Assembly (NCBI GenBank): GCA_035491955.1
Contig: DATJJU010000003.1
Span: 15,306-79,305, forward strand
Length of the DNA: 64,000 nucleotides
Direction: 5' to 3'
Origin: Minisyncoccota bacterium
GTDB taxonomy: Bacteria; Patescibacteriota; Minisyncoccia; Phycocordibacterales; UBA9973
Notes under the pieces: generated by a model
Told to the model about the DNA's origin: nothing
Database searches by the model: none
The model's input: only the letters and a program-made list of their open reading frames with translations
In this document: piece after piece, positions 1 through 64,000 of the stretch
Position numbering within the stretch: the stretch's first letter is position 1
Layout: every line of letters begins with the position of its first letter
Position numbers and translations under genes: made by a program

Positions 1-1
1 C

Positions 2-1153
2 AATGAATATGAGATCAAACCATTAACAAAACAACAGCTTGATCTCAAAATTGCTCAAGGAGATTTCGAAGCAAAGATATACAAGCAGGTCTACGATCTT
101 ATCGATATGCATTACGATGAAATTGAAGCAGCCAAGCCGCATGTTACAAAAAACAGCGCTGGATATTATCTGTGGAATGTCTGGGATAAAGAAAAACAAA
201 TTTTTGATCTGAATAAACTACTTGTCGGCGCACAAGGAACGCTGGGTCTGACAACCGAAGTAGAGATGGGACTTGTAGCAGTGCCAAAGTTTTCAAAAAT
301 GGTTGTCATGTATTTGCCAAGCATCGAAAAGCTCGGAGACATTGTTGATACTGTCATGAAATACGAACCAGAAAGTTTTGAATCATACGATGACTACAGC
401 ATGAAGCTGGCTATCAAATTCTCTTTTGATTTCTTTTCACAGCTTGGCTTTTGGGGTGCTATCAAACTAGGTATTCAATTTATTCCCGACTTATTTAAAG
501 TATTGATCGGCGGCGTACCAAAACTTATTCTTATGGCAGAAGTGACAGGCGATGATGAGCAAGAAGTTTTGAAGCGTGCCTACGATATTAAAAAAGCTGT
601 GAAGCCATTCAAATATCAAACACATGTGGCACATAGCGCAGCAGAGGTAGAGAAGTATTGGAAGATTCGCCGCGAAAGCTTCAATCTTTTGCGCAAGCAT
701 GTCAAAGGCAAGCAAACTGCGCCATTCATCGATGACATTATTGTCGATCCGCACAAAATGCCGGAATTCTTGCCCAAGCTTCAAGCTATTCTTGATCAAT
801 ATAAGCTTATATACACTATTGCGGGCCATGCCGGAAACGGTAATTTCCATATCATTCCATTGATGGATCTTAATAATCCTATTTCAGGCGATATCATTCT
901 TGAGCTCTCTAAAAAGGTCTACCACTTGGTGGCTGATTACGGAGGTTCTATTACCGCCGAACATAACGACGGCATTATCCGCACGCCTTTCCTGCCTTAT
1001 ATGTACAAGCCTGACATTATTCAGTATTTTGCCAAAATTAAGCAGATTTTCGACCCTCTCGATATATTCAACCCTGGAAAGAAGGTAGGAGGCTCTTTTG
1101 ACTATATTCAGCACCACCTTGTGCAGTCTCATAACACTGAGCACGGTTCTTAA
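2..1153 (+). CDS. FAD-linked oxidase, C-terminal portion (GlcD / D-lactate dehydrogenase family); 5' end lies outside the window
   Basis: Frame is open from nt 2 with no upstream stop; FAD-oxidase C-terminal motif HAGNGNFH (HAGDGNxH-like); stop at 1151-1153. Confidence 0.7.
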   Translation, partial: NEYEIKPLTKQQLDLKIAQGDFEAKIYKQVYDLIDMHYDEIEAAKPHVTKNSAGYYLWNVWDKEKQIFDLNKLLVGAQGTLGLTTEVEMGLVAVPKFSKMVVMYLPSIEKLGDIVDTVMKYEPESFESYDDYSMKLAIKFSFDFFSQLGFWGAIKLGIQFIPDLFKVLIGGVPKLILMAEVTGDDEQEVLKRAYDIKKAVKPFKYQTHVAHSAAEVEKYWKIRRESFNLLRKHVKGKQTAPFIDDIIVDPHKMPEFLPKLQAILDQYKLIYTIAGHAGNGNFHIIPLMDLNNPISGDIILELSKKVYHLVADYGGSITAEHNDGIIRTPFLPYMYKPDIIQYFAKIKQIFDPLDIFNPGKKVGGSFDYIQHHLVQSHNTEHGS

Positions 1154-1155
1154 TC

Positions 1156-1197
1156 CCATAGGTCTTTCCTATGGAGCTCCATAGGAAAGACCTATGG
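1156..1197. repeat. Perfect 42-bp palindrome (21-bp arms, no loop) immediately after the stop codon of the FAD oxidase gene
   Basis: ccataggtctttcctatggag / ctccataggaaagacctatgg are exact reverse complements; no U-tract follows. Confidence 0.8.
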
Positions 1198-1208
1198 TAG
1201 AGACGGGG

Positions 1209-1236
1209 TTGCAAAAACGGGGTTTTTCAGTATACT
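1209..1236 (+). promoter_or_regulatory. Putative sigma70-like promoter (TTGCAA-N16-TATACT) for rplY; the -10 ends 8 nt before the ATG, which implies a leaderless or near-leaderless mRNA
   Basis: Hexamers read directly; the same GTATACT -10 recurs 6-7 nt upstream of several other start codons. Confidence 0.45.
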
Positions 1237-1244
1237 AGGAGCCT

Positions 1245-1874
1245 ATGATTACCCTAGAAGCAAAGCAGCGCACAGGCTCTCCGGATGCCCTTCGCGCTCA
1301 AGAATTAATCCCGGCAGTGTATTACGGATCAGGCAAAGACGCTGTGTCTATTGCTGTTCCTGCACGGGAATTTACAAAAGTATTGAAAGAGGCGGGCGAA
1401 ACAACTGCTGTCACCCTTACTATTGGTAGTGAAAAGATCAGTACCCTTATCCATGACCTTCAGCGCAATCCTGTTGATGGCTCTGTGACTCATATCGACT
1501 TTTTGGTTATCGACATGAAGAAAGAAATCGAAGTGGCTGTGCCTATCGAATTCACGGGTCTTGCAGAAGCAGAAAAGAGTGGTCTTGGTACACTCGTGAA
1601 AGTTCTTCATGAAGTGCACGTATCAGCATTGCCTGCAGATTTGCCACACAATCTTGAAGTAGATGTTACTGGTCTCGCTACGCTTGAAGATCAGATCCAT
1701 GTGAAGAATATTTCACTTCCAAAAGGTGTCACTATGGTGACTGACGGCGAAGAAGTAGTAGCACTCGTTGCGCCATTCGTTGAAGAAAAAGAAGAAACAG
1801 CGCCTGTTGACCTCTCAGCTATCGAAGTAGAGAAGAAAGGCAAACAAGAAGAAGAGGGAACCGACGGAGAATAA
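1245..1874 (+). CDS. rplY: 50S ribosomal protein L25 / general stress protein Ctc (long form with acidic C-terminal tail)
   Basis: N-terminal LEAKQR...ELIPAVYYG...HDLQRNPV...VTHIDFL is the L25 signature; ~209 aa; acidic C-terminus. Confidence 0.85.
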   Translation: MITLEAKQRTGSPDALRAQELIPAVYYGSGKDAVSIAVPAREFTKVLKEAGETTAVTLTIGSEKISTLIHDLQRNPVDGSVTHIDFLVIDMKKEIEVAVPIEFTGLAEAEKSGLGTLVKVLHEVHVSALPADLPHNLEVDVTGLATLEDQIHVKNISLPKGVTMVTDGEEVVALVAPFVEEKEETAPVDLSAIEVEKKGKQEEEGTDGE

Positions 1875-1907
1875 ATAACTCCATCACAACCTTGTCAATA
1901 GATTTTT

Positions 1908-1931
1908 ATGTAAGACTCCTGGTATACTAGG
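1908..1931 (+). promoter_or_regulatory. 8-bp inverted repeat (agactcct/aggagtct) enclosing an extended -10 TGGTATACT, 14 nt upstream of the 1944 start
   Basis: Perfect inverted repeat seen directly; TGnTATACT extended -10 sits in the loop. Confidence 0.4.
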
Positions 1932-1943
1932 AGTCTTATTGTT

Positions 1944-3347
1944 ATGTCACAACACAAAACCAGAATAATACTAAGCCTCCTTCTTATACTCTCTGTTCCT
2001 ACCTCTATCATTCCGTTCTCTGCAACATCTGTGGCACATGCTCAAAGCACTACTTCAACGTCTACGCCAGCTGTTTGTACCAATCCAAGCAATGCTGATA
2101 TTGCGCAAGCCTGTGCCGACTATGCAGCAGAAAACAAAGTCTTAGCTCAACTTCAGGCTCAGTTAGCTGATCAGAAGAGTAAAAGCGGATCATTACAAAA
2201 GAATGTGAATGCATTGGTGTCTCAAATCACTGCTACACAAGCCAAAATTTCTGGTGAAATCAGCACTATCAACAGTCTCAGCTTGCAGATCGGCCAAAAG
2301 CAAAAAGCTATCAATGATTTGAACTCGCAGCTTGATCGCGAAAATGCTTCCATGGCACAACTTATCACTCGCACCGATGAACTCGACCAAAAAGGCGCGA
2401 CATATGTCCTTCTCAGCGCCGGCTCTATTTCCGACTTCTATCAAGATCTTGATGACTTCTTTTCTATCAAGCAGGATTTGTACTCTACATTGAACTATGT
2501 GAAGCAGATCAAAACCACTACTCAGACTCAAGAGCAACAGTTGCAGGACCAGCAGTCTCAAGCAGTCAATGCCAAAAATGCTCTTACCAGTGCCAAGGCT
2601 CAGCTTGCGGCTTCACAAAAACAGGCTCAACAGCTGCTTAACAATAGTAAATCAGCCGAACAAACCGAGGCTGCACTTGTTGCACAACAACAAGCCAAGG
2701 TTGCCGCTATCCAAAGCAAGCTCTTCAGCTTCGCCGGAGGTGCAACAGGAGCTATTCCGTTTAGTCAGGCTTATGCCTATGCAACGACTGCACAAAATGT
2801 TACCGGAGTGCCAGCAGCCTTCACATTGGCTATCCTTACTCAAGAATCTAATCTTGGTAAAAATGTCGGTACCTGTAATCGTGCCGGTGACCCTCCATCA
2901 AAAAGCTATGTCAATGTCATGAATCCTACCCGCGACCAGCCTATTTTCTTGAAAATTACTGCCGCTCTTGGTCTTGATCCAAACACTACGCCAGTCTCAT
3001 GTCCTATTGGCGGAGGCGGATGGGGAGGTGCTATGGGTCCTGCTCAGTTTATTCCCTCTACATGGCAGCTTATTGCTCCTCAGGTGGCCTCTGCGCTTGG
3101 TGAAGGCACTGCGAACCCTTGGAATGCTCGAGATGCTATTGTAGCTGCTGCTGTATACCTCAAAGCTCGCGGAGCAGACAACAATGCCACAAATCAGCGT
3201 AATGCGGCATGTAAGTATTACTCTGGGCGTTCTTGTGACGGCAAATCGCCGCCAAATAGCTTCTATGGAAACAGTGTTATGACGCTTACCCGAAGTATCC
3301 AGGCAGATATTGACTATTTGGTACAATATGGTGTTTCGAAGCGCTAA
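1944..3347 (+). CDS. Secreted coiled-coil protein with C-terminal family-3 (MltB-like) lytic transglycosylase domain
   Basis: Signal peptide; ~200 aa Q/A-rich heptad region; C-terminal TQESNLG ... GAMGPAQFIPSTW resembles the MltB GAMGQxQFMPSS motif. Confidence 0.6.
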   Translation: MSQHKTRIILSLLLILSVPTSIIPFSATSVAHAQSTTSTSTPAVCTNPSNADIAQACADYAAENKVLAQLQAQLADQKSKSGSLQKNVNALVSQITATQAKISGEISTINSLSLQIGQKQKAINDLNSQLDRENASMAQLITRTDELDQKGATYVLLSAGSISDFYQDLDDFFSIKQDLYSTLNYVKQIKTTTQTQEQQLQDQQSQAVNAKNALTSAKAQLAASQKQAQQLLNNSKSAEQTEAALVAQQQAKVAAIQSKLFSFAGGATGAIPFSQAYAYATTAQNVTGVPAAFTLAILTQESNLGKNVGTCNRAGDPPSKSYVNVMNPTRDQPIFLKITAALGLDPNTTPVSCPIGGGGWGGAMGPAQFIPSTWQLIAPQVASALGEGTANPWNARDAIVAAAVYLKARGADNNATNQRNAACKYYSGRSCDGKSPPNSFYGNSVMTLTRSIQADIDYLVQYGVSKR

Positions 3348-3378
3348 TCTGACCACTTGAAATCCTTTAGAACTATGC

Positions 3379-3384
3379 TACAAT
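3379..3384 (+). promoter_or_regulatory. -10 box TACAAT 9 nt upstream of the rpmE ATG (short or no leader)
   Basis: Hexamer read directly; no SD sequence between it and the start codon. Confidence 0.35.
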
Positions 3385-3393
3385 AGCTCCACT

Positions 3394-3651
3394 ATGAAAA
3401 AAGACATTCATCCAAGCAATTTCCGTGACGTGGTATTCCACGATAACTCCTCTGGGGCGGAATTTGTCATTGCTTCTACAGTAAAGACATCTGAAACTAC
3501 CACGCATAAGGGCAAGGAATATCCATTGTTTCGCGTAGAAATCTCAAGTGCCTCTCATCCGTTTTATACTGGTACTGAAAAGGTTATCGACACTGCTGGA
3601 CGCGTTGATCGCTTCAACAAGCGCCGTGCAGCTTCTGCTACAAAGAAATAA
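3394..3651 (+). CDS. rpmE: 50S ribosomal protein L31 (non-zinc, type B-like; no CxxC)
   Basis: MKKDIHP start and HPFYTG motif typical of L31; 85 aa. Confidence 0.9.
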
Positions 3652-3662
3652 ATTCTATAATA

Positions 3663-3746
3663 GTTGCGATTGTCGCAAAACACTTCCAAAAGGCCAGACC
3701 CCGCCCAGACCCCCTTTGGAAGTGTTTGTGCTTTAATCGCAGCAAC
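3663..3746. repeat. REP-like compound palindrome, ~12-14-bp stem around an 18-nt C-rich loop (CCAGACCCCGCCCAGACC), between rpmE and prfA
   Basis: aaacacttccaaaagg ... cctttggaagtgttt inverted repeat with outer gttgcgatt / aatcgcagcaac arms; the loop shares CAGACCCCG with the palindromes flanking the transposase at 35.1 kb. Confidence 0.6.
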
Positions 3747-3751
3747 ATCAT

Positions 3752-4687
3752 ATGGATCTAGAAACATTAAAAAAGAATCCTAAGACCCAATATCTCGCAG
3801 AACAATACGAGCGTCTTTTGCAACAGGAGGAAGAAACAAAAGCATTGATTGAAAGCGATCCTTCTATGAAAGAAATGGCGGAAGAAGAAATGAATGCTAT
3901 CGCTATTCAAAAAACTGCTATCGAAGAACAAATTGCTGCTATTGAAACATCTGAGAAAGAAGAAGAGGAATTTCCTAATGAAATTATTTTGGAAGCGCGT
4001 GCTGGCGCCGGTGGAGATGAAGCAGCACTCTTCGCGCAGCAATTGGTAGAAATGTACACCCGCTATGCTGAATCAAAAGGCTGGAGCGTCAAGATTATTG
4101 ATGACATGACGCTCGAAATAAAAGGAAAGGACGTCTATAAATTGCTTCGCTTTGAAACAGGCGTTCATCGCGTACAGCGCGTGCCTGTGACAGAAAAGAA
4201 TGGCCGCATTCATACCTCTACTGCTTCTATTGCCATCTTGCCAATCCGCAAGAAAGTGAAATTTGAAATTAATCCGGCAGACTTGGATATGGAGTACTCT
4301 CGTTCAGGGGGAGCGGGCGGACAAAATGTGAACAAGGTGGAGACAGCCGTGCGTCTTATTCACAAACCGACAGGTATTGATGTTCGTTCAACGAGTGAGC
4401 GTAGCCAGTTGGCAAACCGTGAGAAGGCTATGGCTATTTTGACGGCTAAACTTCAACAAAAGAAAGAGGAAGAAGAAGCCAAGAAATATGCCGGTGATCG
4501 TAAAAATCAGATTGGTACCGCTGATCGTAGTGAAAAAATCCGTACCTATAACTTCCCACAAGATCGCGTGACTGATCACCGTATCCGCCAAAATTTCTCT
4601 AACCTTGAAGGTATTATGCTCGGTAAGCTGGATAAGATTATTGATGCAATGCAGAGCGGGGAAGTCGGCGAGGCAGAGGAGGAATAA
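3752..4687 (+). CDS. prfA: Peptide chain release factor 1 (RF1-type, short N-terminal domain)
   Basis: GGQ motif (SGGAGGQNV), RF1-type PxT tripeptide (PVT) in [17 protein letters not shown]; 311 aa, about 45 aa shorter at the N-terminus than E. coli RF1. Confidence 0.85.
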
Positions 4688-4692
4688 AAAGC

Positions 4693-4770
4693 TGCGGACT
4701 TTCCAAACATATTCCCAAAAGGCCAGACCCCGCCCATACCCCTTTTGGAAACATGTTTGTCCGGTTTTTG
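4693..4770 (+). terminator. REP-like palindrome with the same CCAGACCCCGCCCATACC loop, followed by a T-run; probable prfA terminator
   Basis: caaacat...ccaaaagg / ccttttgg...atgtttg stem, then gtccggtttttg; near-copy of the 3663-3746 element. Confidence 0.55.
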
Positions 4771-4771
4771 C

Positions 4772-4799
4772 TTGAAAAATAGCAAAAATTTGGTATAGT
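4772..4799 (+). promoter_or_regulatory. Promoter TTGAAA-N16-TATAGT (extended -10 TGgTATAGT) about 16 nt upstream of tRNA-Ile
   Basis: Consensus-like hexamers with 16-nt spacing, read directly. Confidence 0.55.
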
Positions 4800-4815
4800 T
4801 ATTCAGCCATTAATT

Positions 4816-4888
4816 GCGTGTATAGTTCAGTGGTAGAACGCTGTCCTGATAAGACAGAGGTCCTTGGTCCGATTCCAAGTACACGCAC
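4816..4888 (+). tRNA. tRNA-Ile (anticodon GAU); CCA not encoded
   Basis: Manual cloverleaf: acceptor GCGTGTA/TACACGC, D-arm GTTC..GAAC, anticodon stem CTGTC/GACAG with loop CTGATAA, T-arm CTTGG-TCCGATT-CCAAG, discriminator A. Confidence 0.85.
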
Positions 4889-4891
4889 AAA

Positions 4892-4921
4892 TAAAAAGGC
4901 ACCTCTTTTAAAGAAGTGCCC
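4892..4921 (-). terminator. Rho-independent terminator for the minus-strand small gene (hairpin plus T-run on the minus strand)
   Basis: ggcacctcttt/aaagaagtgcc stem (one mismatch) preceded by AAAAA on the plus strand. Confidence 0.5.
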
Positions 4922-4938
4922 TTCAAAGCCATACAGCT

Positions 4939-5124
4939 TCACAATGCTTTTTGTCTTCGCTTAGGAAGGGAGCCAACACCTATTACGATGATAACAGCTC
5001 CTGTGATGATAAAAAGTCCTTTGTTTTGACTAAATGAATTTGTTAATAAATCAGGCGCGGCGGCTGATAAAACCAGACATACGGCACCCGCTACAACTGC
5101 GATAACGGAAATGAGCTTTCTCAT
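4939..5124 (-). CDS. Small hypothetical membrane protein (2 predicted TM helices)
   Basis: 61-aa ORF with two hydrophobic stretches and a basic C-terminus; terminator downstream. Confidence 0.4.
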   Translation of the reverse strand: MRKLISVIAVVAGAVCLVLSAAAPDLLTNSFSQNKGLFIITGAVIIVIGVGSLPKRRQKAL

Positions 5125-5162
5125 GGCGGGGAAGAATTAAGTTTTTTTAAATATAGCACTTA

Positions 5163-5191
5163 TTTACAAAAAGTCAAATATACTGTATAAT
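5163..5191 (+). promoter_or_regulatory. Promoter TTTACA-N17-TATAAT whose -10 ends 7 nt before the rsmI ATG (leaderless)
   Basis: Hexamers read directly; no SD sequence. Confidence 0.5.
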
Positions 5192-5198
5192 ATTTCTC

Positions 5199-5882
5199 AT
5201 GAATCTCTCAATTGTCGCTACACCTATAGGCAATCTTGCAGACTGTTCGCCGCGAGCGAAAGAAGTGCTTGCTCAAGCAACGCTTATTATTGCTGAAGAT
5301 ACTCGCACAACAGGGCAGCTTTTAAAATTGCTTGGCATAGAGGGGAAGAAAGAATTCGTTTCTTCACACGCTCAAAGTTCAGACGTTTCTTTACAAAAGA
5401 CATTGGAGCGTTGCAAAGAGCATGAATATATTGCCTTAGTGACTGATGCCGGTACGCCTGCTATTTCTGATCCAGGATCATTCTTCATTAAACATTTTCG
5501 TACTATGTATCCAGAGGCTGCCATTGTACCTATACCCGGCCCATCAGCCGTTATTGCAGCACTTTCTGTTTCAGGTTTTCCCGCTAGCCATTTTGAATTT
5601 CTTGGTTTTATTCCACATAAAAAGGGCCGTCAGACGCTCTTCGCCTCACTTGCAGGTAAAGAACATACTGTCGTGTTGTACGAGTCTCCGCATCGTATTT
5701 TGAAAACATTGGAGTCACTGTCAGAAGTACTCGGTGATCGTCTTGTGATGGTGGGCAGGGAGATGACAAAACAGTTTGAAGAGTATCCAATAAACACTGC
5801 TAAAATGCTCCTAGACTACTACACAGAGCATTCTGACAAGGTCAGAGGGGAATTCGTCATCGTCATAAGTCCTATGGTATAA
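5199..5882 (+). CDS. rsmI: 16S rRNA (cytidine1402-2'-O)-methyltransferase RsmI (tetrapyrrole-methylase fold)
   Basis: N-terminal VATPIGNLAD ... IAEDTR ... VTDAGTPAISDPG motifs. Confidence 0.85.
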   Translation: MNLSIVATPIGNLADCSPRAKEVLAQATLIIAEDTRTTGQLLKLLGIEGKKEFVSSHAQSSDVSLQKTLERCKEHEYIALVTDAGTPAISDPGSFFIKHFRTMYPEAAIVPIPGPSAVIAALSVSGFPASHFEFLGFIPHKKGRQTLFASLAGKEHTVVLYESPHRILKTLESLSEVLGDRLVMVGREMTKQFEEYPINTAKMLLDYYTEHSDKVRGEFVIVISPMV

Positions 5883-5889
5883 TAGGCCC

Positions 5890-6108
5890 ATGATCGGGAA
5901 ATTACGAATCCTATTTTGGCTGGGCGTACTCATGCTTTTCTTGCCTTTTTTGGGTATTCCTAATACTTGGAAAACCATTATTGCTGTTATTATCGGCATT
6001 GCTCTAATTGCTCTTTCTATACTCTTGCGAAGAAAATATCGCAGCTTGCGTCACATGATTCGCACCTTAGAACATAGTGTTATCGAACAGCCAATTCACC
6101 ATGAGTAA
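5890..6108 (+). CDS. Small hypothetical membrane protein
   Basis: 72-aa ORF with two hydrophobic helices, between rsmI and ctpA. Confidence 0.4.
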   Translation: MIGKLRILFWLGVLMLFLPFLGIPNTWKTIIAVIIGIALIALSILLRRKYRSLRHMIRTLEHSVIEQPIHHE

Positions 6109-7396
6109 TGAAGAACAGACACAACTAAAAACGACAAAAATTCCTAAGCACGTAAAGCTTGGCTTGCGTATTTTGAGCGGAGTAATAATAGTAGCCGCAG
6201 TATTTCTTGGTGGAGTGTATATTGGCTATGACAATCGTCCTGCATTTGCCAGTGTGACCAGTATCGTACACCCACAAGCTGCTACTTCTAGTATTACGCC
6301 CGTGACAAGTAATAACGAGGACCTTAGCCAGTTTTGGAAGGCATGGCAGCTGGTGAATGAAAACTTCGCTCCTGCACCAAATGCTCCGAAGATCAGTGAT
6401 CAAGATCATATTTATGGTGCTATTCAAGGCCTCGTATCGTCATTTGGTGACCCTTATACGGACTTTTTCCCGCCATCAGAGAATAACCAATTCCAAGCCC
6501 AAATTGCTGGTTCATTCAGTGGTATCGGCATTCAAATAGGGGAGAAAGATGGCTTGCTTACTGTTATTGCTCCATTGAAGGGTACTCCAGCTGAAGCGGC
6601 AGGTATTAAGGCAGGGGATGTCATTACTAAGATCGGTGATACTAATACAAGCAATATTACCGTTGATCAGGCAGTCAGCATGATTGAAGGCAAGAGCGGC
6701 ACGACTGTTACGCTGACATTGGCGCGCCAGGGTACAAGTACTCCTATAGTGCTCACTATTACTCGTCAGACTATCAATCTCCCTACAGTAGATACAGAAA
6801 CTCGTTCAGACAAGGGCGTATTTATTATTCACTTCTACAGTTTCTCAGAAAATTCTCCTACACTCTTCAAGCAGGCTCTTAATACCTATCTTGCTTCTGG
6901 TTACCATAATCTTCTGCTCGATCTTCGTGGAAATCCAGGCGGTTATCTCGATGCAGCAGTGCAAATCGGTAGTGAATTTATTCCGCAGGGACAAACTATC
7001 GTGAAAGAGATCGGCAAGGATCCAAAAGATGTGACAGTACATACTAGTACCGGCCCTGTGCTATTTCCAAAAGGCGATAAGCTCGTCGTCTTGGCTGACC
7101 AAGGCTCAGCCTCTGCCGCAGAAATCTTAGCAGGAGCACTCAGTCAGGATAATATCGGTACATTGGTGGGTGCGCAGACATTCGGCAAAGGATCTGTCCA
7201 AGAAGTTATTCCGCTCGACAATGATACTTCACTAAAGGTCACCGTTGCTCACTGGTATACGCCAAATGGTACTTCTATCTCTGCCAAAGGTCTTACGCCG
7301 CAAGTATTGATCCCATTTGATCCAACAGCGAAGACAGACACGCAGCTTGAGAAGACTGTAGATATGTTTCCAACACTCCCGAACCCTAATCGTTAA
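6101..7396 (+). CDS. ctpA: Carboxyl-terminal processing protease (S41 family, PDZ-containing); an alternative GTG start lies at 6077
   Basis: N-terminal TM anchor; PDZ GIKAGDVITKIGD; S41 LDLRGNPGGYL. Confidence 0.85.
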   Translation: MSNEEQTQLKTTKIPKHVKLGLRILSGVIIVAAVFLGGVYIGYDNRPAFASVTSIVHPQAATSSITPVTSNNEDLSQFWKAWQLVNENFAPAPNAPKISDQDHIYGAIQGLVSSFGDPYTDFFPPSENNQFQAQIAGSFSGIGIQIGEKDGLLTVIAPLKGTPAEAAGIKAGDVITKIGDTNTSNITVDQAVSMIEGKSGTTVTLTLARQGTSTPIVLTITRQTINLPTVDTETRSDKGVFIIHFYSFSENSPTLFKQALNTYLASGYHNLLLDLRGNPGGYLDAAVQIGSEFIPQGQTIVKEIGKDPKDVTVHTSTGPVLFPKGDKLVVLADQGSASAAEILAGALSQDNIGTLVGAQTFGKGSVQEVIPLDNDTSLKVTVAHWYTPNGTSISAKGLTPQVLIPFDPTAKTDTQLEKTVDMFPTLPNPNR

Positions 7397-7400
7397 ATCT

Positions 7401-7844
7401 ATGAAAGTTATATTATTAAAATCAGTTCCAAAAGTCGGTAAGAAAGACGATATTGTTACCGTTGCTGATGGGTATGGTCAGAATGTGCTGTTGCCGAAGC
7501 GCATGGCTGTTGTTGCAACTGAGCAGGCTGTTGCTGCATTGAAGCGTACTCAGCAAAACAATGTTACTAAAAAAGAAATCCAACATAGCCTTCTTGATAA
7601 GGCTATTGATGAAGTCATAAACAAGACACTTACATATAAGGTAAAGACTAATGAGAAGGGAAGTCTTTTCTCTAAAATAGATGAACGTGATATCAGCAAA
7701 GCTCTTTTTGATCAACATCGTGTCGATATTGATCCTAAATTACTGACTATTGAAGGCGGAGCAATAAAAGAAATCGGCAGCTATACCGTGACTGTAAAAG
7801 AGGGAAGCTATACGAATAGTTTTACGCTAGAGGTTACGAAATAA
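7401..7844 (+). CDS. rplI: 50S ribosomal protein L9
   Basis: MKVILLKSVPKVGKKDDIVTVADGYGQNVLLPK matches the L9 N-terminus. Confidence 0.9.
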   Translation: MKVILLKSVPKVGKKDDIVTVADGYGQNVLLPKRMAVVATEQAVAALKRTQQNNVTKKEIQHSLLDKAIDEVINKTLTYKVKTNEKGSLFSKIDERDISKALFDQHRVDIDPKLLTIEGGAIKEIGSYTVTVKEGSYTNSFTLEVTK

Positions 7845-7878
7845 AAAAGCGACACCGGAACGGTGTCGCTTTTTTATT
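7845..7878. terminator. Bidirectional rho-independent terminator between rplI (+) and rpmA (-)
   Basis: agcgacaccg-gaa-cggtgtcgct hairpin flanked by an A-run and a T-run. Confidence 0.8.
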
Positions 7879-8161
7879 ATCCTCGTGTCTCCTGAATACT
7901 TACTACCTTACGAACAGTAGTGGTTCCGTCAAAGTTGCCTTTGCGCTTTTGTGAGAATTTCACAAAGCCAGGCTTCATTGCAAAGAGGGTATGGTCCTTG
8001 CCCATGCCAACTGCCTTGCCAGCCAAGATCTTAGTACCGCGCTGACGCACGATAATAGAACCAGCCAATGCCTTCTGTCCGTCATAAAGCTTAGTACCTA
8101 GATACTGTGGATTGGAATCCGTTAGGTTTTTTGCTGCTCCTTGAGCCTTCTTATGTGCCAT
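7877..8161 (-). CDS. rpmA: 50S ribosomal protein L27 (start placed at the MAHKK methionine, not the upstream ORF-track M)
   Basis: [12 protein letters not shown]...SNPQYLG...IIVRQRGTK...GKDHTLFA is the L27 signature. Confidence 0.9.
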
Positions 8162-8170
8162 AGTGGTACC

Positions 8171-8200
8171 ATCATAGCCCAGAGTCACAACTATGTCAAT
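8171..8200 (-). promoter_or_regulatory. Minus-strand promoter TTGACA-N18-TATGAT whose -10 ends about 9 nt before the rpmA ATG
   Basis: Reverse complement of tgtcaa (8195-8200) and atcata (8171-8176). Confidence 0.45.
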
Positions 8201-8214
8201 AAAGGCTTTTTGGG

Positions 8215-8220
8215 GTATAC
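8215..8220 (+). promoter_or_regulatory. -10 box TATACT (GGGGTATACT) 7 nt before the 8228 ATG (leaderless)
   Basis: Same GTATACT-N6/7-ATG arrangement as at rplY, 10056(-), 19492(-), 20614(-). Confidence 0.45.
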
Positions 8221-8227
8221 TAGAGCC

Positions 8228-8602
8228 ATGCAGACCTTTATTTCCCGATACTATCAGCCTCTGTTTGCCCTGATTTTGGTCTTTATTATTGGCTTTGCTT
8301 TCTATGCTGGCTTTCTAGAAGGGAAGAGTACCCCTAGTCAGCAAGTTGTCCTATCTTGCAAAGAAAACATTTTAAGTAAATTGTCAATACCTCTGGAAAA
8401 ACTAGCAAATTTGCAAACTGCGGACGCCGCTAGCACGGCTATGGCGCATCAAGGCGGGGCATATGTCGGATCAAAGAACGGTACGAAATACTATCCATCC
8501 GCTACCTGCAGTGCAGTGAAGCGTATCAAGCCGGAGAATTACCTCTGGTTCAATAGTGCAGAAGATGCTCAAATACAAGGGTACACCCCAGGAAAATGTT
8601 AA
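8228..8602 (+). CDS. Hypothetical membrane-anchored protein with a Cys-containing C-terminal ~45-aa domain (start moved to the in-frame ATG downstream of the rpmA promoter)
   Basis: Signal-anchor helix; C-terminal [11 protein letters not shown]...[17 protein letters not shown] with conserved-looking Cys/aromatic spacing. Confidence 0.5.
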
Positions 8603-9504
8603 AATCAATTCTCTCAATCTCAATAATGGCAGCCATCGGCTTATTGATCCTAGCGATCCTTTTGCCCACGCAAACTAATCAAATGGCGCAAAGAGTACTA
8701 GGGGAGATGACCAGTATCGGCAATAGTTCGCTTATAAGCAATCCTGTCGCTACTCTATCGAACAAACTCGCCAGTGCCGTTAATACTCAAACACTAAAGT
8801 CATCCAGTGCTGATAATTCTGTGCTTTCTGCGGCAGATATTATTGATGCTACCAATCAGGAGCGTCTCGATGATGGGCTACCTCCACTGAAGACCAATAA
8901 TGAACTAGCAGCGTCAGCGAAGCTCAAGGTAGAGGATATGATCACCAATCAATATTTTGACCACACCTCTCCTTCAGGCAAGACAGTGGCTGACTTGGGA
9001 CAACAGGTAGGGTATGACTACGTAGTCATGGGCGAGAACCTGGCTCTCGGCGACTTCACGAGTGCTCACGACCTTCTTCAGGCCTGGATGAAAAGTCCTG
9101 GTCATCGCGCCAACATTCTTAATGACACGTACCAAGACATTGGCGTCTATGCCGCACAGGGAATGTACCAGGGTCACATGGTCTGGTTCGCTGTTCAACA
9201 CTTCGGCACAGAGCGCACCGCCTGTCCTCCGCTTGATACAACTCTCAAGACGACTATCGATACACTTAATGCCACCCTCAAGAATGAAGAGGCACAGATC
9301 GAAAGTCTTCGCGCACAGATCGAAGATCCTAACCACCCAACAGGTTCGACATACTCAACGCTCATCAGTAAGTTCAACAGCATGGTCTCTATGTACAACT
9401 CTCAGCTGGTGACATCTCAATCACAGATCAGTTCATACAACAAACAAGTTGTAGCATTCAACAAATGTCTTTCTCAATACCAGACTTCTAAATCAAAAGA
9501 GTAG
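8596..9504 (+). CDS. CAP/SCP/PR1-like domain protein (YkwD-like), N-terminal TM anchor, C-terminal coiled-coil tail
   Basis: CAP motifs NQERLDDGLPPL...HTSPSGKT...GENLALG...AWMKSPGHRANIL; start overlaps the previous stop by 7 nt. Confidence 0.7.
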   Translation: MLKSILSISIMAAIGLLILAILLPTQTNQMAQRVLGEMTSIGNSSLISNPVATLSNKLASAVNTQTLKSSSADNSVLSAADIIDATNQERLDDGLPPLKTNNELAASAKLKVEDMITNQYFDHTSPSGKTVADLGQQVGYDYVVMGENLALGDFTSAHDLLQAWMKSPGHRANILNDTYQDIGVYAAQGMYQGHMVWFAVQHFGTERTACPPLDTTLKTTIDTLNATLKNEEAQIESLRAQIEDPNHPTGSTYSTLISKFNSMVSMYNSQLVTSQSQISSYNKQVVAFNKCLSQYQTSKSKE

Positions 9505-10056
9505 GGGAAGAATACGTTTTGTGCGCTTCATGTAGGCAGGGTACTGATCAGGAAATTGTTCGAGCATGTAGGCCTCCTCTTGCGCGGCTTTAATGTAGAA
9601 GCTGGCCATCATGATAATGAATCCTAGCAACGCGCCGACTGTACCGATAGCGAGGCCGGTAGCGAGAAGGAGAAGAAAGATGGCAGCATAGATAGGATGG
9701 CGAACATAGTGATATGGTCCGGAGGTCACAAGCTCGTGGCCTTTTTTAATTTGCACTGAGCCGCTCCAGTTTGAGCCAAGAGTCACGCGAGACCAGATAG
9801 CAAGTGCTACTCCGAGCACTGCGAGAATGTTCGCGATGATAATAACGTGATGCGTAGGGTAGATGAGAAAAATATTGAATGGAAAAATTTTTGTAAAGAT
9901 ATTGCCCTCCCATAGGAACATCCAGCCGATGAATAGGGTAATGACATACCATATGCGGTCTTTGCCGCTGCGCTTCTTCGCTGTCTCCTTCGTCCATCCC
10001 CACGTCGCGATCCAGAAAATTAAAAATGTAAGCCAACTGATTGAAATAATATTCAT
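9493..10056 (-). CDS. Isoprenylcysteine carboxyl methyltransferase (ICMT/PEMT-like) family membrane protein
   Basis: HELVTSGPYHYVRHPIYAAIFLLL motif; multiple TM helices; start placed at MNIISI (6 nt after a TATACT -10). Confidence 0.65.
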   Translation of the reverse strand: MNIISISWLTFLIFWIATWGWTKETAKKRSGKDRIWYVITLFIGWMFLWEGNIFTKIFPFNIFLIYPTHHVIIIANILAVLGVALAIWSRVTLGSNWSGSVQIKKGHELVTSGPYHYVRHPIYAAIFLLLLATGLAIGTVGALLGFIIMMASFYIKAAQEEAYMLEQFPDQYPAYMKRTKRILPLLF

Positions 10057-10062
10057 ACATTT

Positions 10063-10068
10063 AGTATA
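10063..10068 (-). promoter_or_regulatory. -10 box TATACT (minus strand) 6 nt upstream of the 10056 ATG
   Basis: Reverse complement of agtata at 10063-10068. Confidence 0.4.
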
Positions 10069-10261
10069 CGCTCGCTGACTATCGATACAACCCTCCATTG
10101 TTGGCTGAGGGGAGCACTACCCTGAGATTGTATTAACGTCGCACAATATATCTTTTACGACGTATATATCAAAAATAAAGCTTTATATATAAATATCTGC
10201 AGCGTTTGCGCTGGATCTGAGTTGCTGGTACTATTCCCTAAATTAATCAAAAGGAGGAGCT

Positions 10262-10744
10262 TTGGAACTTCATAAAAAATTCTTTCAAATTGCCGCTCAT
10301 GTGGCCATTCATTCACTTTGTCTTAGAGACAAATGTGGCAGCATACTTGTGCTCAACGAGGACGTGATTGCTAGTGGCTACAACTCACCACCTGGCAATC
10401 ATACTGATGACCGTAAATGCGAGTATCAGTTCCCTCTTGATCGACTAAAACCGAAGACTGACTGTACTTGCTGTATGCACGCTGAGCAGCGTGCCATCAT
10501 GCATGCCTTGAAGTCTGGCAAAGATATCAGAGGCAGTACCTTATACTTCACTCGCGTCGACAAAGACGGCGAGATCGAATATTCTGGTGATCCATATTGT
10601 ACGGTTTGCAGCCGCATGGCCTATGACGCTGGTATTGCATACTGGGTGCTGTGGCATGAGTCAGGCATCAAAGTATACTCGGCAAAAGAGATCTATGACC
10701 TCACCTACGAGTTTCAGAAAAAATCAAAAGGAAGGCATGCTTGA
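10262..10744 (+). CDS. CMP/dCMP deaminase family zinc enzyme (ComEB-like) with an insertion before the PCxxC motif; TTG start
   Basis: HAEQRAI and PYCTVC zinc-ligand motifs; AAGGAGG RBS 4 nt upstream. Confidence 0.65.
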   Translation: MELHKKFFQIAAHVAIHSLCLRDKCGSILVLNEDVIASGYNSPPGNHTDDRKCEYQFPLDRLKPKTDCTCCMHAEQRAIMHALKSGKDIRGSTLYFTRVDKDGEIEYSGDPYCTVCSRMAYDAGIAYWVLWHESGIKVYSAKEIYDLTYEFQKKSKGRHA

Positions 10745-10812
10745 ATTGCAAACGCTTCATCGAAAAACCCCCAATAAGTCTAACGACATTGGGGGTTTAT
10801 TAAATTAACTTC

Positions 10813-11520
10813 CTATTTTTTAACTAGTGCTTTCGGAAACTCACGAAGGAGTATGTAGCACATTGTAGTAATCATCATCGCTTGGAAGTTCAGAGGATTT
10901 TCCATGACCTGAAGTTCCCATCTAGTGTCTTTTGCAATAGAGAGAGCATGAACGCTCCCGACGACTATAAATATGTTCTTATAATCATTCTGATACTGTC
11001 GAGCACGATCAATGAAGAAACTGTCTGTTTTATTTTCAATCTCAAGAAGTTCCTGGCACAATTTAATTGTTTCCGGAGAAGAATCTACATTGAGAGAAAA
11101 GTCGCATTGATCATTAAGGATCATGTGCAGGGCTTCCACCATGCTCTCTGGTCGATGAAAACGCATCTGATTGATGTATTCCTTACCAAGTTTCTGCAGT
11201 CTCTGCAGCTGGTTTCCGTACTGTAAGAATCGAGAAGGATTGAATGAATTTCTGTAATCAGAAAGCAGTATGTCAGGAGTATATCCATTACTAGCAAGGA
11301 GGGGCGAAATTTTCGCAAGCTTCTTCACATAGTTAGGATGGCTAGATTTTACAACCGTACTGTCGAGCTGCCCCTCGCTTATGATAAGCGTATGGGAGTC
11401 AATCATCTTCCCATAGCGAGCCATAAACAGTACATCTGCTTGTTCGCTCAGGATGTTTCTTTGATACATAGCGTCAAAGCTCTCGGAGTGAGCGGTACCA
11501 ATGATTTTTATAGTGGCCAT
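10813..11520 (-). CDS. Hypothetical protein, possibly TraB/GumN family
   Basis: N-terminal IKIIGTAHSES and C-terminal IFIVVGSVHALSI resemble TraB-family terminal motifs; weak. Confidence 0.35.
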   Translation of the reverse strand: MATIKIIGTAHSESFDAMYQRNILSEQADVLFMARYGKMIDSHTLIISEGQLDSTVVKSSHPNYVKKLAKISPLLASNGYTPDILLSDYRNSFNPSRFLQYGNQLQRLQKLGKEYINQMRFHRPESMVEALHMILNDQCDFSLNVDSSPETIKLCQELLEIENKTDSFFIDRARQYQNDYKNIFIVVGSVHALSIAKDTRWELQVMENPLNFQAMMITTMCYILLREFPKALVKK

Positions 11521-11613
11521 ATAAAGTGCTGTTTGTTTCCTACTACTCTACCCTATTTCTTGACAAAGTCAAGAAATGATGTAATATAATAAAAAATTAA
11601 AACAAAGAAATAA

Positions 11614-12063
11614 ATGGGACCTTCAAAAGAACTTGAAGCTGCAGCAGAAAATACTGTAGCTTACTCTCAGGAAAGCTTAATTAAATGGCTTCTGGTTTTT
11701 CAAAAAATAGGAGTTGATGCTGGCTTTACCTCTTCACAGATAGTAAGGAGATCAAAAGAGAATACTTCTTTTGATCTGGATATCGACAACGATACAATAT
11801 TTAATATTCATTCGGATATTACGCCCGAAGCGGATACTACTGTATTCGTCGTAATTAATTTTAAAGACAAGAACGTCGCTGAAATTGGTAAAGAAGTCTA
11901 TAACTTTGATAACGAAAGTGGTGCACCAGAAGATCTGCTTCAGAAAATTTCCCCCACCCTTGGTTTCAAAGGCACATGGGAGGAAGTAACGAGGAAATGG
12001 ATTGAGTTGAAAGCAATCGTTGCTGCAAACTCCAACATTCCTCCTGTACCAGACGATTTATAG
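11614..12063 (+). CDS. Hypothetical protein
   Basis: 149-aa ORF with no recognisable motif; followed by two terminator hairpins. Confidence 0.45.
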   Translation: MGPSKELEAAAENTVAYSQESLIKWLLVFQKIGVDAGFTSSQIVRRSKENTSFDLDIDNDTIFNIHSDITPEADTTVFVVINFKDKNVAEIGKEVYNFDNESGAPEDLLQKISPTLGFKGTWEEVTRKWIELKAIVAANSNIPPVPDDL

Positions 12064-12086
12064 TCGTACGTTAGGGGTTTAAATTG

Positions 12087-12122
12087 TAAAACAGCTTGAT
12101 ATCACATCAAGCTGTTTTTTAT
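12087..12122. terminator. Bidirectional rho-independent terminator
   Basis: acagcttgat-atcac-atcaagctgt perfect 10-bp stem, then TTTTTT; an A-run precedes it. Confidence 0.8.
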
Positions 12123-12156
12123 TGTACAATCTTAGGGAATGTTAATTTTATACGGA

Positions 12157-12201
12157 CCCCCCTCTCTGAGCCTCGGCCGTGGCAATAAGAGAGGGTTTTT
12201 G
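12157..12201 (+). terminator. Second hairpin (8-bp stem, 20-nt structured loop) plus T-run, at the 3' end of the convergent amine oxidase gene
   Basis: ccctctct ... agagaggg followed by TTTTT. Confidence 0.5.
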
Positions 12202-12210
12202 TATTGGCAA

Positions 12211-13491
12211 TCAGGCTGGAATCGATAAAATTTTTTCTGCCACTTCTTTTCCGCTTGCCAGAGCTCCTTCTACGGTGGCGATCTCTTTGCCTGTGTAGAG
12301 TGCTTCGCCGGCAAAAAATAATTTGTCTTGAATTGATTCAAGTAGGATATCTGCTGACTCTTTATATCCTACTGTGGGATAGCTATACGCACCTTGCGTG
12401 TACGGATCTGCGGCCCAGTTCATGACCTTGCTTGCAACAAGCTCATTTTGCAGCATTTCTTTTTCTAGGCTAAATGTCTTTGCAAGGCATGTCAGCGCAA
12501 TATCAAGAATCTCTTCATCAGAGCTTTCTTTGAATTGCCATACTTTCGGGCCAGCGAACCATCCTGTGATGATTGGTATATCGTGAGGATACTGCGTCCA
12601 CCAAGTGCTCATTAGTTCGTTTGAAATGATCATTTGCATGTCTTTGTACTCGCCATTGTTCAGCGGTTTCCAAAACTCAGTTTTAAATTTCAAAAACATT
12701 TTTATAGCAGGACCAAAACCCATTGCATCTATGGCAGCCATTTTTTCAGGAATAGCGGGAGTGAAAGAAATAGTTTTTATGATCGGCAATGCTACAGTCA
12801 CAATAACTTTTTCGGCTTCATACGCAGCTCCTGTTTTGGTATGTATAGCCACCCCTTGATCAGTCATTTCAATGCCGGTAACTTCTGTATTGAGCACTAT
12901 CTCTGTGCCCTGCTTCTTACATTCTGATTCAAGGAAAGCGACCATAGCGCCGTAGCCTTCCATAACACGACCTTGCTCCCATCCTTCTTCATTTGCCCAT
13001 TCGTCACGGATAGCAAGCGCGCTGATGCGATCCAAATCACCAGCATCGTAGCCTTCGATCATTCGTGTCACGTCATTGCGGAGGACCTCGTATTTTTCAT
13101 CGCTAAAGTAAGCAGAGATAAATTCGCTCATAGAAATATCCTCAGTAAGCGTACTGAGCTTTTCAGTAAAAGCCCCCTTTTCAACTTCCAGAAAGTCATT
13201 CTTCTTAGGAGAGCCGCTGTGCACGCTCCAATAGTCTCCTTCTACAGGCACAACGTGCATATTTGCTTCTGCGAGCAATGCTCTGGTCACTGCTCCATTG
13301 CCATGCACAAACTCAGCAGCTCCTTCCAATGGGTAACCTAGCATCTCTTCACTAATAGGCGCAATACGTCCACCAACTCTGTCTCTAGCTTCTAAAACGA
13401 GTATCTTCTTTCCATTTTTCCCTAATTCCCTTGCTGCCATCAATCCTGATGCTCCTGCACCAATAACGATAATGTCTGATTTCATAGTCAT
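12211..13491 (-). CDS. Flavin-containing amine oxidase family protein (FAD-dependent oxidoreductase)
   Basis: N-terminal Rossmann DIIVIGAGASGLMAARELGKNGKKILVLEARDRVGGR; ~426 aa. Confidence 0.8.
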   Translation of the reverse strand: MTMKSDIIVIGAGASGLMAARELGKNGKKILVLEARDRVGGRIAPISEEMLGYPLEGAAEFVHGNGAVTRALLAEANMHVVPVEGDYWSVHSGSPKKNDFLEVEKGAFTEKLSTLTEDISMSEFISAYFSDEKYEVLRNDVTRMIEGYDAGDLDRISALAIRDEWANEEGWEQGRVMEGYGAMVAFLESECKKQGTEIVLNTEVTGIEMTDQGVAIHTKTGAAYEAEKVIVTVALPIIKTISFTPAIPEKMAAIDAMGFGPAIKMFLKFKTEFWKPLNNGEYKDMQMIISNELMSTWWTQYPHDIPIITGWFAGPKVWQFKESSDEEILDIALTCLAKTFSLEKEMLQNELVASKVMNWAADPYTQGAYSYPTVGYKESADILLESIQDKLFFAGEALYTGKEIATVEGALASGKEVAEKILSIPA

Positions 13492-13834
13492 AGTATATCA
13501 GCTTCCTGCGGTAGATAGACTTTTGACTCAAAGCGGTTTGACAATATCATTTATATATTGTAATTTAGATAAAACTTAAATCATTAAAAAATGACAAATA
13601 CAGATGCATTCTTTCTGAGCACGTTGGGGAGATGTATCATTGGCATCCCTTGTGCAATACTCTGCATATATTTTATCTTTGATTTAGTCTTGCATAAAAA
13701 TGTAATTTCTAAAGCAATTAAATACTATGTATTCGGACAACGAAAAGTAGATGTAAAAAACTTAGAAACATACAGTCTTAATCATTAGCGATTACAAACA
13801 ATCGATTCACTCTGATGATATTGACCTTCCCTAC

Positions 13835-14413
13835 TTGCTACGGTTTCTTACGTATATAACTCCCGGTTCAACTGTTTTGGACTATGGATGCGGTGCAGGA
13901 AATCTCTCTCATACACTATGGGAGCGCGGTTTTAAACCATTAGGATCTGATGTCTCGGAAAGCTTCATTTCTTTGGCACGTGAGACATATCCTGAGATAG
14001 GTTTCTTAAAAGCTACAAGTAAAGATTTGTTCAAAATGGGATTGCGATTTGATGCAATTGTTTGTGCATACTCAGTGATTCATCTGAGTCCTTATATGTT
14101 GCAATATGCTCTTCTGGACTTTAAAAAGCTTATTAATAGAGATGGGTATCTGTATCTTTCTTTGCAAAATAGTCTAGATGATCAAGATGGGTATACATGG
14201 GAAAAACATTCGATTCCATATAGACCTGAGATGAATCTCTGGATCAACACATTCACAGCATTTGATATTAAATATCTTTTAGTACATTATGGGTTTGAGG
14301 TTATTGATATTTCCTTTCGGGATCCTGTTGAAAACGAGTTCCCTTTTAGGAAGATGTTTGTAATTGCAAAAAACAACAATACTAAGCCTTCTATCGGATC
14401 GTTTTATTTTTAA
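13835..14413 (+). CDS. Class I SAM-dependent methyltransferase (TTG start as in the ORF track; true start uncertain)
   Basis: Motif I VLDYGCGAGNLS and downstream Methyltransf_11-like layout. Confidence 0.65.
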   Translation: MLRFLTYITPGSTVLDYGCGAGNLSHTLWERGFKPLGSDVSESFISLARETYPEIGFLKATSKDLFKMGLRFDAIVCAYSVIHLSPYMLQYALLDFKKLINRDGYLYLSLQNSLDDQDGYTWEKHSIPYRPEMNLWINTFTAFDIKYLLVHYGFEVIDISFRDPVENEFPFRKMFVIAKNNNTKPSIGSFYF

Positions 14414-14552
14414 TTGACAAATAAAAGTAAAAAGCTAACATGTGATCAGTTTAGAGTTATTCAAACTTTGTTACGGAAAAAGGATCCATCCGTATGGAGT
14501 TGCTCAGGCACGAATAATAAAGAATAGTTCTCACACTACGGTGACCAGAGAA

Positions 14553-14584
14553 TGCCCCGACCAAGGTCGGGGTTTGTTTTTTTG
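14553..14584 (+). terminator. Rho-independent terminator
   Basis: ccccgacc-aa-ggtcgggg hairpin followed by tttgttttttttg. Confidence 0.7.
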
Positions 14585-14667
14585 TTCACAGGATGAATCT
14601 TTGATTTATTTGATACACTATTAATGAAGGGCAAATAAGTGCCTCAGTTTAATATTATTAAGTATCT

Positions 14668-15153
14668 GTGATAAGACGGATGGCGCGAGGCTTTCCGTCT
14701 TTTTTATTTGCCGATTTTATGTATAATCCTCTCAAATCGATTGTTATGACAACACAAAACTTTGAAGTTCATCTAAAGGATCCTCTTTTTGATAGGATAT
14801 TGAAAAAGGGATTTATTCCTTCCGGCCTTACGCTTGAGTCGTCTTATGAACAATATGTCGAGAAGGCAAAAGAGTTTCTACAGACTATGACGGAAGAAGA
14901 AAAGAAGATGGTGCCACCAGTGCAAGGTCACTGGGATACCTGTACGCTGGAATTCTCAATTCCTGATGGTTCTGAGACTCGATTGTTTGAACTCGGCTTT
15001 AGGAATTTCTTCATGGCTTTAATGAATACCATTACCGGCTATAAGTTTGACCCCAATCCTCCTGGTCCTGAAAGAAAACCTGGATTGCTAGGGAGAAATC
15101 TTCTTGCAAGTTTGCATGAAAATGAAAATAGGTTTCCAAAACGGTACTGGTAA
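14668..15153 (+). CDS. Hypothetical protein (real start may be the internal MTTQNF)
   Basis: 161-aa ORF with no recognisable motif. Confidence 0.4.
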   Translation: MIRRMARGFPSFLFADFMYNPLKSIVMTTQNFEVHLKDPLFDRILKKGFIPSGLTLESSYEQYVEKAKEFLQTMTEEEKKMVPPVQGHWDTCTLEFSIPDGSETRLFELGFRNFFMALMNTITGYKFDPNPPGPERKPGLLGRNLLASLHENENRFPKRYW

Positions 15154-15231
15154 GTGTATACTCTATTCGGGATTGTTTTAATTGATTAGTTCCTCCGGCC
15201 CTCAGTGTTCCAGACTGAAGCCGGAGGTTTT

Positions 15232-16707
15232 TTATTGTTCGTTCAAAGCCTTTCTTGTTTGCGGACCAACGACGCCGATAGCAACAATATGCTGAGCTTT
15301 TTGATATTTGATGACGGCGGCTTTGGTGGCAGGACCAAAAAGGTCGGTTTCGTGATTGAGTGAGCCAGGACCGGTAGCAGCAACTGAAAATCCATGAGTA
15401 TTGAGGAAGTGCTGAAGCTCCTGTACTTCAGAGTTTTTTGAACCAAGGGAAAGAGTAAGTGTGAACATCAACGCGACTGGCGGAGTGGTAATCGGAGTTG
15501 CGATCACTGGTGGCGTAGCGACTGGCGTGGCATAGGTGCAGCCTTTTGTCACATTCACGCCAGGAAATGACCCTTGATAGTTGGTTGCATTTGGGTCAGT
15601 ACAAAACCATGCTGATCCGCCGCTAATTCCCCCTTGCGAAGCGACCACAGGCACGGTCGCAGGCGGCGGTGTACACGCAGAAGTAGTAAATGAAGTAGAG
15701 CTTGTGTCAAATAAGTTGTTGTTTGTCGTTGAAAATTCTTCAGCATAGTAGTGCGTGCCGCACACAAGATCAGTGGCGGTCAATGAGTATGTTCCATCAG
15801 AAAAACCGCTGCCATTAAAGTCTGTCACAGCGTCAAAATCTGAAAATGACGGATCGGTTGAGTATAGAAAGCCACGAGTGGTAACAGGACTTGTACCTAC
15901 AGATAATGTGCCATGAAAGGTCGCAGCGGTTTGCTGAATGCCGTCAATACTATCAAGGGTCATGTATTGGCCGATGATGGGAACATCAGCCAGCGTTGCC
16001 ACTTCCGTAGGATTCAAGACTCTGTTGTATAGGCGAACTTCATCAAGCGTGCCGATAAAATAATTATCATTATCATCACCAGAGCTGCCAAAATGAAAGT
16101 TTCCTACATTTGATCCGATAGTAGGACCTGTCCATGTATTAGTTCCTGCTAGTTCTCCATTTACATAAAGTGAAAATGTATAAGCACCATTGGCATAATG
16201 CCATGTCATTGCCAGATGGCTCCACTGGTTTTGGGTAATGGTTGGCCCCACTATTGCTACTTCATGGCTATTATCGGCATTTATTATGGCGCGCCAGGTT
16301 CCTGGTGAGCCATTCCCTCCTTCGTCGATAAGCATGTAGCCGCTTCCGATTATTTTCCAGCCCATTGGACTAATCCAATCGCTATACGCAGTAGGATACA
16401 CCCAGGCTGACATAGTGCCATCACCAGGGAAACTGCCCACTCCTGTATCAGCCGTTTGTCCGCTGCCATTAAATGATAGTCCTCCATTGGTGTGGCCTGT
16501 TGTCCATGTTGGTCCTCCTACGAGAAGTGCATTGGCACCTCTCGGGCTATCGTTAGCAATAAAACCGCTCCCATCATCAAGATTCCAGTAGTCGGTAAGG
16601 TTGCTGGTAATGTCAGCTGCATGTGCTGTCAACAAAGATTGTGTAAACGATAAAAAGAATACAGCAAAAATAATTGACGCAATACGCAAAGACGAAAACC
16701 TTTTCAT
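15232..16707 (-). CDS. Secreted LamG (concanavalin-like lectin) domain protein with C-terminal peptidoglycan-binding (PG_binding_1) domain
   Basis: Signal peptide; LDEVRLYNRVLNPTEV LamG_3 motif; C-terminal VQELQHFLNTHGF...GPATKAAVIKYQ...GVVGPQTRKAL. Confidence 0.65.
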   Translation of the reverse strand: MKRFSSLRIASIIFAVFFLSFTQSLLTAHAADITSNLTDYWNLDDGSGFIANDSPRGANALLVGGPTWTTGHTNGGLSFNGSGQTADTGVGSFPGDGTMSAWVYPTAYSDWISPMGWKIIGSGYMLIDEGGNGSPGTWRAIINADNSHEVAIVGPTITQNQWSHLAMTWHYANGAYTFSLYVNGELAGTNTWTGPTIGSNVGNFHFGSSGDDNDNYFIGTLDEVRLYNRVLNPTEVATLADVPIIGQYMTLDSIDGIQQTAATFHGTLSVGTSPVTTRGFLYSTDPSFSDFDAVTDFNGSGFSDGTYSLTATDLVCGTHYYAEEFSTTNNNLFDTSSTSFTTSACTPPPATVPVVASQGGISGGSAWFCTDPNATNYQGSFPGVNVTKGCTYATPVATPPVIATPITTPPVALMFTLTLSLGSKNSEVQELQHFLNTHGFSVAATGPGSLNHETDLFGPATKAAVIKYQKAQHIVAIGVVGPQTRKALNEQ

Positions 16708-16920
16708 GTTTCAATAGTATATCTTATTTTTATTTTTCTTTACAATTATTTTGATAGGTATACACTTAATAAAGATTTCTCATCGTAAGATGAAAGCTGT
16801 TTTTCATAGGTAGATGTAAAAGCGCCCGATCGCAAGGATCACGGCGCTTTTTTACTTCTGAGCAATAAGCACTACGTCTCGTTCTACTCTATCGACGATT
16901 GATCTATTTATATCACAAAA

Positions 16921-16951
16921 TAAAAAACCGGCCCACTTTCGTGAACCGGCC
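16921..16951 (-). terminator. Rho-independent terminator for the 16981-17691 gene (GAAA-tetraloop hairpin with two G-U wobbles, then a T-run on the minus strand)
   Basis: Reverse complement reads ggttcac-gaaa-gtgggcc then ggtttttta. Confidence 0.55.
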
Positions 16952-16980
16952 CCCCTAGAAACATCACACAAACATCTTCT

Positions 16981-17691
16981 TCATTTTATCTTGCAAGTAA
17001 ATCCAAGCGTAAATGCATGAACCGCTGTCACATGTGGAGCGTTGATGTCATTTGTAAACTGACATGCAACATATACTCCTGATTTGTGAGTCAACGAAGC
17101 ACTGATCGAACGAGCAAAGCCTTGTGTTCCATCGGAATAATCCAGATAGAAAAGATTAGCTGTTGCTGAAATCGTATATGTGCTGCCGAGTTGCTGACTG
17201 CGAGTATATTGGAAACTTGTATAAGTTCCCGCTATACCGTCGCTCAGCGGAATCGCTTTGGTATACCATGATTCAAGATCAAAGGCATTTTTGGGATCCA
17301 TAGTGAATCGCATCTGCAGTTTGGTAGTCGGATACGGTACGCTCATGGTTTTACCATTTGCTTGTTGTACGAATATCAGAGACCAGTCTATGGCTGCACT
17401 GGCTATCCAACGCCCAGCGGTATCGAGCTTGAGGTTGCCCTGAAGCCACGTATCGCCAAACCACCCTTGACCGTTTGTGAGGTCGATCCCAAGATCGGGA
17501 TTGGCCTCCAAACTGAATCGTTTGGTAGAAATGATGTTGCCATCAAATGCAAGAAATGCTGCCGGCTTGCCAAGCTTGAATGCTGGCACCGGAGCTAATC
17601 CGTTAGAAGTTACAAATGCGGTGATGCTTTGTGCTTTCGCAAAGCTCACAATACTTACCAAGATGATAAGTGTGAGGAATCCTTTTTTCAT
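16981..17691 (-). CDS. Secreted hypothetical protein
   Basis: Signal peptide MKKGFLTLIILVSIVSFAKAQ; Gly/aromatic-rich mature region. Confidence 0.5.
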   Translation of the reverse strand: MKKGFLTLIILVSIVSFAKAQSITAFVTSNGLAPVPAFKLGKPAAFLAFDGNIISTKRFSLEANPDLGIDLTNGQGWFGDTWLQGNLKLDTAGRWIASAAIDWSLIFVQQANGKTMSVPYPTTKLQMRFTMDPKNAFDLESWYTKAIPLSDGIAGTYTSFQYTRSQQLGSTYTISATANLFYLDYSDGTQGFARSISASLTHKSGVYVACQFTNDINAPHVTAVHAFTLGFTCKIK

Positions 17692-17720
17692 TACTATTCT
17701 TTTAAGGTTTTGATACTACA

Positions 17721-18884
17721 TTACTTACTGTTTTTCTTCGGTAAAAAAGTAGTAGTCCTTAATGGAATAGGTTCCACTAATTGTGGGAACCCGCGTAATA
17801 ACGATAATGAACATTCTTTAAGCCATTGCGTAGTGACCCGTGCGTAATACACGAGTCCGGTGGCGCAGTCATCAACCCATGCCTCAATCGGTATGAATGG
17901 AGCGTGGTGTGTATATGTGCATGATACAGCCCCGCAGTCCTGACCGTAATGATCGTGCTGGGTTGTTACTACCCGTATTGCTTCCCTCTTGTCGCGATAT
18001 ACGTGATACGTACTGGCCAAGCATGGAATACAACGAAGGATAATAGTAATGCATACTGCAACTAGAAATGAATGATGAATAATCTTTTGCTCAAGCTTCA
18101 GCATACTGTGAAGCTCAGCTTTTGTTATCATTCCTTTTGCAAAGCGTGATAGCTGAGCGAGTTCGTCTTTAGAGAGAATTGAAAGGAAGTCTTTCTTCCT
18201 TATTCTAACTGCACTCTCCATCTCTACTGTTCTCCACCATTGAATGGTAGATATAAGCAGTATCAGAGGGTGAAATGCGACAGCAAGCATGAAGCCGATT
18301 GGACTTCTCATTCGTAGTTTTCGAAGATCTGAGTCTTCGTATAACCATAAAAGAAAAAGTATCACTACAGCTGGAAGCATTTTGAGGTAGAGGTGTAAGA
18401 ACCATTTTCGCACAAGCTTCCAATCAATAGATTCTTCTTTTTTGTGTTCTCTGTATTCAGGAAATAAATTCGCCCGAGCTTTGACAACATCGTCATAAGA
18501 ATATCCACCAGTTTTAATACTTTTATTCATCAATCCTAGTAGTGTCTCAAAATTTGAAATTCCCATAGTGTAGCCACGCTGTTCTCTAAACGTAATAACT
18601 CGTTTCATATCGCCAAAATAGTCATAAGGAGAATATAATCCACCGTGTGCTACTTTTGCACTCGCTTTGTCTACAAGCTGGTCATAATACGCATTCACTT
18701 TCATCCATTGTTCGTTGTCATCTTCCTTAGATATTTTTTCTTTTGGAATATACGCATGATCATAGATGTTGTTTTTTGATTTGTCGGTGTTAAGGAAAAT
18801 AATTCCTGAAATAACACCGGTGCTAAATAAAAAATAGAACCAAAATCCTATTTTGTACAACACGATAAGTGCTTTTTTCATGAT
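17721..18884 (-). CDS. Hypothetical polytopic membrane protein with Cys/His-rich C-terminal segment (start at MKKALIV, preceded by a GGAGG RBS)
   Basis: RBS aaatcGGAGGaaataatc-ATG; several TM helices; C-terminal CIPC...HDHYGQDCGAVSCTYTHH...DDCATG. Confidence 0.5.
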   Translation of the reverse strand: MMKKALIVLYKIGFWFYFLFSTGVISGIIFLNTDKSKNNIYDHAYIPKEKISKEDDNEQWMKVNAYYDQLVDKASAKVAHGGLYSPYDYFGDMKRVITFREQRGYTMGISNFETLLGLMNKSIKTGGYSYDDVVKARANLFPEYREHKKEESIDWKLVRKWFLHLYLKMLPAVVILFLLWLYEDSDLRKLRMRSPIGFMLAVAFHPLILLISTIQWWRTVEMESAVRIRKKDFLSILSKDELAQLSRFAKGMITKAELHSMLKLEQKIIHHSFLVAVCITIILRCIPCLASTYHVYRDKREAIRVVTTQHDHYGQDCGAVSCTYTHHAPFIPIEAWVDDCATGLVYYARVTTQWLKECSLSLLRGFPQLVEPIPLRTTTFLPKKNSK

Positions 18885-19033
18885 TATTTCCTCCGATTTT
18901 TTAATTAAACATTTGGTATGCTTATAGCATAAAATATTTGACTTGTCAATCAATACGTGTTATGGCACAAGCTTAAATCCCGAGTACTTTTTTGAACAAA
19001 CCCCTACTGACCAAATGGTAGTAGGGGTTTTGT

Positions 19034-19492
19034 TTATTCCTGATTAAATGCTTTTTCTAAATCAGCGATGATGATCTTGCCCATCTTGAGCATGGCTTGA
19101 GTAGCGCGGTCAGCCTTTGCTCTATCGGGATCTTGGATCATTTCCATGAGTCTGACAGGAATGATCTGCCATGATACGCCAAACTTATCTTTGACCCAGC
19201 CGCACTGACTCTCCGCTCCCCCTTCAGAAAGCTTTTCCCAAAGGTAGTCTACGTCTTCCTGAGTTTCGCAATCAATAAATAATGAAGCTGCTTCAGTAAA
19301 CTTGAAGTATGGGCCGCCGTTAAAGGCACGGATTTCTTGCCCGTACAATTCAAAGGTCGCCATGCCGACTTTGCCGTCCGGACCTTTTGGTGCGCTAATA
19401 ACCTTAAGCTCTTTAAAAACTGATCCATAGAACTCCAGCACTTCGCCCAAGTCATGGTCGTACATAAGAAACGGTGTAACTTTTTTAATCAT
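19034..19492 (-). CDS. PhnB-like / VOC (glyoxalase-fold, 3-demethylubiquinone-9 methyltransferase-like domain) protein
   Basis: FNGGPYFKFTEAASLFIDCETQEDVDYLWEKLSEGG...CGWVKDKFGVSWQI motif set; -10 TATACT 6 nt before the ATG. Confidence 0.7.
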   Translation of the reverse strand: MIKKVTPFLMYDHDLGEVLEFYGSVFKELKVISAPKGPDGKVGMATFELYGQEIRAFNGGPYFKFTEAASLFIDCETQEDVDYLWEKLSEGGAESQCGWVKDKFGVSWQIIPVRLMEMIQDPDRAKADRATQAMLKMGKIIIADLEKAFNQE

Positions 19493-19562
19493 ATGATAAG
19501 TATAGCACTATAAAAGCCACGACTTAAAATCGCGGCTTTGCTGTTTTACGGTCCATCATTAT

Positions 19563-19967
19563 TCAGTTTTTTTGTAGAAGCTCAGCGGCTCTTTGGACGC
19601 CATAGATTGAGATTTCTTTAGCGGAATTAATGTACGTGATTTTATCAAGATCGATGATCTCAAATGTGCTGAAGAAATCACCGATTTCTTGTGCCGATTG
19701 TGCAAGATCAATGACTTGTCGAAGGGCAACTTGTTCTTGGTCTGAGTGTCTCGGCGTTTTGCAATAAATATTCTGAGCCTCTTCGAAGTCTTTAGCATCC
19801 TTAATCGGTACGCTTAACCTAATAGGTCTGAGAAAAAAATCTTTCCTTTCCAGCAGGTCTCTAAAGAGGTCTACTACGGATGGCGGTACGGCATTAATAT
19901 TTTTGGCTGAGGTAAACATACACACCAATTCCTCGAATTGTGTGTTATCTAGCTTAGGTGCTGTCAT
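19563..19967 (-). CDS. Hypothetical protein
   Basis: 134-aa ORF, no motif recognised. Confidence 0.45.
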   Translation of the reverse strand: MTAPKLDNTQFEELVCMFTSAKNINAVPPSVVDLFRDLLERKDFFLRPIRLSVPIKDAKDFEEAQNIYCKTPRHSDQEQVALRQVIDLAQSAQEIGDFFSTFEIIDLDKITYINSAKEISIYGVQRAAELLQKN

Positions 19968-20051
19968 ATTTTTAATAAAATGGTTTTTGCAATATTGCCA
20001 TAAAAAACTAGGTTTGTCAAAATTATATTTTGGCTTGAATAAGCTCCTTTG

Positions 20052-20080
20052 TTGACATATAAAAGGATTGGGACTATCAT
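20052..20080 (+). promoter_or_regulatory. Promoter TTGACA-N17-TATCAT in an otherwise gene-free plus-strand region
   Basis: Perfect -35 and good -10 with 17-nt spacer; a terminator lies ~170 nt downstream. Confidence 0.45.
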
Positions 20081-20086
20081 CATCAA

Positions 20087-20256
20087 CAGACTTTTTGTTC
20101 TCTGCCTCGGTGGAAAGTATTGTAGTGATGAACTACGACCAAAATGCTCGAAGGTGGCATTGTGGATGTGGCAACACTCCTGCGACAAAATGATTAGCTA
20201 TCAGCCGCTACGGTGGCCAGCGCAAACTCTCAGACAAGTTCTGAGAGTTTTTTATT
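20087..20256 (+). ncRNA. Candidate ~170-nt small RNA (promoter to intrinsic terminator); identity unknown
   Basis: Bounded by the TTGACA/TATCAT promoter and the 20227-20256 terminator; only a 21-codon ORF inside; no SRP/tmRNA/RNase P motifs recognised. Confidence 0.25.
20227..20256. terminator. Rho-independent terminator, usable from both strands, at the 3' end of the DUF1801 gene
   Basis: ctctcaga-caagt-tctgagag then TTTTTTATTT. Confidence 0.75.
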
Positions 20257-20614
20257 TCGCCCTCTCTCCTACTCTGAACTTTGTGATCTTTGTTACAAGC
20301 GTAAGCGGCAATCGTTCATCTAACGGAAACTGAATAGTGCCCTTGCTGCATTTGTATTCAGCGAGCTCTTTCTTAAACGCTTTTACGCCAGAAGCCGTAG
20401 GAAAAAATCCAATATGTGTCTTGAATGCTCCAAAATGAACAAGATTCTTATTATGTAATCTATATGTTGGAATGCCGTATCGTATCGCTTCTTCTGCTTT
20501 TGGCGCTGCTTTCGCTATAGTCTGACGCATCTTTTTTAACAGTACCTGAATCTCCTCTGGATACAATGCAATATATTCATCAATAGTTGCAACAGCCTTC
20601 ATCATCTTTTTCAT
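20252..20614 (-). CDS. DUF1801 / YdhG-like family protein (start at MKKMMKAV, 6 nt after a TATACT -10)
   Basis: IDEYIALYPEEIQ...IRYGIPTYRLHNKNLVHFGAFKTHIGFF pattern typical of YdhG/DUF1801; ~120 aa. Confidence 0.55.
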   Translation of the reverse strand: MKKMMKAVATIDEYIALYPEEIQVLLKKMRQTIAKAAPKAEEAIRYGIPTYRLHNKNLVHFGAFKTHIGFFPTASGVKAFKKELAEYKCSKGTIQFPLDERLPLTLVTKITKFRVGERAK

Positions 20615-20714
20615 ACCCATAGTATAGCTTCTTGCATAGGTTGGATCTATGTAAAAGATAATTGACAAAAGTGTGTTTTTATGATATTATAAAACAAACT
20701 CAAAACCGAAAGAA

Positions 20715-20909
20715 ATGGAACTTAACAATTTTTTGGAAAAGGCTGAAGATTATTTCATTAGCCATTTTGCTGTAGACCTTCTGGTATTCGCAGTAGTAAT
20801 AGCCATAATCGTTATCATTATTGTTCGACGCCACAAAAAGAACGAAGCTAAAAAATCATTGAACAACATCATTACTGAAGCGTTGGATAGACCTGGAAAA
20901 GGATCTTGA
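20715..20909 (+). CDS. Small membrane peptide (64 aa; one TM helix followed by an RRHKK basic cluster)
   Basis: Hydrophobic core VDLLVFAVVIAIIVIIIV followed by RRHKKNEAKK. Confidence 0.35.
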   Translation: MELNNFLEKAEDYFISHFAVDLLVFAVVIAIIVIIIVRRHKKNEAKKSLNNIITEALDRPGKGS

Positions 20910-21072
20910 TATCATGTGCGATGATTTATGGAATGCGACAGAAACCTTTCCTTCCCTTCGTGCTGAGCTTACAAAAAAGTATGCCCTGTTATCCTATCGA
21001 GAGAAATAATAATTCCTTCTCGCTGGATCGCATAAATGCTATTCTATAACTGAATTAAAAATTCCTGAAATC

Positions 21073-21207
21073 ATGAAAATTCCTGAAATCCCTTCCCTTT
21101 TATTGGTTATCGTTACAATTGTACTTTATTTTCTCTGGCCGCTTCGCCGGCACAGAAAATCCTATGTTGAGCCAATAGCTCCTAAAAAAGAAACTGTTAT
21201 GGGGTAA
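21073..21207 (+). CDS. Small membrane peptide (44 aa; one TM helix followed by RRHRK), unannotated paralogue-like companion to 20715-20909
   Basis: MKIPEIPSLLLVIVTIVLYFLWPLRRHRKS... then stop; not in the ORF track (below its size cut-off); terminator 30 nt downstream. Confidence 0.3.
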   Translation: MKIPEIPSLLLVIVTIVLYFLWPLRRHRKSYVEPIAPKKETVMG

Positions 21208-21237
21208 CTTCTCATAATTGTACGGTGATTAATAAGA

Positions 21238-21272
21238 CCCCTCGAACTGTGAATGGTTCGGGGGATTTTTTG
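21238..21272 (+). terminator. Rho-independent terminator
   Basis: cccctcgaac-tgtgaatg-gttcggggg (9-bp stem with one G-U) then ATTTTTTG. Confidence 0.7.
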
Positions 21273-21360
21273 TTCTTGAATAAATATTGACTTTATCTTT
21301 ATTTTATGGTAAAAAGCGTCAAGTTCATTCACATAAATAAAAAACCAAAATTCAAACACC

Positions 21361-22068
21361 ATGAAAAATCTCCTGTTTGCCCTTCTCGCTCTTATGGTAA
21401 TTATTATCGCTTCTTGTTCGAAAAAAGAAGAAGTTATTCCGCAGTCCCCTGTATATTCTCAACGCTTAGTTATGTCACATCATCAGATGGACAGTGCTAT
21501 GCAAGCGAATACAGGAAAACAATTTACAATGCATAATTTCCTCTCTCGTAGGAAAAGAGCTGCCAGGCTGGCTTCGCTAACTGACTCTATGAAAAGATGC
21601 GTAGTAGAAATTGGATTAACCAAAGATTCTACGACCAATCAATATATTAGAGATGAAATAGCATTAGCGCATGATTCTACTGCTCATGTGGGGTATATAG
21701 CTGGTGAAGATGCCATTCGTTTTCCAGGGTTCGGTGCTGCTGCATTAGCCGCTAAGGCACAGGATACCGTATCAAAAGATACAATACCGGAGTCTGTTGA
21801 TGTTCGTCCATACAAGGCTTACGAAAAAATTCCGTTGTATGCCGCAGTAAAACAAGACGGTCACTACGTCTTATTTGTTGACCCACGAGAAAATACGCTT
21901 CCAACAAAAGGTGGTCAGTTGTGGCTTCATGATAAAATGAGGGCTCGCAAAGATTCAGTCAGACTTGATATTGCACCCTATTATTTTGATGTAAATGCAG
22001 CAGATCCTACGTTGCCTCCATTGGCTACCAGATTTTCCGTTTCATTTTGCGTAAAGAAATTTAAATAA
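21361..22068 (+). CDS. Hypothetical lipoprotein
   Basis: Signal peptide with lipobox IIIASC. Confidence 0.5.
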   Translation: MKNLLFALLALMVIIIASCSKKEEVIPQSPVYSQRLVMSHHQMDSAMQANTGKQFTMHNFLSRRKRAARLASLTDSMKRCVVEIGLTKDSTTNQYIRDEIALAHDSTAHVGYIAGEDAIRFPGFGAAALAAKAQDTVSKDTIPESVDVRPYKAYEKIPLYAAVKQDGHYVLFVDPRENTLPTKGGQLWLHDKMRARKDSVRLDIAPYYFDVNAADPTLPPLATRFSVSFCVKKFK

Positions 22069-22178
22069 TATTTTGGTACACAAAAGAATAAAATCCTTCT
22101 TTATTTTAAATAGAGAGGGATTTTTTTATTGACAAAGTGTTATAAAACTGTTATTATATAGAAAACAATTTTATAACA

Positions 22179-22739
22179 ATGAATAAGCAAAACTTGGAAA
22201 ACGTACAGATAGCAACGGCTCATGTCATGTTGCTGAATATTCCTCCCTATGTCGGAGAATATCTTGAAAGAAACAGTACTAACAAAAAAGATATTCGGAC
22301 GGCGTTATGCATGCAGCAGGATATCTTTACCCAATTCCCTATTCTTAATGAAGTAGTGGATAAAAAGGAAAGGCTGGCGATGGCTACAAAGTTCATACAG
22401 AAATACTTTGTCAAAAAGAGGTGTGTTGCGAGAAAAACAAATTACTTGCCCATGAATCTTTTTGAACACCACAAAGAGATCAATCAAACCCCACCGGGGC
22501 TTGTGGGAAATTTTTTCTGTGATGAAAGGCACTCCTCTCTTGAAAGTGCTATGAAAAAGTATGACTATGTCAGTATGCTTACTGCTGTAGACATGGAGAA
22601 TCCTAAATCACAAGGATATCTTCTTGTTCACCACTGTACGCTTGAAGAGCGGTTTGAGCCATTCTCTGACAACCTTCTTATGGATCGCTCTCACGCTGTC
22701 CACACTGCCAAGCTTCTGCTTGCAAGTCTTTCTATTTAA
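22179..22739 (+). CDS. Hypothetical cytoplasmic protein
   Basis: 186-aa ORF, no motif recognised. Confidence 0.45.
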   Translation: MNKQNLENVQIATAHVMLLNIPPYVGEYLERNSTNKKDIRTALCMQQDIFTQFPILNEVVDKKERLAMATKFIQKYFVKKRCVARKTNYLPMNLFEHHKEINQTPPGLVGNFFCDERHSSLESAMKKYDYVSMLTAVDMENPKSQGYLLVHHCTLEERFEPFSDNLLMDRSHAVHTAKLLLASLSI

Positions 22740-22763
22740 ACAATAAACAATCTTGAAATGTAA

Positions 22764-22801
22764 AACGGCTACCATCATGATGGTAGCCGTTATTTTTTTT
22801 A
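22764..22801. terminator. Bidirectional terminator (14-bp perfect palindrome plus T9)
   Basis: aacggctaccatca/tgatggtagccgtt then TATTTTTTTT. Confidence 0.8.
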
Positions 22802-22818
22802 CGTATTAATATACTGAT

Positions 22819-23487
22819 CTATTTTTTTTCAGCAAATGCCAATATACAGTATTCTTTTTCAATTGGTTCGGCCATACTATACAAACCAAACTCTGTTGGT
22901 TGATACTCTTCATTCCGAATGAAAATCCAAGGATAGTTGATGACACCGTTACGGTCATCAGCCCAAAGATTCTCTTGTTCATCCAACGAATTGATGTAGC
23001 AATTTCTCGGCAAGTATTCCTTATGTTGATCTAAGGCAAGAAGTAGTCCTGGGGCACCGACAAGCAGCAGATGATGCTTGTGTAGAAATGTCAATGTTTC
23101 TTTAGTACTGATTCGCACTTTTTCTATTACAGTAAATACTTCAACTGTGTATGTTTTTCCTGGAATCAGCTTACACGAAGGGTTACAGAAGTAACATCCT
23201 CTAAAATGTTCCCAGTCTTCATCCATAGAAAACACAAATGAATGGCTCCCATGTATCCTGGCGTCGTATTTTATAGCCATTGAACTATCAATATAAGACC
23301 GTTCGTCATATTCCTCAGGAACAGTAATCTCGAATAATCTGACCGGCAGACCAAAGCGTTCGTCGATGCTGTCAGGGATAGAATGTATCGTTACATACGC
23401 GTCAGGATGTGTATGCTTATGCTTATTCTGTGCCCAGCTCATCATCCCGATGAGTACTGTGGCCAAAAGACAAAAGATCTTTTTCAT
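22819..23487 (-). CDS. Secreted hypothetical protein (start at MKKIFCLL)
   Basis: Signal peptide; His-rich N-terminus NKHKHTHP; several Cys. Confidence 0.5.
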   Translation of the reverse strand: MKKIFCLLATVLIGMMSWAQNKHKHTHPDAYVTIHSIPDSIDERFGLPVRLFEITVPEEYDERSYIDSSMAIKYDARIHGSHSFVFSMDEDWEHFRGCYFCNPSCKLIPGKTYTVEVFTVIEKVRISTKETLTFLHKHHLLLVGAPGLLLALDQHKEYLPRNCYINSLDEQENLWADDRNGVINYPWIFIRNEEYQPTEFGLYSMAEPIEKEYCILAFAEKK

Positions 23488-23608
23488 ATTGTTAAATTTA
23501 GGATTTTTTATTACTCTACCCTCTTTCGTCGTTGTGTCAATCTGCTTTACAAGATATAAAAATCGTGTTATTTTAATAAAAAACAATTACATACACAACT
23601 TTAACAAT

Positions 23609-25378
23609 ATGAAGAAAGTACTCACCACCTATTGGATCCACACTGAAGGCATTCGCCGTTTTGGCGTACTGACCATGATTTTCATTACTCTGGCTATGCT
23701 GTTTCGCGATATCCTTCGCCCCTTAGCTATGAAGAATGTTATCGACGGCTTAACAGTTCACAAATTTGATCATCCATATATATGGAAACAGTTTGGATTG
23801 TTTGCCTTGTTCCATTTCGGAGCACAGCTATGGTTTCGGATCTCAGGCCGATCGAAGGTATGGTTTGAGCTGAATCAAATGCGCATATTGCGCAATCTCA
23901 GCTTCACGACCATGATCACTCGCTCGCTTGAGTTTTTCCTTACCAACCCCTCAGGGTCGCTCGTCGCTAAGCAGAAACGTTTTGTCGGCGCAGCTGAAGT
24001 CCTTTTTGATGAACTTAATGACAAGTATATTCAACTGACAATCCAAACAATTGGAGTTTCGATAGTTATGTATTTTGTCTCACCTATTATCATGGGCATT
24101 GTGCTGATATGGATATTATTTTATTTCCTTAATGCACGAATGAGTTCAAAGAAAAGACTGGCATTCGGATATGCTGAATCTGCGGTAGAGTCAGAAGTTA
24201 CAGGCATGTATGCTGACGTCGCTGCAAACATGCCGACTGTGAAAGCATTCGGCATGATCGAAGAAGAGCTTTCTCGCTTCGATTCGTTGACGAAAAAGCA
24301 TTTCAAAGCATTTAAAAGAGCATGGAACTATGCGGAGAAGCAACATGCTATACAAAGCATCTTCTCTTTCATTATCCATGTTGGATGCTTTGGCTTGGCG
24401 ATATTTTTCTGGATGTATCATGGCATGACTACTGGCCAAGTTATCCTTGTCAGTATTTACGCTGGACAGCTTTCGAGCTCCTTCTGGGATTTTGGAAAGA
24501 CATTGAAGCGCTACATGCGCTGCATTACTGATGCAGAAGAAATGGTAGATATTATTGATATTCCACTGACGATCCATGATTATTCAGGAGCGTATCAGAA
24601 GATATCACTATTGCCTGCTGATGCCAGTATCGAGTTCAATAGTGTTCATTTTTCCTATGATCCTAAAATACCGATCTTTGACCACTTTAGCCTGCATATT
24701 CCTGCAGGACAAAAAGTAGCTATTATTGGTTCAACAGGTGCAGGTAAATCAACGCTGATTAAATTGATCCAGCGTAATGCCGATCCTCAGTATGGAGCAA
24801 TATATATTGGTCCATACAATATCAAGACTGACATTACGCAGCGGGCATTGAAGCGTTGCATTAGTATTGTCCCTCAAACCATCAATCTGTTCAATCGCAG
24901 TATTGCGGAGAACATTGCGTACGGTAAGCAGGATGCTACTTTAGATGAAATTATGACTGCGGCTAAGAAAGCATTCATTCATGATTTTATTATGGATTTG
25001 CCTCGGCAGTATCAAACATCGGTCAGTGAAAATGGCGCGAACTTTTCCGGCGGGCAACGCCAACGCATTGCTATCGCCAGAGCGATCTTGCATGATGCAC
25101 CCATTGTCATCTTTGATGAAGCGACTTCATCGGTTGATAATATTATGGAGCGCCAATTACAGCAGATCCTTCAAACCGAATTGAAAGATAAAACATTCAT
25201 CACTGTTGCACACCGCTTATCAACGGTTCGTCATTGTGAGCGTATTATCGTTCTTGAGAATGGTGCTATTGTTCAAGATGGCACGCATGAGCAACTGGCA
25301 GCTGACACCGACGGTATCTACTACCGCATGCTTAACTCTCCGGAGGATGCAGAAAAGGAAGAAATCTTCAGTAATTAA
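23609..25378 (+). CDS. ABC transporter, fused permease/ATP-binding subunits (type I exporter, MsbA/multidrug-like); start at MKKVLTTYW
   Basis: Six-TM N-terminal half; Walker A GSTGAGKST, signature FSGGQRQR, Walker B IVIFDEATS, H-loop AHRLST. Confidence 0.85.
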   Translation: MKKVLTTYWIHTEGIRRFGVLTMIFITLAMLFRDILRPLAMKNVIDGLTVHKFDHPYIWKQFGLFALFHFGAQLWFRISGRSKVWFELNQMRILRNLSFTTMITRSLEFFLTNPSGSLVAKQKRFVGAAEVLFDELNDKYIQLTIQTIGVSIVMYFVSPIIMGIVLIWILFYFLNARMSSKKRLAFGYAESAVESEVTGMYADVAANMPTVKAFGMIEEELSRFDSLTKKHFKAFKRAWNYAEKQHAIQSIFSFIIHVGCFGLAIFFWMYHGMTTGQVILVSIYAGQLSSSFWDFGKTLKRYMRCITDAEEMVDIIDIPLTIHDYSGAYQKISLLPADASIEFNSVHFSYDPKIPIFDHFSLHIPAGQKVAIIGSTGAGKSTLIKLIQRNADPQYGAIYIGPYNIKTDITQRALKRCISIVPQTINLFNRSIAENIAYGKQDATLDEIMTAAKKAFIHDFIMDLPRQYQTSVSENGANFSGGQRQRIAIARAILHDAPIVIFDEATSSVDNIMERQLQQILQTELKDKTFITVAHRLSTVRHCERIIVLENGAIVQDGTHEQLAADTDGIYYRMLNSPEDAEKEEIFSN

Positions 25379-25469
25379 ATTCAAGCGCTTTACCTTACAG
25401 GTAAAGCGCTTTTTATTTGACAATTCATGAATAAATGGTAATGTTTTACCAAACTTTAAAAATATCGTT

Positions 25470-25889
25470 ATGAGAAATATCACTCTAGTACTCGCTCGAC
25501 CGCTTATGGTCCTCGTAATTGTTACGCAATTCCTTGCTGTTATCGGCTACCTACTGTGGCATTACGGTGCAACAACGAATGACATTATCGCTATTAAGCT
25601 ACTGCCAGGCGTTGCCACTTTTTGCAACCTGTCTTTAATTGTTTGCTTCTATGAAGATTATCCAGAGACCGAAAGAGAATTCTTGGAAGCCTGGCTCGTC
25701 CTATTAGGAACAGTTCTTATCTTTGCAGGTGAATTCTTTCATGCATACCTGGTAAAACACGGTACACATATCTTGATCAGCTCCACTATTCCGTTGATCG
25801 GATTATATTGCGCCGTTAGGTTTGATTCTATTTTGTATAAAATGATTTTTAAGAAACTTGATTCCGAATCACTTATAAAAAATACCTAA
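25470..25889 (+). CDS. Hypothetical membrane protein (4 TM)
   Basis: 139-aa ORF with four hydrophobic helices. Confidence 0.45.
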   Translation: MRNITLVLARPLMVLVIVTQFLAVIGYLLWHYGATTNDIIAIKLLPGVATFCNLSLIVCFYEDYPETEREFLEAWLVLLGTVLIFAGEFFHAYLVKHGTHILISSTIPLIGLYCAVRFDSILYKMIFKKLDSESLIKNT

Positions 25890-25891
25890 AA

Positions 25892-26350
25892 ATGAAAGAT
25901 AGAAAAAATAAGACACACCATCTCCTTCATTTGGACTACAACCTTTCTTGGGTTCCAGCCAAAGAAGTACGTATAGAATTATCCTTTGAGCAAATAAAAA
26001 GTGTTCTATCTGATAAGGACTTTCAAAAAGAGCTTTCTGATGCGCGGCAATTTAAGTTTTACGTTAAGCAGGCTTTTGTACTATCGTTTGGTCATATTAA
26101 GTATGATCCCAACATAGAACCGCAGGAACTCGCTCAAATGATTAAAGATTTACTGGCAATAGTTAATGATGACAGTATTGAATATCCAGAAGTGCGAGCA
26201 CTTGTGGCCATGATTCGTTTTGAGCATTTCAAGGAATCTATTCTTCCTGATGAATTATTTCAAATGTTTGCTCGTCCAGCATTCATCCTTGATGATTATG
26301 TTGAACAGATTGCTTACAGAGAATTCTGTAGACGAGCAAAAAAGCTATAG
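25892..26350 (+). CDS. Hypothetical protein
   Basis: 152-aa ORF, 2-nt gap from the upstream gene, no motif. Confidence 0.45.
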   Translation: MKDRKNKTHHLLHLDYNLSWVPAKEVRIELSFEQIKSVLSDKDFQKELSDARQFKFYVKQAFVLSFGHIKYDPNIEPQELAQMIKDLLAIVNDDSIEYPEVRALVAMIRFEHFKESILPDELFQMFARPAFILDDYVEQIAYREFCRRAKKL

Positions 26351-26402
26351 CTCCTTTGACAAAGGCAAGAGTCGTAGTAATCTAAAGAAAAAATAACTAT
26401 AT

Positions 26403-26882
26403 ATGAAACTTTTGATCCTTGTAAGTACTGGTGATACTCAGGCGTCCACCAACAACGACCTTAAAGAAATCAAGTCAGCCGCAGAAAAGCTTTCAGTTCT
26501 CCAGCTTGGAAAATCAGGCATCTTTCCCTCATTCGAAGGGGCAGAAAAAGAAGCAGCTATTATACTGGCGGAACGTCTCAATCTTGATGTCCTAGAAACA
26601 ATACAAATGAAATGGGGCAAAGATGAGAGGAAAAAGAGGTGCGCAGAACTTGTTGTAAATTTTGTATCAGAAAAATACCAGTATGAAAAATTTGATTCAG
26701 TTATCTTGGTAAGCGGAAGCACTCAGCTGAAGCACATAGCACGGAGTATTGATGCCAATCAACCACTTCCTTTGTACCTTAAGTATGGCGAAATGCTTAT
26801 TATTGATAAGGAAACCAAAAAAGTATATTACATCAATAAGTATGCTCCTCATACTCATCATCAGATTAAAAGCAGGCAATAA
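26403..26882 (+). CDS. Hypothetical protein (faint resemblance to a degenerate histidine-phosphatase fold)
   Basis: LLILVSTGDTQ / ILVSGSTQLKH spacing recalls RHG...H of SixA/PGM but the catalytic His/Arg are replaced; speculative. Confidence 0.4.
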   Translation: MKLLILVSTGDTQASTNNDLKEIKSAAEKLSVLQLGKSGIFPSFEGAEKEAAIILAERLNLDVLETIQMKWGKDERKKRCAELVVNFVSEKYQYEKFDSVILVSGSTQLKHIARSIDANQPLPLYLKYGEMLIIDKETKKVYYINKYAPHTHHQIKSRQ

Positions 26883-26893
26883 AGCCTGTTTTT
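26870..26893 (+). terminator. Rho-independent terminator overlapping the stop codon
   Basis: caggc-aataaa-gcctg then TTTTTTTATTT. Confidence 0.5.
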
Positions 26894-26965
26894 TTATTTG
26901 CACCCTCTAATTAAAAGAACCCCGCTGCTATTGCTAGCTTTGGGGCCCCAGTGTGTCTTAATTTC

Positions 26966-27352
26966 TTAATTGTTTTCGAAAACTGTTTCGAAAAGATTTT
27001 TTCCTGGTGGAAAGTGTGATAGGAGTATCTCCTCCATTCGTTTTTTTCGAATTAAAGCTTCTTCAGACGATTTATTTTCTTCATTTTCGAGACATTGTAT
27101 GAAGCAGAGTTTGGCTACATCAGATATATCATCGAAGAAATGAAGTTTTAAAAGCGCTGGCAGAGCTTTTATTGTTCCAGTCCGCGTTACGGTCTGCAGG
27201 CCGGAAGATGAAACATAGCATTTGCGGACAGCGCGCCACGCACTCAATTCCTTTACTACTCTTATGAATAAAGAGTCAATTTGCTGGTAGGCATTGGTGC
27301 GGGTGTTGCTAACCCCGGTGAGCTGTTGTTCGATTGAAGGTACAGTTGTCAT
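26966..27352 (-). CDS. Hypothetical protein
   Basis: 128-aa ORF, no motif recognised. Confidence 0.4.
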   Translation of the reverse strand: MTTVPSIEQQLTGVSNTRTNAYQQIDSLFIRVVKELSAWRAVRKCYVSSSGLQTVTRTGTIKALPALLKLHFFDDISDVAKLCFIQCLENEENKSSEEALIRKKRMEEILLSHFPPGKNLFETVFENN

Positions 27353-27399
27353 AATAAATAATTAATTTTTCTTTATTATAACAAACTTTACAGTATGTG

Positions 27400-28107
27400 T
27401 CAATCATGGGCTAATACTTCTGCTCGCTCTGTCTCAATAGCTTCGAGGATGCGTTCCGCTACATATTCTGCAGTATCAGCATCCGGTAAGTTGCCTGGAC
27501 GGCTAAATTCTGGTGCGCCTTCAGTCTTCAGTGAGTTCTGCCCAAAGCCTGTGTCAGTGAGGCCTGGGTGCATAACATTCACTACGATATTATCCCCTTC
27601 TAGCTCTGCGCGAGCAGTCAATGAAATAGCGTTCAGTGCATATTTTGTTGAAGCATAGGCTCCAAGGTTTGGAAAATAATTTTTTGATACCAGAGAGCTG
27701 ATATTCAATATGTGACCAGAGCCTTGGCTGCGCATGATAGGAATAACTTGCTGCATAGCGATCAGCGGGCCGATAACATTCAGTTCCAAGATACGGCGAT
27801 AGTCATGAATGCCCACATGCTCGATCGGGCCGTACAAGCCTTGTCCGGCATTATTTACCAGTACATCAATACGGCCAAAGTGCTCCTTCACTTTGTGGAT
27901 CATTTCCTTAATGTCGGTCTCGTTGCTCATGTCAGTTGGTATAGCAAATGAACCTGGCAATTCTTCCGTCAGTTTTTCCAATGTCTCGCGTGAGCGTGCT
28001 GCCAGCGCTACCTTTGCACCGTGCTGTACTAATAGGCGTGCCGTAGCCAAGCCAATGCCAGCAGACGCTCCTGTTACAATGATTACTTTATCTTGTACTT
28101 TTTTCAT
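27400..28107 (-). CDS. Short-chain dehydrogenase/reductase (SDR) family oxidoreductase
   Basis: TGASAGIG cofactor motif, NNAG, catalytic S...YxxxK (YASTKYAL). Confidence 0.85.
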   Translation of the reverse strand: MKKVQDKVIIVTGASAGIGLATARLLVQHGAKVALAARSRETLEKLTEELPGSFAIPTDMSNETDIKEMIHKVKEHFGRIDVLVNNAGQGLYGPIEHVGIHDYRRILELNVIGPLIAMQQVIPIMRSQGSGHILNISSLVSKNYFPNLGAYASTKYALNAISLTARAELEGDNIVVNVMHPGLTDTGFGQNSLKTEGAPEFSRPGNLPDADTAEYVAERILEAIETERAEVLAHD

Positions 28108-28122
28108 ACCCCTAGTATAGCA

Positions 28123-28629
28123 TTAGGAGGTGGCGTGGAAAGTTGCCAAAACGTGGCTGTATGTTGCATCGTCAGCACTATTGGTGGAGATGGAGTACAT
28201 TCCCTGCTCGCTCGTTTTGGCATAGCTCTGCATGACGCATGATGTCGGACTAATATCGATCGTGACATTGCCCGGACCAACGATTGTTTCTGTTGTGCAG
28301 TTCTTCACTTTCTTTTCAAAACTATTCCAGCCGATCGGTGCTTCGAATGTAAAGCCGTCTCGAATAACTGTTTTATATTCTATGGTACTTGTATCAGTAT
28401 CAATGCCGTCATTTTCAGAAGACGGTTGCTGTTCTTGAGAAGCTTGCTCTGAGCTTGTTGAAGGATGTGGTGGTAATGACATGTGCGGCATAGCTCTGCG
28501 CAACGCATCAGTGGTATTGTTGTTATTTTGTGTCTGTACCGTATAGGCTGCCACGCTCAAGAGCGCAATGACACCGAGCGCTAGCAGTACGAACCGTATG
28601 ATTATTCTTCTTTTAAAACCGTTGCCCAT
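28123..28629 (-). CDS. Hypothetical membrane-anchored extracytoplasmic protein
   Basis: N-terminal TM anchor, then Ser/Gln-rich low-complexity linker; overlaps the ATPase start by 17 nt. Confidence 0.45.
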   Translation of the reverse strand: MGNGFKRRIIIRFVLLALGVIALLSVAAYTVQTQNNNNTTDALRRAMPHMSLPPHPSTSSEQASQEQQPSSENDGIDTDTSTIEYKTVIRDGFTFEAPIGWNSFEKKVKNCTTETIVGPGNVTIDISPTSCVMQSYAKTSEQGMYSISTNSADDATYSHVLATFHATS

Positions 28630-30967
28630 AATACCAAACCTTCATTTGATCAAGAATGAAGAAATAGATAAGCGTTACTCCTACTAATCCTGCCAGCATA
28701 CTGAGGCGTAATGGCACAAAATGAAAGGCATGCTGTATGACTGGTATGTAAATAATACCGAATGAAATAATGAATGTCAGTAGGAATGAGAGATTTAAGA
28801 GGCCTGATGGCATTTTACTCTTCCAAAAATAGCTCTTATTGCGAAATGCGTAGAAGACGATCAGTGCGGTAAATGTGAAGAATGCATAGAGGCTGGTTTG
28901 AATGACCGGCAGCGGCTGCGATCGAATCACCATGTAGTACAGTAGCTCGAACAATGCAGTCGGTACGCCGAGCATAAGAGAAATGAAGAGGAGCTCTTTG
29001 ATATTGTGACGCTGCGGCTTCACTATATCGCTATTTTCAACAGTATCGGAATAGATAGTGATAAGCGGAATATCGGTCAAGACATTTGTGAGCAAGACCT
29101 GTATAGGCAGCAATGGCAGATCGTGTGAGAACAAATACAGCACGGCAAGCGCCATGAAGCTCCCAAAATTATTTACCATCGTATAGGTGATGTACTTATT
29201 GATATTTACAAAAATAGTTCGGCCGTATCGAATGCCGTTCACGATAACCTGCAAATCTTTATTCAAAAGCACAATATCGGCACTGTCTTTGGCAATATCA
29301 GTAGCAGTGTTTACAGCAATAGCGACATCGGCCAACTTCAAGGCTGGCGCATCATTAATACCATCACCCTGATAGCCAACCACAAAGGATTCTTTCAATG
29401 CCTTAATGATGGCGAACTTCTGCGTTGGCGTGACACGCGCGAAGATGTGGTGTTCGGTTACGGCTTTTTTAAACTCTTCCGGTGATAGTGTTTCAAGCTC
29501 ATCGCCCGAGTAGACTCTGCTAGTGTCAGTTACCAAGCCGACTTCCCGTCCGACATATGTTGCTACTTCTTTGCTGTCGCCAGTCAGTACCTTAATATGA
29601 ATACCAAGACCCCGTGCTTCTTCGATAGTGGCTTTTGCTCCGGGGCGCAACGGATCAGTTAAGCTGGCGTAGCCAAGAAAAGTCAGATTATTTTCATCTT
29701 TGGCAATATCGTAGTCTTCGGTGTACGCAGCAATAGTTTTATACGCAATACCGACATGGCGCAAACCGTTTTCCCCTTCCTTTGAAATAGTTTGCAAGTA
29801 ATCAGCTTTTTTATCGCTCTTAGAAATATCGAGAAGAATTTCCGGAGCACCAATGCTTACTAAGTAATACTTGTCAGCATCTTTGTCGTGCACCACTACG
29901 CGTCGGCGTTTATCAGTTGGGTCGAATGGCAATTCTTTCATGATGACGAAGCATTTTGCCTTGTCTTGGAGCTCCTTTGGCACATAGCCGATAAATGCAT
30001 CATCATATGCATCCATTACGCGACGTTTTCTATTTTTTAGTGTCGCAATAGTAGCGCTGGCTAGCAATTGAAATAATTCCATTTCATCAGAAACAATAGT
30101 CTGAATAGCCATCTTGTTTTCGGTAATAGTGCCGGTTTTATCAGTGCAGAGCACGCTAATGTTGCCGAGATCTTCTACAGATGACAACCGCTTCACTACC
30201 ACGTGTTTCTTTGCCAGGCGTAATGCTCCGCTGGAGAGCGATACTGTAGCAATGACTGGCAGGACTTCTGGTACCACGACAATAGCCATGGATATAACGA
30301 AAATAAGAAGGATTGTGGTACTGACACTTCCTTTATTCAAGAAAAGCTTTGCGAAGAAAATAACCACCAGTGCCAAAAGAACGGTCTTCAAAAGAAAAGT
30401 ACTAAAAGATTTTAATGATCGTTCGTATTCAGTTTCTTTTTTGGTTTCTTCGGACAAACGAACGATAGTGCCAAACTCTGTATTATCTCCAATAGCTGTG
30501 ACAGTGCCGGTGACTTCGCCTTTTTGAATGATGCTGCCTTCATAGACTTTGCCATCGATAGCTTTTGTTACGAATGCCGATTCGCCGGTCAGAGCTGACT
30601 CGTCTACCTCTACATCATCAACTTCCGTCACGTTCATATCGGCTGGTGCAATATCACCCTCATGCAAGATAACAATGTCTCCTACTACGATGTCATTTTC
30701 ATCAAGAAGCACTATTTCACCGTTGCGCTTCACTCGCACCACTTTGGAAATAAACGTTTCAAGCTTTTGAATAATGCGCTCCGATTTGTATTCTTGAAAA
30801 AAGCCGAGCGATGTATTGATGGCGAGAATAATAAGAATGACAATGCCGTCAGAATAGTCCTTGATGATAAAAGAAATAACACTTGCTGCGATCAATAGAT
30901 ATATTAAAGCATTCTGAAATTGCCGCCCTAGTATGGCAAAACCGTTAACAGCCTTCTTTTTCTTCAT
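28613..30967 (-). CDS. Cation-transporting P-type ATPase (P2/P3-type, Ca2+/Mg2+-like)
   Basis: TGES, phosphorylation site CTDKTGTIT, GDGINDAPAL hinge, 10 predicted TM helices. Confidence 0.85.
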   Translation of the reverse strand: MKKKKAVNGFAILGRQFQNALIYLLIAASVISFIIKDYSDGIVILIILAINTSLGFFQEYKSERIIQKLETFISKVVRVKRNGEIVLLDENDIVVGDIVILHEGDIAPADMNVTEVDDVEVDESALTGESAFVTKAIDGKVYEGSIIQKGEVTGTVTAIGDNTEFGTIVRLSEETKKETEYERSLKSFSTFLLKTVLLALVVIFFAKLFLNKGSVSTTILLIFVISMAIVVVPEVLPVIATVSLSSGALRLAKKHVVVKRLSSVEDLGNISVLCTDKTGTITENKMAIQTIVSDEMELFQLLASATIATLKNRKRRVMDAYDDAFIGYVPKELQDKAKCFVIMKELPFDPTDKRRRVVVHDKDADKYYLVSIGAPEILLDISKSDKKADYLQTISKEGENGLRHVGIAYKTIAAYTEDYDIAKDENNLTFLGYASLTDPLRPGAKATIEEARGLGIHIKVLTGDSKEVATYVGREVGLVTDTSRVYSGDELETLSPEEFKKAVTEHHIFARVTPTQKFAIIKALKESFVVGYQGDGINDAPALKLADVAIAVNTATDIAKDSADIVLLNKDLQVIVNGIRYGRTIFVNINKYITYTMVNNFGSFMALAVLYLFSHDLPLLPIQVLLTNVLTDIPLITIYSDTVENSDIVKPQRHNIKELLFISLMLGVPTALFELLYYMVIRSQPLPVIQTSLYAFFTFTALIVFYAFRNKSYFWKSKMPSGLLNLSFLLTFIISFGIIYIPVIQHAFHFVPLRLSMLAGLVGVTLIYFFILDQMKVWYYGQRF

Positions 30968-31036
30968 GTAGTAAGTATAACAAATAAAAAAGCCACTTTT
31001 ATTAAAGTGACTCTCATTAGTATGGATAAATAATCC

Positions 31037-31369
31037 CTAGTTACCAGAAGGTCCTGATCCTTGTTGTATTCTTTGTGAGGATGGCCAGGTTGCTTGCTTA
31101 AGTTCGCGTGACCGCATTTCAAGCGCTTCTTCGGCGAAGTAATTACTTATCTTCATATACCCTATATAGTCTGCATGGCTCACTGTTACTCTTGTACCCT
31201 TTTTCTTAAAGTACATAGTAACGGTTGAATCAGTCTTTGATACTGAATCGGGAGCGGCATATGGCAATACATTTCTCTGCATCCAGGTAGATTTTTTTGT
31301 GGTATCTCTGGTTTGAGCAGACACTATGTAACTAAATGCCATACATACGATAAGTGCTATTGTTTTCAT
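31037..31369 (-). CDS. Small secreted hypothetical protein
   Basis: Signal peptide MKTIALIVCMAFSYIVSAQ. Confidence 0.45.
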   Translation of the reverse strand: MKTIALIVCMAFSYIVSAQTRDTTKKSTWMQRNVLPYAAPDSVSKTDSTVTMYFKKKGTRVTVSHADYIGYMKISNYFAEEALEMRSRELKQATWPSSQRIQQGSGPSGN

Positions 31370-31384
31370 TTTTTAATGGTTTAC

Positions 31385-31427
31385 CGCAAATCCTGTAAGG
31401 GCTTTCTGGTAAACCATTAAAATGCTT
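31385..31427. other. 11-bp inverted repeat with 21-nt loop immediately upstream of the 31369 start codon
   Basis: aatggtttacc ... ggtaaaccatt; no U-tract on either strand. Confidence 0.5.
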
Positions 31428-31491
31428 AAAGAACGCTATATTTAAATAATAGCACAGATTTAATAAAAAGTCAATATTAGACTCATTACCT

Positions 31492-31878
31492 CTATCTTGT
31501 TAGATTAGCTCCCTCTTTCATTATCTCTTGAAAACGTTCGTACGTAAGATCAGGGTTTAGCAGGTCGTGTACAAGTGTATTGTAGTCTTCGGTAATATGC
31601 GGAATAACACCATCCAAGGTTTCTGCACTTTCCCCGGTACGGGCTTCAAGCGTGCTTAAGTCGGCATCAATTACTGCCTCCTTCACATCTTCTATAGTTT
31701 TAAGAAATTTAAATTGGATGATATAGCTTCTCGCCTCTTGAATCTTTTGCAATAAGATTTTTTCTTGATCAAATATACTCTCATCTCTTCGCGGGAATTC
31801 TTCCATATCCCCAAGTATAACACCTATCCGTCTTTTTCTCCCCACTGCCATTTCGGCCTCTCGCCTTTTTGGTAGCAA
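31492..31878 (-). CDS. Hypothetical protein (true start possibly the internal MAVGRKRR)
   Basis: 128-aa ORF. Confidence 0.4.
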   Translation of the reverse strand: MLPKRREAEMAVGRKRRIGVILGDMEEFPRRDESIFDQEKILLQKIQEARSYIIQFKFLKTIEDVKEAVIDADLSTLEARTGESAETLDGVIPHITEDYNTLVHDLLNPDLTYERFQEIMKEGANLTR

Positions 31879-32087
31879 ATCATGATGAGAACGATATTTA
31901 AAATCACGAACGGTACAGCAAATGCAAATAGCGCATCGCTAACAGAATGTTGCCTATTAGATAGTAGGACAAAATGCACCATTCCTACTACATACAGCAA
32001 AAGAACTACCCAGCCTTCCCAACTCACTGGATACCATCCCCATCCATATCTTTTTCGCCTAAACCATAACTTCTTCTGTTTTTCCAT
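31824..32087 (-). CDS. Small hypothetical membrane protein (2 TM, Trp-rich N-terminus)
   Basis: WFRRKRYGWGWYPVSWEGW followed by two hydrophobic helices. Confidence 0.35.
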   Translation of the reverse strand: MEKQKKLWFRRKRYGWGWYPVSWEGWVVLLLYVVGMVHFVLLSNRQHSVSDALFAFAVPFVILNIVLIMICYQKGERPKWQWGEKDG

Positions 32088-32132
32088 ATTCTTTCATTAT
32101 ACTCCTAACCCCTGAGGTTGGACCTGTGGGAA

Positions 32133-32759
32133 TTAGTTATTTTGCATAAGGTGTTCGGTGTCGAGGTTTTTCATGATGCGTTTCCAGAAGAGGATGACGC
32201 AGCCGATCAGGACAATGAGCACTATGATTGAGAAATTGCCAATAAGATTATTTACCGCTTCCCAGCTATCGCCGAAGAGAAAGCCAATCATGCCGTAGAG
32301 TACGGCATCACCGACTGCACCAATAGCTTCAAAGAGCAGAAATTTTTTATAGGGTACCTTACTCAGCCCGCAAATCGCATTGACGCTCAATGTAGCAATA
32401 GCCTCAAAACGGCTGATGAATATGACAAAGCCGGGGCGCTGACGAAGCTTTGCTTCAATAAGCTTAAAGTTTTTTGATTCAACAACTTTTCGCGTAAATG
32501 AAAAATAATCAAAGACTTGCTTGCCATACTTGCGCGCAATCCAATAACAAATGTTATCCCCAACAATGTTGGCAATGATGACGACAAGGAGTACGAGGTA
32601 AAAATTAAAATAGCCCTGGCTGGCAAAGGCCGATGATGCCACCAGCAGCGTCCCTGCTGGTATCGGTATCGCTAAGGACGAAAGAAAGGTTATGAAAAGC
32701 AGTGCCCAATACTTATACAGCAGAACATACGGCAGAATGGTTTGGGCAAAGAAATCCAT
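32133..32759 (-). CDS. DedA/VTT-domain (SNARE-associated) family membrane protein
   Basis: LLVASSAFASQGYFNFYLVLLVVIIANIVGDNICYWIARKYG DedA core. Confidence 0.7.
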   Translation of the reverse strand: MDFFAQTILPYVLLYKYWALLFITFLSSLAIPIPAGTLLVASSAFASQGYFNFYLVLLVVIIANIVGDNICYWIARKYGKQVFDYFSFTRKVVESKNFKLIEAKLRQRPGFVIFISRFEAIATLSVNAICGLSKVPYKKFLLFEAIGAVGDAVLYGMIGFLFGDSWEAVNNLIGNFSIIVLIVLIGCVILFWKRIMKNLDTEHLMQNN

Positions 32760-32760
32760 A

Positions 32761-33183
32761 TTAATGACTCGTGTACGCGTTAATGTAATATCTCACAGTG
32801 CTAATCATAACAAGGGGGTTGATGCTGTAGTCTCGAGCATAGGTATCAATGCGGATATTCGGATATCGCGAATCGGTAATACCAAAAATATTCTTAAAAT
32901 AATCTTTCGGTATTTTAAATACTACGTTTATGTAATCAAATGTCATCCACGATTGAATATCATCTGCGGAGAGCTGGTGTTGCTGCTGTTGAGATGAGCC
33001 TCTATCGTTTCGATCAGAGTGGTTGTAGATATACGAATGATACATTGGGCGCAGCTCTCCTTCTGAATATGAAGTGCGGAATGAATAGATGAAATACCAG
33101 ACTGACCAGCATAATGCGGCTACCAGCAACACTACAGTAATCACGATCCAATATCTTTGAAGAAAGCGTTTTGCCCTTGTCAT
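32761..33183 (-). CDS. Hypothetical single-pass membrane protein
   Basis: One N-terminal TM helix; 1-nt gap to the DedA start. Confidence 0.4.
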   Translation of the reverse strand: MTRAKRFLQRYWIVITVVLLVAALCWSVWYFIYSFRTSYSEGELRPMYHSYIYNHSDRNDRGSSQQQQHQLSADDIQSWMTFDYINVVFKIPKDYFKNIFGITDSRYPNIRIDTYARDYSINPLVMISTVRYYINAYTSH

Positions 33184-33210
33184 ATAGGTATTATATCACT
33201 TCTTGTTGTT

Positions 33211-34095
33211 TTATTGGGTAAAAAGAGTGACAGGGAAATTATCCGAATATTCCACAGAATGATCTGGCCTCATGATGAGGTAGTCGAAAGTGAAATGTTC
33301 GCGCAGTGCCTGTGGTGAAGCAAAGAAGAGACACGTAGTGAGACCATCCGCTAGTAATGTTGTATCTGCAATAACCCAGACTGCCAAGATGTTTGTCGGA
33401 GAAGAAAGCTCTTTTGGATCAATAATGTGATGCATGGTACCTTTACTGGTTTGCCATACTCGCCTATTGCCTGCTGATCCGCATACACTATTATTCCGTA
33501 GCTCTACAAAACCAATAACTTGGTCGCTATTGTCGGGATGTTCCAAGCCCACTTTGATTGGCACGCCTCCTCTATGTACCATATCTCCCCCAGCATCCAC
33601 GCAATATTGGTAAATGCCGTAGGACTCTATTACTTCCGCCACGATGTCTACTAAGTATCCCTTACCTGCAGCACCGAAGTCGAGAAGCGCCGGAAACTTT
33701 ATGACAAGCTCTGGGTGGTCGTATTGCATGATTTCTTCCCACGGTGAAGGAGTGTGAAGCTCAGCTCTTTGTTGTAAGGAATACTCTGCGTCATAGCCGG
33801 CATCGGATAGTGTTTGTCCGATCAATGGCGTGACATATCCGTCGGTAACCTCATACATTTTTTTATACAAGTCATGCATCTTTTTGAAATCTTGCGGCAT
33901 GTCATACGTGCCTGCAGCATGCGCCATTCTTGTCACCAGTGAATCAGCTCGGAAGCGCGAATAGTTCAAGTCAAATATAGCAATACGTTCATGTATCGCA
34001 ACAGAAAGCACCGACTCCTGGTCAGAAGTCAGTGCTTCATAAATATCAATATGCCAACGTGTACCAATAGCTTCAAAGTTCAGTTGTGAAGCCAT
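33211..34095 (-). CDS. apbE: FAD:protein FMN transferase (ApbE family)
   Basis: ApbE-type layout with GTMHHIIDPKELSSPT near the C-terminus (HIIDP motif), ~294 aa. Confidence 0.75.
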   Translation of the reverse strand: MASQLNFEAIGTRWHIDIYEALTSDQESVLSVAIHERIAIFDLNYSRFRADSLVTRMAHAAGTYDMPQDFKKMHDLYKKMYEVTDGYVTPLIGQTLSDAGYDAEYSLQQRAELHTPSPWEEIMQYDHPELVIKFPALLDFGAAGKGYLVDIVAEVIESYGIYQYCVDAGGDMVHRGGVPIKVGLEHPDNSDQVIGFVELRNNSVCGSAGNRRVWQTSKGTMHHIIDPKELSSPTNILAVWVIADTTLLADGLTTCLFFASPQALREHFTFDYLIMRPDHSVEYSDNFPVTLFTQ

Positions 34096-34103
34096 GGCGA
34101 GTA

Positions 34104-34637
34104 TTAGGCCTTGGCCTGTGCTTCAATCTGAGCAACAGCATCGTTAAAGCCGCCTGAGGTCAAAGAAGAGCCCGAAACCTTGCTGAGCTTGATAGAGCTA
34201 ATGTCCTTGCCGACAACTAATGGTGTGTAGTTGTTCGCAAAGATATTCTGATAATACGCTGACTCTCGATCGCCCGGTTCAGTTTTCACCGAAGCTTTTG
34301 TCACAACATCATTCTTCAATGTCAGTGTTACTTCAATCTTATCAGGACCGCCTGGTGACTGATAGGATCCAGTGGCAGTATAGGTGCCGTCTTTGTATTC
34401 AGATGCATTAGGGTTAGTTGTTTCGTGAGGAGCGCTAGTAGTACTGGTAGTGGTCTGTCCGCCATTTGCACTAGTGTCCGATGTTGTATCGGTAGAGACA
34501 GTGCTCGTATCAGTAGAGGTAGTGTCAGCAGACTTCTTTGTGCCGAATACGACTGCAATAACAGCGAGTAATGCAACAACAGCAATGCCGATGCCTAATT
34601 TCTTTCCTGAAGATGACGGTGTTTGATTTGGTTCCAT
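34104..34637 (-). CDS. Membrane-anchored FMN-binding (FMN_bind) domain protein, likely ApbE substrate (PplA/RnfG-like); start at MEPNQT
   Basis: N-terminal anchor, Thr/Ser-rich linker, C-terminal YTATGSYQSPGG...SLTSGGFNDAV FMN_bind-like domain with candidate flavinylated Thr in SLTSGG. Confidence 0.55.
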   Translation of the reverse strand: MEPNQTPSSSGKKLGIGIAVVALLAVIAVVFGTKKSADTTSTDTSTVSTDTTSDTSANGGQTTTSTTSAPHETTNPNASEYKDGTYTATGSYQSPGGPDKIEVTLTLKNDVVTKASVKTEPGDRESAYYQNIFANNYTPLVVGKDISSIKLSKVSGSSLTSGGFNDAVAQIEAQAKA

Positions 34638-34662
34638 AAATATATTCTCTTTAATGTAATAA

Positions 34663-35052
34663 TTATTCGTGAAGACAGAGCATGTCGGAGCCATTCATAA
34701 ATACAACAAATGTTGCCAATGCAAGACCGAAGTCGCGCACGGCAATTTCTCCATACCCAACAGTAAACATGATGTCGAGCAAATGCAGCGCTAATAGCAA
34801 TGCTACCCAGCGAGTCCAAATACCAAAGAGCAGCAAGACGCCCAAAATGAGCTCAGCTGCACCATTAAGGTACACGATGGTTTCCCTACTAAGATGGCTC
34901 ATTGTTACGACAGAGTCTGGCACATAGCCAAGCCAATTTGCCGTATTAATGAATTGCTGGCTGCCAAACCACAAAATAACTATGGCCATGGCATAGCGCA
35001 ACACGCTCGGTGCGTACAGTTTCAATTTCTGCATCTCTGTATTATACAGCAT
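34663..35052 (-). CDS. DoxX family membrane protein
   Basis: AMAIVILWFGSQQF...LNGAAELILGVLLLFG DoxX pattern, 4 TM. Confidence 0.65.
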   Translation of the reverse strand: MLYNTEMQKLKLYAPSVLRYAMAIVILWFGSQQFINTANWLGYVPDSVVTMSHLSRETIVYLNGAAELILGVLLLFGIWTRWVALLLALHLLDIMFTVGYGEIAVRDFGLALATFVVFMNGSDMLCLHE

Positions 35053-35072
35053 TCCCCCTCATTTTCTTTCAT

Positions 35073-35102
35073 TTAGCAATGGGGTCAGACCCCGTTGCTA
35101 AA
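35073..35102. repeat. REP-like imperfect palindrome TTTAGCAATGGGGTC-A-GACCCCGTTGCTAAA at the 5' flank of the transposase gene
   Basis: Inverted repeat with one mismatch read directly. Confidence 0.7.
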
Positions 35103-35164
35103 TATTCAAATATGTTGGATAAAAATTTAAAATTATTTGATCTCTGTTTTGCAATAATGAAAAT

Positions 35165-35713
35165 ATGGCCAGGAAACCTCGTATTGATGTAGGCGGAGAA
35201 TTTTATCACGTACTTAACAGGGTTAATGCTCGTGTAAAAATTTTGTTTACGGACAAAGAATATTTAATGCTTGAAAAAATACTGTGTGAAGCAAAATCAA
35301 GATTTAACATGAGAATAATCGCTTACTGCCTTATGCCCAATCACTTCCATTTGATTCTCTACCCTCTTAAAGATGGAGATATGCAGAAGTTTATGCATTG
35401 GATTACATTTATGCATGCACAATTATGGCACAAGGAACACGGTACCACAGGGACAGGTCATTTATATCAAGGAAGATACAAATCCTTTCTTATAAAAGAT
35501 AGCAGACACCTTATGGCTGAATTAGTCTATGTGGAAAGAAATCCTGTAAGAGCAAAACTAGTCGATAAAGCGATTCATTGGAGATTCTCAAGTGCAAGAC
35601 ATAGATTTGGAAGTAAAAATAAATTAATAACAGATATTCCAATTGAATTCCCAGAAAATTATAAAGATCTCCTTAATGACAATATATCTTTAAGGAATGT
35701 CAACGGGGTCTGA
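35165..35713 (+). CDS. IS200/IS605-family Y1 (HUH) transposase, REP-associated tyrosine transposase (RAYT)-like
   Basis: HUH motif MPNHFHLIL and catalytic Tyr region YQGRYKS; 182 aa; flanked by GGGGTC-N-GACCCC palindromes. Confidence 0.8.
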   Translation: MARKPRIDVGGEFYHVLNRVNARVKILFTDKEYLMLEKILCEAKSRFNMRIIAYCLMPNHFHLILYPLKDGDMQKFMHWITFMHAQLWHKEHGTTGTGHLYQGRYKSFLIKDSRHLMAELVYVERNPVRAKLVDKAIHWRFSSARHRFGSKNKLITDIPIEFPENYKDLLNDNISLRNVNGV

Positions 35714-35722
35714 CCCCGTTGA
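35700..35722. repeat. Perfect 11-bp-arm palindrome TCAACGGGGTC-T-GACCCCGTTGA overlapping the transposase stop codon (3' flank)
   Basis: Exact inverted repeat; the TGA stop lies inside it. Confidence 0.8.
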
Positions 35723-35727
35723 CTCAT

Positions 35728-36018
35728 TTAGCAGATTTTTATCACCATAAAGAATCGGTAGCAGACAATAACGAGTGCGCTCAGGCCAACTAAAATGGTG
35801 AAGAGATCAAATGCTTTCATGGTTAATTTCTCATGAGTGACATATGCTGGAATAGTAAGCAATGCACTAATACCAGTGAGAACGCCGAATACGTTGTACG
35901 AGCTTCGATTTGAGAGACAGAACGAATAGTTTTGACCAATACCTTTGAAGAGCCAGAGTGCTAAAAAGACATATGTGAGAATAAAAAATATATAGCTATA
36001 GCGATAAAACCATTTCAT
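35728..36018 (-). CDS. Small hypothetical membrane protein (3 TM) downstream of the NRAMP gene
   Basis: Hydrophobic ~96-aa ORF abutting the NRAMP stop. Confidence 0.35.
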   Translation of the reverse strand: MKWFYRYSYIFFILTYVFLALWLFKGIGQNYSFCLSNRSSYNVFGVLTGISALLTIPAYVTHEKLTMKAFDLFTILVGLSALVIVCYRFFMVIKIC

Positions 36019-36019
36019 G

Positions 36020-37333
36020 TTAATGCAATACAAGTGTATATAATAATGCCAATGCCGACAATGCCATGATGCCGAATGTCAGCCATACCATCGTACGAGA
36101 CAATGCGCCGCCCTTTTTATCGCCAAGAATGTTTTTATTGCCATTAATCTTGCCGATCAAGAACAGAAGCGGTACAGCAGCAATGCCGTTGAACACTGCG
36201 GTGAAGACAAGAGCTTTGATCGGATTAATACCGATGAAATTGATGAGCAAGCCTACCAATGTGCCGATAATGATCACTCCATAGAATCCTTTAGCTTCAT
36301 TAAATTTGCGGGACAAGCCTTCTTTCCAACCAAACGCTTCAGACATAGCGTACGCGGAAGATCCTGCCAAAACCGGAATACCGAGCAAGCCGAGACCAAT
36401 GACGCCTACTGCAAAAAGATCCTTTGCTACTTGCCCAGAGTTTGGGAATGAGCTGACAAGAGGCTGCAATGCCTTTGCAGCATCGGCCGCTGAGTTGATA
36501 GTAGTAATACCGTGACTAAACAATACGGTGGCGGTAGTAATGATAATGAACCACTGCGCTACTTCAGCCGCTATCATGCCGGCCGTAGTATCAATACGCG
36601 CATTGCGCAAATAATACTTTGGAAGTTTCGGTTTTTCTTTTACAAGAGGAACACCTTCTGCTATTTCTTCTTCTACTTCTTGCGATGTTTGCCAAAAGAA
36701 CATGTAGGGAGAAATAGAGGTACCAAAGACGCCTGTAATGATGAAGAGGAATGCAAAGGTGAATTCAAAATGAGGAACTGCTGTTGCATAGAAGATCTGC
36801 TTCCATGGTTCGTGCACGATCAATGCCGTAATAGGATATGCCAATAATGCTAATGCCAGCCACTTCAATACCTTGGCATATGTTTTGTAATTGATAAATA
36901 CTTCCAGCAAGATAATGACTACAGCAGTAATGGCAGCTAATACTCCAAATGGTACGTTTACTACTAGCTGGCCTGCAGCAGCCACCGCTCCAATATCAGC
37001 ACCGATATTGATAGTATTTGCCACTACCACTAAAAAAACTACCCCTATGAGGATATTCCGCGTGTAATGCTTCTTGATAATGCCAGCCAAGCCCTTGCCG
37101 GTCACAATACCGATACGCGCACATGCTTCCTGCACTGCTAGCAATAACGGTATTTGATAGAGAGATGTCCACAACTGACCGAAGCCAAACTGGGCACCCG
37201 TCTGAGAATATGTCGCAATGCCTGATGGATCGTCATCAGCTGCTCCGGTAATTAAGCCGGGCCCCAGTAATTTTAAAAAGCCTCTCACGCCGAGACGTTC
37301 TTTCTTAGATGAGGAACTCGATGGTTCTGCCAT
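36020..37333 (-). CDS. NRAMP-family divalent metal (Mn2+/Fe2+) transporter (start at MAEPSSS)
   Basis: GPGLITGAADDDPSGIATYSQTGAQFGFGQLW NRAMP signature; 11-12 TM. Confidence 0.8.
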   Translation of the reverse strand: MAEPSSSSSKKERLGVRGFLKLLGPGLITGAADDDPSGIATYSQTGAQFGFGQLWTSLYQIPLLLAVQEACARIGIVTGKGLAGIIKKHYTRNILIGVVFLVVVANTINIGADIGAVAAAGQLVVNVPFGVLAAITAVVIILLEVFINYKTYAKVLKWLALALLAYPITALIVHEPWKQIFYATAVPHFEFTFAFLFIITGVFGTSISPYMFFWQTSQEVEEEIAEGVPLVKEKPKLPKYYLRNARIDTTAGMIAAEVAQWFIIITTATVLFSHGITTINSAADAAKALQPLVSSFPNSGQVAKDLFAVGVIGLGLLGIPVLAGSSAYAMSEAFGWKEGLSRKFNEAKGFYGVIIIGTLVGLLINFIGINPIKALVFTAVFNGIAAVPLLFLIGKINGNKNILGDKKGGALSRTMVWLTFGIMALSALALLYTLVLH

Positions 37334-37408
37334 TTCCCTATTGTATCTAAATATATTTGTTTGACAAAATATTGCTGTGAGGAGTAAGGTATACAAAACG
37401 ACTAACAT

Positions 37409-37738
37409 ATGAATACCGAAACCCAAGTGCCCGCAAAAGAACTGGAAGAGTTGGAAACCCTGCCAGCTACTAAAGACCGAAGTCTTCATTACGATTCTAT
37501 TTCTGAAATCGTGAAAAAAAGTAAGCTCGGCGAACATCTTTCAGGCTTCCCATTCAATGTAGTGTGGCCCCCTAACCACCTGCCCAACAATTTTGAAGTT
37601 ATTATTACAAATGGATCACGCATTAGTGCCACTGTTGAGCTCGGCTCCGACGGCAAAGAGTGGCATACTGCTGAAGGAAGTGGTGTACTACCACGAAAAG
37701 ATGTCGCCGCCTGGCGATGTACCACGTTCCATCATTAA
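37409..37738 (+). CDS. Hypothetical protein
   Basis: 109-aa ORF with TTGACA -35 and GGTATACA -10 upstream. Confidence 0.4.
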   Translation: MNTETQVPAKELEELETLPATKDRSLHYDSISEIVKKSKLGEHLSGFPFNVVWPPNHLPNNFEVIITNGSRISATVELGSDGKEWHTAEGSGVLPRKDVAAWRCTTFHH

Positions 37739-37769
37739 CGCCCATCGTTAAAGAACAAAAGAAAAGCAA

Positions 37770-37808
37770 AAGCCCCGCAGCGTATGTGCGGGGCTTCCTC
37801 TTTTTTTG
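37770..37808. terminator. Bidirectional rho-independent terminator
   Basis: aagccccgca-gcgtatg-tgcggggctt 10-bp perfect stem then CCTCTTTTTTTGG; an A-rich run precedes it. Confidence 0.8.
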
Positions 37809-37810
37809 GC

Positions 37811-38521
37811 TTATGCCTTCAGTGTCTTCAATCCTGTGCGGATAGTATTGATATCCTTCTTCACAGATTTTAGAGCGCTTGCAAGGGCCTTCTCAGCAGT
37901 CTTGCCAGCAGCCACTGCAGCTTTGTTGCTTGCCTGAATGGTTTTGTCGCCATTATCAACCTTCAGTGAAGTCACGGCAGTAATGACAGCCTGCGCCTGA
38001 GTCTGCGCATCAGTGAGTTTTGCGCTGGCATCAGTCGCCGCTGTTTGAAGGGCGCTCACATCCTTGCCTGCAGTCTGTGCAGTGCTGATGCGCGTGTTCA
38101 ACGTAGTCAGCGTATTTTGATACGTTGTAATACTTGCCATGCCGCTGTCAGCCACAGCCAGGTCATGCGCGCTAGGAATCACTACAGCATAAATGCGGTA
38201 GTCTTTGGTGATAGACGCATAATCAGATCGGAGCAGTGTCAGATCGGTCTCGCCATCAATCTTTGCCTTCAGTGTGTTCATAGCATCAATAGCATTCTGG
38301 ATAGCGCCCGTGATAGAAGTGCGCTGCGCATCAGTCAAATGCTTGTATTTGGTGCCAATAGTATTCTTAATTTTCGTCAAGCTCGCCATTCGTGCACTAA
38401 TAGCGGTGTCGGACTTAGCAATAACCTGAGCAGAAGTGATAGTCGATGCAGCGTGAGCAGGAACCGTTGAAAGTGTTACTCCCAAGGCTACAACAGCCAA
38501 GGAAATCATGATTTTTCTCAT
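37811..38521 (-). CDS. Secreted Ala/Thr-rich hypothetical protein (coiled/repetitive)
   Basis: Signal peptide ...VPAHAAS; repetitive TAQT/DAQ motifs. Confidence 0.5.
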   Translation of the reverse strand: MRKIMISLAVVALGVTLSTVPAHAASTITSAQVIAKSDTAISARMASLTKIKNTIGTKYKHLTDAQRTSITGAIQNAIDAMNTLKAKIDGETDLTLLRSDYASITKDYRIYAVVIPSAHDLAVADSGMASITTYQNTLTTLNTRISTAQTAGKDVSALQTAATDASAKLTDAQTQAQAVITAVTSLKVDNGDKTIQASNKAAVAAGKTAEKALASALKSVKKDINTIRTGLKTLKA

Positions 38522-38598
38522 AAAACAGATAAATATAAATAATTATTAATAACAGGTACGAATAAATTATACGCTCCTTCGATCAAATTTCTTTCAAG

Positions 38599-40080
38599 CT
38601 ATTCTACATGAACCTTGATATCAGTTCGTTCATTCTTCAGCTTGAGGCCGAGCACAAAGAATGCTCCGACCATAACCAAGATAGCTGAGAACAAGAAGAC
38701 GTAGTTATAGGCATCAATCTGGGCTTTGAGCTCCACCAGCGTCACGTATTTCTGAATATCAAGAGCGGCATGACTTCTCAAAATGCTCAATGAATTGATA
38801 TGAAGGACATTATATTTGGTGCGACTGGTCAAAATAGTACCGAAGATGGCAATACCAAAGGCCCCAGCTACGTTACGAGCCAATGCCAATATTGATGATG
38901 CAACGCCGATTTCTTTTGGATCAACAACAGAGGCAATGACATTGGTTCGCTGCGCCATACCGAAACCAAGACCAAAGGCCATGACGCATAATGGAAGCAT
39001 CAGACTGAGCGCTGTGGACTTTGGATCAAGGAATGAGAAGAGATACAAACCGATAGCAGCCACGAAAGTGCTCCAGAAGATCACGTATCGCGCTTGCACT
39101 TTACCGATCAATGATCCGCCGAGCGGTGCTGCGAGCATCAGTGCGGCCGCCATTGGCATGAAGAGATAGCCTGTTTGTGTAGCATTGTAGCCAAGGAATG
39201 TTTGCGCAAACACTGGCAAGAGGAAGAGTCCGCCCATCAAGCCCATAAAGACCACGAAGTTGTTGAACAATGTATTGACGAATGCTGGTATCTTGAAGAA
39301 TCGCAAATCAACGATCGGCTCTTTGGCTCTGCGTTCGATGCGAATGAAGAGTACTGTCAAAAGCAGGATCAATCCGTAGCACAGCATGCTCCATGATGAC
39401 AGCCAGCCCCAGCTTGTGCCTTGATCAAGCACCAAGACAAGTGCCGAAAGCATGCCGCCAAGAGACAATGCGCCCCACCAGTCGAAGTACTGAGTTTTTG
39501 TTTCTGAACGAGACTCATTGATGAAGCGAATAGCCATCAAGAGTCCGAGAATACCGACCGGTAAGTTCACCAAGAAGACTGAGCGCCATCCCAAATGGTC
39601 GATCAGTGGGCCTCCGATCAGCGGACCAAAGACACTGGCAGCTGCAAATGAACTAGACCAGATGCCAAGCGCTTGCGCACGTTCCTTTCCTTCTTTAAAT
39701 GTTACCGCCAAGATAGCCATGGCTGTTGGGTAGTCCGCAGATCCGGCAATAGCCTGAATGACACGGAAGACAATCATAGAAGGAAGATTCCATGCTAAGC
39801 CCGCTAATACTGAACCGATAATGAAGATCGTAAAGCCGAGGATATAGACCTTCTTGCGGCCTATAGTATCCCCCAATTTGCCCCAAATTGGCACGAAGAC
39901 AGCGTTTGCCAGAATATATGCAGTAGCGATCCATCCGGCCGCAGAAACGGTAATATGGAAGTCTGTGATTATGTCCGGCAACGCCAGATTCACAATAGTC
40001 TGATCCAAGCGCCCCAAAAAAGTACCGACAATAACGGTCAAAAGAATCCACCAGCGCAAGTTGGATTTCTTCTCCTCCAT
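38599..40080 (-). CDS. MFS transporter, DHA2 (EmrB/QacA-like, 14 TM) drug:H+ antiporter
   Basis: MFS motif A GKLGDTIGRKKV, ~493 aa with 14 hydrophobic segments. Confidence 0.8.
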   Translation of the reverse strand: MEEKKSNLRWWILLTVIVGTFLGRLDQTIVNLALPDIITDFHITVSAAGWIATAYILANAVFVPIWGKLGDTIGRKKVYILGFTIFIIGSVLAGLAWNLPSMIVFRVIQAIAGSADYPTAMAILAVTFKEGKERAQALGIWSSSFAAASVFGPLIGGPLIDHLGWRSVFLVNLPVGILGLLMAIRFINESRSETKTQYFDWWGALSLGGMLSALVLVLDQGTSWGWLSSWSMLCYGLILLLTVLFIRIERRAKEPIVDLRFFKIPAFVNTLFNNFVVFMGLMGGLFLLPVFAQTFLGYNATQTGYLFMPMAAALMLAAPLGGSLIGKVQARYVIFWSTFVAAIGLYLFSFLDPKSTALSLMLPLCVMAFGLGFGMAQRTNVIASVVDPKEIGVASSILALARNVAGAFGIAIFGTILTSRTKYNVLHINSLSILRSHAALDIQKYVTLVELKAQIDAYNYVFLFSAILVMVGAFFVLGLKLKNERTDIKVHVE

Positions 40081-40082
40081 AT

Positions 40083-40718
40083 TTATTTTATATAGACCTT
40101 AATCTTGGCTGACATGCCATTCTTGAATTCTGGATGCGCAGCAACGTCATAGCGAACCTTCACATCGAAGTTCTGCTCTGCACGCTCATCTGAAATACTG
40201 AAGACGATGCCTGACTGATTGGAAGTAGGACTGACTTCATCGACAATGCCGGTGAATGTGTCGTTCCCAAATGCATCCACTGTGAATGTCACAGGCTGGC
40301 CGACTTTCACATCTGCCAAGCCTTTGTCTTCCGCCAAGGTACCGACAATGCGAAGCTGGGTGGGATCGATCATAGTGATGACTGCAGCACCAGGCTGAAA
40401 GACCTGACCAGGAGTGTTTTGCACGCTTGTCACAATGCCGTCTACTTGCGCAGACAATGTTTCTGAGCCAACGCGAGCCACAGGTTCGTTGGCGGTAACC
40501 TTATCGCCTGCCTTCACATAGACTTCTTGCAAGATGCCTGCTGCTTGAGGGCCGATATTAATAACTGGCGCACTGACAAGTGAGTCTTTGATAGATACGT
40601 ATGAAGATAATGACTTCCATACGATCACTGCACCGAGCAAGAGCGCTACGACAACAATGCCGACGACGCTTTGTACCCAGGGCTTTTGAAATAATGATTG
40701 TTTCTTAGGTTCTTCCAT
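40083..40718 (-). CDS. Efflux periplasmic adaptor / HlyD-family membrane fusion protein (short form)
   Basis: N-terminal anchor, biotin-lipoyl-like VKAGDKVTANEPVARV, beta-barrel segment. Confidence 0.65.
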   Translation of the reverse strand: MEEPKKQSLFQKPWVQSVVGIVVVALLLGAVIVWKSLSSYVSIKDSLVSAPVINIGPQAAGILQEVYVKAGDKVTANEPVARVGSETLSAQVDGIVTSVQNTPGQVFQPGAAVITMIDPTQLRIVGTLAEDKGLADVKVGQPVTFTVDAFGNDTFTGIVDEVSPTSNQSGIVFSISDERAEQNFDVKVRYDVAAHPEFKNGMSAKIKVYIK

Positions 40719-40719
40719 A

Positions 40720-41709
40720 TTATTGATTGATAGTAATACTGATAACGGCTTTGTTGGCAGCGACTGACTGTCCAGACTTCAGATCGGTGTCGATGAATGA
40801 CACAGTACCGCTGACCGGTGCCACGATGAGATCGTTTTGGTATGCACCAAGAGCAGCTTGATAGACGCCTTCAGCAGAATCCACAGCTGCTTTGGCAGTG
40901 TTAGCTTTTGAACCAGCCGAGAGATTAGCCTCATATTGGCTCAAGACCTGATCGCGAGTAGACACAGCGAGGTCATACGCATTTTTGTTTTGAACATAGT
41001 TTGAAGACTGAGTGTTTGGAATATTCACTGTCCACTTTGTTGCTCCAGAAAATCCTTGCACGAATGTTACGAACAAACCACAAGAGCCGAGCGGCTGAGG
41101 AGTGTTATAGGTAACCTGACCTCCGCCTTTTTCAAGACCGCTATAGGTGAATGAAAATCCTGAAGTAGCGCCTGATGGATATGGAGTAATAGTGTAAGAG
41201 CCTTGCTGTTCACAAGTATATGTACCGCTGATAGTTGGTACATGACTATCGTCCTGAACTGTTGGCGTAGCAGTCAAACCACTAGAAAGAAGCGTGCGGT
41301 ATGCATTCTGTACGAGCACATCCTGTTGCTTCTTGGCATTGGCATACTGCACATCCTGAGAAGCATACTGAGCTTGTGCCAGCTCAAGAGCGCCTTTGGC
41401 CTGACTGACAGCACCCAGAGCACTGCTGCTGTCCAAAGAAGCAAGAGTCTGCCCTTTTGTGACATGGTCACCAACTTTGACAGAGACAGATGCGACACGG
41501 CCTCCCTGTGGGAATGCTAAGTCAAACTGGTTGTCTGATGAGTTTGTAATAACTGTCCCTGAGGTCGCAGACCCTGAGGAGACCTGACTAGCAGGAAGGC
41601 TGACGATGGGAGCAACCCCGACACTGCGGTACAAAAAGAATCCAGCAACAATGGCAATGACTGCCACGATGGGAATGATAAGTTTCGGTTTATGTATAAA
41701 TGCTGTCAT
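40720..41709 (-). CDS. Second membrane-fusion (HlyD-like) adaptor with ~100-aa Ser/Thr/Gly-rich Cys-containing insertion (start at MTAFIHKP)
   Basis: VSVKVGDHVTKGQTLASLD lipoyl-like hairpin and C-terminal LIVAPVSGTVSFID; central insert TYTCEQQGSYTITPYPSG...GSCGLFV. Confidence 0.6.
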   Translation of the reverse strand: MTAFIHKPKLIIPIVAVIAIVAGFFLYRSVGVAPIVSLPASQVSSGSATSGTVITNSSDNQFDLAFPQGGRVASVSVKVGDHVTKGQTLASLDSSSALGAVSQAKGALELAQAQYASQDVQYANAKKQQDVLVQNAYRTLLSSGLTATPTVQDDSHVPTISGTYTCEQQGSYTITPYPSGATSGFSFTYSGLEKGGGQVTYNTPQPLGSCGLFVTFVQGFSGATKWTVNIPNTQSSNYVQNKNAYDLAVSTRDQVLSQYEANLSAGSKANTAKAAVDSAEGVYQAALGAYQNDLIVAPVSGTVSFIDTDLKSGQSVAANKAVISITINQ

Positions 41710-41710
41710 A

Positions 41711-42145
41711 TTATTTTGCGAGCGTACTGATAATATCTGATAAATGCTGTTTTTGTTCTGCTGATAATTTCTTGAGCATGATAGCCAAGAGCTTGGCTTT
41801 TTTCTTTTGCAAAGACAGTGCCAGCTTCTGAGCCTTGGGTGTGAGCGCAATGCGCACGCTGCGGCGGTCATTGGCCAATGTCACGCGCTTCACCAGCTTG
41901 TTCTGCTCCATCACATCGATAATGGTCGTCACAGACGGCGGCGTAATGCGCAAAAATCCGGCAATCTCTTTCATGGTCGGATTTTTGCGCTCCCGAATAA
42001 ACTGCATGATTTCCAAATGCGAATGAGGGCAGTGCAAGCTCGCAGTCTCTTTGCGATACCAGTCGCTCATGCTGCGCTTGAACACGCCAATCAGCTGCTG
42101 AAATTCATCAATATCAAAACTCTTTTTTGGCAATGCTTTTGTCAT
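41711..42145 (-). CDS. MarR-family transcriptional regulator
   Basis: Winged-helix core MKEIAGFLRITPPSVTTIIDVMEQNKLVKRVTLANDRRSVRIALT. Confidence 0.8.
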   Translation of the reverse strand: MTKALPKKSFDIDEFQQLIGVFKRSMSDWYRKETASLHCPHSHLEIMQFIRERKNPTMKEIAGFLRITPPSVTTIIDVMEQNKLVKRVTLANDRRSVRIALTPKAQKLALSLQKKKAKLLAIMLKKLSAEQKQHLSDIISTLAK

Positions 42146-42284
42146 AATTATTAGCTAAACTAACTATTAGCTTTCCTCATAATACCCGACCATCTGCAAA
42201 AAGTCAAAACTCCACCCTATTTGACAAAACAGGTCTTTATATTGTAATATAGGAACAAATTGTTACACCAAAAAACTATACAAT

Positions 42285-42644
42285 ATGAAAAAAGTATTTA
42301 TTATCGCTTCCCTTCTACCATTAGTTGCATGCCGTCGTACTGAGCCTATCAAAGTAGCTGGATTCTTACTGGTAGCCTCTCCTATTTCTACAAACAGAAT
42401 ACCGGGGTACACAGAAACTATCCTTATAGATACTTTGGACGACGAGTATTACCACAAACCTTTTACGGTCGCTGTTAAAACAGATAGCTTTGATTTCTGG
42501 GCCAAAGGAAAAACGACTTCAATGGATATGCCGCCCAGCGTTCGAGTAAAAGGATTACTCAAACTAGGCGCAGACGATACACTGGTCTGCAAGCGCGACT
42601 ACGCCCTCGAAAGCGAAGATCCTGACGAAAACCCGCCACGATAG
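42285..42644 (+). CDS. Hypothetical lipoprotein
   Basis: Signal peptide with lipobox PLVAC. Confidence 0.45.
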   Translation: MKKVFIIASLLPLVACRRTEPIKVAGFLLVASPISTNRIPGYTETILIDTLDDEYYHKPFTVAVKTDSFDFWAKGKTTSMDMPPSVRVKGLLKLGADDTLVCKRDYALESEDPDENPPR

Positions 42645-42839
42645 CTTGCATTTATTGAGAAGTGTGATATAGTAAAGATGTTCATAAACAGGGTCGTAGA
42701 ATACCCTATAGTTGTTGAACAAATGGTGATGCAGTCATAATTGTGATTAATAGTTTCTGCTCGCCAAACAAGTACCAAATTTGTCAGCCCGGAGTTAAAT
42801 GATGATTCCGGGTTTTTTATTTGACAAAATATTGTTTGC

Positions 42840-43487
42840 ATGTTATTTTGTAAAAAACAAAAACCCTTTACAATGCATTCAGAATCACTCCCTCTCCCGA
42901 TCGGCGTCTCGCTTGGAAGAGGAATTTCTCGTAAAAAGATTTTTTTCGCTGGCATATCCAGCTACCTTCCTCATGGTGCAATGCTTAATGTCGTTGCAGC
43001 GGGCATATTAATAAAGCTCGGCTTGGTCAAACAAATCGTCTTCACTGGCGGCAAAACCCAGGGTCAAGACTGGTTTTCGGAAGCTGCGGAAATGAAAAGA
43101 GTCTTTATAAGACTTTTCCGCAACGTAGATCCTGAACTGATCCTTGTCGAGCCTTGTGCAATCGATACGCTTGGCAACATAGAGAATATGTTTCAGGCCG
43201 GCTTGTTACAAAAAGACTCGCCTGTGATCCTTCTGACTGTACGGCAGCATTTGCGTCGGTCCCAGATACTGTTTCGCAATATTGCAAACATGGAGACAGG
43301 CGGCATTTCTTCCCAAGATCTTATTTTAGAGCACGGCACTGCTGAACAGAAAAAATATGTTCGCCAGTACCAGGAGACGATTGAGTATCGCAAAGAGCTT
43401 GTCAAAGAATGGCTACTAAGGATCATCGTGAAATTTGATCCTCAAGGAAAAGGTTTGCGCAGAATAACTTCAAGGACAAGAGTCTGA
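42840..43487 (+). CDS. DUF218 (SanA/YdcF/ElyC-like) domain protein
   Basis: AGILIKLGLVKQIVFTGGKTQG ... EPCAIDTLGNIEN DUF218 pattern. Confidence 0.6.
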   Translation: MLFCKKQKPFTMHSESLPLPIGVSLGRGISRKKIFFAGISSYLPHGAMLNVVAAGILIKLGLVKQIVFTGGKTQGQDWFSEAAEMKRVFIRLFRNVDPELILVEPCAIDTLGNIENMFQAGLLQKDSPVILLTVRQHLRRSQILFRNIANMETGGISSQDLILEHGTAEQKKYVRQYQETIEYRKELVKEWLLRIIVKFDPQGKGLRRITSRTRV

Positions 43488-43501
43488 GATCAAAAAACTA
43501 A

Positions 43502-43538
43502 AACACCCATTATAGAAAATATATAGGGTGTTTTTTTA
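43502..43538. terminator. Bidirectional rho-independent terminator
   Basis: acaccc...gggtgt stem then TTTTTTTATT. Confidence 0.65.
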
Positions 43539-44570
43539 TTATAAAATTGTATGCTCGGCAGTAAAATCGATGGTTTGCGTCTGCATGGCATTTGCTTTAG
43601 CAATGTAGTGATTAATCGCAAAGGTGCAGCCAATGATTGCAACAACCATTACTCCATTTAGTATAAGATCGGGGTGGTGATGGCTGATTTTAATCCCAAT
43701 ATTAAGAAATACTGCCAGAGCTACAATTCCAAAAATAATCCCTAGAATAATATTTGTTGTCGTGCGAGGAGAAGCGAACATTCGCTGGAATAGGTTTGAC
43801 TGCTGTGCTGGAGCCGCAGGTTCTACTGAAACAACAGGTACTACTGGCGCTACCGCAGGTGCAATGGCAACTACAGCGGGTTTCGATACCAATTTTGAAG
43901 GCTTGGTCTTAGTGGTACTTTCAGCTCCTAGAACATGAACTGTTGAATTTGAAGCAGAAGTAATAGGAGTAGATACTGTTTGCGCAGGAACTGCAGCAGG
44001 ATGAGCAAAATCTTGTGCCACAAAAATGGCAGGATATCCCTGATACATCCCAGAGGCAACACCAGTTCCTACTTGCGTATAATTTGCTTTCAAAATGTTT
44101 TCTCGGTGCGTCGGACTATTCATCCATGCAGCTGTTACATCATTTGCGTTTGTAAAATCAACTGCAAGATTTTCTCCGGCAGATGAGTAGTAATACCCCA
44201 CCTTATCAAACCAATACCATGGCGTTTTCCCATCCGGGCTAGTGTGTGCAAAATAACTATTCGCTGCCATATCATTAGCTTTTGCCTGTGCTGCTTCGTT
44301 AAGCAATGAGTTAACAGTGAGGGGTTGTAGGCTATACTGCGCACGTTCATTATTTATTAAAGTTGAGAGAACCTCCGGAGTAATATTTCCCGTGTCCGCT
44401 CTGCTAATTAGTGCAATAGTAGGTATTAAGAAAGCAAATACTTCAATAAAAAATACAAATCCGATAATACGATGAGCATTTTTTTCATGCAAAATAAGGG
44501 GGCGATGGCCATTTCCTTCATGCGGGATAAAATGTAATTTTAACCACTGAAACATAGAAATATAATACAT
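43539..44570 (-). CDS. CAP/SCP/PR1-like domain protein with N-terminal TM anchor and C-terminal TM segment
   Basis: NERAQYSLQPL...HTSPDGKT...GENLAVD...AWMNSPTHRENIL CAP motifs. Confidence 0.7.
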   Translation of the reverse strand: MYYISMFQWLKLHFIPHEGNGHRPLILHEKNAHRIIGFVFFIEVFAFLIPTIALISRADTGNITPEVLSTLINNERAQYSLQPLTVNSLLNEAAQAKANDMAANSYFAHTSPDGKTPWYWFDKVGYYYSSAGENLAVDFTNANDVTAAWMNSPTHRENILKANYTQVGTGVASGMYQGYPAIFVAQDFAHPAAVPAQTVSTPITSASNSTVHVLGAESTTKTKPSKLVSKPAVVAIAPAVAPVVPVVSVEPAAPAQQSNLFQRMFASPRTTTNIILGIIFGIVALAVFLNIGIKISHHHPDLILNGVMVVAIIGCTFAINHYIAKANAMQTQTIDFTAEHTIL

Positions 44571-44599
44571 AAAAATTAATGTTTTGTCTATAGTGCAGT

Positions 44600-44628
44600 A
44601 AAAAGCCCTCGGACGGAGGGCTTTTTTA
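44600..44628. terminator. Bidirectional rho-independent terminator
   Basis: agccctc-ggacg-gagggct flanked by AAAA and TTTTTT. Confidence 0.8.
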
Positions 44629-44636
44629 CAATAAGC

Positions 44637-45848
44637 TTATGGAAGCTGAGGCATTGGAAGGTTAAGACTTGGGCAGACAATATTGTTTATGTCACGCTTA
44701 GTCGTCTTATAAACATAGCCTGTACCGACAAGATTCGGATTACCGAGATTCTTCCATGGAACCAAGACTTGTACTGATTCCTTTTCTTGGAATTGCTTTA
44801 CTGCTGCAAAGGTCTGAGGTCCATATGAACCATCTATCTTTATATTTGCGTGAATAAAGTAATTGAGGAAAGCCTGCAAGTTTGTTACATTTTGTTTGTC
44901 ATTCTTTGCACCAAGCTTCACATAACTAGTAATGTATTCTCCACAACTGTTTGGGGTGTCTGTACTTGCACCCAAAACCTGGCCTGCAGGTTTGCCGCCC
45001 GTACTTCCTCCAGAAGTACCTCCTGATCCACTACCACCAAGAATTGTGGTAGGAAGAATACCGCTTGAGCCTCCCCCGCCACCGTTACCACCTCCATCTG
45101 ATGGAGTAGTCGCTGGTGTGGTTGGAACATTGAACGCTACACAGTGGTAAGTTGTGCCCGCTACAGGATTTCTAATATATTCGAAGTTGTCATAATTCAA
45201 ACCGTCGGTTTCGCAATAGAATTCAGCACTGTCTGAATTGCTATTATCGCGAGTTGATTCATTGAAGGTGAAAGGAATGTATCCTGTCTGCAATACTTCA
45301 CGTACGTGGTACTGAGAAACAGTATTAGGAAATGGAACAGTAACAGTTGTTGAGCCATTTGCATCGGTAGGACCAAAAGTATTCCAGTCCCCAGATGCCT
45401 CACCAATGAAGTCATTGGCTACATCGGTAGGATTGGTATCCTGGTAACTCCACTGAAATCTCCAATTCGGAGCCAAGTGACAGTGACCATTACTGTTCGC
45501 TACATAATCTGAAGCCGTAGTAGCGGTAATTGATGTGCCGTTTCCAAGATGCGGTGAGTAGTCGTCAGTATCACAAATCACCTTGGTTGCTTCTATGGTG
45601 ATAGTAGGTACAGACGGAGTCTGAGTATCAATATCAGGATTAGAAACATCAGGACTCTGAGTTTCATCTGTATCTGTAGTAATAACAAGATCCGGAACTG
45701 AAGGGGTCTCAGTTACGATAGAAGGCTCAGTGACTACAGGACTCTGCGTATTGTCATCAGCATGTACTACAGTAGCCATTCCTTTGAATAACAAAGAAGC
45801 GCTCACGAGCAACACTAGCATCCCTAACAATAAATGACTTTTTTTCAT
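44637..45848 (-). CDS. Secreted protein with Gly-rich linker and C-terminal peptidoglycan-binding-like (PG_binding_1) domain (start at MKKSHLLLGM with GAGGA RBS)
   Basis: Signal peptide; GGGNGGGGGSSG linker; NLQAFLNYF...GSYGPQTFAAVKQFQ. Confidence 0.6.
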   Translation of the reverse strand: MKKSHLLLGMLVLLVSASLLFKGMATVVHADDNTQSPVVTEPSIVTETPSVPDLVITTDTDETQSPDVSNPDIDTQTPSVPTITIEATKVICDTDDYSPHLGNGTSITATTASDYVANSNGHCHLAPNWRFQWSYQDTNPTDVANDFIGEASGDWNTFGPTDANGSTTVTVPFPNTVSQYHVREVLQTGYIPFTFNESTRDNSNSDSAEFYCETDGLNYDNFEYIRNPVAGTTYHCVAFNVPTTPATTPSDGGGNGGGGGSSGILPTTILGGSGSGGTSGGSTGGKPAGQVLGASTDTPNSCGEYITSYVKLGAKNDKQNVTNLQAFLNYFIHANIKIDGSYGPQTFAAVKQFQEKESVQVLVPWKNLGNPNLVGTGYVYKTTKRDINNIVCPSLNLPMPQLP

Positions 45849-46143
45849 AAAAAATTCCTCAAAACTTAATAAAATAGTGACTATCTGCACACTACATCTC
45901 CTTTCTTATTTTGTCAACTATCTGCGCGTTGAGAGATCTTTTATAAGCATAAAGCAGAAAAGAGCTACAAAAGATACGAAAAAGCACACTGTTCCAAATG
46001 TATCTTCCCGTGGCCATGGGAGTAAATGCGTGAGAGGTAGTGCCAAGGTCGTTGGATGAAAAACTGCATTCTCTGCAATATAAAACCAGCCTGAAAAACA
46101 AAAGAAAAATAAGGTAAATGTAAAAGCCTTTAGAAATCTCATA

Positions 46144-47430
46144 TTAATTCAACCCACTCGAGAGAAAACCTTGCATTGTTTGATAAGCAGGCTTTTGCGA
46201 ATAATCATTTCGAACAAGACCGAAAAAGTTTTCATTAGTATCAGTTGTAGTTCCCCCATCTCTGTAGGTATACCAGAATAGTGGGCCAGCCCAACTATAT
46301 GATTTATAGAGATTTATGGTATCCGTAACCATCTTTGATTGCTGATCTTCACTAAGATACCACTTTGAATCAGGACCATTTGTTGGAGCGCCGTATTCAG
46401 TGATCCATATCTGCTTTGCGCTATCACCATTCGCATTCATTATACTTCGTACACTAGGGTTACCATTACTCATGCCAGCCCATGCATTTGTAGAATTTGC
46501 AGAAGGAAGCGCAGGAAATGTGTACGGATGATAGCCAACTGCATCAAAGTAATTTTTACCACCGTCCTTATAAACACACTGTAAGAAATCTAGAGGAGCA
46601 ATATTAACATTAGTATTAGCAACCTGAGCCAACCCTCCTGTTATGACATACGCGCCCGGGTCAGCCTTCTTAATAGCTGGGTATACAGCTTTGAGTAGAG
46701 TTGTATATGCTCCACAATCTGACTTGGTAGCCCAAAAATCGTAATCATTTTCTTCATTCCAAATCTCCCAGTAATGCATCCCGTAGCTCTTGTAGCGATT
46801 AACTAAAGCTGTAGCAAATGTCGCAAACTGATTCGGATCATTTGGTGGGCAATGAGCGCCTCCAGTACAACCGGCCGTTCGAGCCCATGGCGGAGTGTTA
46901 ATAATAATACCGAGCCCTACAATACCGTGTTTCTTTAATGAGTTTGCAATTCGATCGTACTTACTCCAATCGTATTGTGAAGCAGAGTTTTGTTGTACAA
47001 AACCCCAATCGATGTCATATCGAACAATTTTCACACCCATAGCTTGCATGCCACTTACTTCTTTTTCAAGATCTGTATCATTCAAACCAGTTAGTTGGCT
47101 ACCCATAGCCATGCCTATACGGTGTGGAAGTGGTGCAACAGGAGTATAAAGACCGCCAAGAGGTTTTGTGGCATCGCTGAGGGTAGCTTTGGTACTAGTA
47201 TCAATAGGATTAGGCGTACTAGTATCGATCGCCAATGGTGTAGTATCAGCAGTAGCTGGGTTTTGTGCAATAGGCGCTACTACCGGCATTATTTTAGAAT
47301 TTTTATATATAAGTGCCAAACGATACCCAAAAAAAATAATGGCAAGAAAACATAAAAAAAAGGTTGTATTACGCGCCGCCCTATTCTTTTGAGATGGAAT
47401 GCCGCCTGATTCTGGCTTCTTTAATAACAT
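46144..47430 (-). CDS. Clan GH-A (TIM-barrel) glycoside hydrolase, PslG/GH39-like, membrane-anchored
   Basis: Acid/base HYWEIWNEEN (NEP-type) and nucleophile IWITEYGAP (ITE-G) motifs; N-terminal signal anchor. Confidence 0.6.
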   Translation of the reverse strand: MLLKKPESGGIPSQKNRAARNTTFFLCFLAIIFFGYRLALIYKNSKIMPVVAPIAQNPATADTTPLAIDTSTPNPIDTSTKATLSDATKPLGGLYTPVAPLPHRIGMAMGSQLTGLNDTDLEKEVSGMQAMGVKIVRYDIDWGFVQQNSASQYDWSKYDRIANSLKKHGIVGLGIIINTPPWARTAGCTGGAHCPPNDPNQFATFATALVNRYKSYGMHYWEIWNEENDYDFWATKSDCGAYTTLLKAVYPAIKKADPGAYVITGGLAQVANTNVNIAPLDFLQCVYKDGGKNYFDAVGYHPYTFPALPSANSTNAWAGMSNGNPSVRSIMNANGDSAKQIWITEYGAPTNGPDSKWYLSEDQQSKMVTDTINLYKSYSWAGPLFWYTYRDGGTTTDTNENFFGLVRNDYSQKPAYQTMQGFLSSGLN

Positions 47431-47489
47431 TACTATCTATGCTACAATATATCGGCAATAAAGTGAAGCATTTGCAATGCTTAACGCCT

Positions 47490-49328
47490 ATGGAAAATCC
47501 TATCACTCGCCTTCTAAAATCTTTTTTTGGCGCGAACCAAATGTCTTTTCGCCAATATATGAAAAACATGGTTGTCCGATTTAAAGAAGACAGCCTTTTT
47601 AAAAACTCGGTATATTTGATAACAAGTACTATCGCAATGTCCTTATTTGGCTTTGCTTTCTGGATCATTACAACTCGCCTTTACACAACAAGCCAAATCG
47701 GGTTTGCAACAGCTCTTATTTCTACCACTATTCTTCTTTCTACTTTCAGCCTGTTCGGATTTAACACAAGCATAGTACGCTTTTTACCGAAATCTGAAAA
47801 TCAGAACAGAACCATAAACACTGCAATTACAGTGGTCACGTTGATTACAATAGTAATTGCTACTGTATACGTACTCAGTATCGGCCGCATTGCTCCTCAA
47901 TTTGATCTTCTAAAAAAAGTGCCGGCATACGGAGTATTTTTTGTATTTTTCATGATACTAGTAAGTATCAACATGCTCACTGACAGCATCTTTATTGCTT
48001 TTCGTGCGGCAAAATATATTTTTATAGAATATATTTTTTTCGGCATCGCAAAAATAAGCCTACCTTTGCTGTTAGTCTCGCTGGGTACATATGGAGTATT
48101 TTTTGCCTATACTGGGTCTGTTATTGTGGCACTAATCGTAACGCTCTATTATCTTGTTAAGAAATTTAGATACTCTCCTAAAGTAGTAATCTCTAAAACT
48201 GAAGTAAAAAATGTAGGACTGTTTGCTGTTGGCAACTATGCAGCAACATTTATCTTGGGGCTTCCCCTTCTTATTCTCCCGACTATTATAGTGACCACTA
48301 TGGGGGCAACTGAATCGGCATATTTTTATATTGCCTCTACAATTGCCGCACTACTATATGGCATTCCTGTAGCAATATGCCAATCGCTTCTCGCAGAAGG
48401 GTCATATGATGAGAGAGCCCTTCGTAGGCTGGTAAAAAGTGCCGCGAAACTGTTGGGTGTTATTATTTTGCTCGGCATCGGCGCCTTTATCGCACTCAGC
48501 AAATTCGTACTGCTTATATTTGGAAGGAATTATGCCGCCAACAGCCGTAACCTGCTCATTGTCATGGCCATTGCTGCTATTTTCGTTGCTATTAACAATT
48601 TAGGAGAAACTGTACTTCGCATTCATCGTAATATAAAAACCCTTGTTTGGATAAGTATTGGTTTTCTTATTGCCACTATTGCTTTTATCTTTTTGCTTAT
48701 CTCGCACGGCATTCTCGGCATGGGATGGGCGCTTCTTTTAGGTCAGGCATTTATGAGTGTTGAACTTGGAGTATATTTTTCATATAGAAAAGTTAAGAAC
48801 GCTTTGCTGTTCTATCTCTTAGGAAGACGCACGTGGAAAGACATAGAATATTTTGACTCTGCATGGTCAGATCGCATTGGACAAATGGCTCAGTACATCC
48901 CTGCAGGTGCAAGTATCTTGGACCTTGGTTGCGGCAAAATGCTTCTCCAGCAATACCTTGAATTAAACCACACGTACTACCCGGTTGATTACAAAGATCG
49001 CGGAGAAGGAACTATTGTCTGTAATTTTAATAGACATCATTTTCCAGATCGATATGCAGATATCGCATTTGTTTCTGGCGTATTAGAGTATGTTGAAAAT
49101 GTTCCTGTATTTATTGCAGATATCGCAAAGCATACAAATCAATGCATCCTTTCCTACTGCTTAATAGAAGATTTTCCGAATATAAGCTTCAGACGAAAAC
49201 AGGCGTGGGTTAATGCCTTTTCTCGGGATGATATCATTTCCCTTTTCTCACAAGCAGGTTTCGTAATTAAAGATGAGAGTAAAACCCCTTCTAATAATTC
49301 TATCTTTAACTTTGTAAAGCAGAATTAA
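47490..49328 (+). CDS. Fusion protein: Wzx-like polysaccharide flippase (MOP superfamily, ~12 TM) with C-terminal class I SAM methyltransferase domain; start uncertain (47364 TTG / 47490 / 47541)
   Basis: About 420 aa of polytopic polysaccharide-biosynthesis-protein-like helices, then SILDLGCGKMLLQQYL motif I and Methyltransf_11-like C-terminus. Confidence 0.55.
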   Translation: MENPITRLLKSFFGANQMSFRQYMKNMVVRFKEDSLFKNSVYLITSTIAMSLFGFAFWIITTRLYTTSQIGFATALISTTILLSTFSLFGFNTSIVRFLPKSENQNRTINTAITVVTLITIVIATVYVLSIGRIAPQFDLLKKVPAYGVFFVFFMILVSINMLTDSIFIAFRAAKYIFIEYIFFGIAKISLPLLLVSLGTYGVFFAYTGSVIVALIVTLYYLVKKFRYSPKVVISKTEVKNVGLFAVGNYAATFILGLPLLILPTIIVTTMGATESAYFYIASTIAALLYGIPVAICQSLLAEGSYDERALRRLVKSAAKLLGVIILLGIGAFIALSKFVLLIFGRNYAANSRNLLIVMAIAAIFVAINNLGETVLRIHRNIKTLVWISIGFLIATIAFIFLLISHGILGMGWALLLGQAFMSVELGVYFSYRKVKNALLFYLLGRRTWKDIEYFDSAWSDRIGQMAQYIPAGASILDLGCGKMLLQQYLELNHTYYPVDYKDRGEGTIVCNFNRHHFPDRYADIAFVSGVLEYVENVPVFIADIAKHTNQCILSYCLIEDFPNISFRRKQAWVNAFSRDDIISLFSQAGFVIKDESKTPSNNSIFNFVKQN

Positions 49329-49329
49329 A

Positions 49330-50526
49330 CTATTTATTTCTGACTAAAGAAGCTACTTTGTAGAGACGACTTCTTGTGTAGTAGTAATCATAAAACCAGA
49401 TCTTTTCTAGGACCTTACGCCCCTGGCCAGTATGAGGATGAGCAAATGATTTGCTAATGCTTTCCTGTAATGCATCCCGCAATTCCTTGTCTGATTCCAT
49501 TTTATTGAGATCCAATAAATTCTCCATTTGAAATGCTGCACCGTCTTCAGTGTACGTTCTTAGATTTTTTACAACCTGTAAATCTATAGACCGAGGAAAT
49601 GTCTTCGATTGTTCTAAAGTTCCTGCAATATGAAGACCGATCATGGTTCTATTACACTTATCACAAAGGCCGCAGTTAAACTTGCCTCTCTTATTTAAAT
49701 AGCACACACGCAAATTTTCTAAAACAATCTGCTCATGAGCAATATACTTTGTCTTCCCTAACCTGTTTGTTTCTGTACCATCATGATGAAAATTGATAAC
49801 CTCGGTACCCCATAAGCCGTCCAGTTGTAGGTGGGTTCCATTGGGGTACTGTTGATCTTTTGTATATGTCGATGCGATATATACGTTATTGATTTCTTTT
49901 CGCAAAGCCAAACCAAGAGCCGCCAAACAACCTCCGTGCGTATAGTCCCACGTCAATATTGGTTCAATGCAATGACGAACATTGCTTTCTACGGTAATAA
50001 GTTCGATACCTTCATGATCTGCAACATTTTCTACAGTGGCCAATGATCTTTCCCATAAATTCTTATTTCTGAGACTAATGTCATAGCCATTTGCCAATAT
50101 GAAATACTGTATCTTTTGAACAGCGGGATTATTTTTGTTTTTAAGATAGGTATAAAAAGAATCAACACCTCCTGAGAAAAATGACGCCGCTGCAGCAGGC
50201 TTATAGGTATCCTTTTTCAGGCTATTAGCTACAATTTTAATTTTCTTTAATCCAATATTCCAAGAAAAGACAAGCTCCATAGCTTCATGTAATCCTTTAT
50301 AAAGCTGTTCGGATATCTCTCCTTCTATAATAAGATTACTGCCCAACTTCATTGAAGGAATCAATAATGCAGCAGCAAAAGGACTCATATCAAGAGCAAT
50401 AAAGTCAACATATTTTTTATCAAACTTGAAATAAATCTTATCGGGCCCGAATGGACGAATAAAACAATCAGCCATCAGAGTTGCGAATTTTGCATCAATC
50501 TTTAATTGTAGATTGCTAATTTTCAT
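49330..50526 (-). CDS. PP-loop ATP pyrophosphatase superfamily protein (QueC/ExsB fold), candidate N-acetyl-sugar amidotransferase (WbuX/WbpG-like)
   Basis: SFFSGGVDSFYTY PP-loop (SGGxDS) and C-terminal CYLNKRGKFNCGLCDKC Cys cluster; ~398 aa; glycan-cluster context. Confidence 0.45.
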   Translation of the reverse strand: MKISNLQLKIDAKFATLMADCFIRPFGPDKIYFKFDKKYVDFIALDMSPFAAALLIPSMKLGSNLIIEGEISEQLYKGLHEAMELVFSWNIGLKKIKIVANSLKKDTYKPAAAASFFSGGVDSFYTYLKNKNNPAVQKIQYFILANGYDISLRNKNLWERSLATVENVADHEGIELITVESNVRHCIEPILTWDYTHGGCLAALGLALRKEINNVYIASTYTKDQQYPNGTHLQLDGLWGTEVINFHHDGTETNRLGKTKYIAHEQIVLENLRVCYLNKRGKFNCGLCDKCNRTMIGLHIAGTLEQSKTFPRSIDLQVVKNLRTYTEDGAAFQMENLLDLNKMESDKELRDALQESISKSFAHPHTGQGRKVLEKIWFYDYYYTRSRLYKVASLVRNK

Positions 50527-51766
50527 AAATATCTTTTACTGTATAAATAGCCTTATTAGCCTCTTCAATATATCCAGGCAAAACTGTATCTAGATGACGC
50601 AGATAGACTGAGCGTTCTCGCGTAAGACGATCGAACATATCAATAAGGTTGTCAGATTCTACTTTCTTAATATTTACTACCCATTGTTCTAGACCGAGGT
50701 CAGCCATGATGCCTCTGGTTTTGTGCTCGTATTCAATAGCCATGCTTGGCACCTTCGAAGTAAGGGCAAATATAACCGAATGGAAGCGGGTACCAACAAG
50801 GTAATCCAGATCGGCATACATTGCTTTTACAATATGGTGATCATATCGCTCCTTTACTACATACGCTTTATCCTTCTCCTCCATATAACTGTAAACACGC
50901 TTACTGCTCTCTCGATCATCATCTGACTGCAGCTCAACAGTAACCTGAGGAATAAAAATAACAGCGGCATTATACGCGGTCACAATATGGTCCGCTAAGG
51001 CTGCTACTGAACGCTCGTAATGTTCCTGAGCTTTTGAATTGAGCCATGCCCGAACAGTAACACCTACAATCATTTTTTCTTCCGGGATGTGGAATTTTTC
51101 ATGAAGATTGACAGAGGTATTGCTTTGGAAAGCAAAACCGCTATCTACAGACAAAGAAACGTTCTTTTTGATACCCCATTTCTTCAACAACTCAAGCGAG
51201 ATATGTTCTCGCACAATAATTCCATTAAGTCGTTTTACTGCAAAACGAGCCATTCGCTCCTGAAAACGATTTCCGAATGGTCCCACAGACTGGGTATAGC
51301 CGACTGTTTTCTTGCCCAAAATATAAGAGAAGACAAAAGGATGAAGAATGAAGAAAAGCCCAAAGGTGCCCATAAGGCCTTCTTTTCCCCTCACATATCC
51401 GCCGCCAACAGAAATAACGATGTCAGCATCTTCATATAGCTTCACGACTTCTTGAATGGATTTCGGTAAAGGAATATTTACTTTAAACCATCTATAGGAA
51501 AATGCCGTGATAAAGGTAAGTGTAGTGATGTATGCAGCATAGATAGCTTGCAGCACACGGTTTTTATACTGCTCTCTAGCATAATACATAAACGCATGCT
51601 TCATTGTTACTCCGTCAAACGTTTCTCCGGGAGCAAGAGTATCGAGCGTCAATATCGTCATATCAGGATTATCAAAACCGCGCTTGATATCCGATATCAA
51701 AACACTGAGGAGCGCAGCGTCTCCTTTATTATCGTTTGAGTAAACATGTGAGATAAGTATTTTCAT
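50516..51766 (-). CDS. Polysaccharide pyruvyl transferase family protein (CsaB/WcaK-like)
   Basis: N-terminal YSNDNKGDAALL (GNxGDxAxL-type) motif; ~416 aa. Confidence 0.65.
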   Translation of the reverse strand: MKILISHVYSNDNKGDAALLSVLISDIKRGFDNPDMTILTLDTLAPGETFDGVTMKHAFMYYAREQYKNRVLQAIYAAYITTLTFITAFSYRWFKVNIPLPKSIQEVVKLYEDADIVISVGGGYVRGKEGLMGTFGLFFILHPFVFSYILGKKTVGYTQSVGPFGNRFQERMARFAVKRLNGIIVREHISLELLKKWGIKKNVSLSVDSGFAFQSNTSVNLHEKFHIPEEKMIVGVTVRAWLNSKAQEHYERSVAALADHIVTAYNAAVIFIPQVTVELQSDDDRESSKRVYSYMEEKDKAYVVKERYDHHIVKAMYADLDYLVGTRFHSVIFALTSKVPSMAIEYEHKTRGIMADLGLEQWVVNIKKVESDNLIDMFDRLTRERSVYLRHLDTVLPGYIEEANKAIYTVKDIYEN

Positions 51767-51772
51767 AAGCTG

Positions 51773-54079
51773 TTAGTGATAAATTTGTGAACCTCCACTG
51801 TTATAAATAAGGTTTTTATTGTTTTTAATAAATTCCATTGGATAATTAAAAGTAATCAGATCATTTTTATATTGGAATGACGCTATGCCAGTCATAATAT
51901 TATTCGTACTAATGTATACATATCCCTTTGGGTCAATTGTTTCTGGAAACACGGCCGTATTTTCAGAGCTCATACCTGCAAAAGATTCTAAGCGAAGATT
52001 CGCTTGAGCATCTGCTTCAACAGGATCGTCGTAATTTCTATCATTCAAAATCCAATGAGCTCCGGCTATTTCCGAATCATGAATATAGAGTCCCTGCATA
52101 GTACTTGGAGGTTGATTCAAGGTAATATGAATCACTCCTCCCGTATAATAATCAACCAGACCCGTTGTTGATAAAAATACTACCGATAGGACACAAGCAA
52201 TTACGAGTTCATTTCGTTTAAAATATTTCGTCAAATTAATAGCCCCTACAATAGCTACAGTACTCAGGAAAAGGAACATCTGAAGATATAATCTGGTGAG
52301 ATTATATTGCTGCTGCAGGTACGGAACCGCAACCATCAATACAATAAGGGCGCACCCGCTGACACTAAGAACAATAAGCTGGTATTCCTTATTGGACCTT
52401 GTTTTAGAGAAACCTTTATATAAAAAGACTAATCCAGCCAAAGGAAATACCGCGATCGCCATAATCTTAGCTGTGTTTGCTATAAAAGCAAGTGCTTTCG
52501 ACAGAACCTCAGGGAGCATTTTTTGAGCGTGTACAGCTGAATCTACGGGGTAGGATGGATAGCTAACAGTCAGAGAATCAGGATAAAATTGATAGTAATA
52601 TGTCTTAATAGCATTCTGTTTTGCTTCCTCTATTGTATCGATCGTATTCTTCGGACCGACAATGTTTGCTACTCCGTTTTTTGATACGCCTGATGAAAAT
52701 GACGGTTGTGAGGATGTAACGATTTCAGATTCTGTAATAGGTGCATTCTCTGTTGCAGGCTTCATAACCGTACCTTTATTTGTTATAAACTCTGTAACCT
52801 TTCCAATAGTTCGAGTGATGGGTACCTGCCATATAAACAGCATTGTTACAGCAAGAACAATAAATACCGGCTTGAACACGGAGGACTGATCTTTAAAAAG
52901 ACTGATCTTTTTTGAAATATATGAAAACAGTGATGCTACTACCAGCAAAATAATTGCCACATAGGCAGTTGAGTAGTGAGACAAAACAATGCCCATAAAA
53001 CTAATTCCCACCAATATATTACGCGTTACTTTTTTCAGATTTTTATCAAGAAGCACTAGCAACAATAGCAAGAAAAAAGGGAAAGCATACTCTTGTCTTA
53101 TAAGCGCTGGCATTTGTTCAAAAAACCATGTTTGCGATAGAAGTAAAAATGCAGAAAGGAAAGCAGAGATGCTAGTGCTTACATATCGCTTTGCAAACAC
53201 ATATACCATAACAGGAGAAAGAGCGAAGAAGATCTGGAACAGGAATTTAAATACATATTCTCCGGAAATATGCGTTAGTTGAACAAGTATGGTTGGCAAT
53301 ATCGTAATACTAAGACATGCATTATAGTCCAGCCCTGCATAATAAGACGCGTGCCACATAAGATGCTGGAGCGTTGTTTGAAACACTTCATACTCCTGAT
53401 TGATATCCCATCCTAATATATGATTGCTTCTGAGAGAGTACATGAGAAGCAAAGAGAGGCTGATTGTGTAGAGCGCTACAATATAAACGCTCTCTTTAAG
53501 ACTTTTATTCCAAAATGCCAGAGCGATAACATAGACAGCTATTGCGGCAATCATTACGACTGTTATCGTATTACTGCCATTATTGTTTAAACGCTCTGCT
53601 CCTAGCCATGCGAGTATGGGAAAAATGAAAGCTATGGCTAAGAATATTCGACTTATCATATTTCCAACTTGGAACTTTACTGTAAGAGTAACGTTCTTCT
53701 GAAAAAAATATATGAAAAGCGAAAGCCCTAAAATAATAACGTCAAAAAATACTACGAGCGGAATTTTTGCCAGAGGGTGATGAATACCAAATAAAGGTAA
53801 TAGAAAATTGGCTATCACCCCCCCTAAGAGTACGAAGCCGAAACCTGTAAGAAGAGCATAGACAATGTATTGAGCAGTATTATCAGAGGGTATATTCAGT
53901 ATCACTGACAACAATAAACCGGTTAAGCCGAAAAGGCCCACTAGAACAATCGGAACTGTAATCCATAAAGGTACAGAGGAAACAAGCACTACGACAGTCA
54001 TGATCGCGATCAAATAAATCGCTACAAACAGAAGCCTCTTATTTGTCAGTATTAGATTATTCCCTCCTCTCTCTTCCAT
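51773..54079 (-). CDS. Large polytopic membrane protein, paralogue A (GT-C-fold / DUF2206 / YfhO-like architecture; family unassigned)
   Basis: About 16 hydrophobic helices, ~100-aa central loop, ~110-aa C-terminal soluble domain; shares GWDINQEYEVF, ACLSITILPT, LSHYSTAYVA and C-terminal NNKNLIYNSGGSQIY motifs with 54096-56471. Confidence 0.5.
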   Translation of the reverse strand: MEERGGNNLILTNKRLLFVAIYLIAIMTVVVLVSSVPLWITVPIVLVGLFGLTGLLLSVILNIPSDNTAQYIVYALLTGFGFVLLGGVIANFLLPLFGIHHPLAKIPLVVFFDVIILGLSLFIYFFQKNVTLTVKFQVGNMISRIFLAIAFIFPILAWLGAERLNNNGSNTITVVMIAAIAVYVIALAFWNKSLKESVYIVALYTISLSLLLMYSLRSNHILGWDINQEYEVFQTTLQHLMWHASYYAGLDYNACLSITILPTILVQLTHISGEYVFKFLFQIFFALSPVMVYVFAKRYVSTSISAFLSAFLLLSQTWFFEQMPALIRQEYAFPFFLLLLLVLLDKNLKKVTRNILVGISFMGIVLSHYSTAYVAIILLVVASLFSYISKKISLFKDQSSVFKPVFIVLAVTMLFIWQVPITRTIGKVTEFITNKGTVMKPATENAPITESEIVTSSQPSFSSGVSKNGVANIVGPKNTIDTIEEAKQNAIKTYYYQFYPDSLTVSYPSYPVDSAVHAQKMLPEVLSKALAFIANTAKIMAIAVFPLAGLVFLYKGFSKTRSNKEYQLIVLSVSGCALIVLMVAVPYLQQQYNLTRLYLQMFLFLSTVAIVGAINLTKYFKRNELVIACVLSVVFLSTTGLVDYYTGGVIHITLNQPPSTMQGLYIHDSEIAGAHWILNDRNYDDPVEADAQANLRLESFAGMSSENTAVFPETIDPKGYVYISTNNIMTGIASFQYKNDLITFNYPMEFIKNNKNLIYNSGGSQIYH

Positions 54080-54095
54080 ATATCACTCTTAGATG

Positions 54096-56471
54096 CTAAC
54101 GGTATACTCGTGACCCTCCGTTGCTATAGACAAGATTCTTATTGTTATTCAAGAAATCCATCGGGAAGCTGTAGTACACGACATAGCCATTAATGATTTC
54201 AAGAATGTTTCCTGTTTTAACATTGTCGTAATTCAGATACACATATGAGTCTTTTTTTGTTGTTTCCGGCAGTAGCTCGATATATGAAGTAACACGGCCG
54301 TACGCAAGCATCTTAATATCCGAAAAGTGCGCGGCCTGAATAGGAAGTCTAATGGCGTCTGCTTTAGCCAGCCAGTCTGCAGAAGCTACTTCTTGCGGAT
54401 GAGTATAATAAGAGTCGTAATACAAGCCGTCATTATTAAGCGGCAGTAATGGTCGTGCTCCTCCAGTAATCTGAGGCAATAATCCGGATAGAATGATAAA
54501 GAAGAATAATACTGTTATTACTGATGCCGCCAATTGTTTTCTAGCATTTTTAGTAAACATTCCTATGATAGCCATAAGGCCGAGAAGTATAGGCAAACAT
54601 AGGTAAATCAAATTCTGTTGAAATAGGCGCAAAAGCCCATAGTCAATGGCGTTTGCAGGAAGCACAGTCTGTCCGACAAGAACAACGATGCCGGCAAAAG
54701 AGATTGAAATAAACTCTACAGGCACTTTGTGCAAAATCTTTTCTTTAAAGCTATAGCCGAGCCCCAATCCTATAAGCCCCACAAGGAGAAGGAGTTGCAG
54801 GATCTTTGCATACGCCTGCTTTATAAATGCAAAAAATGTAGTGAGACTGACACGAACCACTCCTTGTACAACATGTCCCACTTTTGTCAGAGGAGCGATA
54901 TATTCCGATACAGGCTTCGTTGGGTAGCTTTCAGTTAATGCGAGCGGGAAAAATTCTGACTGCTGCTGATTAACTTTTTGATTTTTTATACCCTGATCGA
55001 GGAATTGATTGAATAATACTTGAGGACTTGGTGTTTGAGAGCTAAGGATACTGTATTTTGCCGGGCCAGTTTGCTCATCCAAGCTAAAAGGCTTGGTCAA
55101 GCTCGTACCGATCTGTTTAATGGTATTAATAAAACTAGTTGAAGTCTTGGTAATAAATGTTGACCATACCACCATTATCACAAGCAAGCCGATAACAAAT
55201 ATGAATTTCAGAGCACTCTTTTTTTCATAGACTTCCTTATTACCGACTTTGTCCGTGAGTCGTACAAGCCAGCGAGGGCGCTTACGGGTCATAATAAAGC
55301 GCAAAATCTTATTAATAAGATACGTGGCGATCAGCAAAGGTACTGCGATGTAAGAAGTAGAATAGTGAGAAAATACCATACCGGTTCCCAGGATAAAAAG
55401 AATCAGCATTTTTACTTTTTCACTGACATACTCTTCACTAAACAGTACAAAAACCATTAAGCCGAAGAAAAGAAAGGCTATTCCCTGTCGATTAAGGAAT
55501 GCCATATCGACAGTGAATGTTGGGAAGGTAATATAGATAAACGCTGCTAAAAATGCCAATTTTTCAGAAACATATTGCTTAGAAATATAGTACACCACTA
55601 CGACAGGCAGAGCCCCGACAAACTGAATGAAGAATTTGAAGATATATGCATCACTTGCAACGTGCATAAGATTCTGTAGATAAGTCGGAAAAATGGTAAG
55701 ACTGAGACATGCCATGTACGGATCTTGATATAAGGACATCAGCCAGTGATGGGCATCGTTGGTTAATGTGAAGACATGATACTCAAGCAAGATATCATGA
55801 CCGGTAATGAACCATCCCCGCATAGAGTTCATAAGGAGGAATGACAAAGCCATCATGTATAAAATGACCGGCTTTACAGGCTCATCAATTTCTTTCCTCG
55901 TAAGAACTACGACAGGCACAAGGATAACGACAAGCCCCAGTGCCGCCATCGTCAAAATATTTGACTGGCCGTTATTAAGAAGCAGAGCACCTAGCACAGA
56001 CAGTACAGGAAGAAGCACTGATATAAAAATAAGGCTGATGCTGAGGCCGTTCAATCGCGGTAAACGAAGCTCGAAATCTGTTTCAAATATTCTATTGAGA
56101 GCAAACAAGATAAAAATGATTGCATCAAACGTGATAACCAACGGCAAAACACTCAAGGGCATTTGAATGCCTACTAAGGGCAGCACTGTGTTGATTATCA
56201 AGCCGAAGAACATGAGCATAAAAATACTCAATGCAACACTGAATGCGACGCCAAGCATGAATGGCATTTTTCTTTTTGTTAAGAATGGCAATAAGAAGAG
56301 GCCGGGAGTAATAATGATATAAAGAAAAGCTAAGAATTGAGCAATATAGGCTAAGGCAGGCTGATGAATCTGAAAGAGTGCTACCAGGTTTACCAAAGGA
56401 GCAGCCGCAATAAAATAGGCCAACGAGGTCTGGAGGGAGTACTGTGGTTTTGTATCGTTTTCGTATTCCAT
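54096..56471 (-). CDS. Large polytopic membrane protein, paralogue B of 51773-54079
   Basis: Same architecture and motifs (GHDILLEYHVF, ACLSLTIFPT, FSHYSTSYIA, NNNKNLVYSNGGSRVY). Confidence 0.5.
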   Translation of the reverse strand: MEYENDTKPQYSLQTSLAYFIAAAPLVNLVALFQIHQPALAYIAQFLAFLYIIITPGLFLLPFLTKRKMPFMLGVAFSVALSIFMLMFFGLIINTVLPLVGIQMPLSVLPLVITFDAIIFILFALNRIFETDFELRLPRLNGLSISLIFISVLLPVLSVLGALLLNNGQSNILTMAALGLVVILVPVVVLTRKEIDEPVKPVILYMMALSFLLMNSMRGWFITGHDILLEYHVFTLTNDAHHWLMSLYQDPYMACLSLTIFPTYLQNLMHVASDAYIFKFFIQFVGALPVVVVYYISKQYVSEKLAFLAAFIYITFPTFTVDMAFLNRQGIAFLFFGLMVFVLFSEEYVSEKVKMLILFILGTGMVFSHYSTSYIAVPLLIATYLINKILRFIMTRKRPRWLVRLTDKVGNKEVYEKKSALKFIFVIGLLVIMVVWSTFITKTSTSFINTIKQIGTSLTKPFSLDEQTGPAKYSILSSQTPSPQVLFNQFLDQGIKNQKVNQQQSEFFPLALTESYPTKPVSEYIAPLTKVGHVVQGVVRVSLTTFFAFIKQAYAKILQLLLLVGLIGLGLGYSFKEKILHKVPVEFISISFAGIVVLVGQTVLPANAIDYGLLRLFQQNLIYLCLPILLGLMAIIGMFTKNARKQLAASVITVLFFFIILSGLLPQITGGARPLLPLNNDGLYYDSYYTHPQEVASADWLAKADAIRLPIQAAHFSDIKMLAYGRVTSYIELLPETTKKDSYVYLNYDNVKTGNILEIINGYVVYYSFPMDFLNNNKNLVYSNGGSRVYR

Positions 56472-56472
56472 A

Positions 56473-58803
56473 TTATGGGTATATAGACAACAAGGCTTTT
56501 CCTACAACATCCCAATCGTAATGAGTAAGAACGAATTCCCTGCCCGCTGCAGACATTTCATCATATTGCATATTTTTATACAAAATGTCAAGTATAGTGT
56601 CGGCAAAAGCTTCTGGTGCGTCCGCTATTGCGATACCGTTATTTTTCTCTATTCCTTCTGCTCCTTTTGATGCAGAAACTACAGGCAAGCCAGCAGCCAT
56701 GTACGTTAATATCTTAAGTCTGGTGCCGGAGCCGTAGCGAACAGGACAAATACCAATTGCTGACTCAGCAAGATAAGGACGGATATCTTCCACAAAGCCT
56801 GTGCCTTTTATGGAGTCGTCTTGAACACCTTCTTTTTTAAGCCACTCAGGTGTTGCGCCAATAATAGTAGTTGATATTGCGGAATCTTTTTTCTTTAAAT
56901 GGGGGTAAATTTCATGTATGTAAAATTTCACTGCATCAGCATTCGGAGGATATTTTACCCCTCCGATAAACAGTATCTTTTTATTGTTATCCTTCTTTTT
57001 TACTGGAACAAACTCTTTGCAGTCGACTCCATTAGGAACGATGAACACATTCTTATTAATTTGTTTAAAATAGTCTGCATCATTATTTGAACATGCAATA
57101 ACAATATCGGCTTGCTTCGTAGCTTCTATTTCAACTTTCTGCAAATGAGGTACAAGCCACTTCCCTACTATTCTTTTTGGTGATGAAAACAGTTCCAATG
57201 ACTGTTCAAATAATGCTCCTTCAATATTATGAGTATCAAGAACTATTTTCACGCCTTGTTTCTTAAGCCAAGGAATATATTTTCGGATACAGTAATATCC
57301 GCTGATCTGTTCAATATGGACTACATCAGGTAATTTTTCCTGACAAGCGGCATAAAAAATTTCTCCCACCCCGCTTATTCTGAAATTCTCTATTGCGGGT
57401 TGCACACGCTTGAACAAAATAGCCTTTAAAAAAGTTAGTGGTGTTAATTTCTTTTTTTGTATAGGATGAACAGTGATATTCGGCTCTCGTTTTAAAGCAT
57501 CCACAGCTTCGCTATTATCGGCAATACAGAAAAGATCGATAGTAGTATGACTTTTTTTAGAAAGCTGTTTAAGCAAATGGAAGTTTCTAATTTCAGCTCC
57601 TCCACTGTTTCGAGGAGTGTTAGTAGATACAATATAAATTGTTTTTTCCTTGACATCTTTTTTTACCGCAGAAGATATGCCCAAGAAAGCTTCAGTTTCT
57701 GCTGCTAATATAGACCAATTATATTTTTCTTTAGCGTATACCTGAGCATTTTTTGATTTATCATATATATCTGCATCACCCAACGCATAGAGAATTGTCT
57801 TTTCGAGGTCAGTACGATTGTTTGACTGGGCAATATATCCAATTCTTCCATGATCCACAAAAGAAGGCAGATCGCCGATATTGCTGACAAGAGGTACGAC
57901 CCCTCGAGCCATGTATTGAGAGACTTTCATATTGCTTGCCGCTAATACTGTCCGCTCATTCGGCATATAACTATAGCCAATATCGCCGGGAGAAAAAGTA
58001 TCCTTCACATCAGTGAGGGCAAGCCATCCTGTAAATATAGTATTCTTGGTAATTCCAAGAATACCGGCTTTTTCTTTAAAATAATTAAGATATGTTCCGT
58101 TGCCCATTATTAAAATTTTTATGTCTGGGTATTGCGCGATGACATTAGGAAGAACATCGAACAATGGTTCAAGAATATTTTTTCTATTAATAGCACCCAT
58201 GAATAAGATTCTTTTACTATGCATTTTTTCTTTCACGGGAGTAAACCACTCATCACTGACGCCGTTCGGTAATATATGCACAGGCTTTTTAGGAAAGGAT
58301 TCTTTATACATGCTGTAAAGAAAACTTGAAGCAGCTATAATCTTATCAGCATAATATGCCGATATTTTTTCTGACCATGCCACAAGTACGCGCTGATACC
58401 ATGGATGACCTTCGATTTTCATTACTTCACTACCCAAATCATCCATATCTAATACTACGGATGTGCCGTAAAAAAGCTTACCGAGCAAGCCTACAGCGCT
58501 TATCGGCGTAGGCTTGTAGATATAAATAAGGTCTGAGCGTTTTCGTAGTATTTTCCACGAAGCACTAATAAGATAAGGAATGAGATTTATTAGAGGGTTT
58601 CGTGTTTTAAATTGAAAAGGTTGATAGATCTTTACTCCATTAAGTGTCGTGATTTTTTCATATGAAAAATTATTATACTTGTCGGCACTAGGAACTATAA
58701 TGGTCACATCATGACCATTCTTGTGCAGCTCTGTTGCAAGTTGCACAATGCGATAACTAAAATTGCTGCGGATACTCCCCGATCCTAAAAAAGTAATCTT
58801 CAT
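56473..58803 (-). CDS. Tandem double-domain GT4 (group 1) glycosyltransferase
   Basis: Two GT-B modules, each ending in an E-x7-E-like region (EKYNWSILAAE; second copy after aa ~400); 776 aa. Confidence 0.7.
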   Translation of the reverse strand: MKITFLGSGSIRSNFSYRIVQLATELHKNGHDVTIIVPSADKYNNFSYEKITTLNGVKIYQPFQFKTRNPLINLIPYLISASWKILRKRSDLIYIYKPTPISAVGLLGKLFYGTSVVLDMDDLGSEVMKIEGHPWYQRVLVAWSEKISAYYADKIIAASSFLYSMYKESFPKKPVHILPNGVSDEWFTPVKEKMHSKRILFMGAINRKNILEPLFDVLPNVIAQYPDIKILIMGNGTYLNYFKEKAGILGITKNTIFTGWLALTDVKDTFSPGDIGYSYMPNERTVLAASNMKVSQYMARGVVPLVSNIGDLPSFVDHGRIGYIAQSNNRTDLEKTILYALGDADIYDKSKNAQVYAKEKYNWSILAAETEAFLGISSAVKKDVKEKTIYIVSTNTPRNSGGAEIRNFHLLKQLSKKSHTTIDLFCIADNSEAVDALKREPNITVHPIQKKKLTPLTFLKAILFKRVQPAIENFRISGVGEIFYAACQEKLPDVVHIEQISGYYCIRKYIPWLKKQGVKIVLDTHNIEGALFEQSLELFSSPKRIVGKWLVPHLQKVEIEATKQADIVIACSNNDADYFKQINKNVFIVPNGVDCKEFVPVKKKDNNKKILFIGGVKYPPNADAVKFYIHEIYPHLKKKDSAISTTIIGATPEWLKKEGVQDDSIKGTGFVEDIRPYLAESAIGICPVRYGSGTRLKILTYMAAGLPVVSASKGAEGIEKNNGIAIADAPEAFADTILDILYKNMQYDEMSAAGREFVLTHYDWDVVGKALLSIYP

Positions 58804-58807
58804 AACA

Positions 58808-59962
58808 TTATTTAATAAGAGAATTATATATTTCTATATACTTTCCAGTCTGTATCTCCCAGCTGAACCCTTGAGCTTTTAACGACCCCGCATCTCCTAA
58901 TGCCTGAGCAAAAGCATGATCACTTATTATTTTTTCTATAGCCTCAGCTAGAGCTTGTGGATTTTTCGGTTCAACAATCAGACCTGTAACACCGTTATCG
59001 ATGACCTGAGGAGTACCGCCAATATTAGTACCAATAATCGGACGACCTGATGCCATAGCTTCGACCAGTGACACACTAAACGCCTCTGAGTCAGAGGTAG
59101 ATGGCAAAACCATTACATTCATTCTCTCAAACGCCTTCACAAGCTCTGCCCCATATTGAGGACCAGGAGTAATAAAATTGTCTTGTATATTTAAATCTTT
59201 TGCCTGTTGCGTATAGAGACCGAGTGCATCGCCTCCTCCGACGATCTCTAGTGTCGCGGAAGGTCTTTTTTTAATCACAATAGCCATTGCCTTAATAAGA
59301 TATTCGATACCTTTCCACATTGAAGAAAGCTCTACTCTGCCAACAAAAGCTACACGTTCATTATTCGGCACCGCAGTCTTTTTAAATCGTTCCAAATCCA
59401 CTCCGGTAGGAATAAAAGAGACCTTGTTTATAAATTGAGGAAATACGACAGGAATAAAGTTTCGAGCCACTGCCACAATATGATCAGCGCGCTGAAGGAG
59501 CTTTTTCAAAAAATATAATTCGTAGACCCCTATAATAAGATCAAGAATGAAATTTCCCTTACGCATACTGCCAGAGTGATATGTCACGACCAAAGGAATA
59601 TGCTTTTTATGAGCTACTGCAGCAGCAACATCCGCCATAAATGGCACGGGTGAATGCGTGTGAACAAGACTAGGCTTTTCTTCATCAAAAATCTTTGTGA
59701 TCATTTTTGACCAAGCAAAATTAATAGGCGTATTCGATAAACGAAACGCGATAGGAAGACGGTGCACTGTCATGCCGTCAATCATATCTTTGCGATAGCC
59801 TTTTCCATCATAGTTACTGGAGATAATGCTGACCGTATAGTTTCCGCTCTCTTGCAGCATCTTTGCAGTGGTATAAGCAATAGTTTCGAGACCGCCCACT
59901 TTTGGGTAAAAATATGATGCAACCACTGTAACATGAGGTTTTTTTATTATTGATTCATTCAT
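58808..59962 (-). CDS. GT4 (group 1) glycosyltransferase
   Basis: N-terminal HVTVVASYFYPKVGGLE and C-terminal SDSEAFSVSLVEAMASGRPII GT4 motifs. Confidence 0.8.
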   Translation of the reverse strand: MNESIIKKPHVTVVASYFYPKVGGLETIAYTTAKMLQESGNYTVSIISSNYDGKGYRKDMIDGMTVHRLPIAFRLSNTPINFAWSKMITKIFDEEKPSLVHTHSPVPFMADVAAAVAHKKHIPLVVTYHSGSMRKGNFILDLIIGVYELYFLKKLLQRADHIVAVARNFIPVVFPQFINKVSFIPTGVDLERFKKTAVPNNERVAFVGRVELSSMWKGIEYLIKAMAIVIKKRPSATLEIVGGGDALGLYTQQAKDLNIQDNFITPGPQYGAELVKAFERMNVMVLPSTSDSEAFSVSLVEAMASGRPIIGTNIGGTPQVIDNGVTGLIVEPKNPQALAEAIEKIISDHAFAQALGDAGSLKAQGFSWEIQTGKYIEIYNSLIK

Positions 59963-62226
59963 ACATATAACTCTTCTAATTTGCTAATAGTTGCCTCCCA
60001 ACTGTATGGTTCTGAAAAATGCTCGTAATACTCGCCAGGTTTTCTTGATGCCAATACTTTTTTAATTGTATCAGCAAGCGCCTCGGCATTTAAATCAGAT
60101 ATCATGCCATTATCATTATTGATAATAAGATCTTTTGCTGCATTATGCTTGGCGTTGACTGTTACCACCGGCAAGCCTATGGCGTTGGCTTCGATTACAG
60201 TAATTCCGAATCCTTCACGATCAGAAGGAAGCACAAACACCTTAGAGGCTTTCATTAATGCATACACGTCTTCTTGCTTATCTAAGAAACCAGTAAAAGT
60301 TACCGCATCACTGATATTCAAACTGTCTGACATTTTTTCTAGATATTCTTTTTGAGGACCATCACCCACAATATACGCCTTTATGGCTGGAGAATCTTTT
60401 TTTATCTCCGCTATAGCATGAAGCAAGGTGCCCACATTCTTATGAGGTAATAATCTTCCGGCAAAAATAATATCTGACTGAGTACTCGGTAGTATTTTTT
60501 TCATAAAAGAAAGATCTAACGCATTTGGAATAGTTACAACACGATTTTTTATACCCAAAATATTTTTTAACTCCGCAGTAGTATGATCTGATACTGAAAT
60601 TATACTATCAGGCAACGTGGCGCTGATTTTTTCAATAAAATACGCTATGGAACCGAAAGTAAAACCAAGATATTCCCTCCAGTATTTCTTTCCCCATACT
60701 TCATGCCAAGTAGCTATCATTTTCTTTCTCTTAAGCATACAGACAAATTTTGTAACAAGTAGCACCGTATGAGGAATATGATCAACATCAAGAATATCGA
60801 ATGATTTTGTAAGAAGCTTAAATGCGCTCAATGAGAAAAATAGTGCCTGCTTTAAAGATCTTCGATTGCCTATATATAAAGGATAATAAGAGCTTATCGC
60901 AGATAATGTAACTCCCTGATCTTGAATGGTATATGGGCCCTTCCACCACTTCATACAATAGATCGTGACATCATAGCCTTCTTTCGCCAGTTGTATCGTC
61001 AGATCATATAATCTTTTCTCTTTTCCTCCTTTGTTAAATTGGTACACGGCGTCAGAAACAAACGCCAATTTCTTAGGGGGCTTTTGGCCAGCATCTGAAT
61101 ACACGCGCTCTAGTTTTGAGATAATAGCATTCCAATTAAAATATTCATTAACATACTGTTTTGAGTATTCTCCCATTTTCTGCAGGCGTGTTTCATCGAA
61201 AACAATTTCTCTTATAGCGCCTTGAACGCTTTCATCTGTGGGATTCTTAATAAGATACATCATCTCCCTATCGAGTTTATAGTCCTTATACCCTTCATCG
61301 TCAGATGTAATAATAGGTAAACCGCATGCCATAGCCTCTTGAATAGCAAGAGGAAACCCTTCACTCTCCGATGGAAGAATAAAAATATCGGCAGCTTGAT
61401 ATACTTCCGCCATTTCCGAAGGCTGTATTTTTCCTAGGAAAACCAGATTATCGCTACTCTCCTGAATAGGAGTAGCTCCGGCAAACGCAATTTGATATTC
61501 TGAACTCTCAGCAGATAAAACTTTGGTAAAGCCCTTTTTGGGTACAAATCTTCCCACAAAGAGGATAACCTTTTTATTACTATCCAAGCCAAATTTTTTA
61601 CGCAATATCTTTTTCTCTTCTACTGAAACAGGCTTAAAAAGTTTTTCATTTACGCCATTGATAAGCATAACGATCTTTTTATCGGAAACTCCTCGTCTTA
61701 TTAAGAATTTTTTTACCGACTGGTTATACACCATGATACGATTGCTAAATTTAAAAATTATTTTACCCGTTGTGACATATACGAATTTCTCAATTAGTAC
61801 AACAATGCGACTCGGGTGCTTGATGAGTGCAATATGTTCAGTTAACACTAATGGCTTTTTAAACAACCGAGCGAATAGTGCGGCAAAAAACGAACTCATA
61901 TAAAACGCATCGTGAATATGCACGACATCGGCTTTCTTTACTTCGCGTCTTAGTACTGGCAGTAATCGAAGGGAGAAAATCGGGAATGGTGCTCCCCATT
62001 TTTCTGAGAAGTTCAGTGCTTTGATTCTGATGACACGTATTCCATCAACAATAGCACTTTTCTCATCTGCATTAGTCTCACTAGTTACTACAGTAACCGT
62101 ATACCCCGAAGCAACCAAGCGCTTCGCTTGGTTATATGCCACCATTCCTACACCAGTTACATGAGGAGGAAAATGATGAGTGACTATAAGAATGCTCTTT
62201 TTAGACTCATTCATATTGCTACTCAT
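59959..62226 (-). CDS. Tandem double-domain GT4 (group 1) glycosyltransferase
   Basis: Two GT-B modules with ESEGFPLAIQEAMACGLPII and DREGFGITVIEANAIGLPVV. Confidence 0.7.
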   Translation of the reverse strand: MSSNMNESKKSILIVTHHFPPHVTGVGMVAYNQAKRLVASGYTVTVVTSETNADEKSAIVDGIRVIRIKALNFSEKWGAPFPIFSLRLLPVLRREVKKADVVHIHDAFYMSSFFAALFARLFKKPLVLTEHIALIKHPSRIVVLIEKFVYVTTGKIIFKFSNRIMVYNQSVKKFLIRRGVSDKKIVMLINGVNEKLFKPVSVEEKKILRKKFGLDSNKKVILFVGRFVPKKGFTKVLSAESSEYQIAFAGATPIQESSDNLVFLGKIQPSEMAEVYQAADIFILPSESEGFPLAIQEAMACGLPIITSDDEGYKDYKLDREMMYLIKNPTDESVQGAIREIVFDETRLQKMGEYSKQYVNEYFNWNAIISKLERVYSDAGQKPPKKLAFVSDAVYQFNKGGKEKRLYDLTIQLAKEGYDVTIYCMKWWKGPYTIQDQGVTLSAISSYYPLYIGNRRSLKQALFFSLSAFKLLTKSFDILDVDHIPHTVLLVTKFVCMLKRKKMIATWHEVWGKKYWREYLGFTFGSIAYFIEKISATLPDSIISVSDHTTAELKNILGIKNRVVTIPNALDLSFMKKILPSTQSDIIFAGRLLPHKNVGTLLHAIAEIKKDSPAIKAYIVGDGPQKEYLEKMSDSLNISDAVTFTGFLDKQEDVYALMKASKVFVLPSDREGFGITVIEANAIGLPVVTVNAKHNAAKDLIINNDNGMISDLNAEALADTIKKVLASRKPGEYYEHFSEPYSWEATISKLEELYV

Positions 62227-63003
62227 TTATTTATTATTGAGTATTGGCTGCTGGCGCAATCGAGGTTGCTGCTGAAATTGAGGTCTCGGTTTCCAGAATA
62301 GGTTCTTGAAAAACATCCAGAAAATCCGAATGCCGTCTTTGAAAGGATTGAGGTTTGTTTCTCCGGCGCGAGCACTGTAACTAATAGGAACAGAGCAAAT
62401 TTCTAATCCAAGGTGAGCCATTTTTGTTACCATTTCCATTTCAATAGCAAAGCCTTGCGATTTTAGGTGAGGTCGAAGTTTTTCTAAAGCACTAAATTCC
62501 CATGCAAAGTAACCAGTCAAAACATCAGTGACATGAACACCGTAAAATGTACGTACTAATCGTGAAAAAATACGATTACCAATACGATTAGTCATCTTCA
62601 TAGAACCCATGAGAATCTTGCCTCCCAATCGTGAGCCAATAACGACATTGCTAAACTTTGAACGAAGAGGTTCGAGAAGGCGGAGAATCTCACTAGAGTG
62701 ATAAGTATTATCCCCATCAAGCATTACAACGTAGTCACACCAATCAGAATTGATTACGTACTTGAAGCCGGTTCTGATAGCATTCCCTTTACCTTTCTTT
62801 GGTTCGTGCAAAACTGTTGCACCTAATGAACGAGCGATTTCTCCTGTTCGATCTGTAGAATTATTATCAATAACAACTATTTCAGTTTCAAAACCGCTGT
62901 GACGCAAGGCTTGTTTTGGAAAACTATGAATAACGTCTGCGATGCCACATTCTTCATTGTAGCAAGGGATAACAATAATTACTTTGTGTGGTTTTATAGT
63001 CAT
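62227..63003 (-). CDS. GT2 glycosyltransferase, Dpm1/polyprenyl-phosphate sugar synthase-like (start at MTIKPHK)
   Basis: VIIVIPCYNEE, VVIDNNSTD and MLDGDNTY (DxD) motifs; ~258 aa. Confidence 0.8.
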   Translation of the reverse strand: MTIKPHKVIIVIPCYNEECGIADVIHSFPKQALRHSGFETEIVVIDNNSTDRTGEIARSLGATVLHEPKKGKGNAIRTGFKYVINSDWCDYVVMLDGDNTYHSSEILRLLEPLRSKFSNVVIGSRLGGKILMGSMKMTNRIGNRIFSRLVRTFYGVHVTDVLTGYFAWEFSALEKLRPHLKSQGFAIEMEMVTKMAHLGLEICSVPISYSARAGETNLNPFKDGIRIFWMFFKNLFWKPRPQFQQQPRLRQQPILNNK

Positions 63004-63007
63004 AGTA

Positions 63008-63454
63008 TTAATTGTTATTAGGGATAAGAAAATCAATACTCTGATTGAGATTTTTCAAAGTAACTTGAACCATTCCTTCTTCGTCTGTAAGAGTTGAAGT
63101 ATGCGAAACAATAACTGTTCTTGTTTCATCATCTGCGAGAGTCACAGTTCCTTTAAGAATGGAGAGGGTTTGACCATTTTTATATACAAAATTTACAGTA
63201 TAGGGATATGTAGTTTGTATTCCTTCAACATTATGAATATTAAAAGAAAATGTTATTTTTTGTCCCTTACTTATTGATTTAGGAAGATTCTCTGAATTAT
63301 TAAAATAGAGTTCGGTATAGGGTTCTAACTTGGGAGTAAAATTAAGACGATTGAGAGCATCTGATATTTGAGTATTAAATACCAAGATAGCAACTGCAAG
63401 CGCAACAATTACTACTGCTGGGATAAGTATTTTTTTGTGTACTGGATTCTCCAT
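63008..63454 (-). CDS. Hypothetical membrane-anchored protein at the head of the glycan operon
   Basis: N-terminal TM anchor; ~148 aa. Confidence 0.4.
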   Translation of the reverse strand: MENPVHKKILIPAVVIVALAVAILVFNTQISDALNRLNFTPKLEPYTELYFNNSENLPKSISKGQKITFSFNIHNVEGIQTTYPYTVNFVYKNGQTLSILKGTVTLADDETRTVIVSHTSTLTDEEGMVQVTLKNLNQSIDFLIPNNN

Positions 63455-63554
63455 ATAAATAAGACGTAAAGAAATAATCAATATTTCATAAGTATTTCAT
63501 AAACGCCACCCTACCATATTATAGTTAATACGTCAATAGTTCCCTATTGGAGTG

Positions 63555-63998
63555 TTAGAGCGAAGAGACAGAGAAGTCTTTCACGTCTAGTTCGCTAGAA
63601 CCAGGAGTACTATTATATGCATCGAAGCCAATACCACCACTAGAAAGACCTGTTGGGATGGTTGCGCTGACAGTTGAGCCGTTTACCGCACAACCTATCT
63701 GATCTTTGTTGACCGTCAATTTATAATCAACATCCCCAACATTAGGAATAGTAGGAATTTGATCTCCATTTTGAGTTAATGTAGTAGTTTTTCCATTAAC
63801 AACGGCGTCGATACGTGTAATACCTCCTTGAGAGTAGACACATTTTAGATAATTTTTATTATCACTGAACCGTCCTATAAGTGAGAAGGTTGGTCCGGAA
63901 ATAAAATTCGCGTGTAATATATAAGAATAATTAACCCATGCCTCACTTCCTCCAAGCTCTGCAATACCGTCAACAGCGGAAGTGGAAGCTATTGTCAA
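63555..63998 (-). CDS. Hypothetical protein; N-terminus may extend past the window end
   Basis: ORF reaches within 2 nt of the window edge on the minus strand. Confidence 0.35.
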   Translation of the reverse strand: MTIASTSAVDGIAELGGSEAWVNYSYILHANFISGPTFSLIGRFSDNKNYLKCVYSQGGITRIDAVVNGKTTTLTQNGDQIPTIPNVGDVDYKLTVNKDQIGCAVNGSTVSATIPTGLSSGGIGFDAYNSTPGSSELDVKDFSVSSL

Positions 63999-64000
63999 AA

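Follow-up and report, generated by a model that had tools for sequence, protein, structure and literature searches.

Two neighbouring genes for large polytopic membrane proteins, here called DUF2206-A and DUF2206-B, were analysed in a window of 64,000 nucleotides (the whole stretch of DNA under analysis) from a Minisyncoccota bacterium (Paceibacteria, CPR). Both belong to an operon of nine genes with intergenic gaps of -29 to +16 nt. The genes of the operon and the two that follow it are listed below with their positions in the window:

63008..63481, minus strand: small single-TM protein with a ~110-aa beta-rich ectodomain; first operon gene
62227..63036, minus strand: GT2 of the polyprenyl-phosphate sugar synthase type (AglJ/DPMS/PpgS-like), 269 aa
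59959..62226, minus strand: double-module GT4, 755 aa
58808..59962, minus strand: single-module GT4, 384 aa
56473..58803, minus strand: double-module GT4, 776 aa; ends 1 nt before B
54096..56471, minus strand: DUF2206-B, 791 aa (ORF call, Pfam, AF2 model, Foldseek)
51773..54079, minus strand: DUF2206-A, 768 aa (ORF call, Pfam, AF2 model, Foldseek)
50516..51766, minus strand: polysaccharide pyruvyl transferase (CsaB/WcaK-like), 416 aa
49330..50526, minus strand: protein of unknown type, 398 aa; last operon gene
47364..49328, plus strand: Wzx-type flippase (Polysacc_synt/MOP) with a methyltransferase fused at its C-terminus; oriented convergently to the operon
46144..47430, minus strand: PslG-like glycoside hydrolase of the GH5/GH39 type (Pfam), 428 aa

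The reading frames of A and B lie side by side on the same strand with 16 nt between them, just as a preliminary description of this DNA had placed two adjacent genes. The small protein gave a weak match to DUF1616, and its true start is probably not the listed TTG but an ATG approximately 27 nt downstream, as indicated by alignment with the orthologues of loci L001 and L002. The listed TTG start of the flippase–methyltransferase fusion is probably too far upstream. The GT2 was recognised by the Pfam GT2 profile; its only PDB matches were DPMS (5mlz, 1.2e-11) and ArnC (9hwj), and its NCBIfam matches were AglJ (1.7e-56, under the equivalog cut-off), Dol-P hexose transferase and PpgS. It is proposed to be able to charge polyprenyl phosphate and to act as the primer of the pathway. 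The 776-aa double-module GT4 is of a type that is fused to DUF2206 elsewhere (fusions P0250, P0308 and P0239), and the best PDB match of the glycoside hydrolase was PslG (2.4e-22). The 398-aa protein gave no match in Pfam, NCBIfam or the PDB. No phosphoglycosyl transferase (PGT; PF00953, PF02397) was detected among the ORFs scanned in the window or among the annotated genes of loci L001 and L002, and no ABC transporter was found in the cassette. Scanning for promoters and terminators gave counts no greater than in shuffled sequence.

Family assignment and relationship of the two proteins

The PF09971 (DUF2206) profile matched A with 78.3 bits and B with 72.9 bits, the gathering threshold being 35.6 bits as a whole-protein score; all 35 aligned homologues were also above it. 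For a protein identical to B, from a MAG, NCBI gives the name 'DUF2206 domain-containing protein [Candidatus Paceibacterota bacterium]', the NCBI and JGI labels of homologues are already DUF2206, and precomputed PF09971 assignments were present on nearly all of the 240 homologues listed, which their sources name DUF2206 domain-containing proteins. A and B are accordingly classified, by profile score, as members of DUF2206 and not just as look-alikes. The preliminary description had given them no family assignment, which was wrong, and had listed DUF2206 among several architectures resembled; it is the actual family. Of the other look-alikes named there, ArnT and PglB/AglB were recovered by Foldseek, and the YfhO family gave no Pfam match at E<=1 in A, B or the 35 homologues.

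PF09971 (Pfam 'predicted membrane protein') is a family entry without an attached function. Its model aligns chiefly to the C-terminal third of the proteins (profile positions 110–368 on residues ~530–790) and leaves out the acidic-loop region, the proposed catalytic part. The literature search gave no paper mentioning DUF2206, nothing relevant for PF09971, and none for GT-C together with Patescibacteria. A profile search returned 5,688 DUF2206 clusters (50% identity). The homologue search with A did not return its identical entry, though the source contig calls a 768-aa DUF2206 protein beside P0001; this was taken as a limitation of the search.

Beyond its own family, B was matched by PMT_2 (PF13231) with 20.8 bits against a gathering threshold of 26.1, and A gave no PMT_2 match in the Pfam scan. 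Weak PMT_2 matches at E<=1 (best 2.6e-7) occurred in 18 of the 35 homologues, over TM8–TM12 just past the acidic loop, and the gathering score was reached by two fusion proteins (26.3–26.7 bits). These scores indicate a distant relationship of DUF2206 to PMT_2 and the ArnT/PMT-like families, not membership. The NCBIfam scan of A and B was without match, as was a search of PDB sequences with the family-alignment profile, even at E<=10. No Pfam match to STT3 was obtained for A, B or the 35 homologues, and none to Wzy_C or O-antigen ligase at E<=1 in 35 family members.

A and B were aligned by BLASTP over 720 aa with 30% identity (E=3e-75) and are, to judge from their sequences, true paralogues. 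A has the architecture of B and retains every invariant residue. B groups with the cassette-core enzymes from all phyla; A-type proteins form a separate deep clade and occur as a second copy in only four of 80 GTDB loci, plus L001. A recent tandem duplication was excluded, since the A-type and B-type clades are separate and conserved across genomes; of the 'tandem paralogues' described earlier, the paralogy stands and a recent duplication does not.

Predicted fold, topology and conserved residues

The AlphaFold (AF2) models had a pLDDT of 87.4 and a pTM of 0.90 for B, and a pLDDT of 89.5 for A. When each was compared with the PDB by Foldseek, 13–15 GT-C enzymes were matched at a probability of 0.99–1.00, among them AftA, STT3, PglB, AglB, ArnT, DPY19 and ALG9; the E values for AftA (8if8) were 2.7e-5 and 5e-5 with the two models. 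TM-scores of the GT-C matches were 0.27–0.47 at 9–14% identity. Every transporter was matched at a probability of 0.16 or lower, on which grounds a transporter or flippase identity was rejected. No WaaL, RodA or SEDS structure was among the Foldseek matches listed for A and B, and a Wzy-, WaaL- or SEDS-type enzyme was rejected for want of either a family or a fold match. On the evidence of the models, A and B are classified as integral-membrane enzymes of the GT-C fold (GT-C_A type). A GT-C-like architecture had been suggested beforehand; both models gave high-probability matches to GT-C enzymes only, and homology to a transporter, which would have spoken against it, was not found. That they fill one or another of the roles then considered for proteins in a GT-rich operon, namely glycan polymerase, ligase or lipid-linked sugar transferase, is supported by the fold matches and by the PMT_2 matches in half of the homologues.

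Both proteins are predicted, from the models and hydropathy, to have 17 TM helices with the N-terminus inside and the C-terminus outside; the earlier count was about 16, so that the polytopic character holds and the number is revised. In B, an N-terminal 6-TM module (aa 1–198) is followed by TM7 and the first outer loop with D226/E230 (199–274), TM8–13 (275–440), an outer loop of 102 aa (441–542), TM14–17 (543–661) and a C-terminal outer alpha/beta domain of 130 aa (662–791). The ~100-aa extracytoplasmic loop and the C-terminal soluble domain of the preliminary description were thus recovered, both predicted to lie outside. The inside position of the N-terminus is fixed by natural fusions, because in all 13 examined it is the N-terminal end that bears the GT2 or GT4 domain, which is cytoplasmic. 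Lysine and arginine residues in short loops numbered 22 inside versus 1 outside (family mean 20.9 versus 3.3). The loop at residues 217–274 of B, which bears the GxDIxxEY motif, is placed outside, as had been predicted, and contains helices at 225–240, 251–254 and 260–269.

Four motifs are shared, and all were found at equivalent positions in the two proteins, as had been noted: GxDIxxEYxVF (A223/B224), ACLSxTIxPT (A254/B254), SHYST (A366/B367) and the C-terminal NNKNL..GGS..Y. They are located as follows:

55770..55802, minus strand: GHDILLEYHVF motif of B (D226/E230), where the outer loop's first juxtamembrane helix starts
53381..53413, minus strand: GWDINQEYEVF motif of A (D225/E229), the equivalent of the B motif
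55683..55712, minus strand: ACLSLTIFPT motif of B, located in the outer loop's second short helix; counterpart in A at 53291-53320
55344..55373, minus strand: FSHYSTSYIA motif of B, with H369/Y370 where TM11/TM12 end on the outer side; counterpart in A at 52955-52984
54102..54146, minus strand: C-terminal NNKNLVYSNGGSRVY beta-strand motif of B; counterpart in A at 51779-51823

In B numbering, D226 and E230 were invariant in 370 of 370 homologues, so that the loss of motifs in orthologues that would have told against the earlier reading was not seen. K279, R328, H369, Y370, W436 and R615 were each conserved in at least 364 of the 370, S257 and P262 of the ACLSxTIxPT motif in 369, and K778 and Y782 of the C-terminal motif were largely conserved. 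The counterparts of the invariant residues in A are D225, E229, K278, R328, H368, Y369 and R596. Judged from the alignment, this conservation is far beyond chance. D226, E230, K279, R328, H369, Y370 and R615 all map to the outer face, with K279, R328, R615 and H369/Y370 within the outermost fifth of their helices. D226/E230 are proposed as the catalytic acidic pair, and K279, R328 and R615, with H369/Y370, may bind the lipid phosphate; the active site of A and B would then face the outside of the cytoplasmic membrane, a point that forms part of the overall explanation given below and shares its probability. WWD, WW and DxD motifs are absent from both sequences, in line with the earlier remark that no WWDYG-type catalytic motif could be recognised. 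A canonical oligosaccharyltransferase (OST) was rejected, with neither WWDYG, DxD nor an STT3 match.

The fold is shared with AftA (8if8), STT3/PglB/AglB, ArnT (5f15) and DPY19 (7zlg) at a Foldseek probability of ~1.0. As in solved GT-C_A enzymes, basic residues lie at the outer leaflet and the C-terminal domain is extracytoplasmic; the outward loop, with its invariant acidic residue and juxtamembrane helices, may correspond to the catalytic loop of those enzymes. DUF2206 differs in having 17 TM helices, whereas typical GT-C enzymes have 7–13 (PMC11127046), and in its own motifs GxDIxxEY, ACLSxTIxPT and SHYST in place of WWDYG/DxD. The acidic loop, which usually comes after TM1 in GT-C_A enzymes, comes after TM7 with approximately six extra helices ahead of it, the proposed correspondence being one of general arrangement.

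Recurrence of the cassette and related systems

The cassette was found again at 80 GTDB loci, which belong to three phyla (Patescibacteria, Actinomycetota and Chloroflexota); it comprises the small 1-TM protein, the AglJ/DPMS-like GT2, GT4s, DUF2206, the Wzx-type flippase and the PslG-like hydrolase. GT4s were present in 74 of the 80 loci, the flippase in 66, the AglJ/DPMS-type GT2 in 62 (30 of these at 200 bits or more), the small TM protein in 54 (adjoining the GT2 in 46), the hydrolase in 52, the pyruvyl transferase in 19 and the 398-aa protein in 12. Most DUF2206 cassettes contain a single GT-C; B is the cassette's core enzyme of the GT-C fold and A an accessory paralogue. In L001 and L065 the A-type gene adjoins an extra GT2. 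Fusions of DUF2206 occur repeatedly, with GT4 or GT2 modules of the chain-extending kind and not with the synthase-type GT2, and they tie DUF2206 to the main glycan. The fused GT2 was considered as a donor synthase and rejected, being of the chain-extension type (MftF/EpsD/AglG-like). Genomes labelled as strains of Nocardioides and Actinocorallia also contain family members.

In the lactococcal PSP system, C55-monophosphate is primed by a DPMS-like GT2; after extension by cytoplasmic GTs and export by a Wzx-type flippase, the chain is proposed to be polymerised and attached by two GT-C-fold proteins of one cluster (PMC10821137). The DUF2206 cassette matches it (WpsA/B, WpsC-F, WpsG, WpsH/I, WpsJ) in logic and gene content. 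It differs in its small partner, with one TM helix and an ectodomain where WpsB has three TM helices, and in that most cassettes have one GT-C instead of two. In Haloferax volcanii, the Agl system assembles its glycan on a polyprenyl monophosphate and employs two transferases that face outwards and work one after the other (PMC3871713). Among named proteins, AglJ of that system (AglJ, AglG/I/E, AglB; AglD/AglR/AglS) is nearest to the GT2. The Agl system, however, has a true STT3-family OST and a protein acceptor, whereas DUF2206 lacks OST motifs and its cassette holds a PslG-like hydrolase and a pyruvyl transferase. As in Wzx/Wzy operons such as that for Pseudomonas Psl (PslG), the genes for GT4/GT2 enzymes lie together with those for a Wzx-type flippase and a PslG-like hydrolase, but no PGT and no protein of the Wzy or O-antigen-ligase families was found here. 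Wzy, O-Lig and SEDS enzymes belong to other GT-C clans and use diphosphate donors (PMC10920833).

Proposed pathway and alternative readings

The DUF2206 pair most likely performs an extracellular step of a surface-polysaccharide pathway conserved in the three phyla. The best explanation, to which a probability of about 0.6 is assigned, is that a monophosphate-primed glycan is flipped and then transferred or polymerised by the outward-facing GT-C enzyme B, with A making a separate transfer. At the inner face, the AglJ/DPMS-like GT2 would load polyprenyl monophosphate with the first sugar; the five GT4 modules would lengthen the glycan, the pyruvyl transferase and the methyltransferase would decorate it, and the Wzx-type flippase would export the lipid-linked oligosaccharide. 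B would hold the lipid phosphate via K279, R328 and R615 (with H369/Y370), activate the acceptor hydroxyl through D226/E230, and move the glycan en bloc either to the growing chain, as a Wzy-like polymerase, or to a final acceptor, which the 102-aa loop and the C-terminal domain may hold. In this division of labour A would make a second, different transfer (attachment or addition of a branch), and the PslG-like hydrolase would trim or release the polymer. The polyprenyl-phosphate-linked donor supposed here fits the presence of a synthase-type GT2 and a flippase in the cassette. In this account the gene context, the family, the fold, the topology and the conserved residues rest on the analyses above, while donor, acceptor, the parts played by single residues and the sharing of tasks between A and B are inferred. 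A broader proposal is offered tentatively, as a possibility rather than an expectation: a widespread and undescribed surface-polysaccharide pathway of single-membrane bacteria, in which the AglJ-like GT2 builds the repeat on polyprenyl monophosphate, Wzx flips it, DUF2206, a GT-C_A enzyme with an extra 6-TM module, polymerises it and so takes the place of both PGT and Wzy of the classical route, the small 1-TM partner assists, and in Paceibacteria the anciently diverged A-type enzyme attaches or branches the polymer. The single-membrane bacteria meant are those of the three phyla.

The same genes could be read as a three-component decoration scheme, in which the GT2 makes only polyprenyl-P-monosaccharide, the flippase carries this outwards, and the DUF2206 enzymes each attach single sugars to a glycan that was assembled elsewhere, following the logic of GtrB/GtrA/GtrC, ArnC/ArnT, PpgS/Rv3779, GacI/GacK/GacL and AglD/AglR/AglS. 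Such schemes are widespread (PMC11127046), the GT2 resembles DPMS, ArnC and PpgS, most of the matching GT-C_A enzymes (AftA, ArnT, DPY19) use monosaccharide donors, and the additional GT2 beside the A-type gene in two loci would suit A as a decorator. The five GT4 modules would, however, be left without a primer, exporter and polymerase of their own in the cassette, where neither a PGT nor an ABC transporter and usually only one flippase was found; that flippase is of the Wzx type and not of the GtrA type, and the fusion partners of DUF2206 extend chains and are not synthase-type GT2s. This reading is considered unlikely.

Transfer of the flipped glycan to proteins (S-layer, pilins) by DUF2206 as a non-canonical OST, in the manner of euryarchaeal AglB with its dolichyl-monophosphate glycans, would agree with STT3, PglB and AglB being among the best structural matches, with the kinship of the GT2 to AglJ, which primes the N-glycan of Haloferax (PMC3871713), and with the one GT-C per cassette that such a route needs. 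It is nevertheless quite improbable, given the absence of WWDYG, DxD and a Pfam STT3 match; the conserved PslG-like hydrolase and a pyruvyl transferase of the CsaB/WcaK type belong typically to polysaccharide systems, and five GT4 modules with a hydrolase suit a polymer better than a short N-glycan. That DUF2206 is no transferase at all but a transporter, flippase or scaffold, its GT-C likeness reflecting general helical-bundle similarity, would accord with the low TM-scores and with the lack of a sequence match to any solved structure. Against it stand the gap in Foldseek probability between transporters and GT-C enzymes in two independent models, the GT-C pattern of an invariant acidic pair with basic and aromatic residues at the outer leaflet, the PMT_2 matches in half of the family, and a dedicated flippase already present in the cassette; it is regarded as very improbable.

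The DUF2206 family is known and catalogued but uncharacterised. Its placement in the GT-C class, with an outward-facing candidate active site and a conserved seven-part cassette, makes of a 'domain of unknown function' an enzyme open to testing, and the cassettes in MAGs of Actinomycetota and Chloroflexota, like the family members in Nocardioides and Actinocorallia, may permit experiments. If the proposal is confirmed, DUF2206 would probably found a new glycosyltransferase family, and the PGT-free assembly of whole repeat units on polyprenyl monophosphate would extend past lactococci and archaea. DUF2206 probably builds or anchors a surface glycan in CPR bacteria, of whose envelopes and host-attachment surfaces little is understood.

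Family assignment and fold of the paired proteins

The two neighbouring genes under study, DUF2206-A (A) and DUF2206-B (B), are separated by 16 nt:

51773..54079, minus strand, A (768-aa ORF)
54096..56471, minus strand, B (791-aa ORF)

On sequence evidence the products are true paralogues, since BLASTP aligned them over 720 residues (30% identity, E=3e-75); the adjacent paralogous pair of the preliminary description is thus borne out. All four motifs named in that description, G(W/H)DIxxEYxVF, ACLSxTIxPT, (L/F)SHYST(A/S)Y(V/I)A and the C-terminal NNKNL(I/V)Y(N/S)(S/N)GGS(Q/R)(I/V)Y, were recovered from both proteins at equivalent positions by a regular-expression check. Its architecture was also essentially right: AlphaFold models and hydropathy gave 17 TM helices, with a loop of 102 residues (B 441-542) and, at the C-terminus, an alpha/beta domain of 130 residues. 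The only element of its architecture and motif description that failed was the statement that the proteins have no family assignment. Both exceed the gathering score (35.6 bits) of Pfam PF09971, DUF2206 (A, 78.3 bits; B, 72.9 bits), and by this profile match they are assigned to that family. NCBIfam held no model for either, and no mention of DUF2206 was found in the literature searched. NCBI lists a protein identical to B under the name 'DUF2206 domain-containing protein [Candidatus Paceibacterota bacterium]', which places the window in a CPR/Patescibacteria genome; on a JGI contig carrying a B-identical protein an adjoining 768-aa DUF2206 product is called. The homologue search with A gave a best match of 54% identity and no identical entry, which probably reflects a limit of the word-index search and not biology. 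The family is therefore already catalogued and the two proteins themselves already labelled; they are not an unassigned novelty.

Structures were predicted from alignments of 35 and 40 homologues (B: mean pLDDT 87.4, pTM 0.90; A: pLDDT 89.5, pTM 0.90). In the Foldseek comparison with the PDB that had been proposed as a check, the top 13 matches of B and the top 15 of A were all GT-C glycosyltransferases (probability 0.99-1.00), namely the arabinosyltransferase AftA (E=5e-5 and 2.7e-5) and, for both proteins, eukaryotic STT3, PglB, AglB, ArnT, DPY19 and ALG9; transporters reached a probability of at most 0.16 with either model. The models thus point to a GT-C fold resembling that of the GT-C_A enzymes. 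Because TM-scores were modest (0.27-0.47) and identities 9-14%, the relationship is at the level of the fold, and no solved structure is a close relative. Searching PDB sequences with a profile gave no match. Weak matches to the GT-C family PMT_2 were obtained for 18 of 35 family members (best 2.6e-7; B residues 281-392); B itself stays under the threshold, and A shows no match.

Neither protein belongs to PMT_2 or to the STT3/PglB/AglB group: no STT3 match was obtained, and WWD and DxD are absent from both, in line with the earlier remark that no WWDYG-type catalytic motif could be recognised. YfhO gave no match, and neither family nor fold matches were found to Wzy, O-antigen ligase or SEDS, clans that use diphosphate donors (PMC10920833). 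A and B differ from described GT-C enzymes in their 17 TM helices, the acidic loop after TM7, their own motif set and a conserved small single-TM partner.

Membrane topology and candidate active site

With helices taken from the model, the short loops of B carry 22 Lys+Arg on the proposed inside and 1 outside (family means 20.9 and 3.3); the positive-inside rule was decisive for the orientation. In all 13 natural fusions examined, an N-terminal GT2 or GT4 domain precedes DUF2206, which supports an inner N-terminus because a nucleotide-sugar-dependent domain must be cytoplasmic. From these two lines of evidence the predicted topology is N-terminus in, 17 TM helices and C-terminus out. Under it, every invariant polar residue (B numbering: D226, E230, K279, R328, H369/Y370 and R615) is located on the outer face or, where within a helix, in its outermost fifth. 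The loop after TM7 holds D226 and E230, so the suggested check on the GxDIxxEY loop gave an outer-face position. The motif residues also persist in relatives, D226 and E230 being invariant in 370/370 homologues; K279, R328, H369, Y370, W436 and R615 are retained in 364 or more of the 370.

In the B model this loop (217-274) runs between two TM helices, contains short helices (225-240, 251-254 and 260-269) and is followed directly by the PMT_2-like region. It is similar to the first loop that GT-C enzymes expose outside the cytoplasm, whose usual place is after TM1 (PMC11127046). We infer that the two loops may be equivalent, that TM1-6 (~195 residues) may be an N-terminal addition to the GT-C core and that the invariant residues may gather in one pocket.

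Operon context and conservation of the cassette

A and B lie within a nine-gene minus-strand operon (intergenic gaps -29 to +16 nt) in the order small TM protein, GT2, double GT4, single GT4, double GT4, B, A, pyruvyl transferase and a 398-aa protein. The other genes considered are as follows:

63008..63481, minus strand, small protein, single TM helix at the N-terminus, beta-rich ectodomain of ~110 aa (first operon gene)
62227..63036, minus strand, GT2 of the polyprenyl-phosphate sugar synthase type (by PDB and NCBIfam matches)
after A, minus strand, CsaB/WcaK-like pyruvyl transferase (eighth operon gene)
49330..50526, minus strand, unknown 398-aa protein (last operon gene)
47364..49328, plus strand, Wzx-type flippase (Polysacc_synt) with a C-terminal SAM methyltransferase (residues ~498-635), convergent with the operon
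46144..47430, minus strand, PslG-like GH5/GH39 hydrolase, beyond the flippase
44637..45890, minus strand, PG_binding_1 domain protein, after the hydrolase

The small TM protein has orthologues in the related loci L001 (2829-3287) and L002 (2267-2722), with conserved stretches TELYF, F.IHN.EG..TYPY and Q.IDFL; its sole family signal is sub-threshold (DUF1616, 26.1 vs 31.6 bits). Possible roles are those of an accessory subunit, a regulator of chain length or an activator of the GT2. The listed TTG probably lies 9 codons upstream of the true start. PDB sequence matches of the GT2 were confined to Pyrococcus dolichol-phosphate mannose synthase and ArnC; its best NCBIfam matches were AglJ (1.7e-56, below the equivalog cut-off), haloarchaeal dolichyl-phosphate hexose transferase and mycobacterial PpgS. 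Its residues ~107-111 read DGDNT, with Thr in place of the Gln of DxDxQ, the motif described for DPMS and WpsA-type synthases (PMC10821137). The 398-aa protein, whose gene overlaps that of the pyruvyl transferase by 11 nt, had no Pfam, NCBIfam or PDB match and contains a CxxC..C cluster (CGLCDKC). The listed TTG start of the flippase, which overlaps the hydrolase gene, is probably too far upstream; in L001 flippase and methyltransferase are separate genes. The closest solved relative of the hydrolase is PslG (2.4e-22), from the Pseudomonas Psl exopolysaccharide operon. The pair formed by this hydrolase and a hydrolase with a PG-binding domain also trails the cassette in L001 and L002, suggesting that the cell wall is where the product is processed. 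Further secreted or wall-associated proteins are encoded near the glycan cluster: two CAP (cysteine-rich secretory protein) domain proteins (8596..9504, plus strand; 43539..44570, minus strand) and a Laminin_G_3/ConA-like lectin protein with a PG_binding_1 domain (15232..16707, minus strand).

A profile search over 1.84 billion cluster representatives returned 5,688 family members at E<=1e-3 and 3,394 at E<=1e-30, mostly as full-length matches. In the long members DUF2206 is fused to one to three GT4 modules or to a GT2; this fused GT2 belongs to the chain-extension type (MftF/EpsD/AglG-like) rather than to the synthase type. In some very long fusions, P0239 (1980 aa), P0266 (1783 aa) and P0250, P0308 and P0318 (~1520-1555 aa), two or three GT4 modules are joined to a full DUF2206 enzyme, so that one polypeptide comprises the complete cytoplasmic assembly line together with the outer transferase. 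GTDB species representatives contained 227 loci, by record title mostly from Patescibacteria (Paceibacteria, Saccharimonadia, Kaiser-, Adler- and Yonathbacteria), Actinomycetota (Streptosporangiaceae, Acidimicrobiia, Pseudonocardia, Thermoleophilia) and Chloroflexota (Ktedonobacteria, Chloroflexia). Typical CPR-like cassettes also occur in MAGs titled Flavobacteriaceae or Gammaproteobacteria (L003, L013, L018, L066 and L076); these titles may be mis-binned or mis-assigned, and the taxonomic spread is to be read with care.

The best 80 of the 227 loci, picked by the ACLSxTIxP pattern and similarity to B, were surveyed with the window's proteins as queries (six-frame ORFs, up to ±10 kb, many ending at contig ends). 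GT4 was found in 74 and the flippase in 66; GT2 was found in 62 (at least 200 bits in 30), phmmer typing separating GT2 subtypes imperfectly. The small TM protein occurred in 54 (adjoining the GT2 in 46), the hydrolase in 52, the pyruvyl transferase in 19 and the 398-aa protein, downstream of the pyruvyl transferase gene, in 12. The usual order was small TM protein, GT2, GT4s, DUF2206, optionally pyruvyl transferase and 398-aa protein, flippase and hydrolase. A second DUF2206 gene, always A-type, was present only in 4 of the 80, in L001 and in the window. A-type proteins share 42-43% identity with A and about 29% with B (the upstream gene product, 51-57% with B), and in a rough, approximate neighbour-joining tree they form their own deep clade outside the cassette-core enzymes of all three phyla. 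Because the A-type is a rare second copy in a separate deep clade, B is the core enzyme and A an ancient accessory paralogue. A recent tandem copy was ruled out for A by the separate clade and the identity pattern.

Proposed pathway and alternatives

In the best-supported pathway, the AglJ/DPMS-like GT2 would charge polyprenyl monophosphate, GT4 modules would lengthen the glycan, with pyruvyl and methyl groups added, and the Wzx-type flippase would export the lipid-linked oligosaccharide. At the outer face K279, R328 and R615 (with H369/Y370) of B would hold the lipid phosphate, D226/E230 would activate the acceptor, and B would transfer the glycan en bloc, either onto a growing chain or onto a final acceptor. 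A would perform a second, different transfer, and the PslG-like enzyme would trim or release the product. The analysis establishes family, fold, topology, residue conservation and gene context; which donor and acceptor are used, what the individual residues do and how A and B share the work are presumptive. Two published pathways are direct precedents. The lactococcal one uses a DPMS-like GT2 (WpsA/B) to prime C55-monophosphate; GTs extend the glycan, the Wzx-type WpsG flips it, and the proposed enzymes for polymerising and attaching the polysaccharide are two GT-C-fold proteins (PMC10821137). The pathway of Haloferax volcanii has dolichyl phosphate primed by AglJ and the glycan transferred by AglB, while AglS adds the last mannose from dolichyl-phosphate mannose (PMC3871713).

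Three-component decoration with single monosaccharides is the most plausible of the three alternatives, and still unlikely. Phosphoglycosyl transferase, LCP ligase, Wzy and ABC exporter domains were absent from the window ORFs scanned and from the annotated loci L001 and L002. En bloc transfer of the main glycan is favoured over decoration because nothing else in the cassette would serve the GT4 products as primer, exporter or polymerase, because DUF2206 is repeatedly fused to chain-extending GTs and because the flippase is Wzx-type. The hydrolase and pyruvyl transferase argue for a polysaccharide over a protein N-glycan; an OST-like protein glycosylase is improbable, and a non-enzymatic role is scarcely credible.

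A and B are classed as uncharacterised GT-C glycosyltransferases, and their value lies in a cassette conserved across three phyla together with a clear candidate active site. Tentatively (probability roughly 0.3), a GT-C_A enzyme may replace the logic of both phosphoglycosyl transferase and Wzy in a widespread polysaccharide pathway based on polyprenyl monophosphate.
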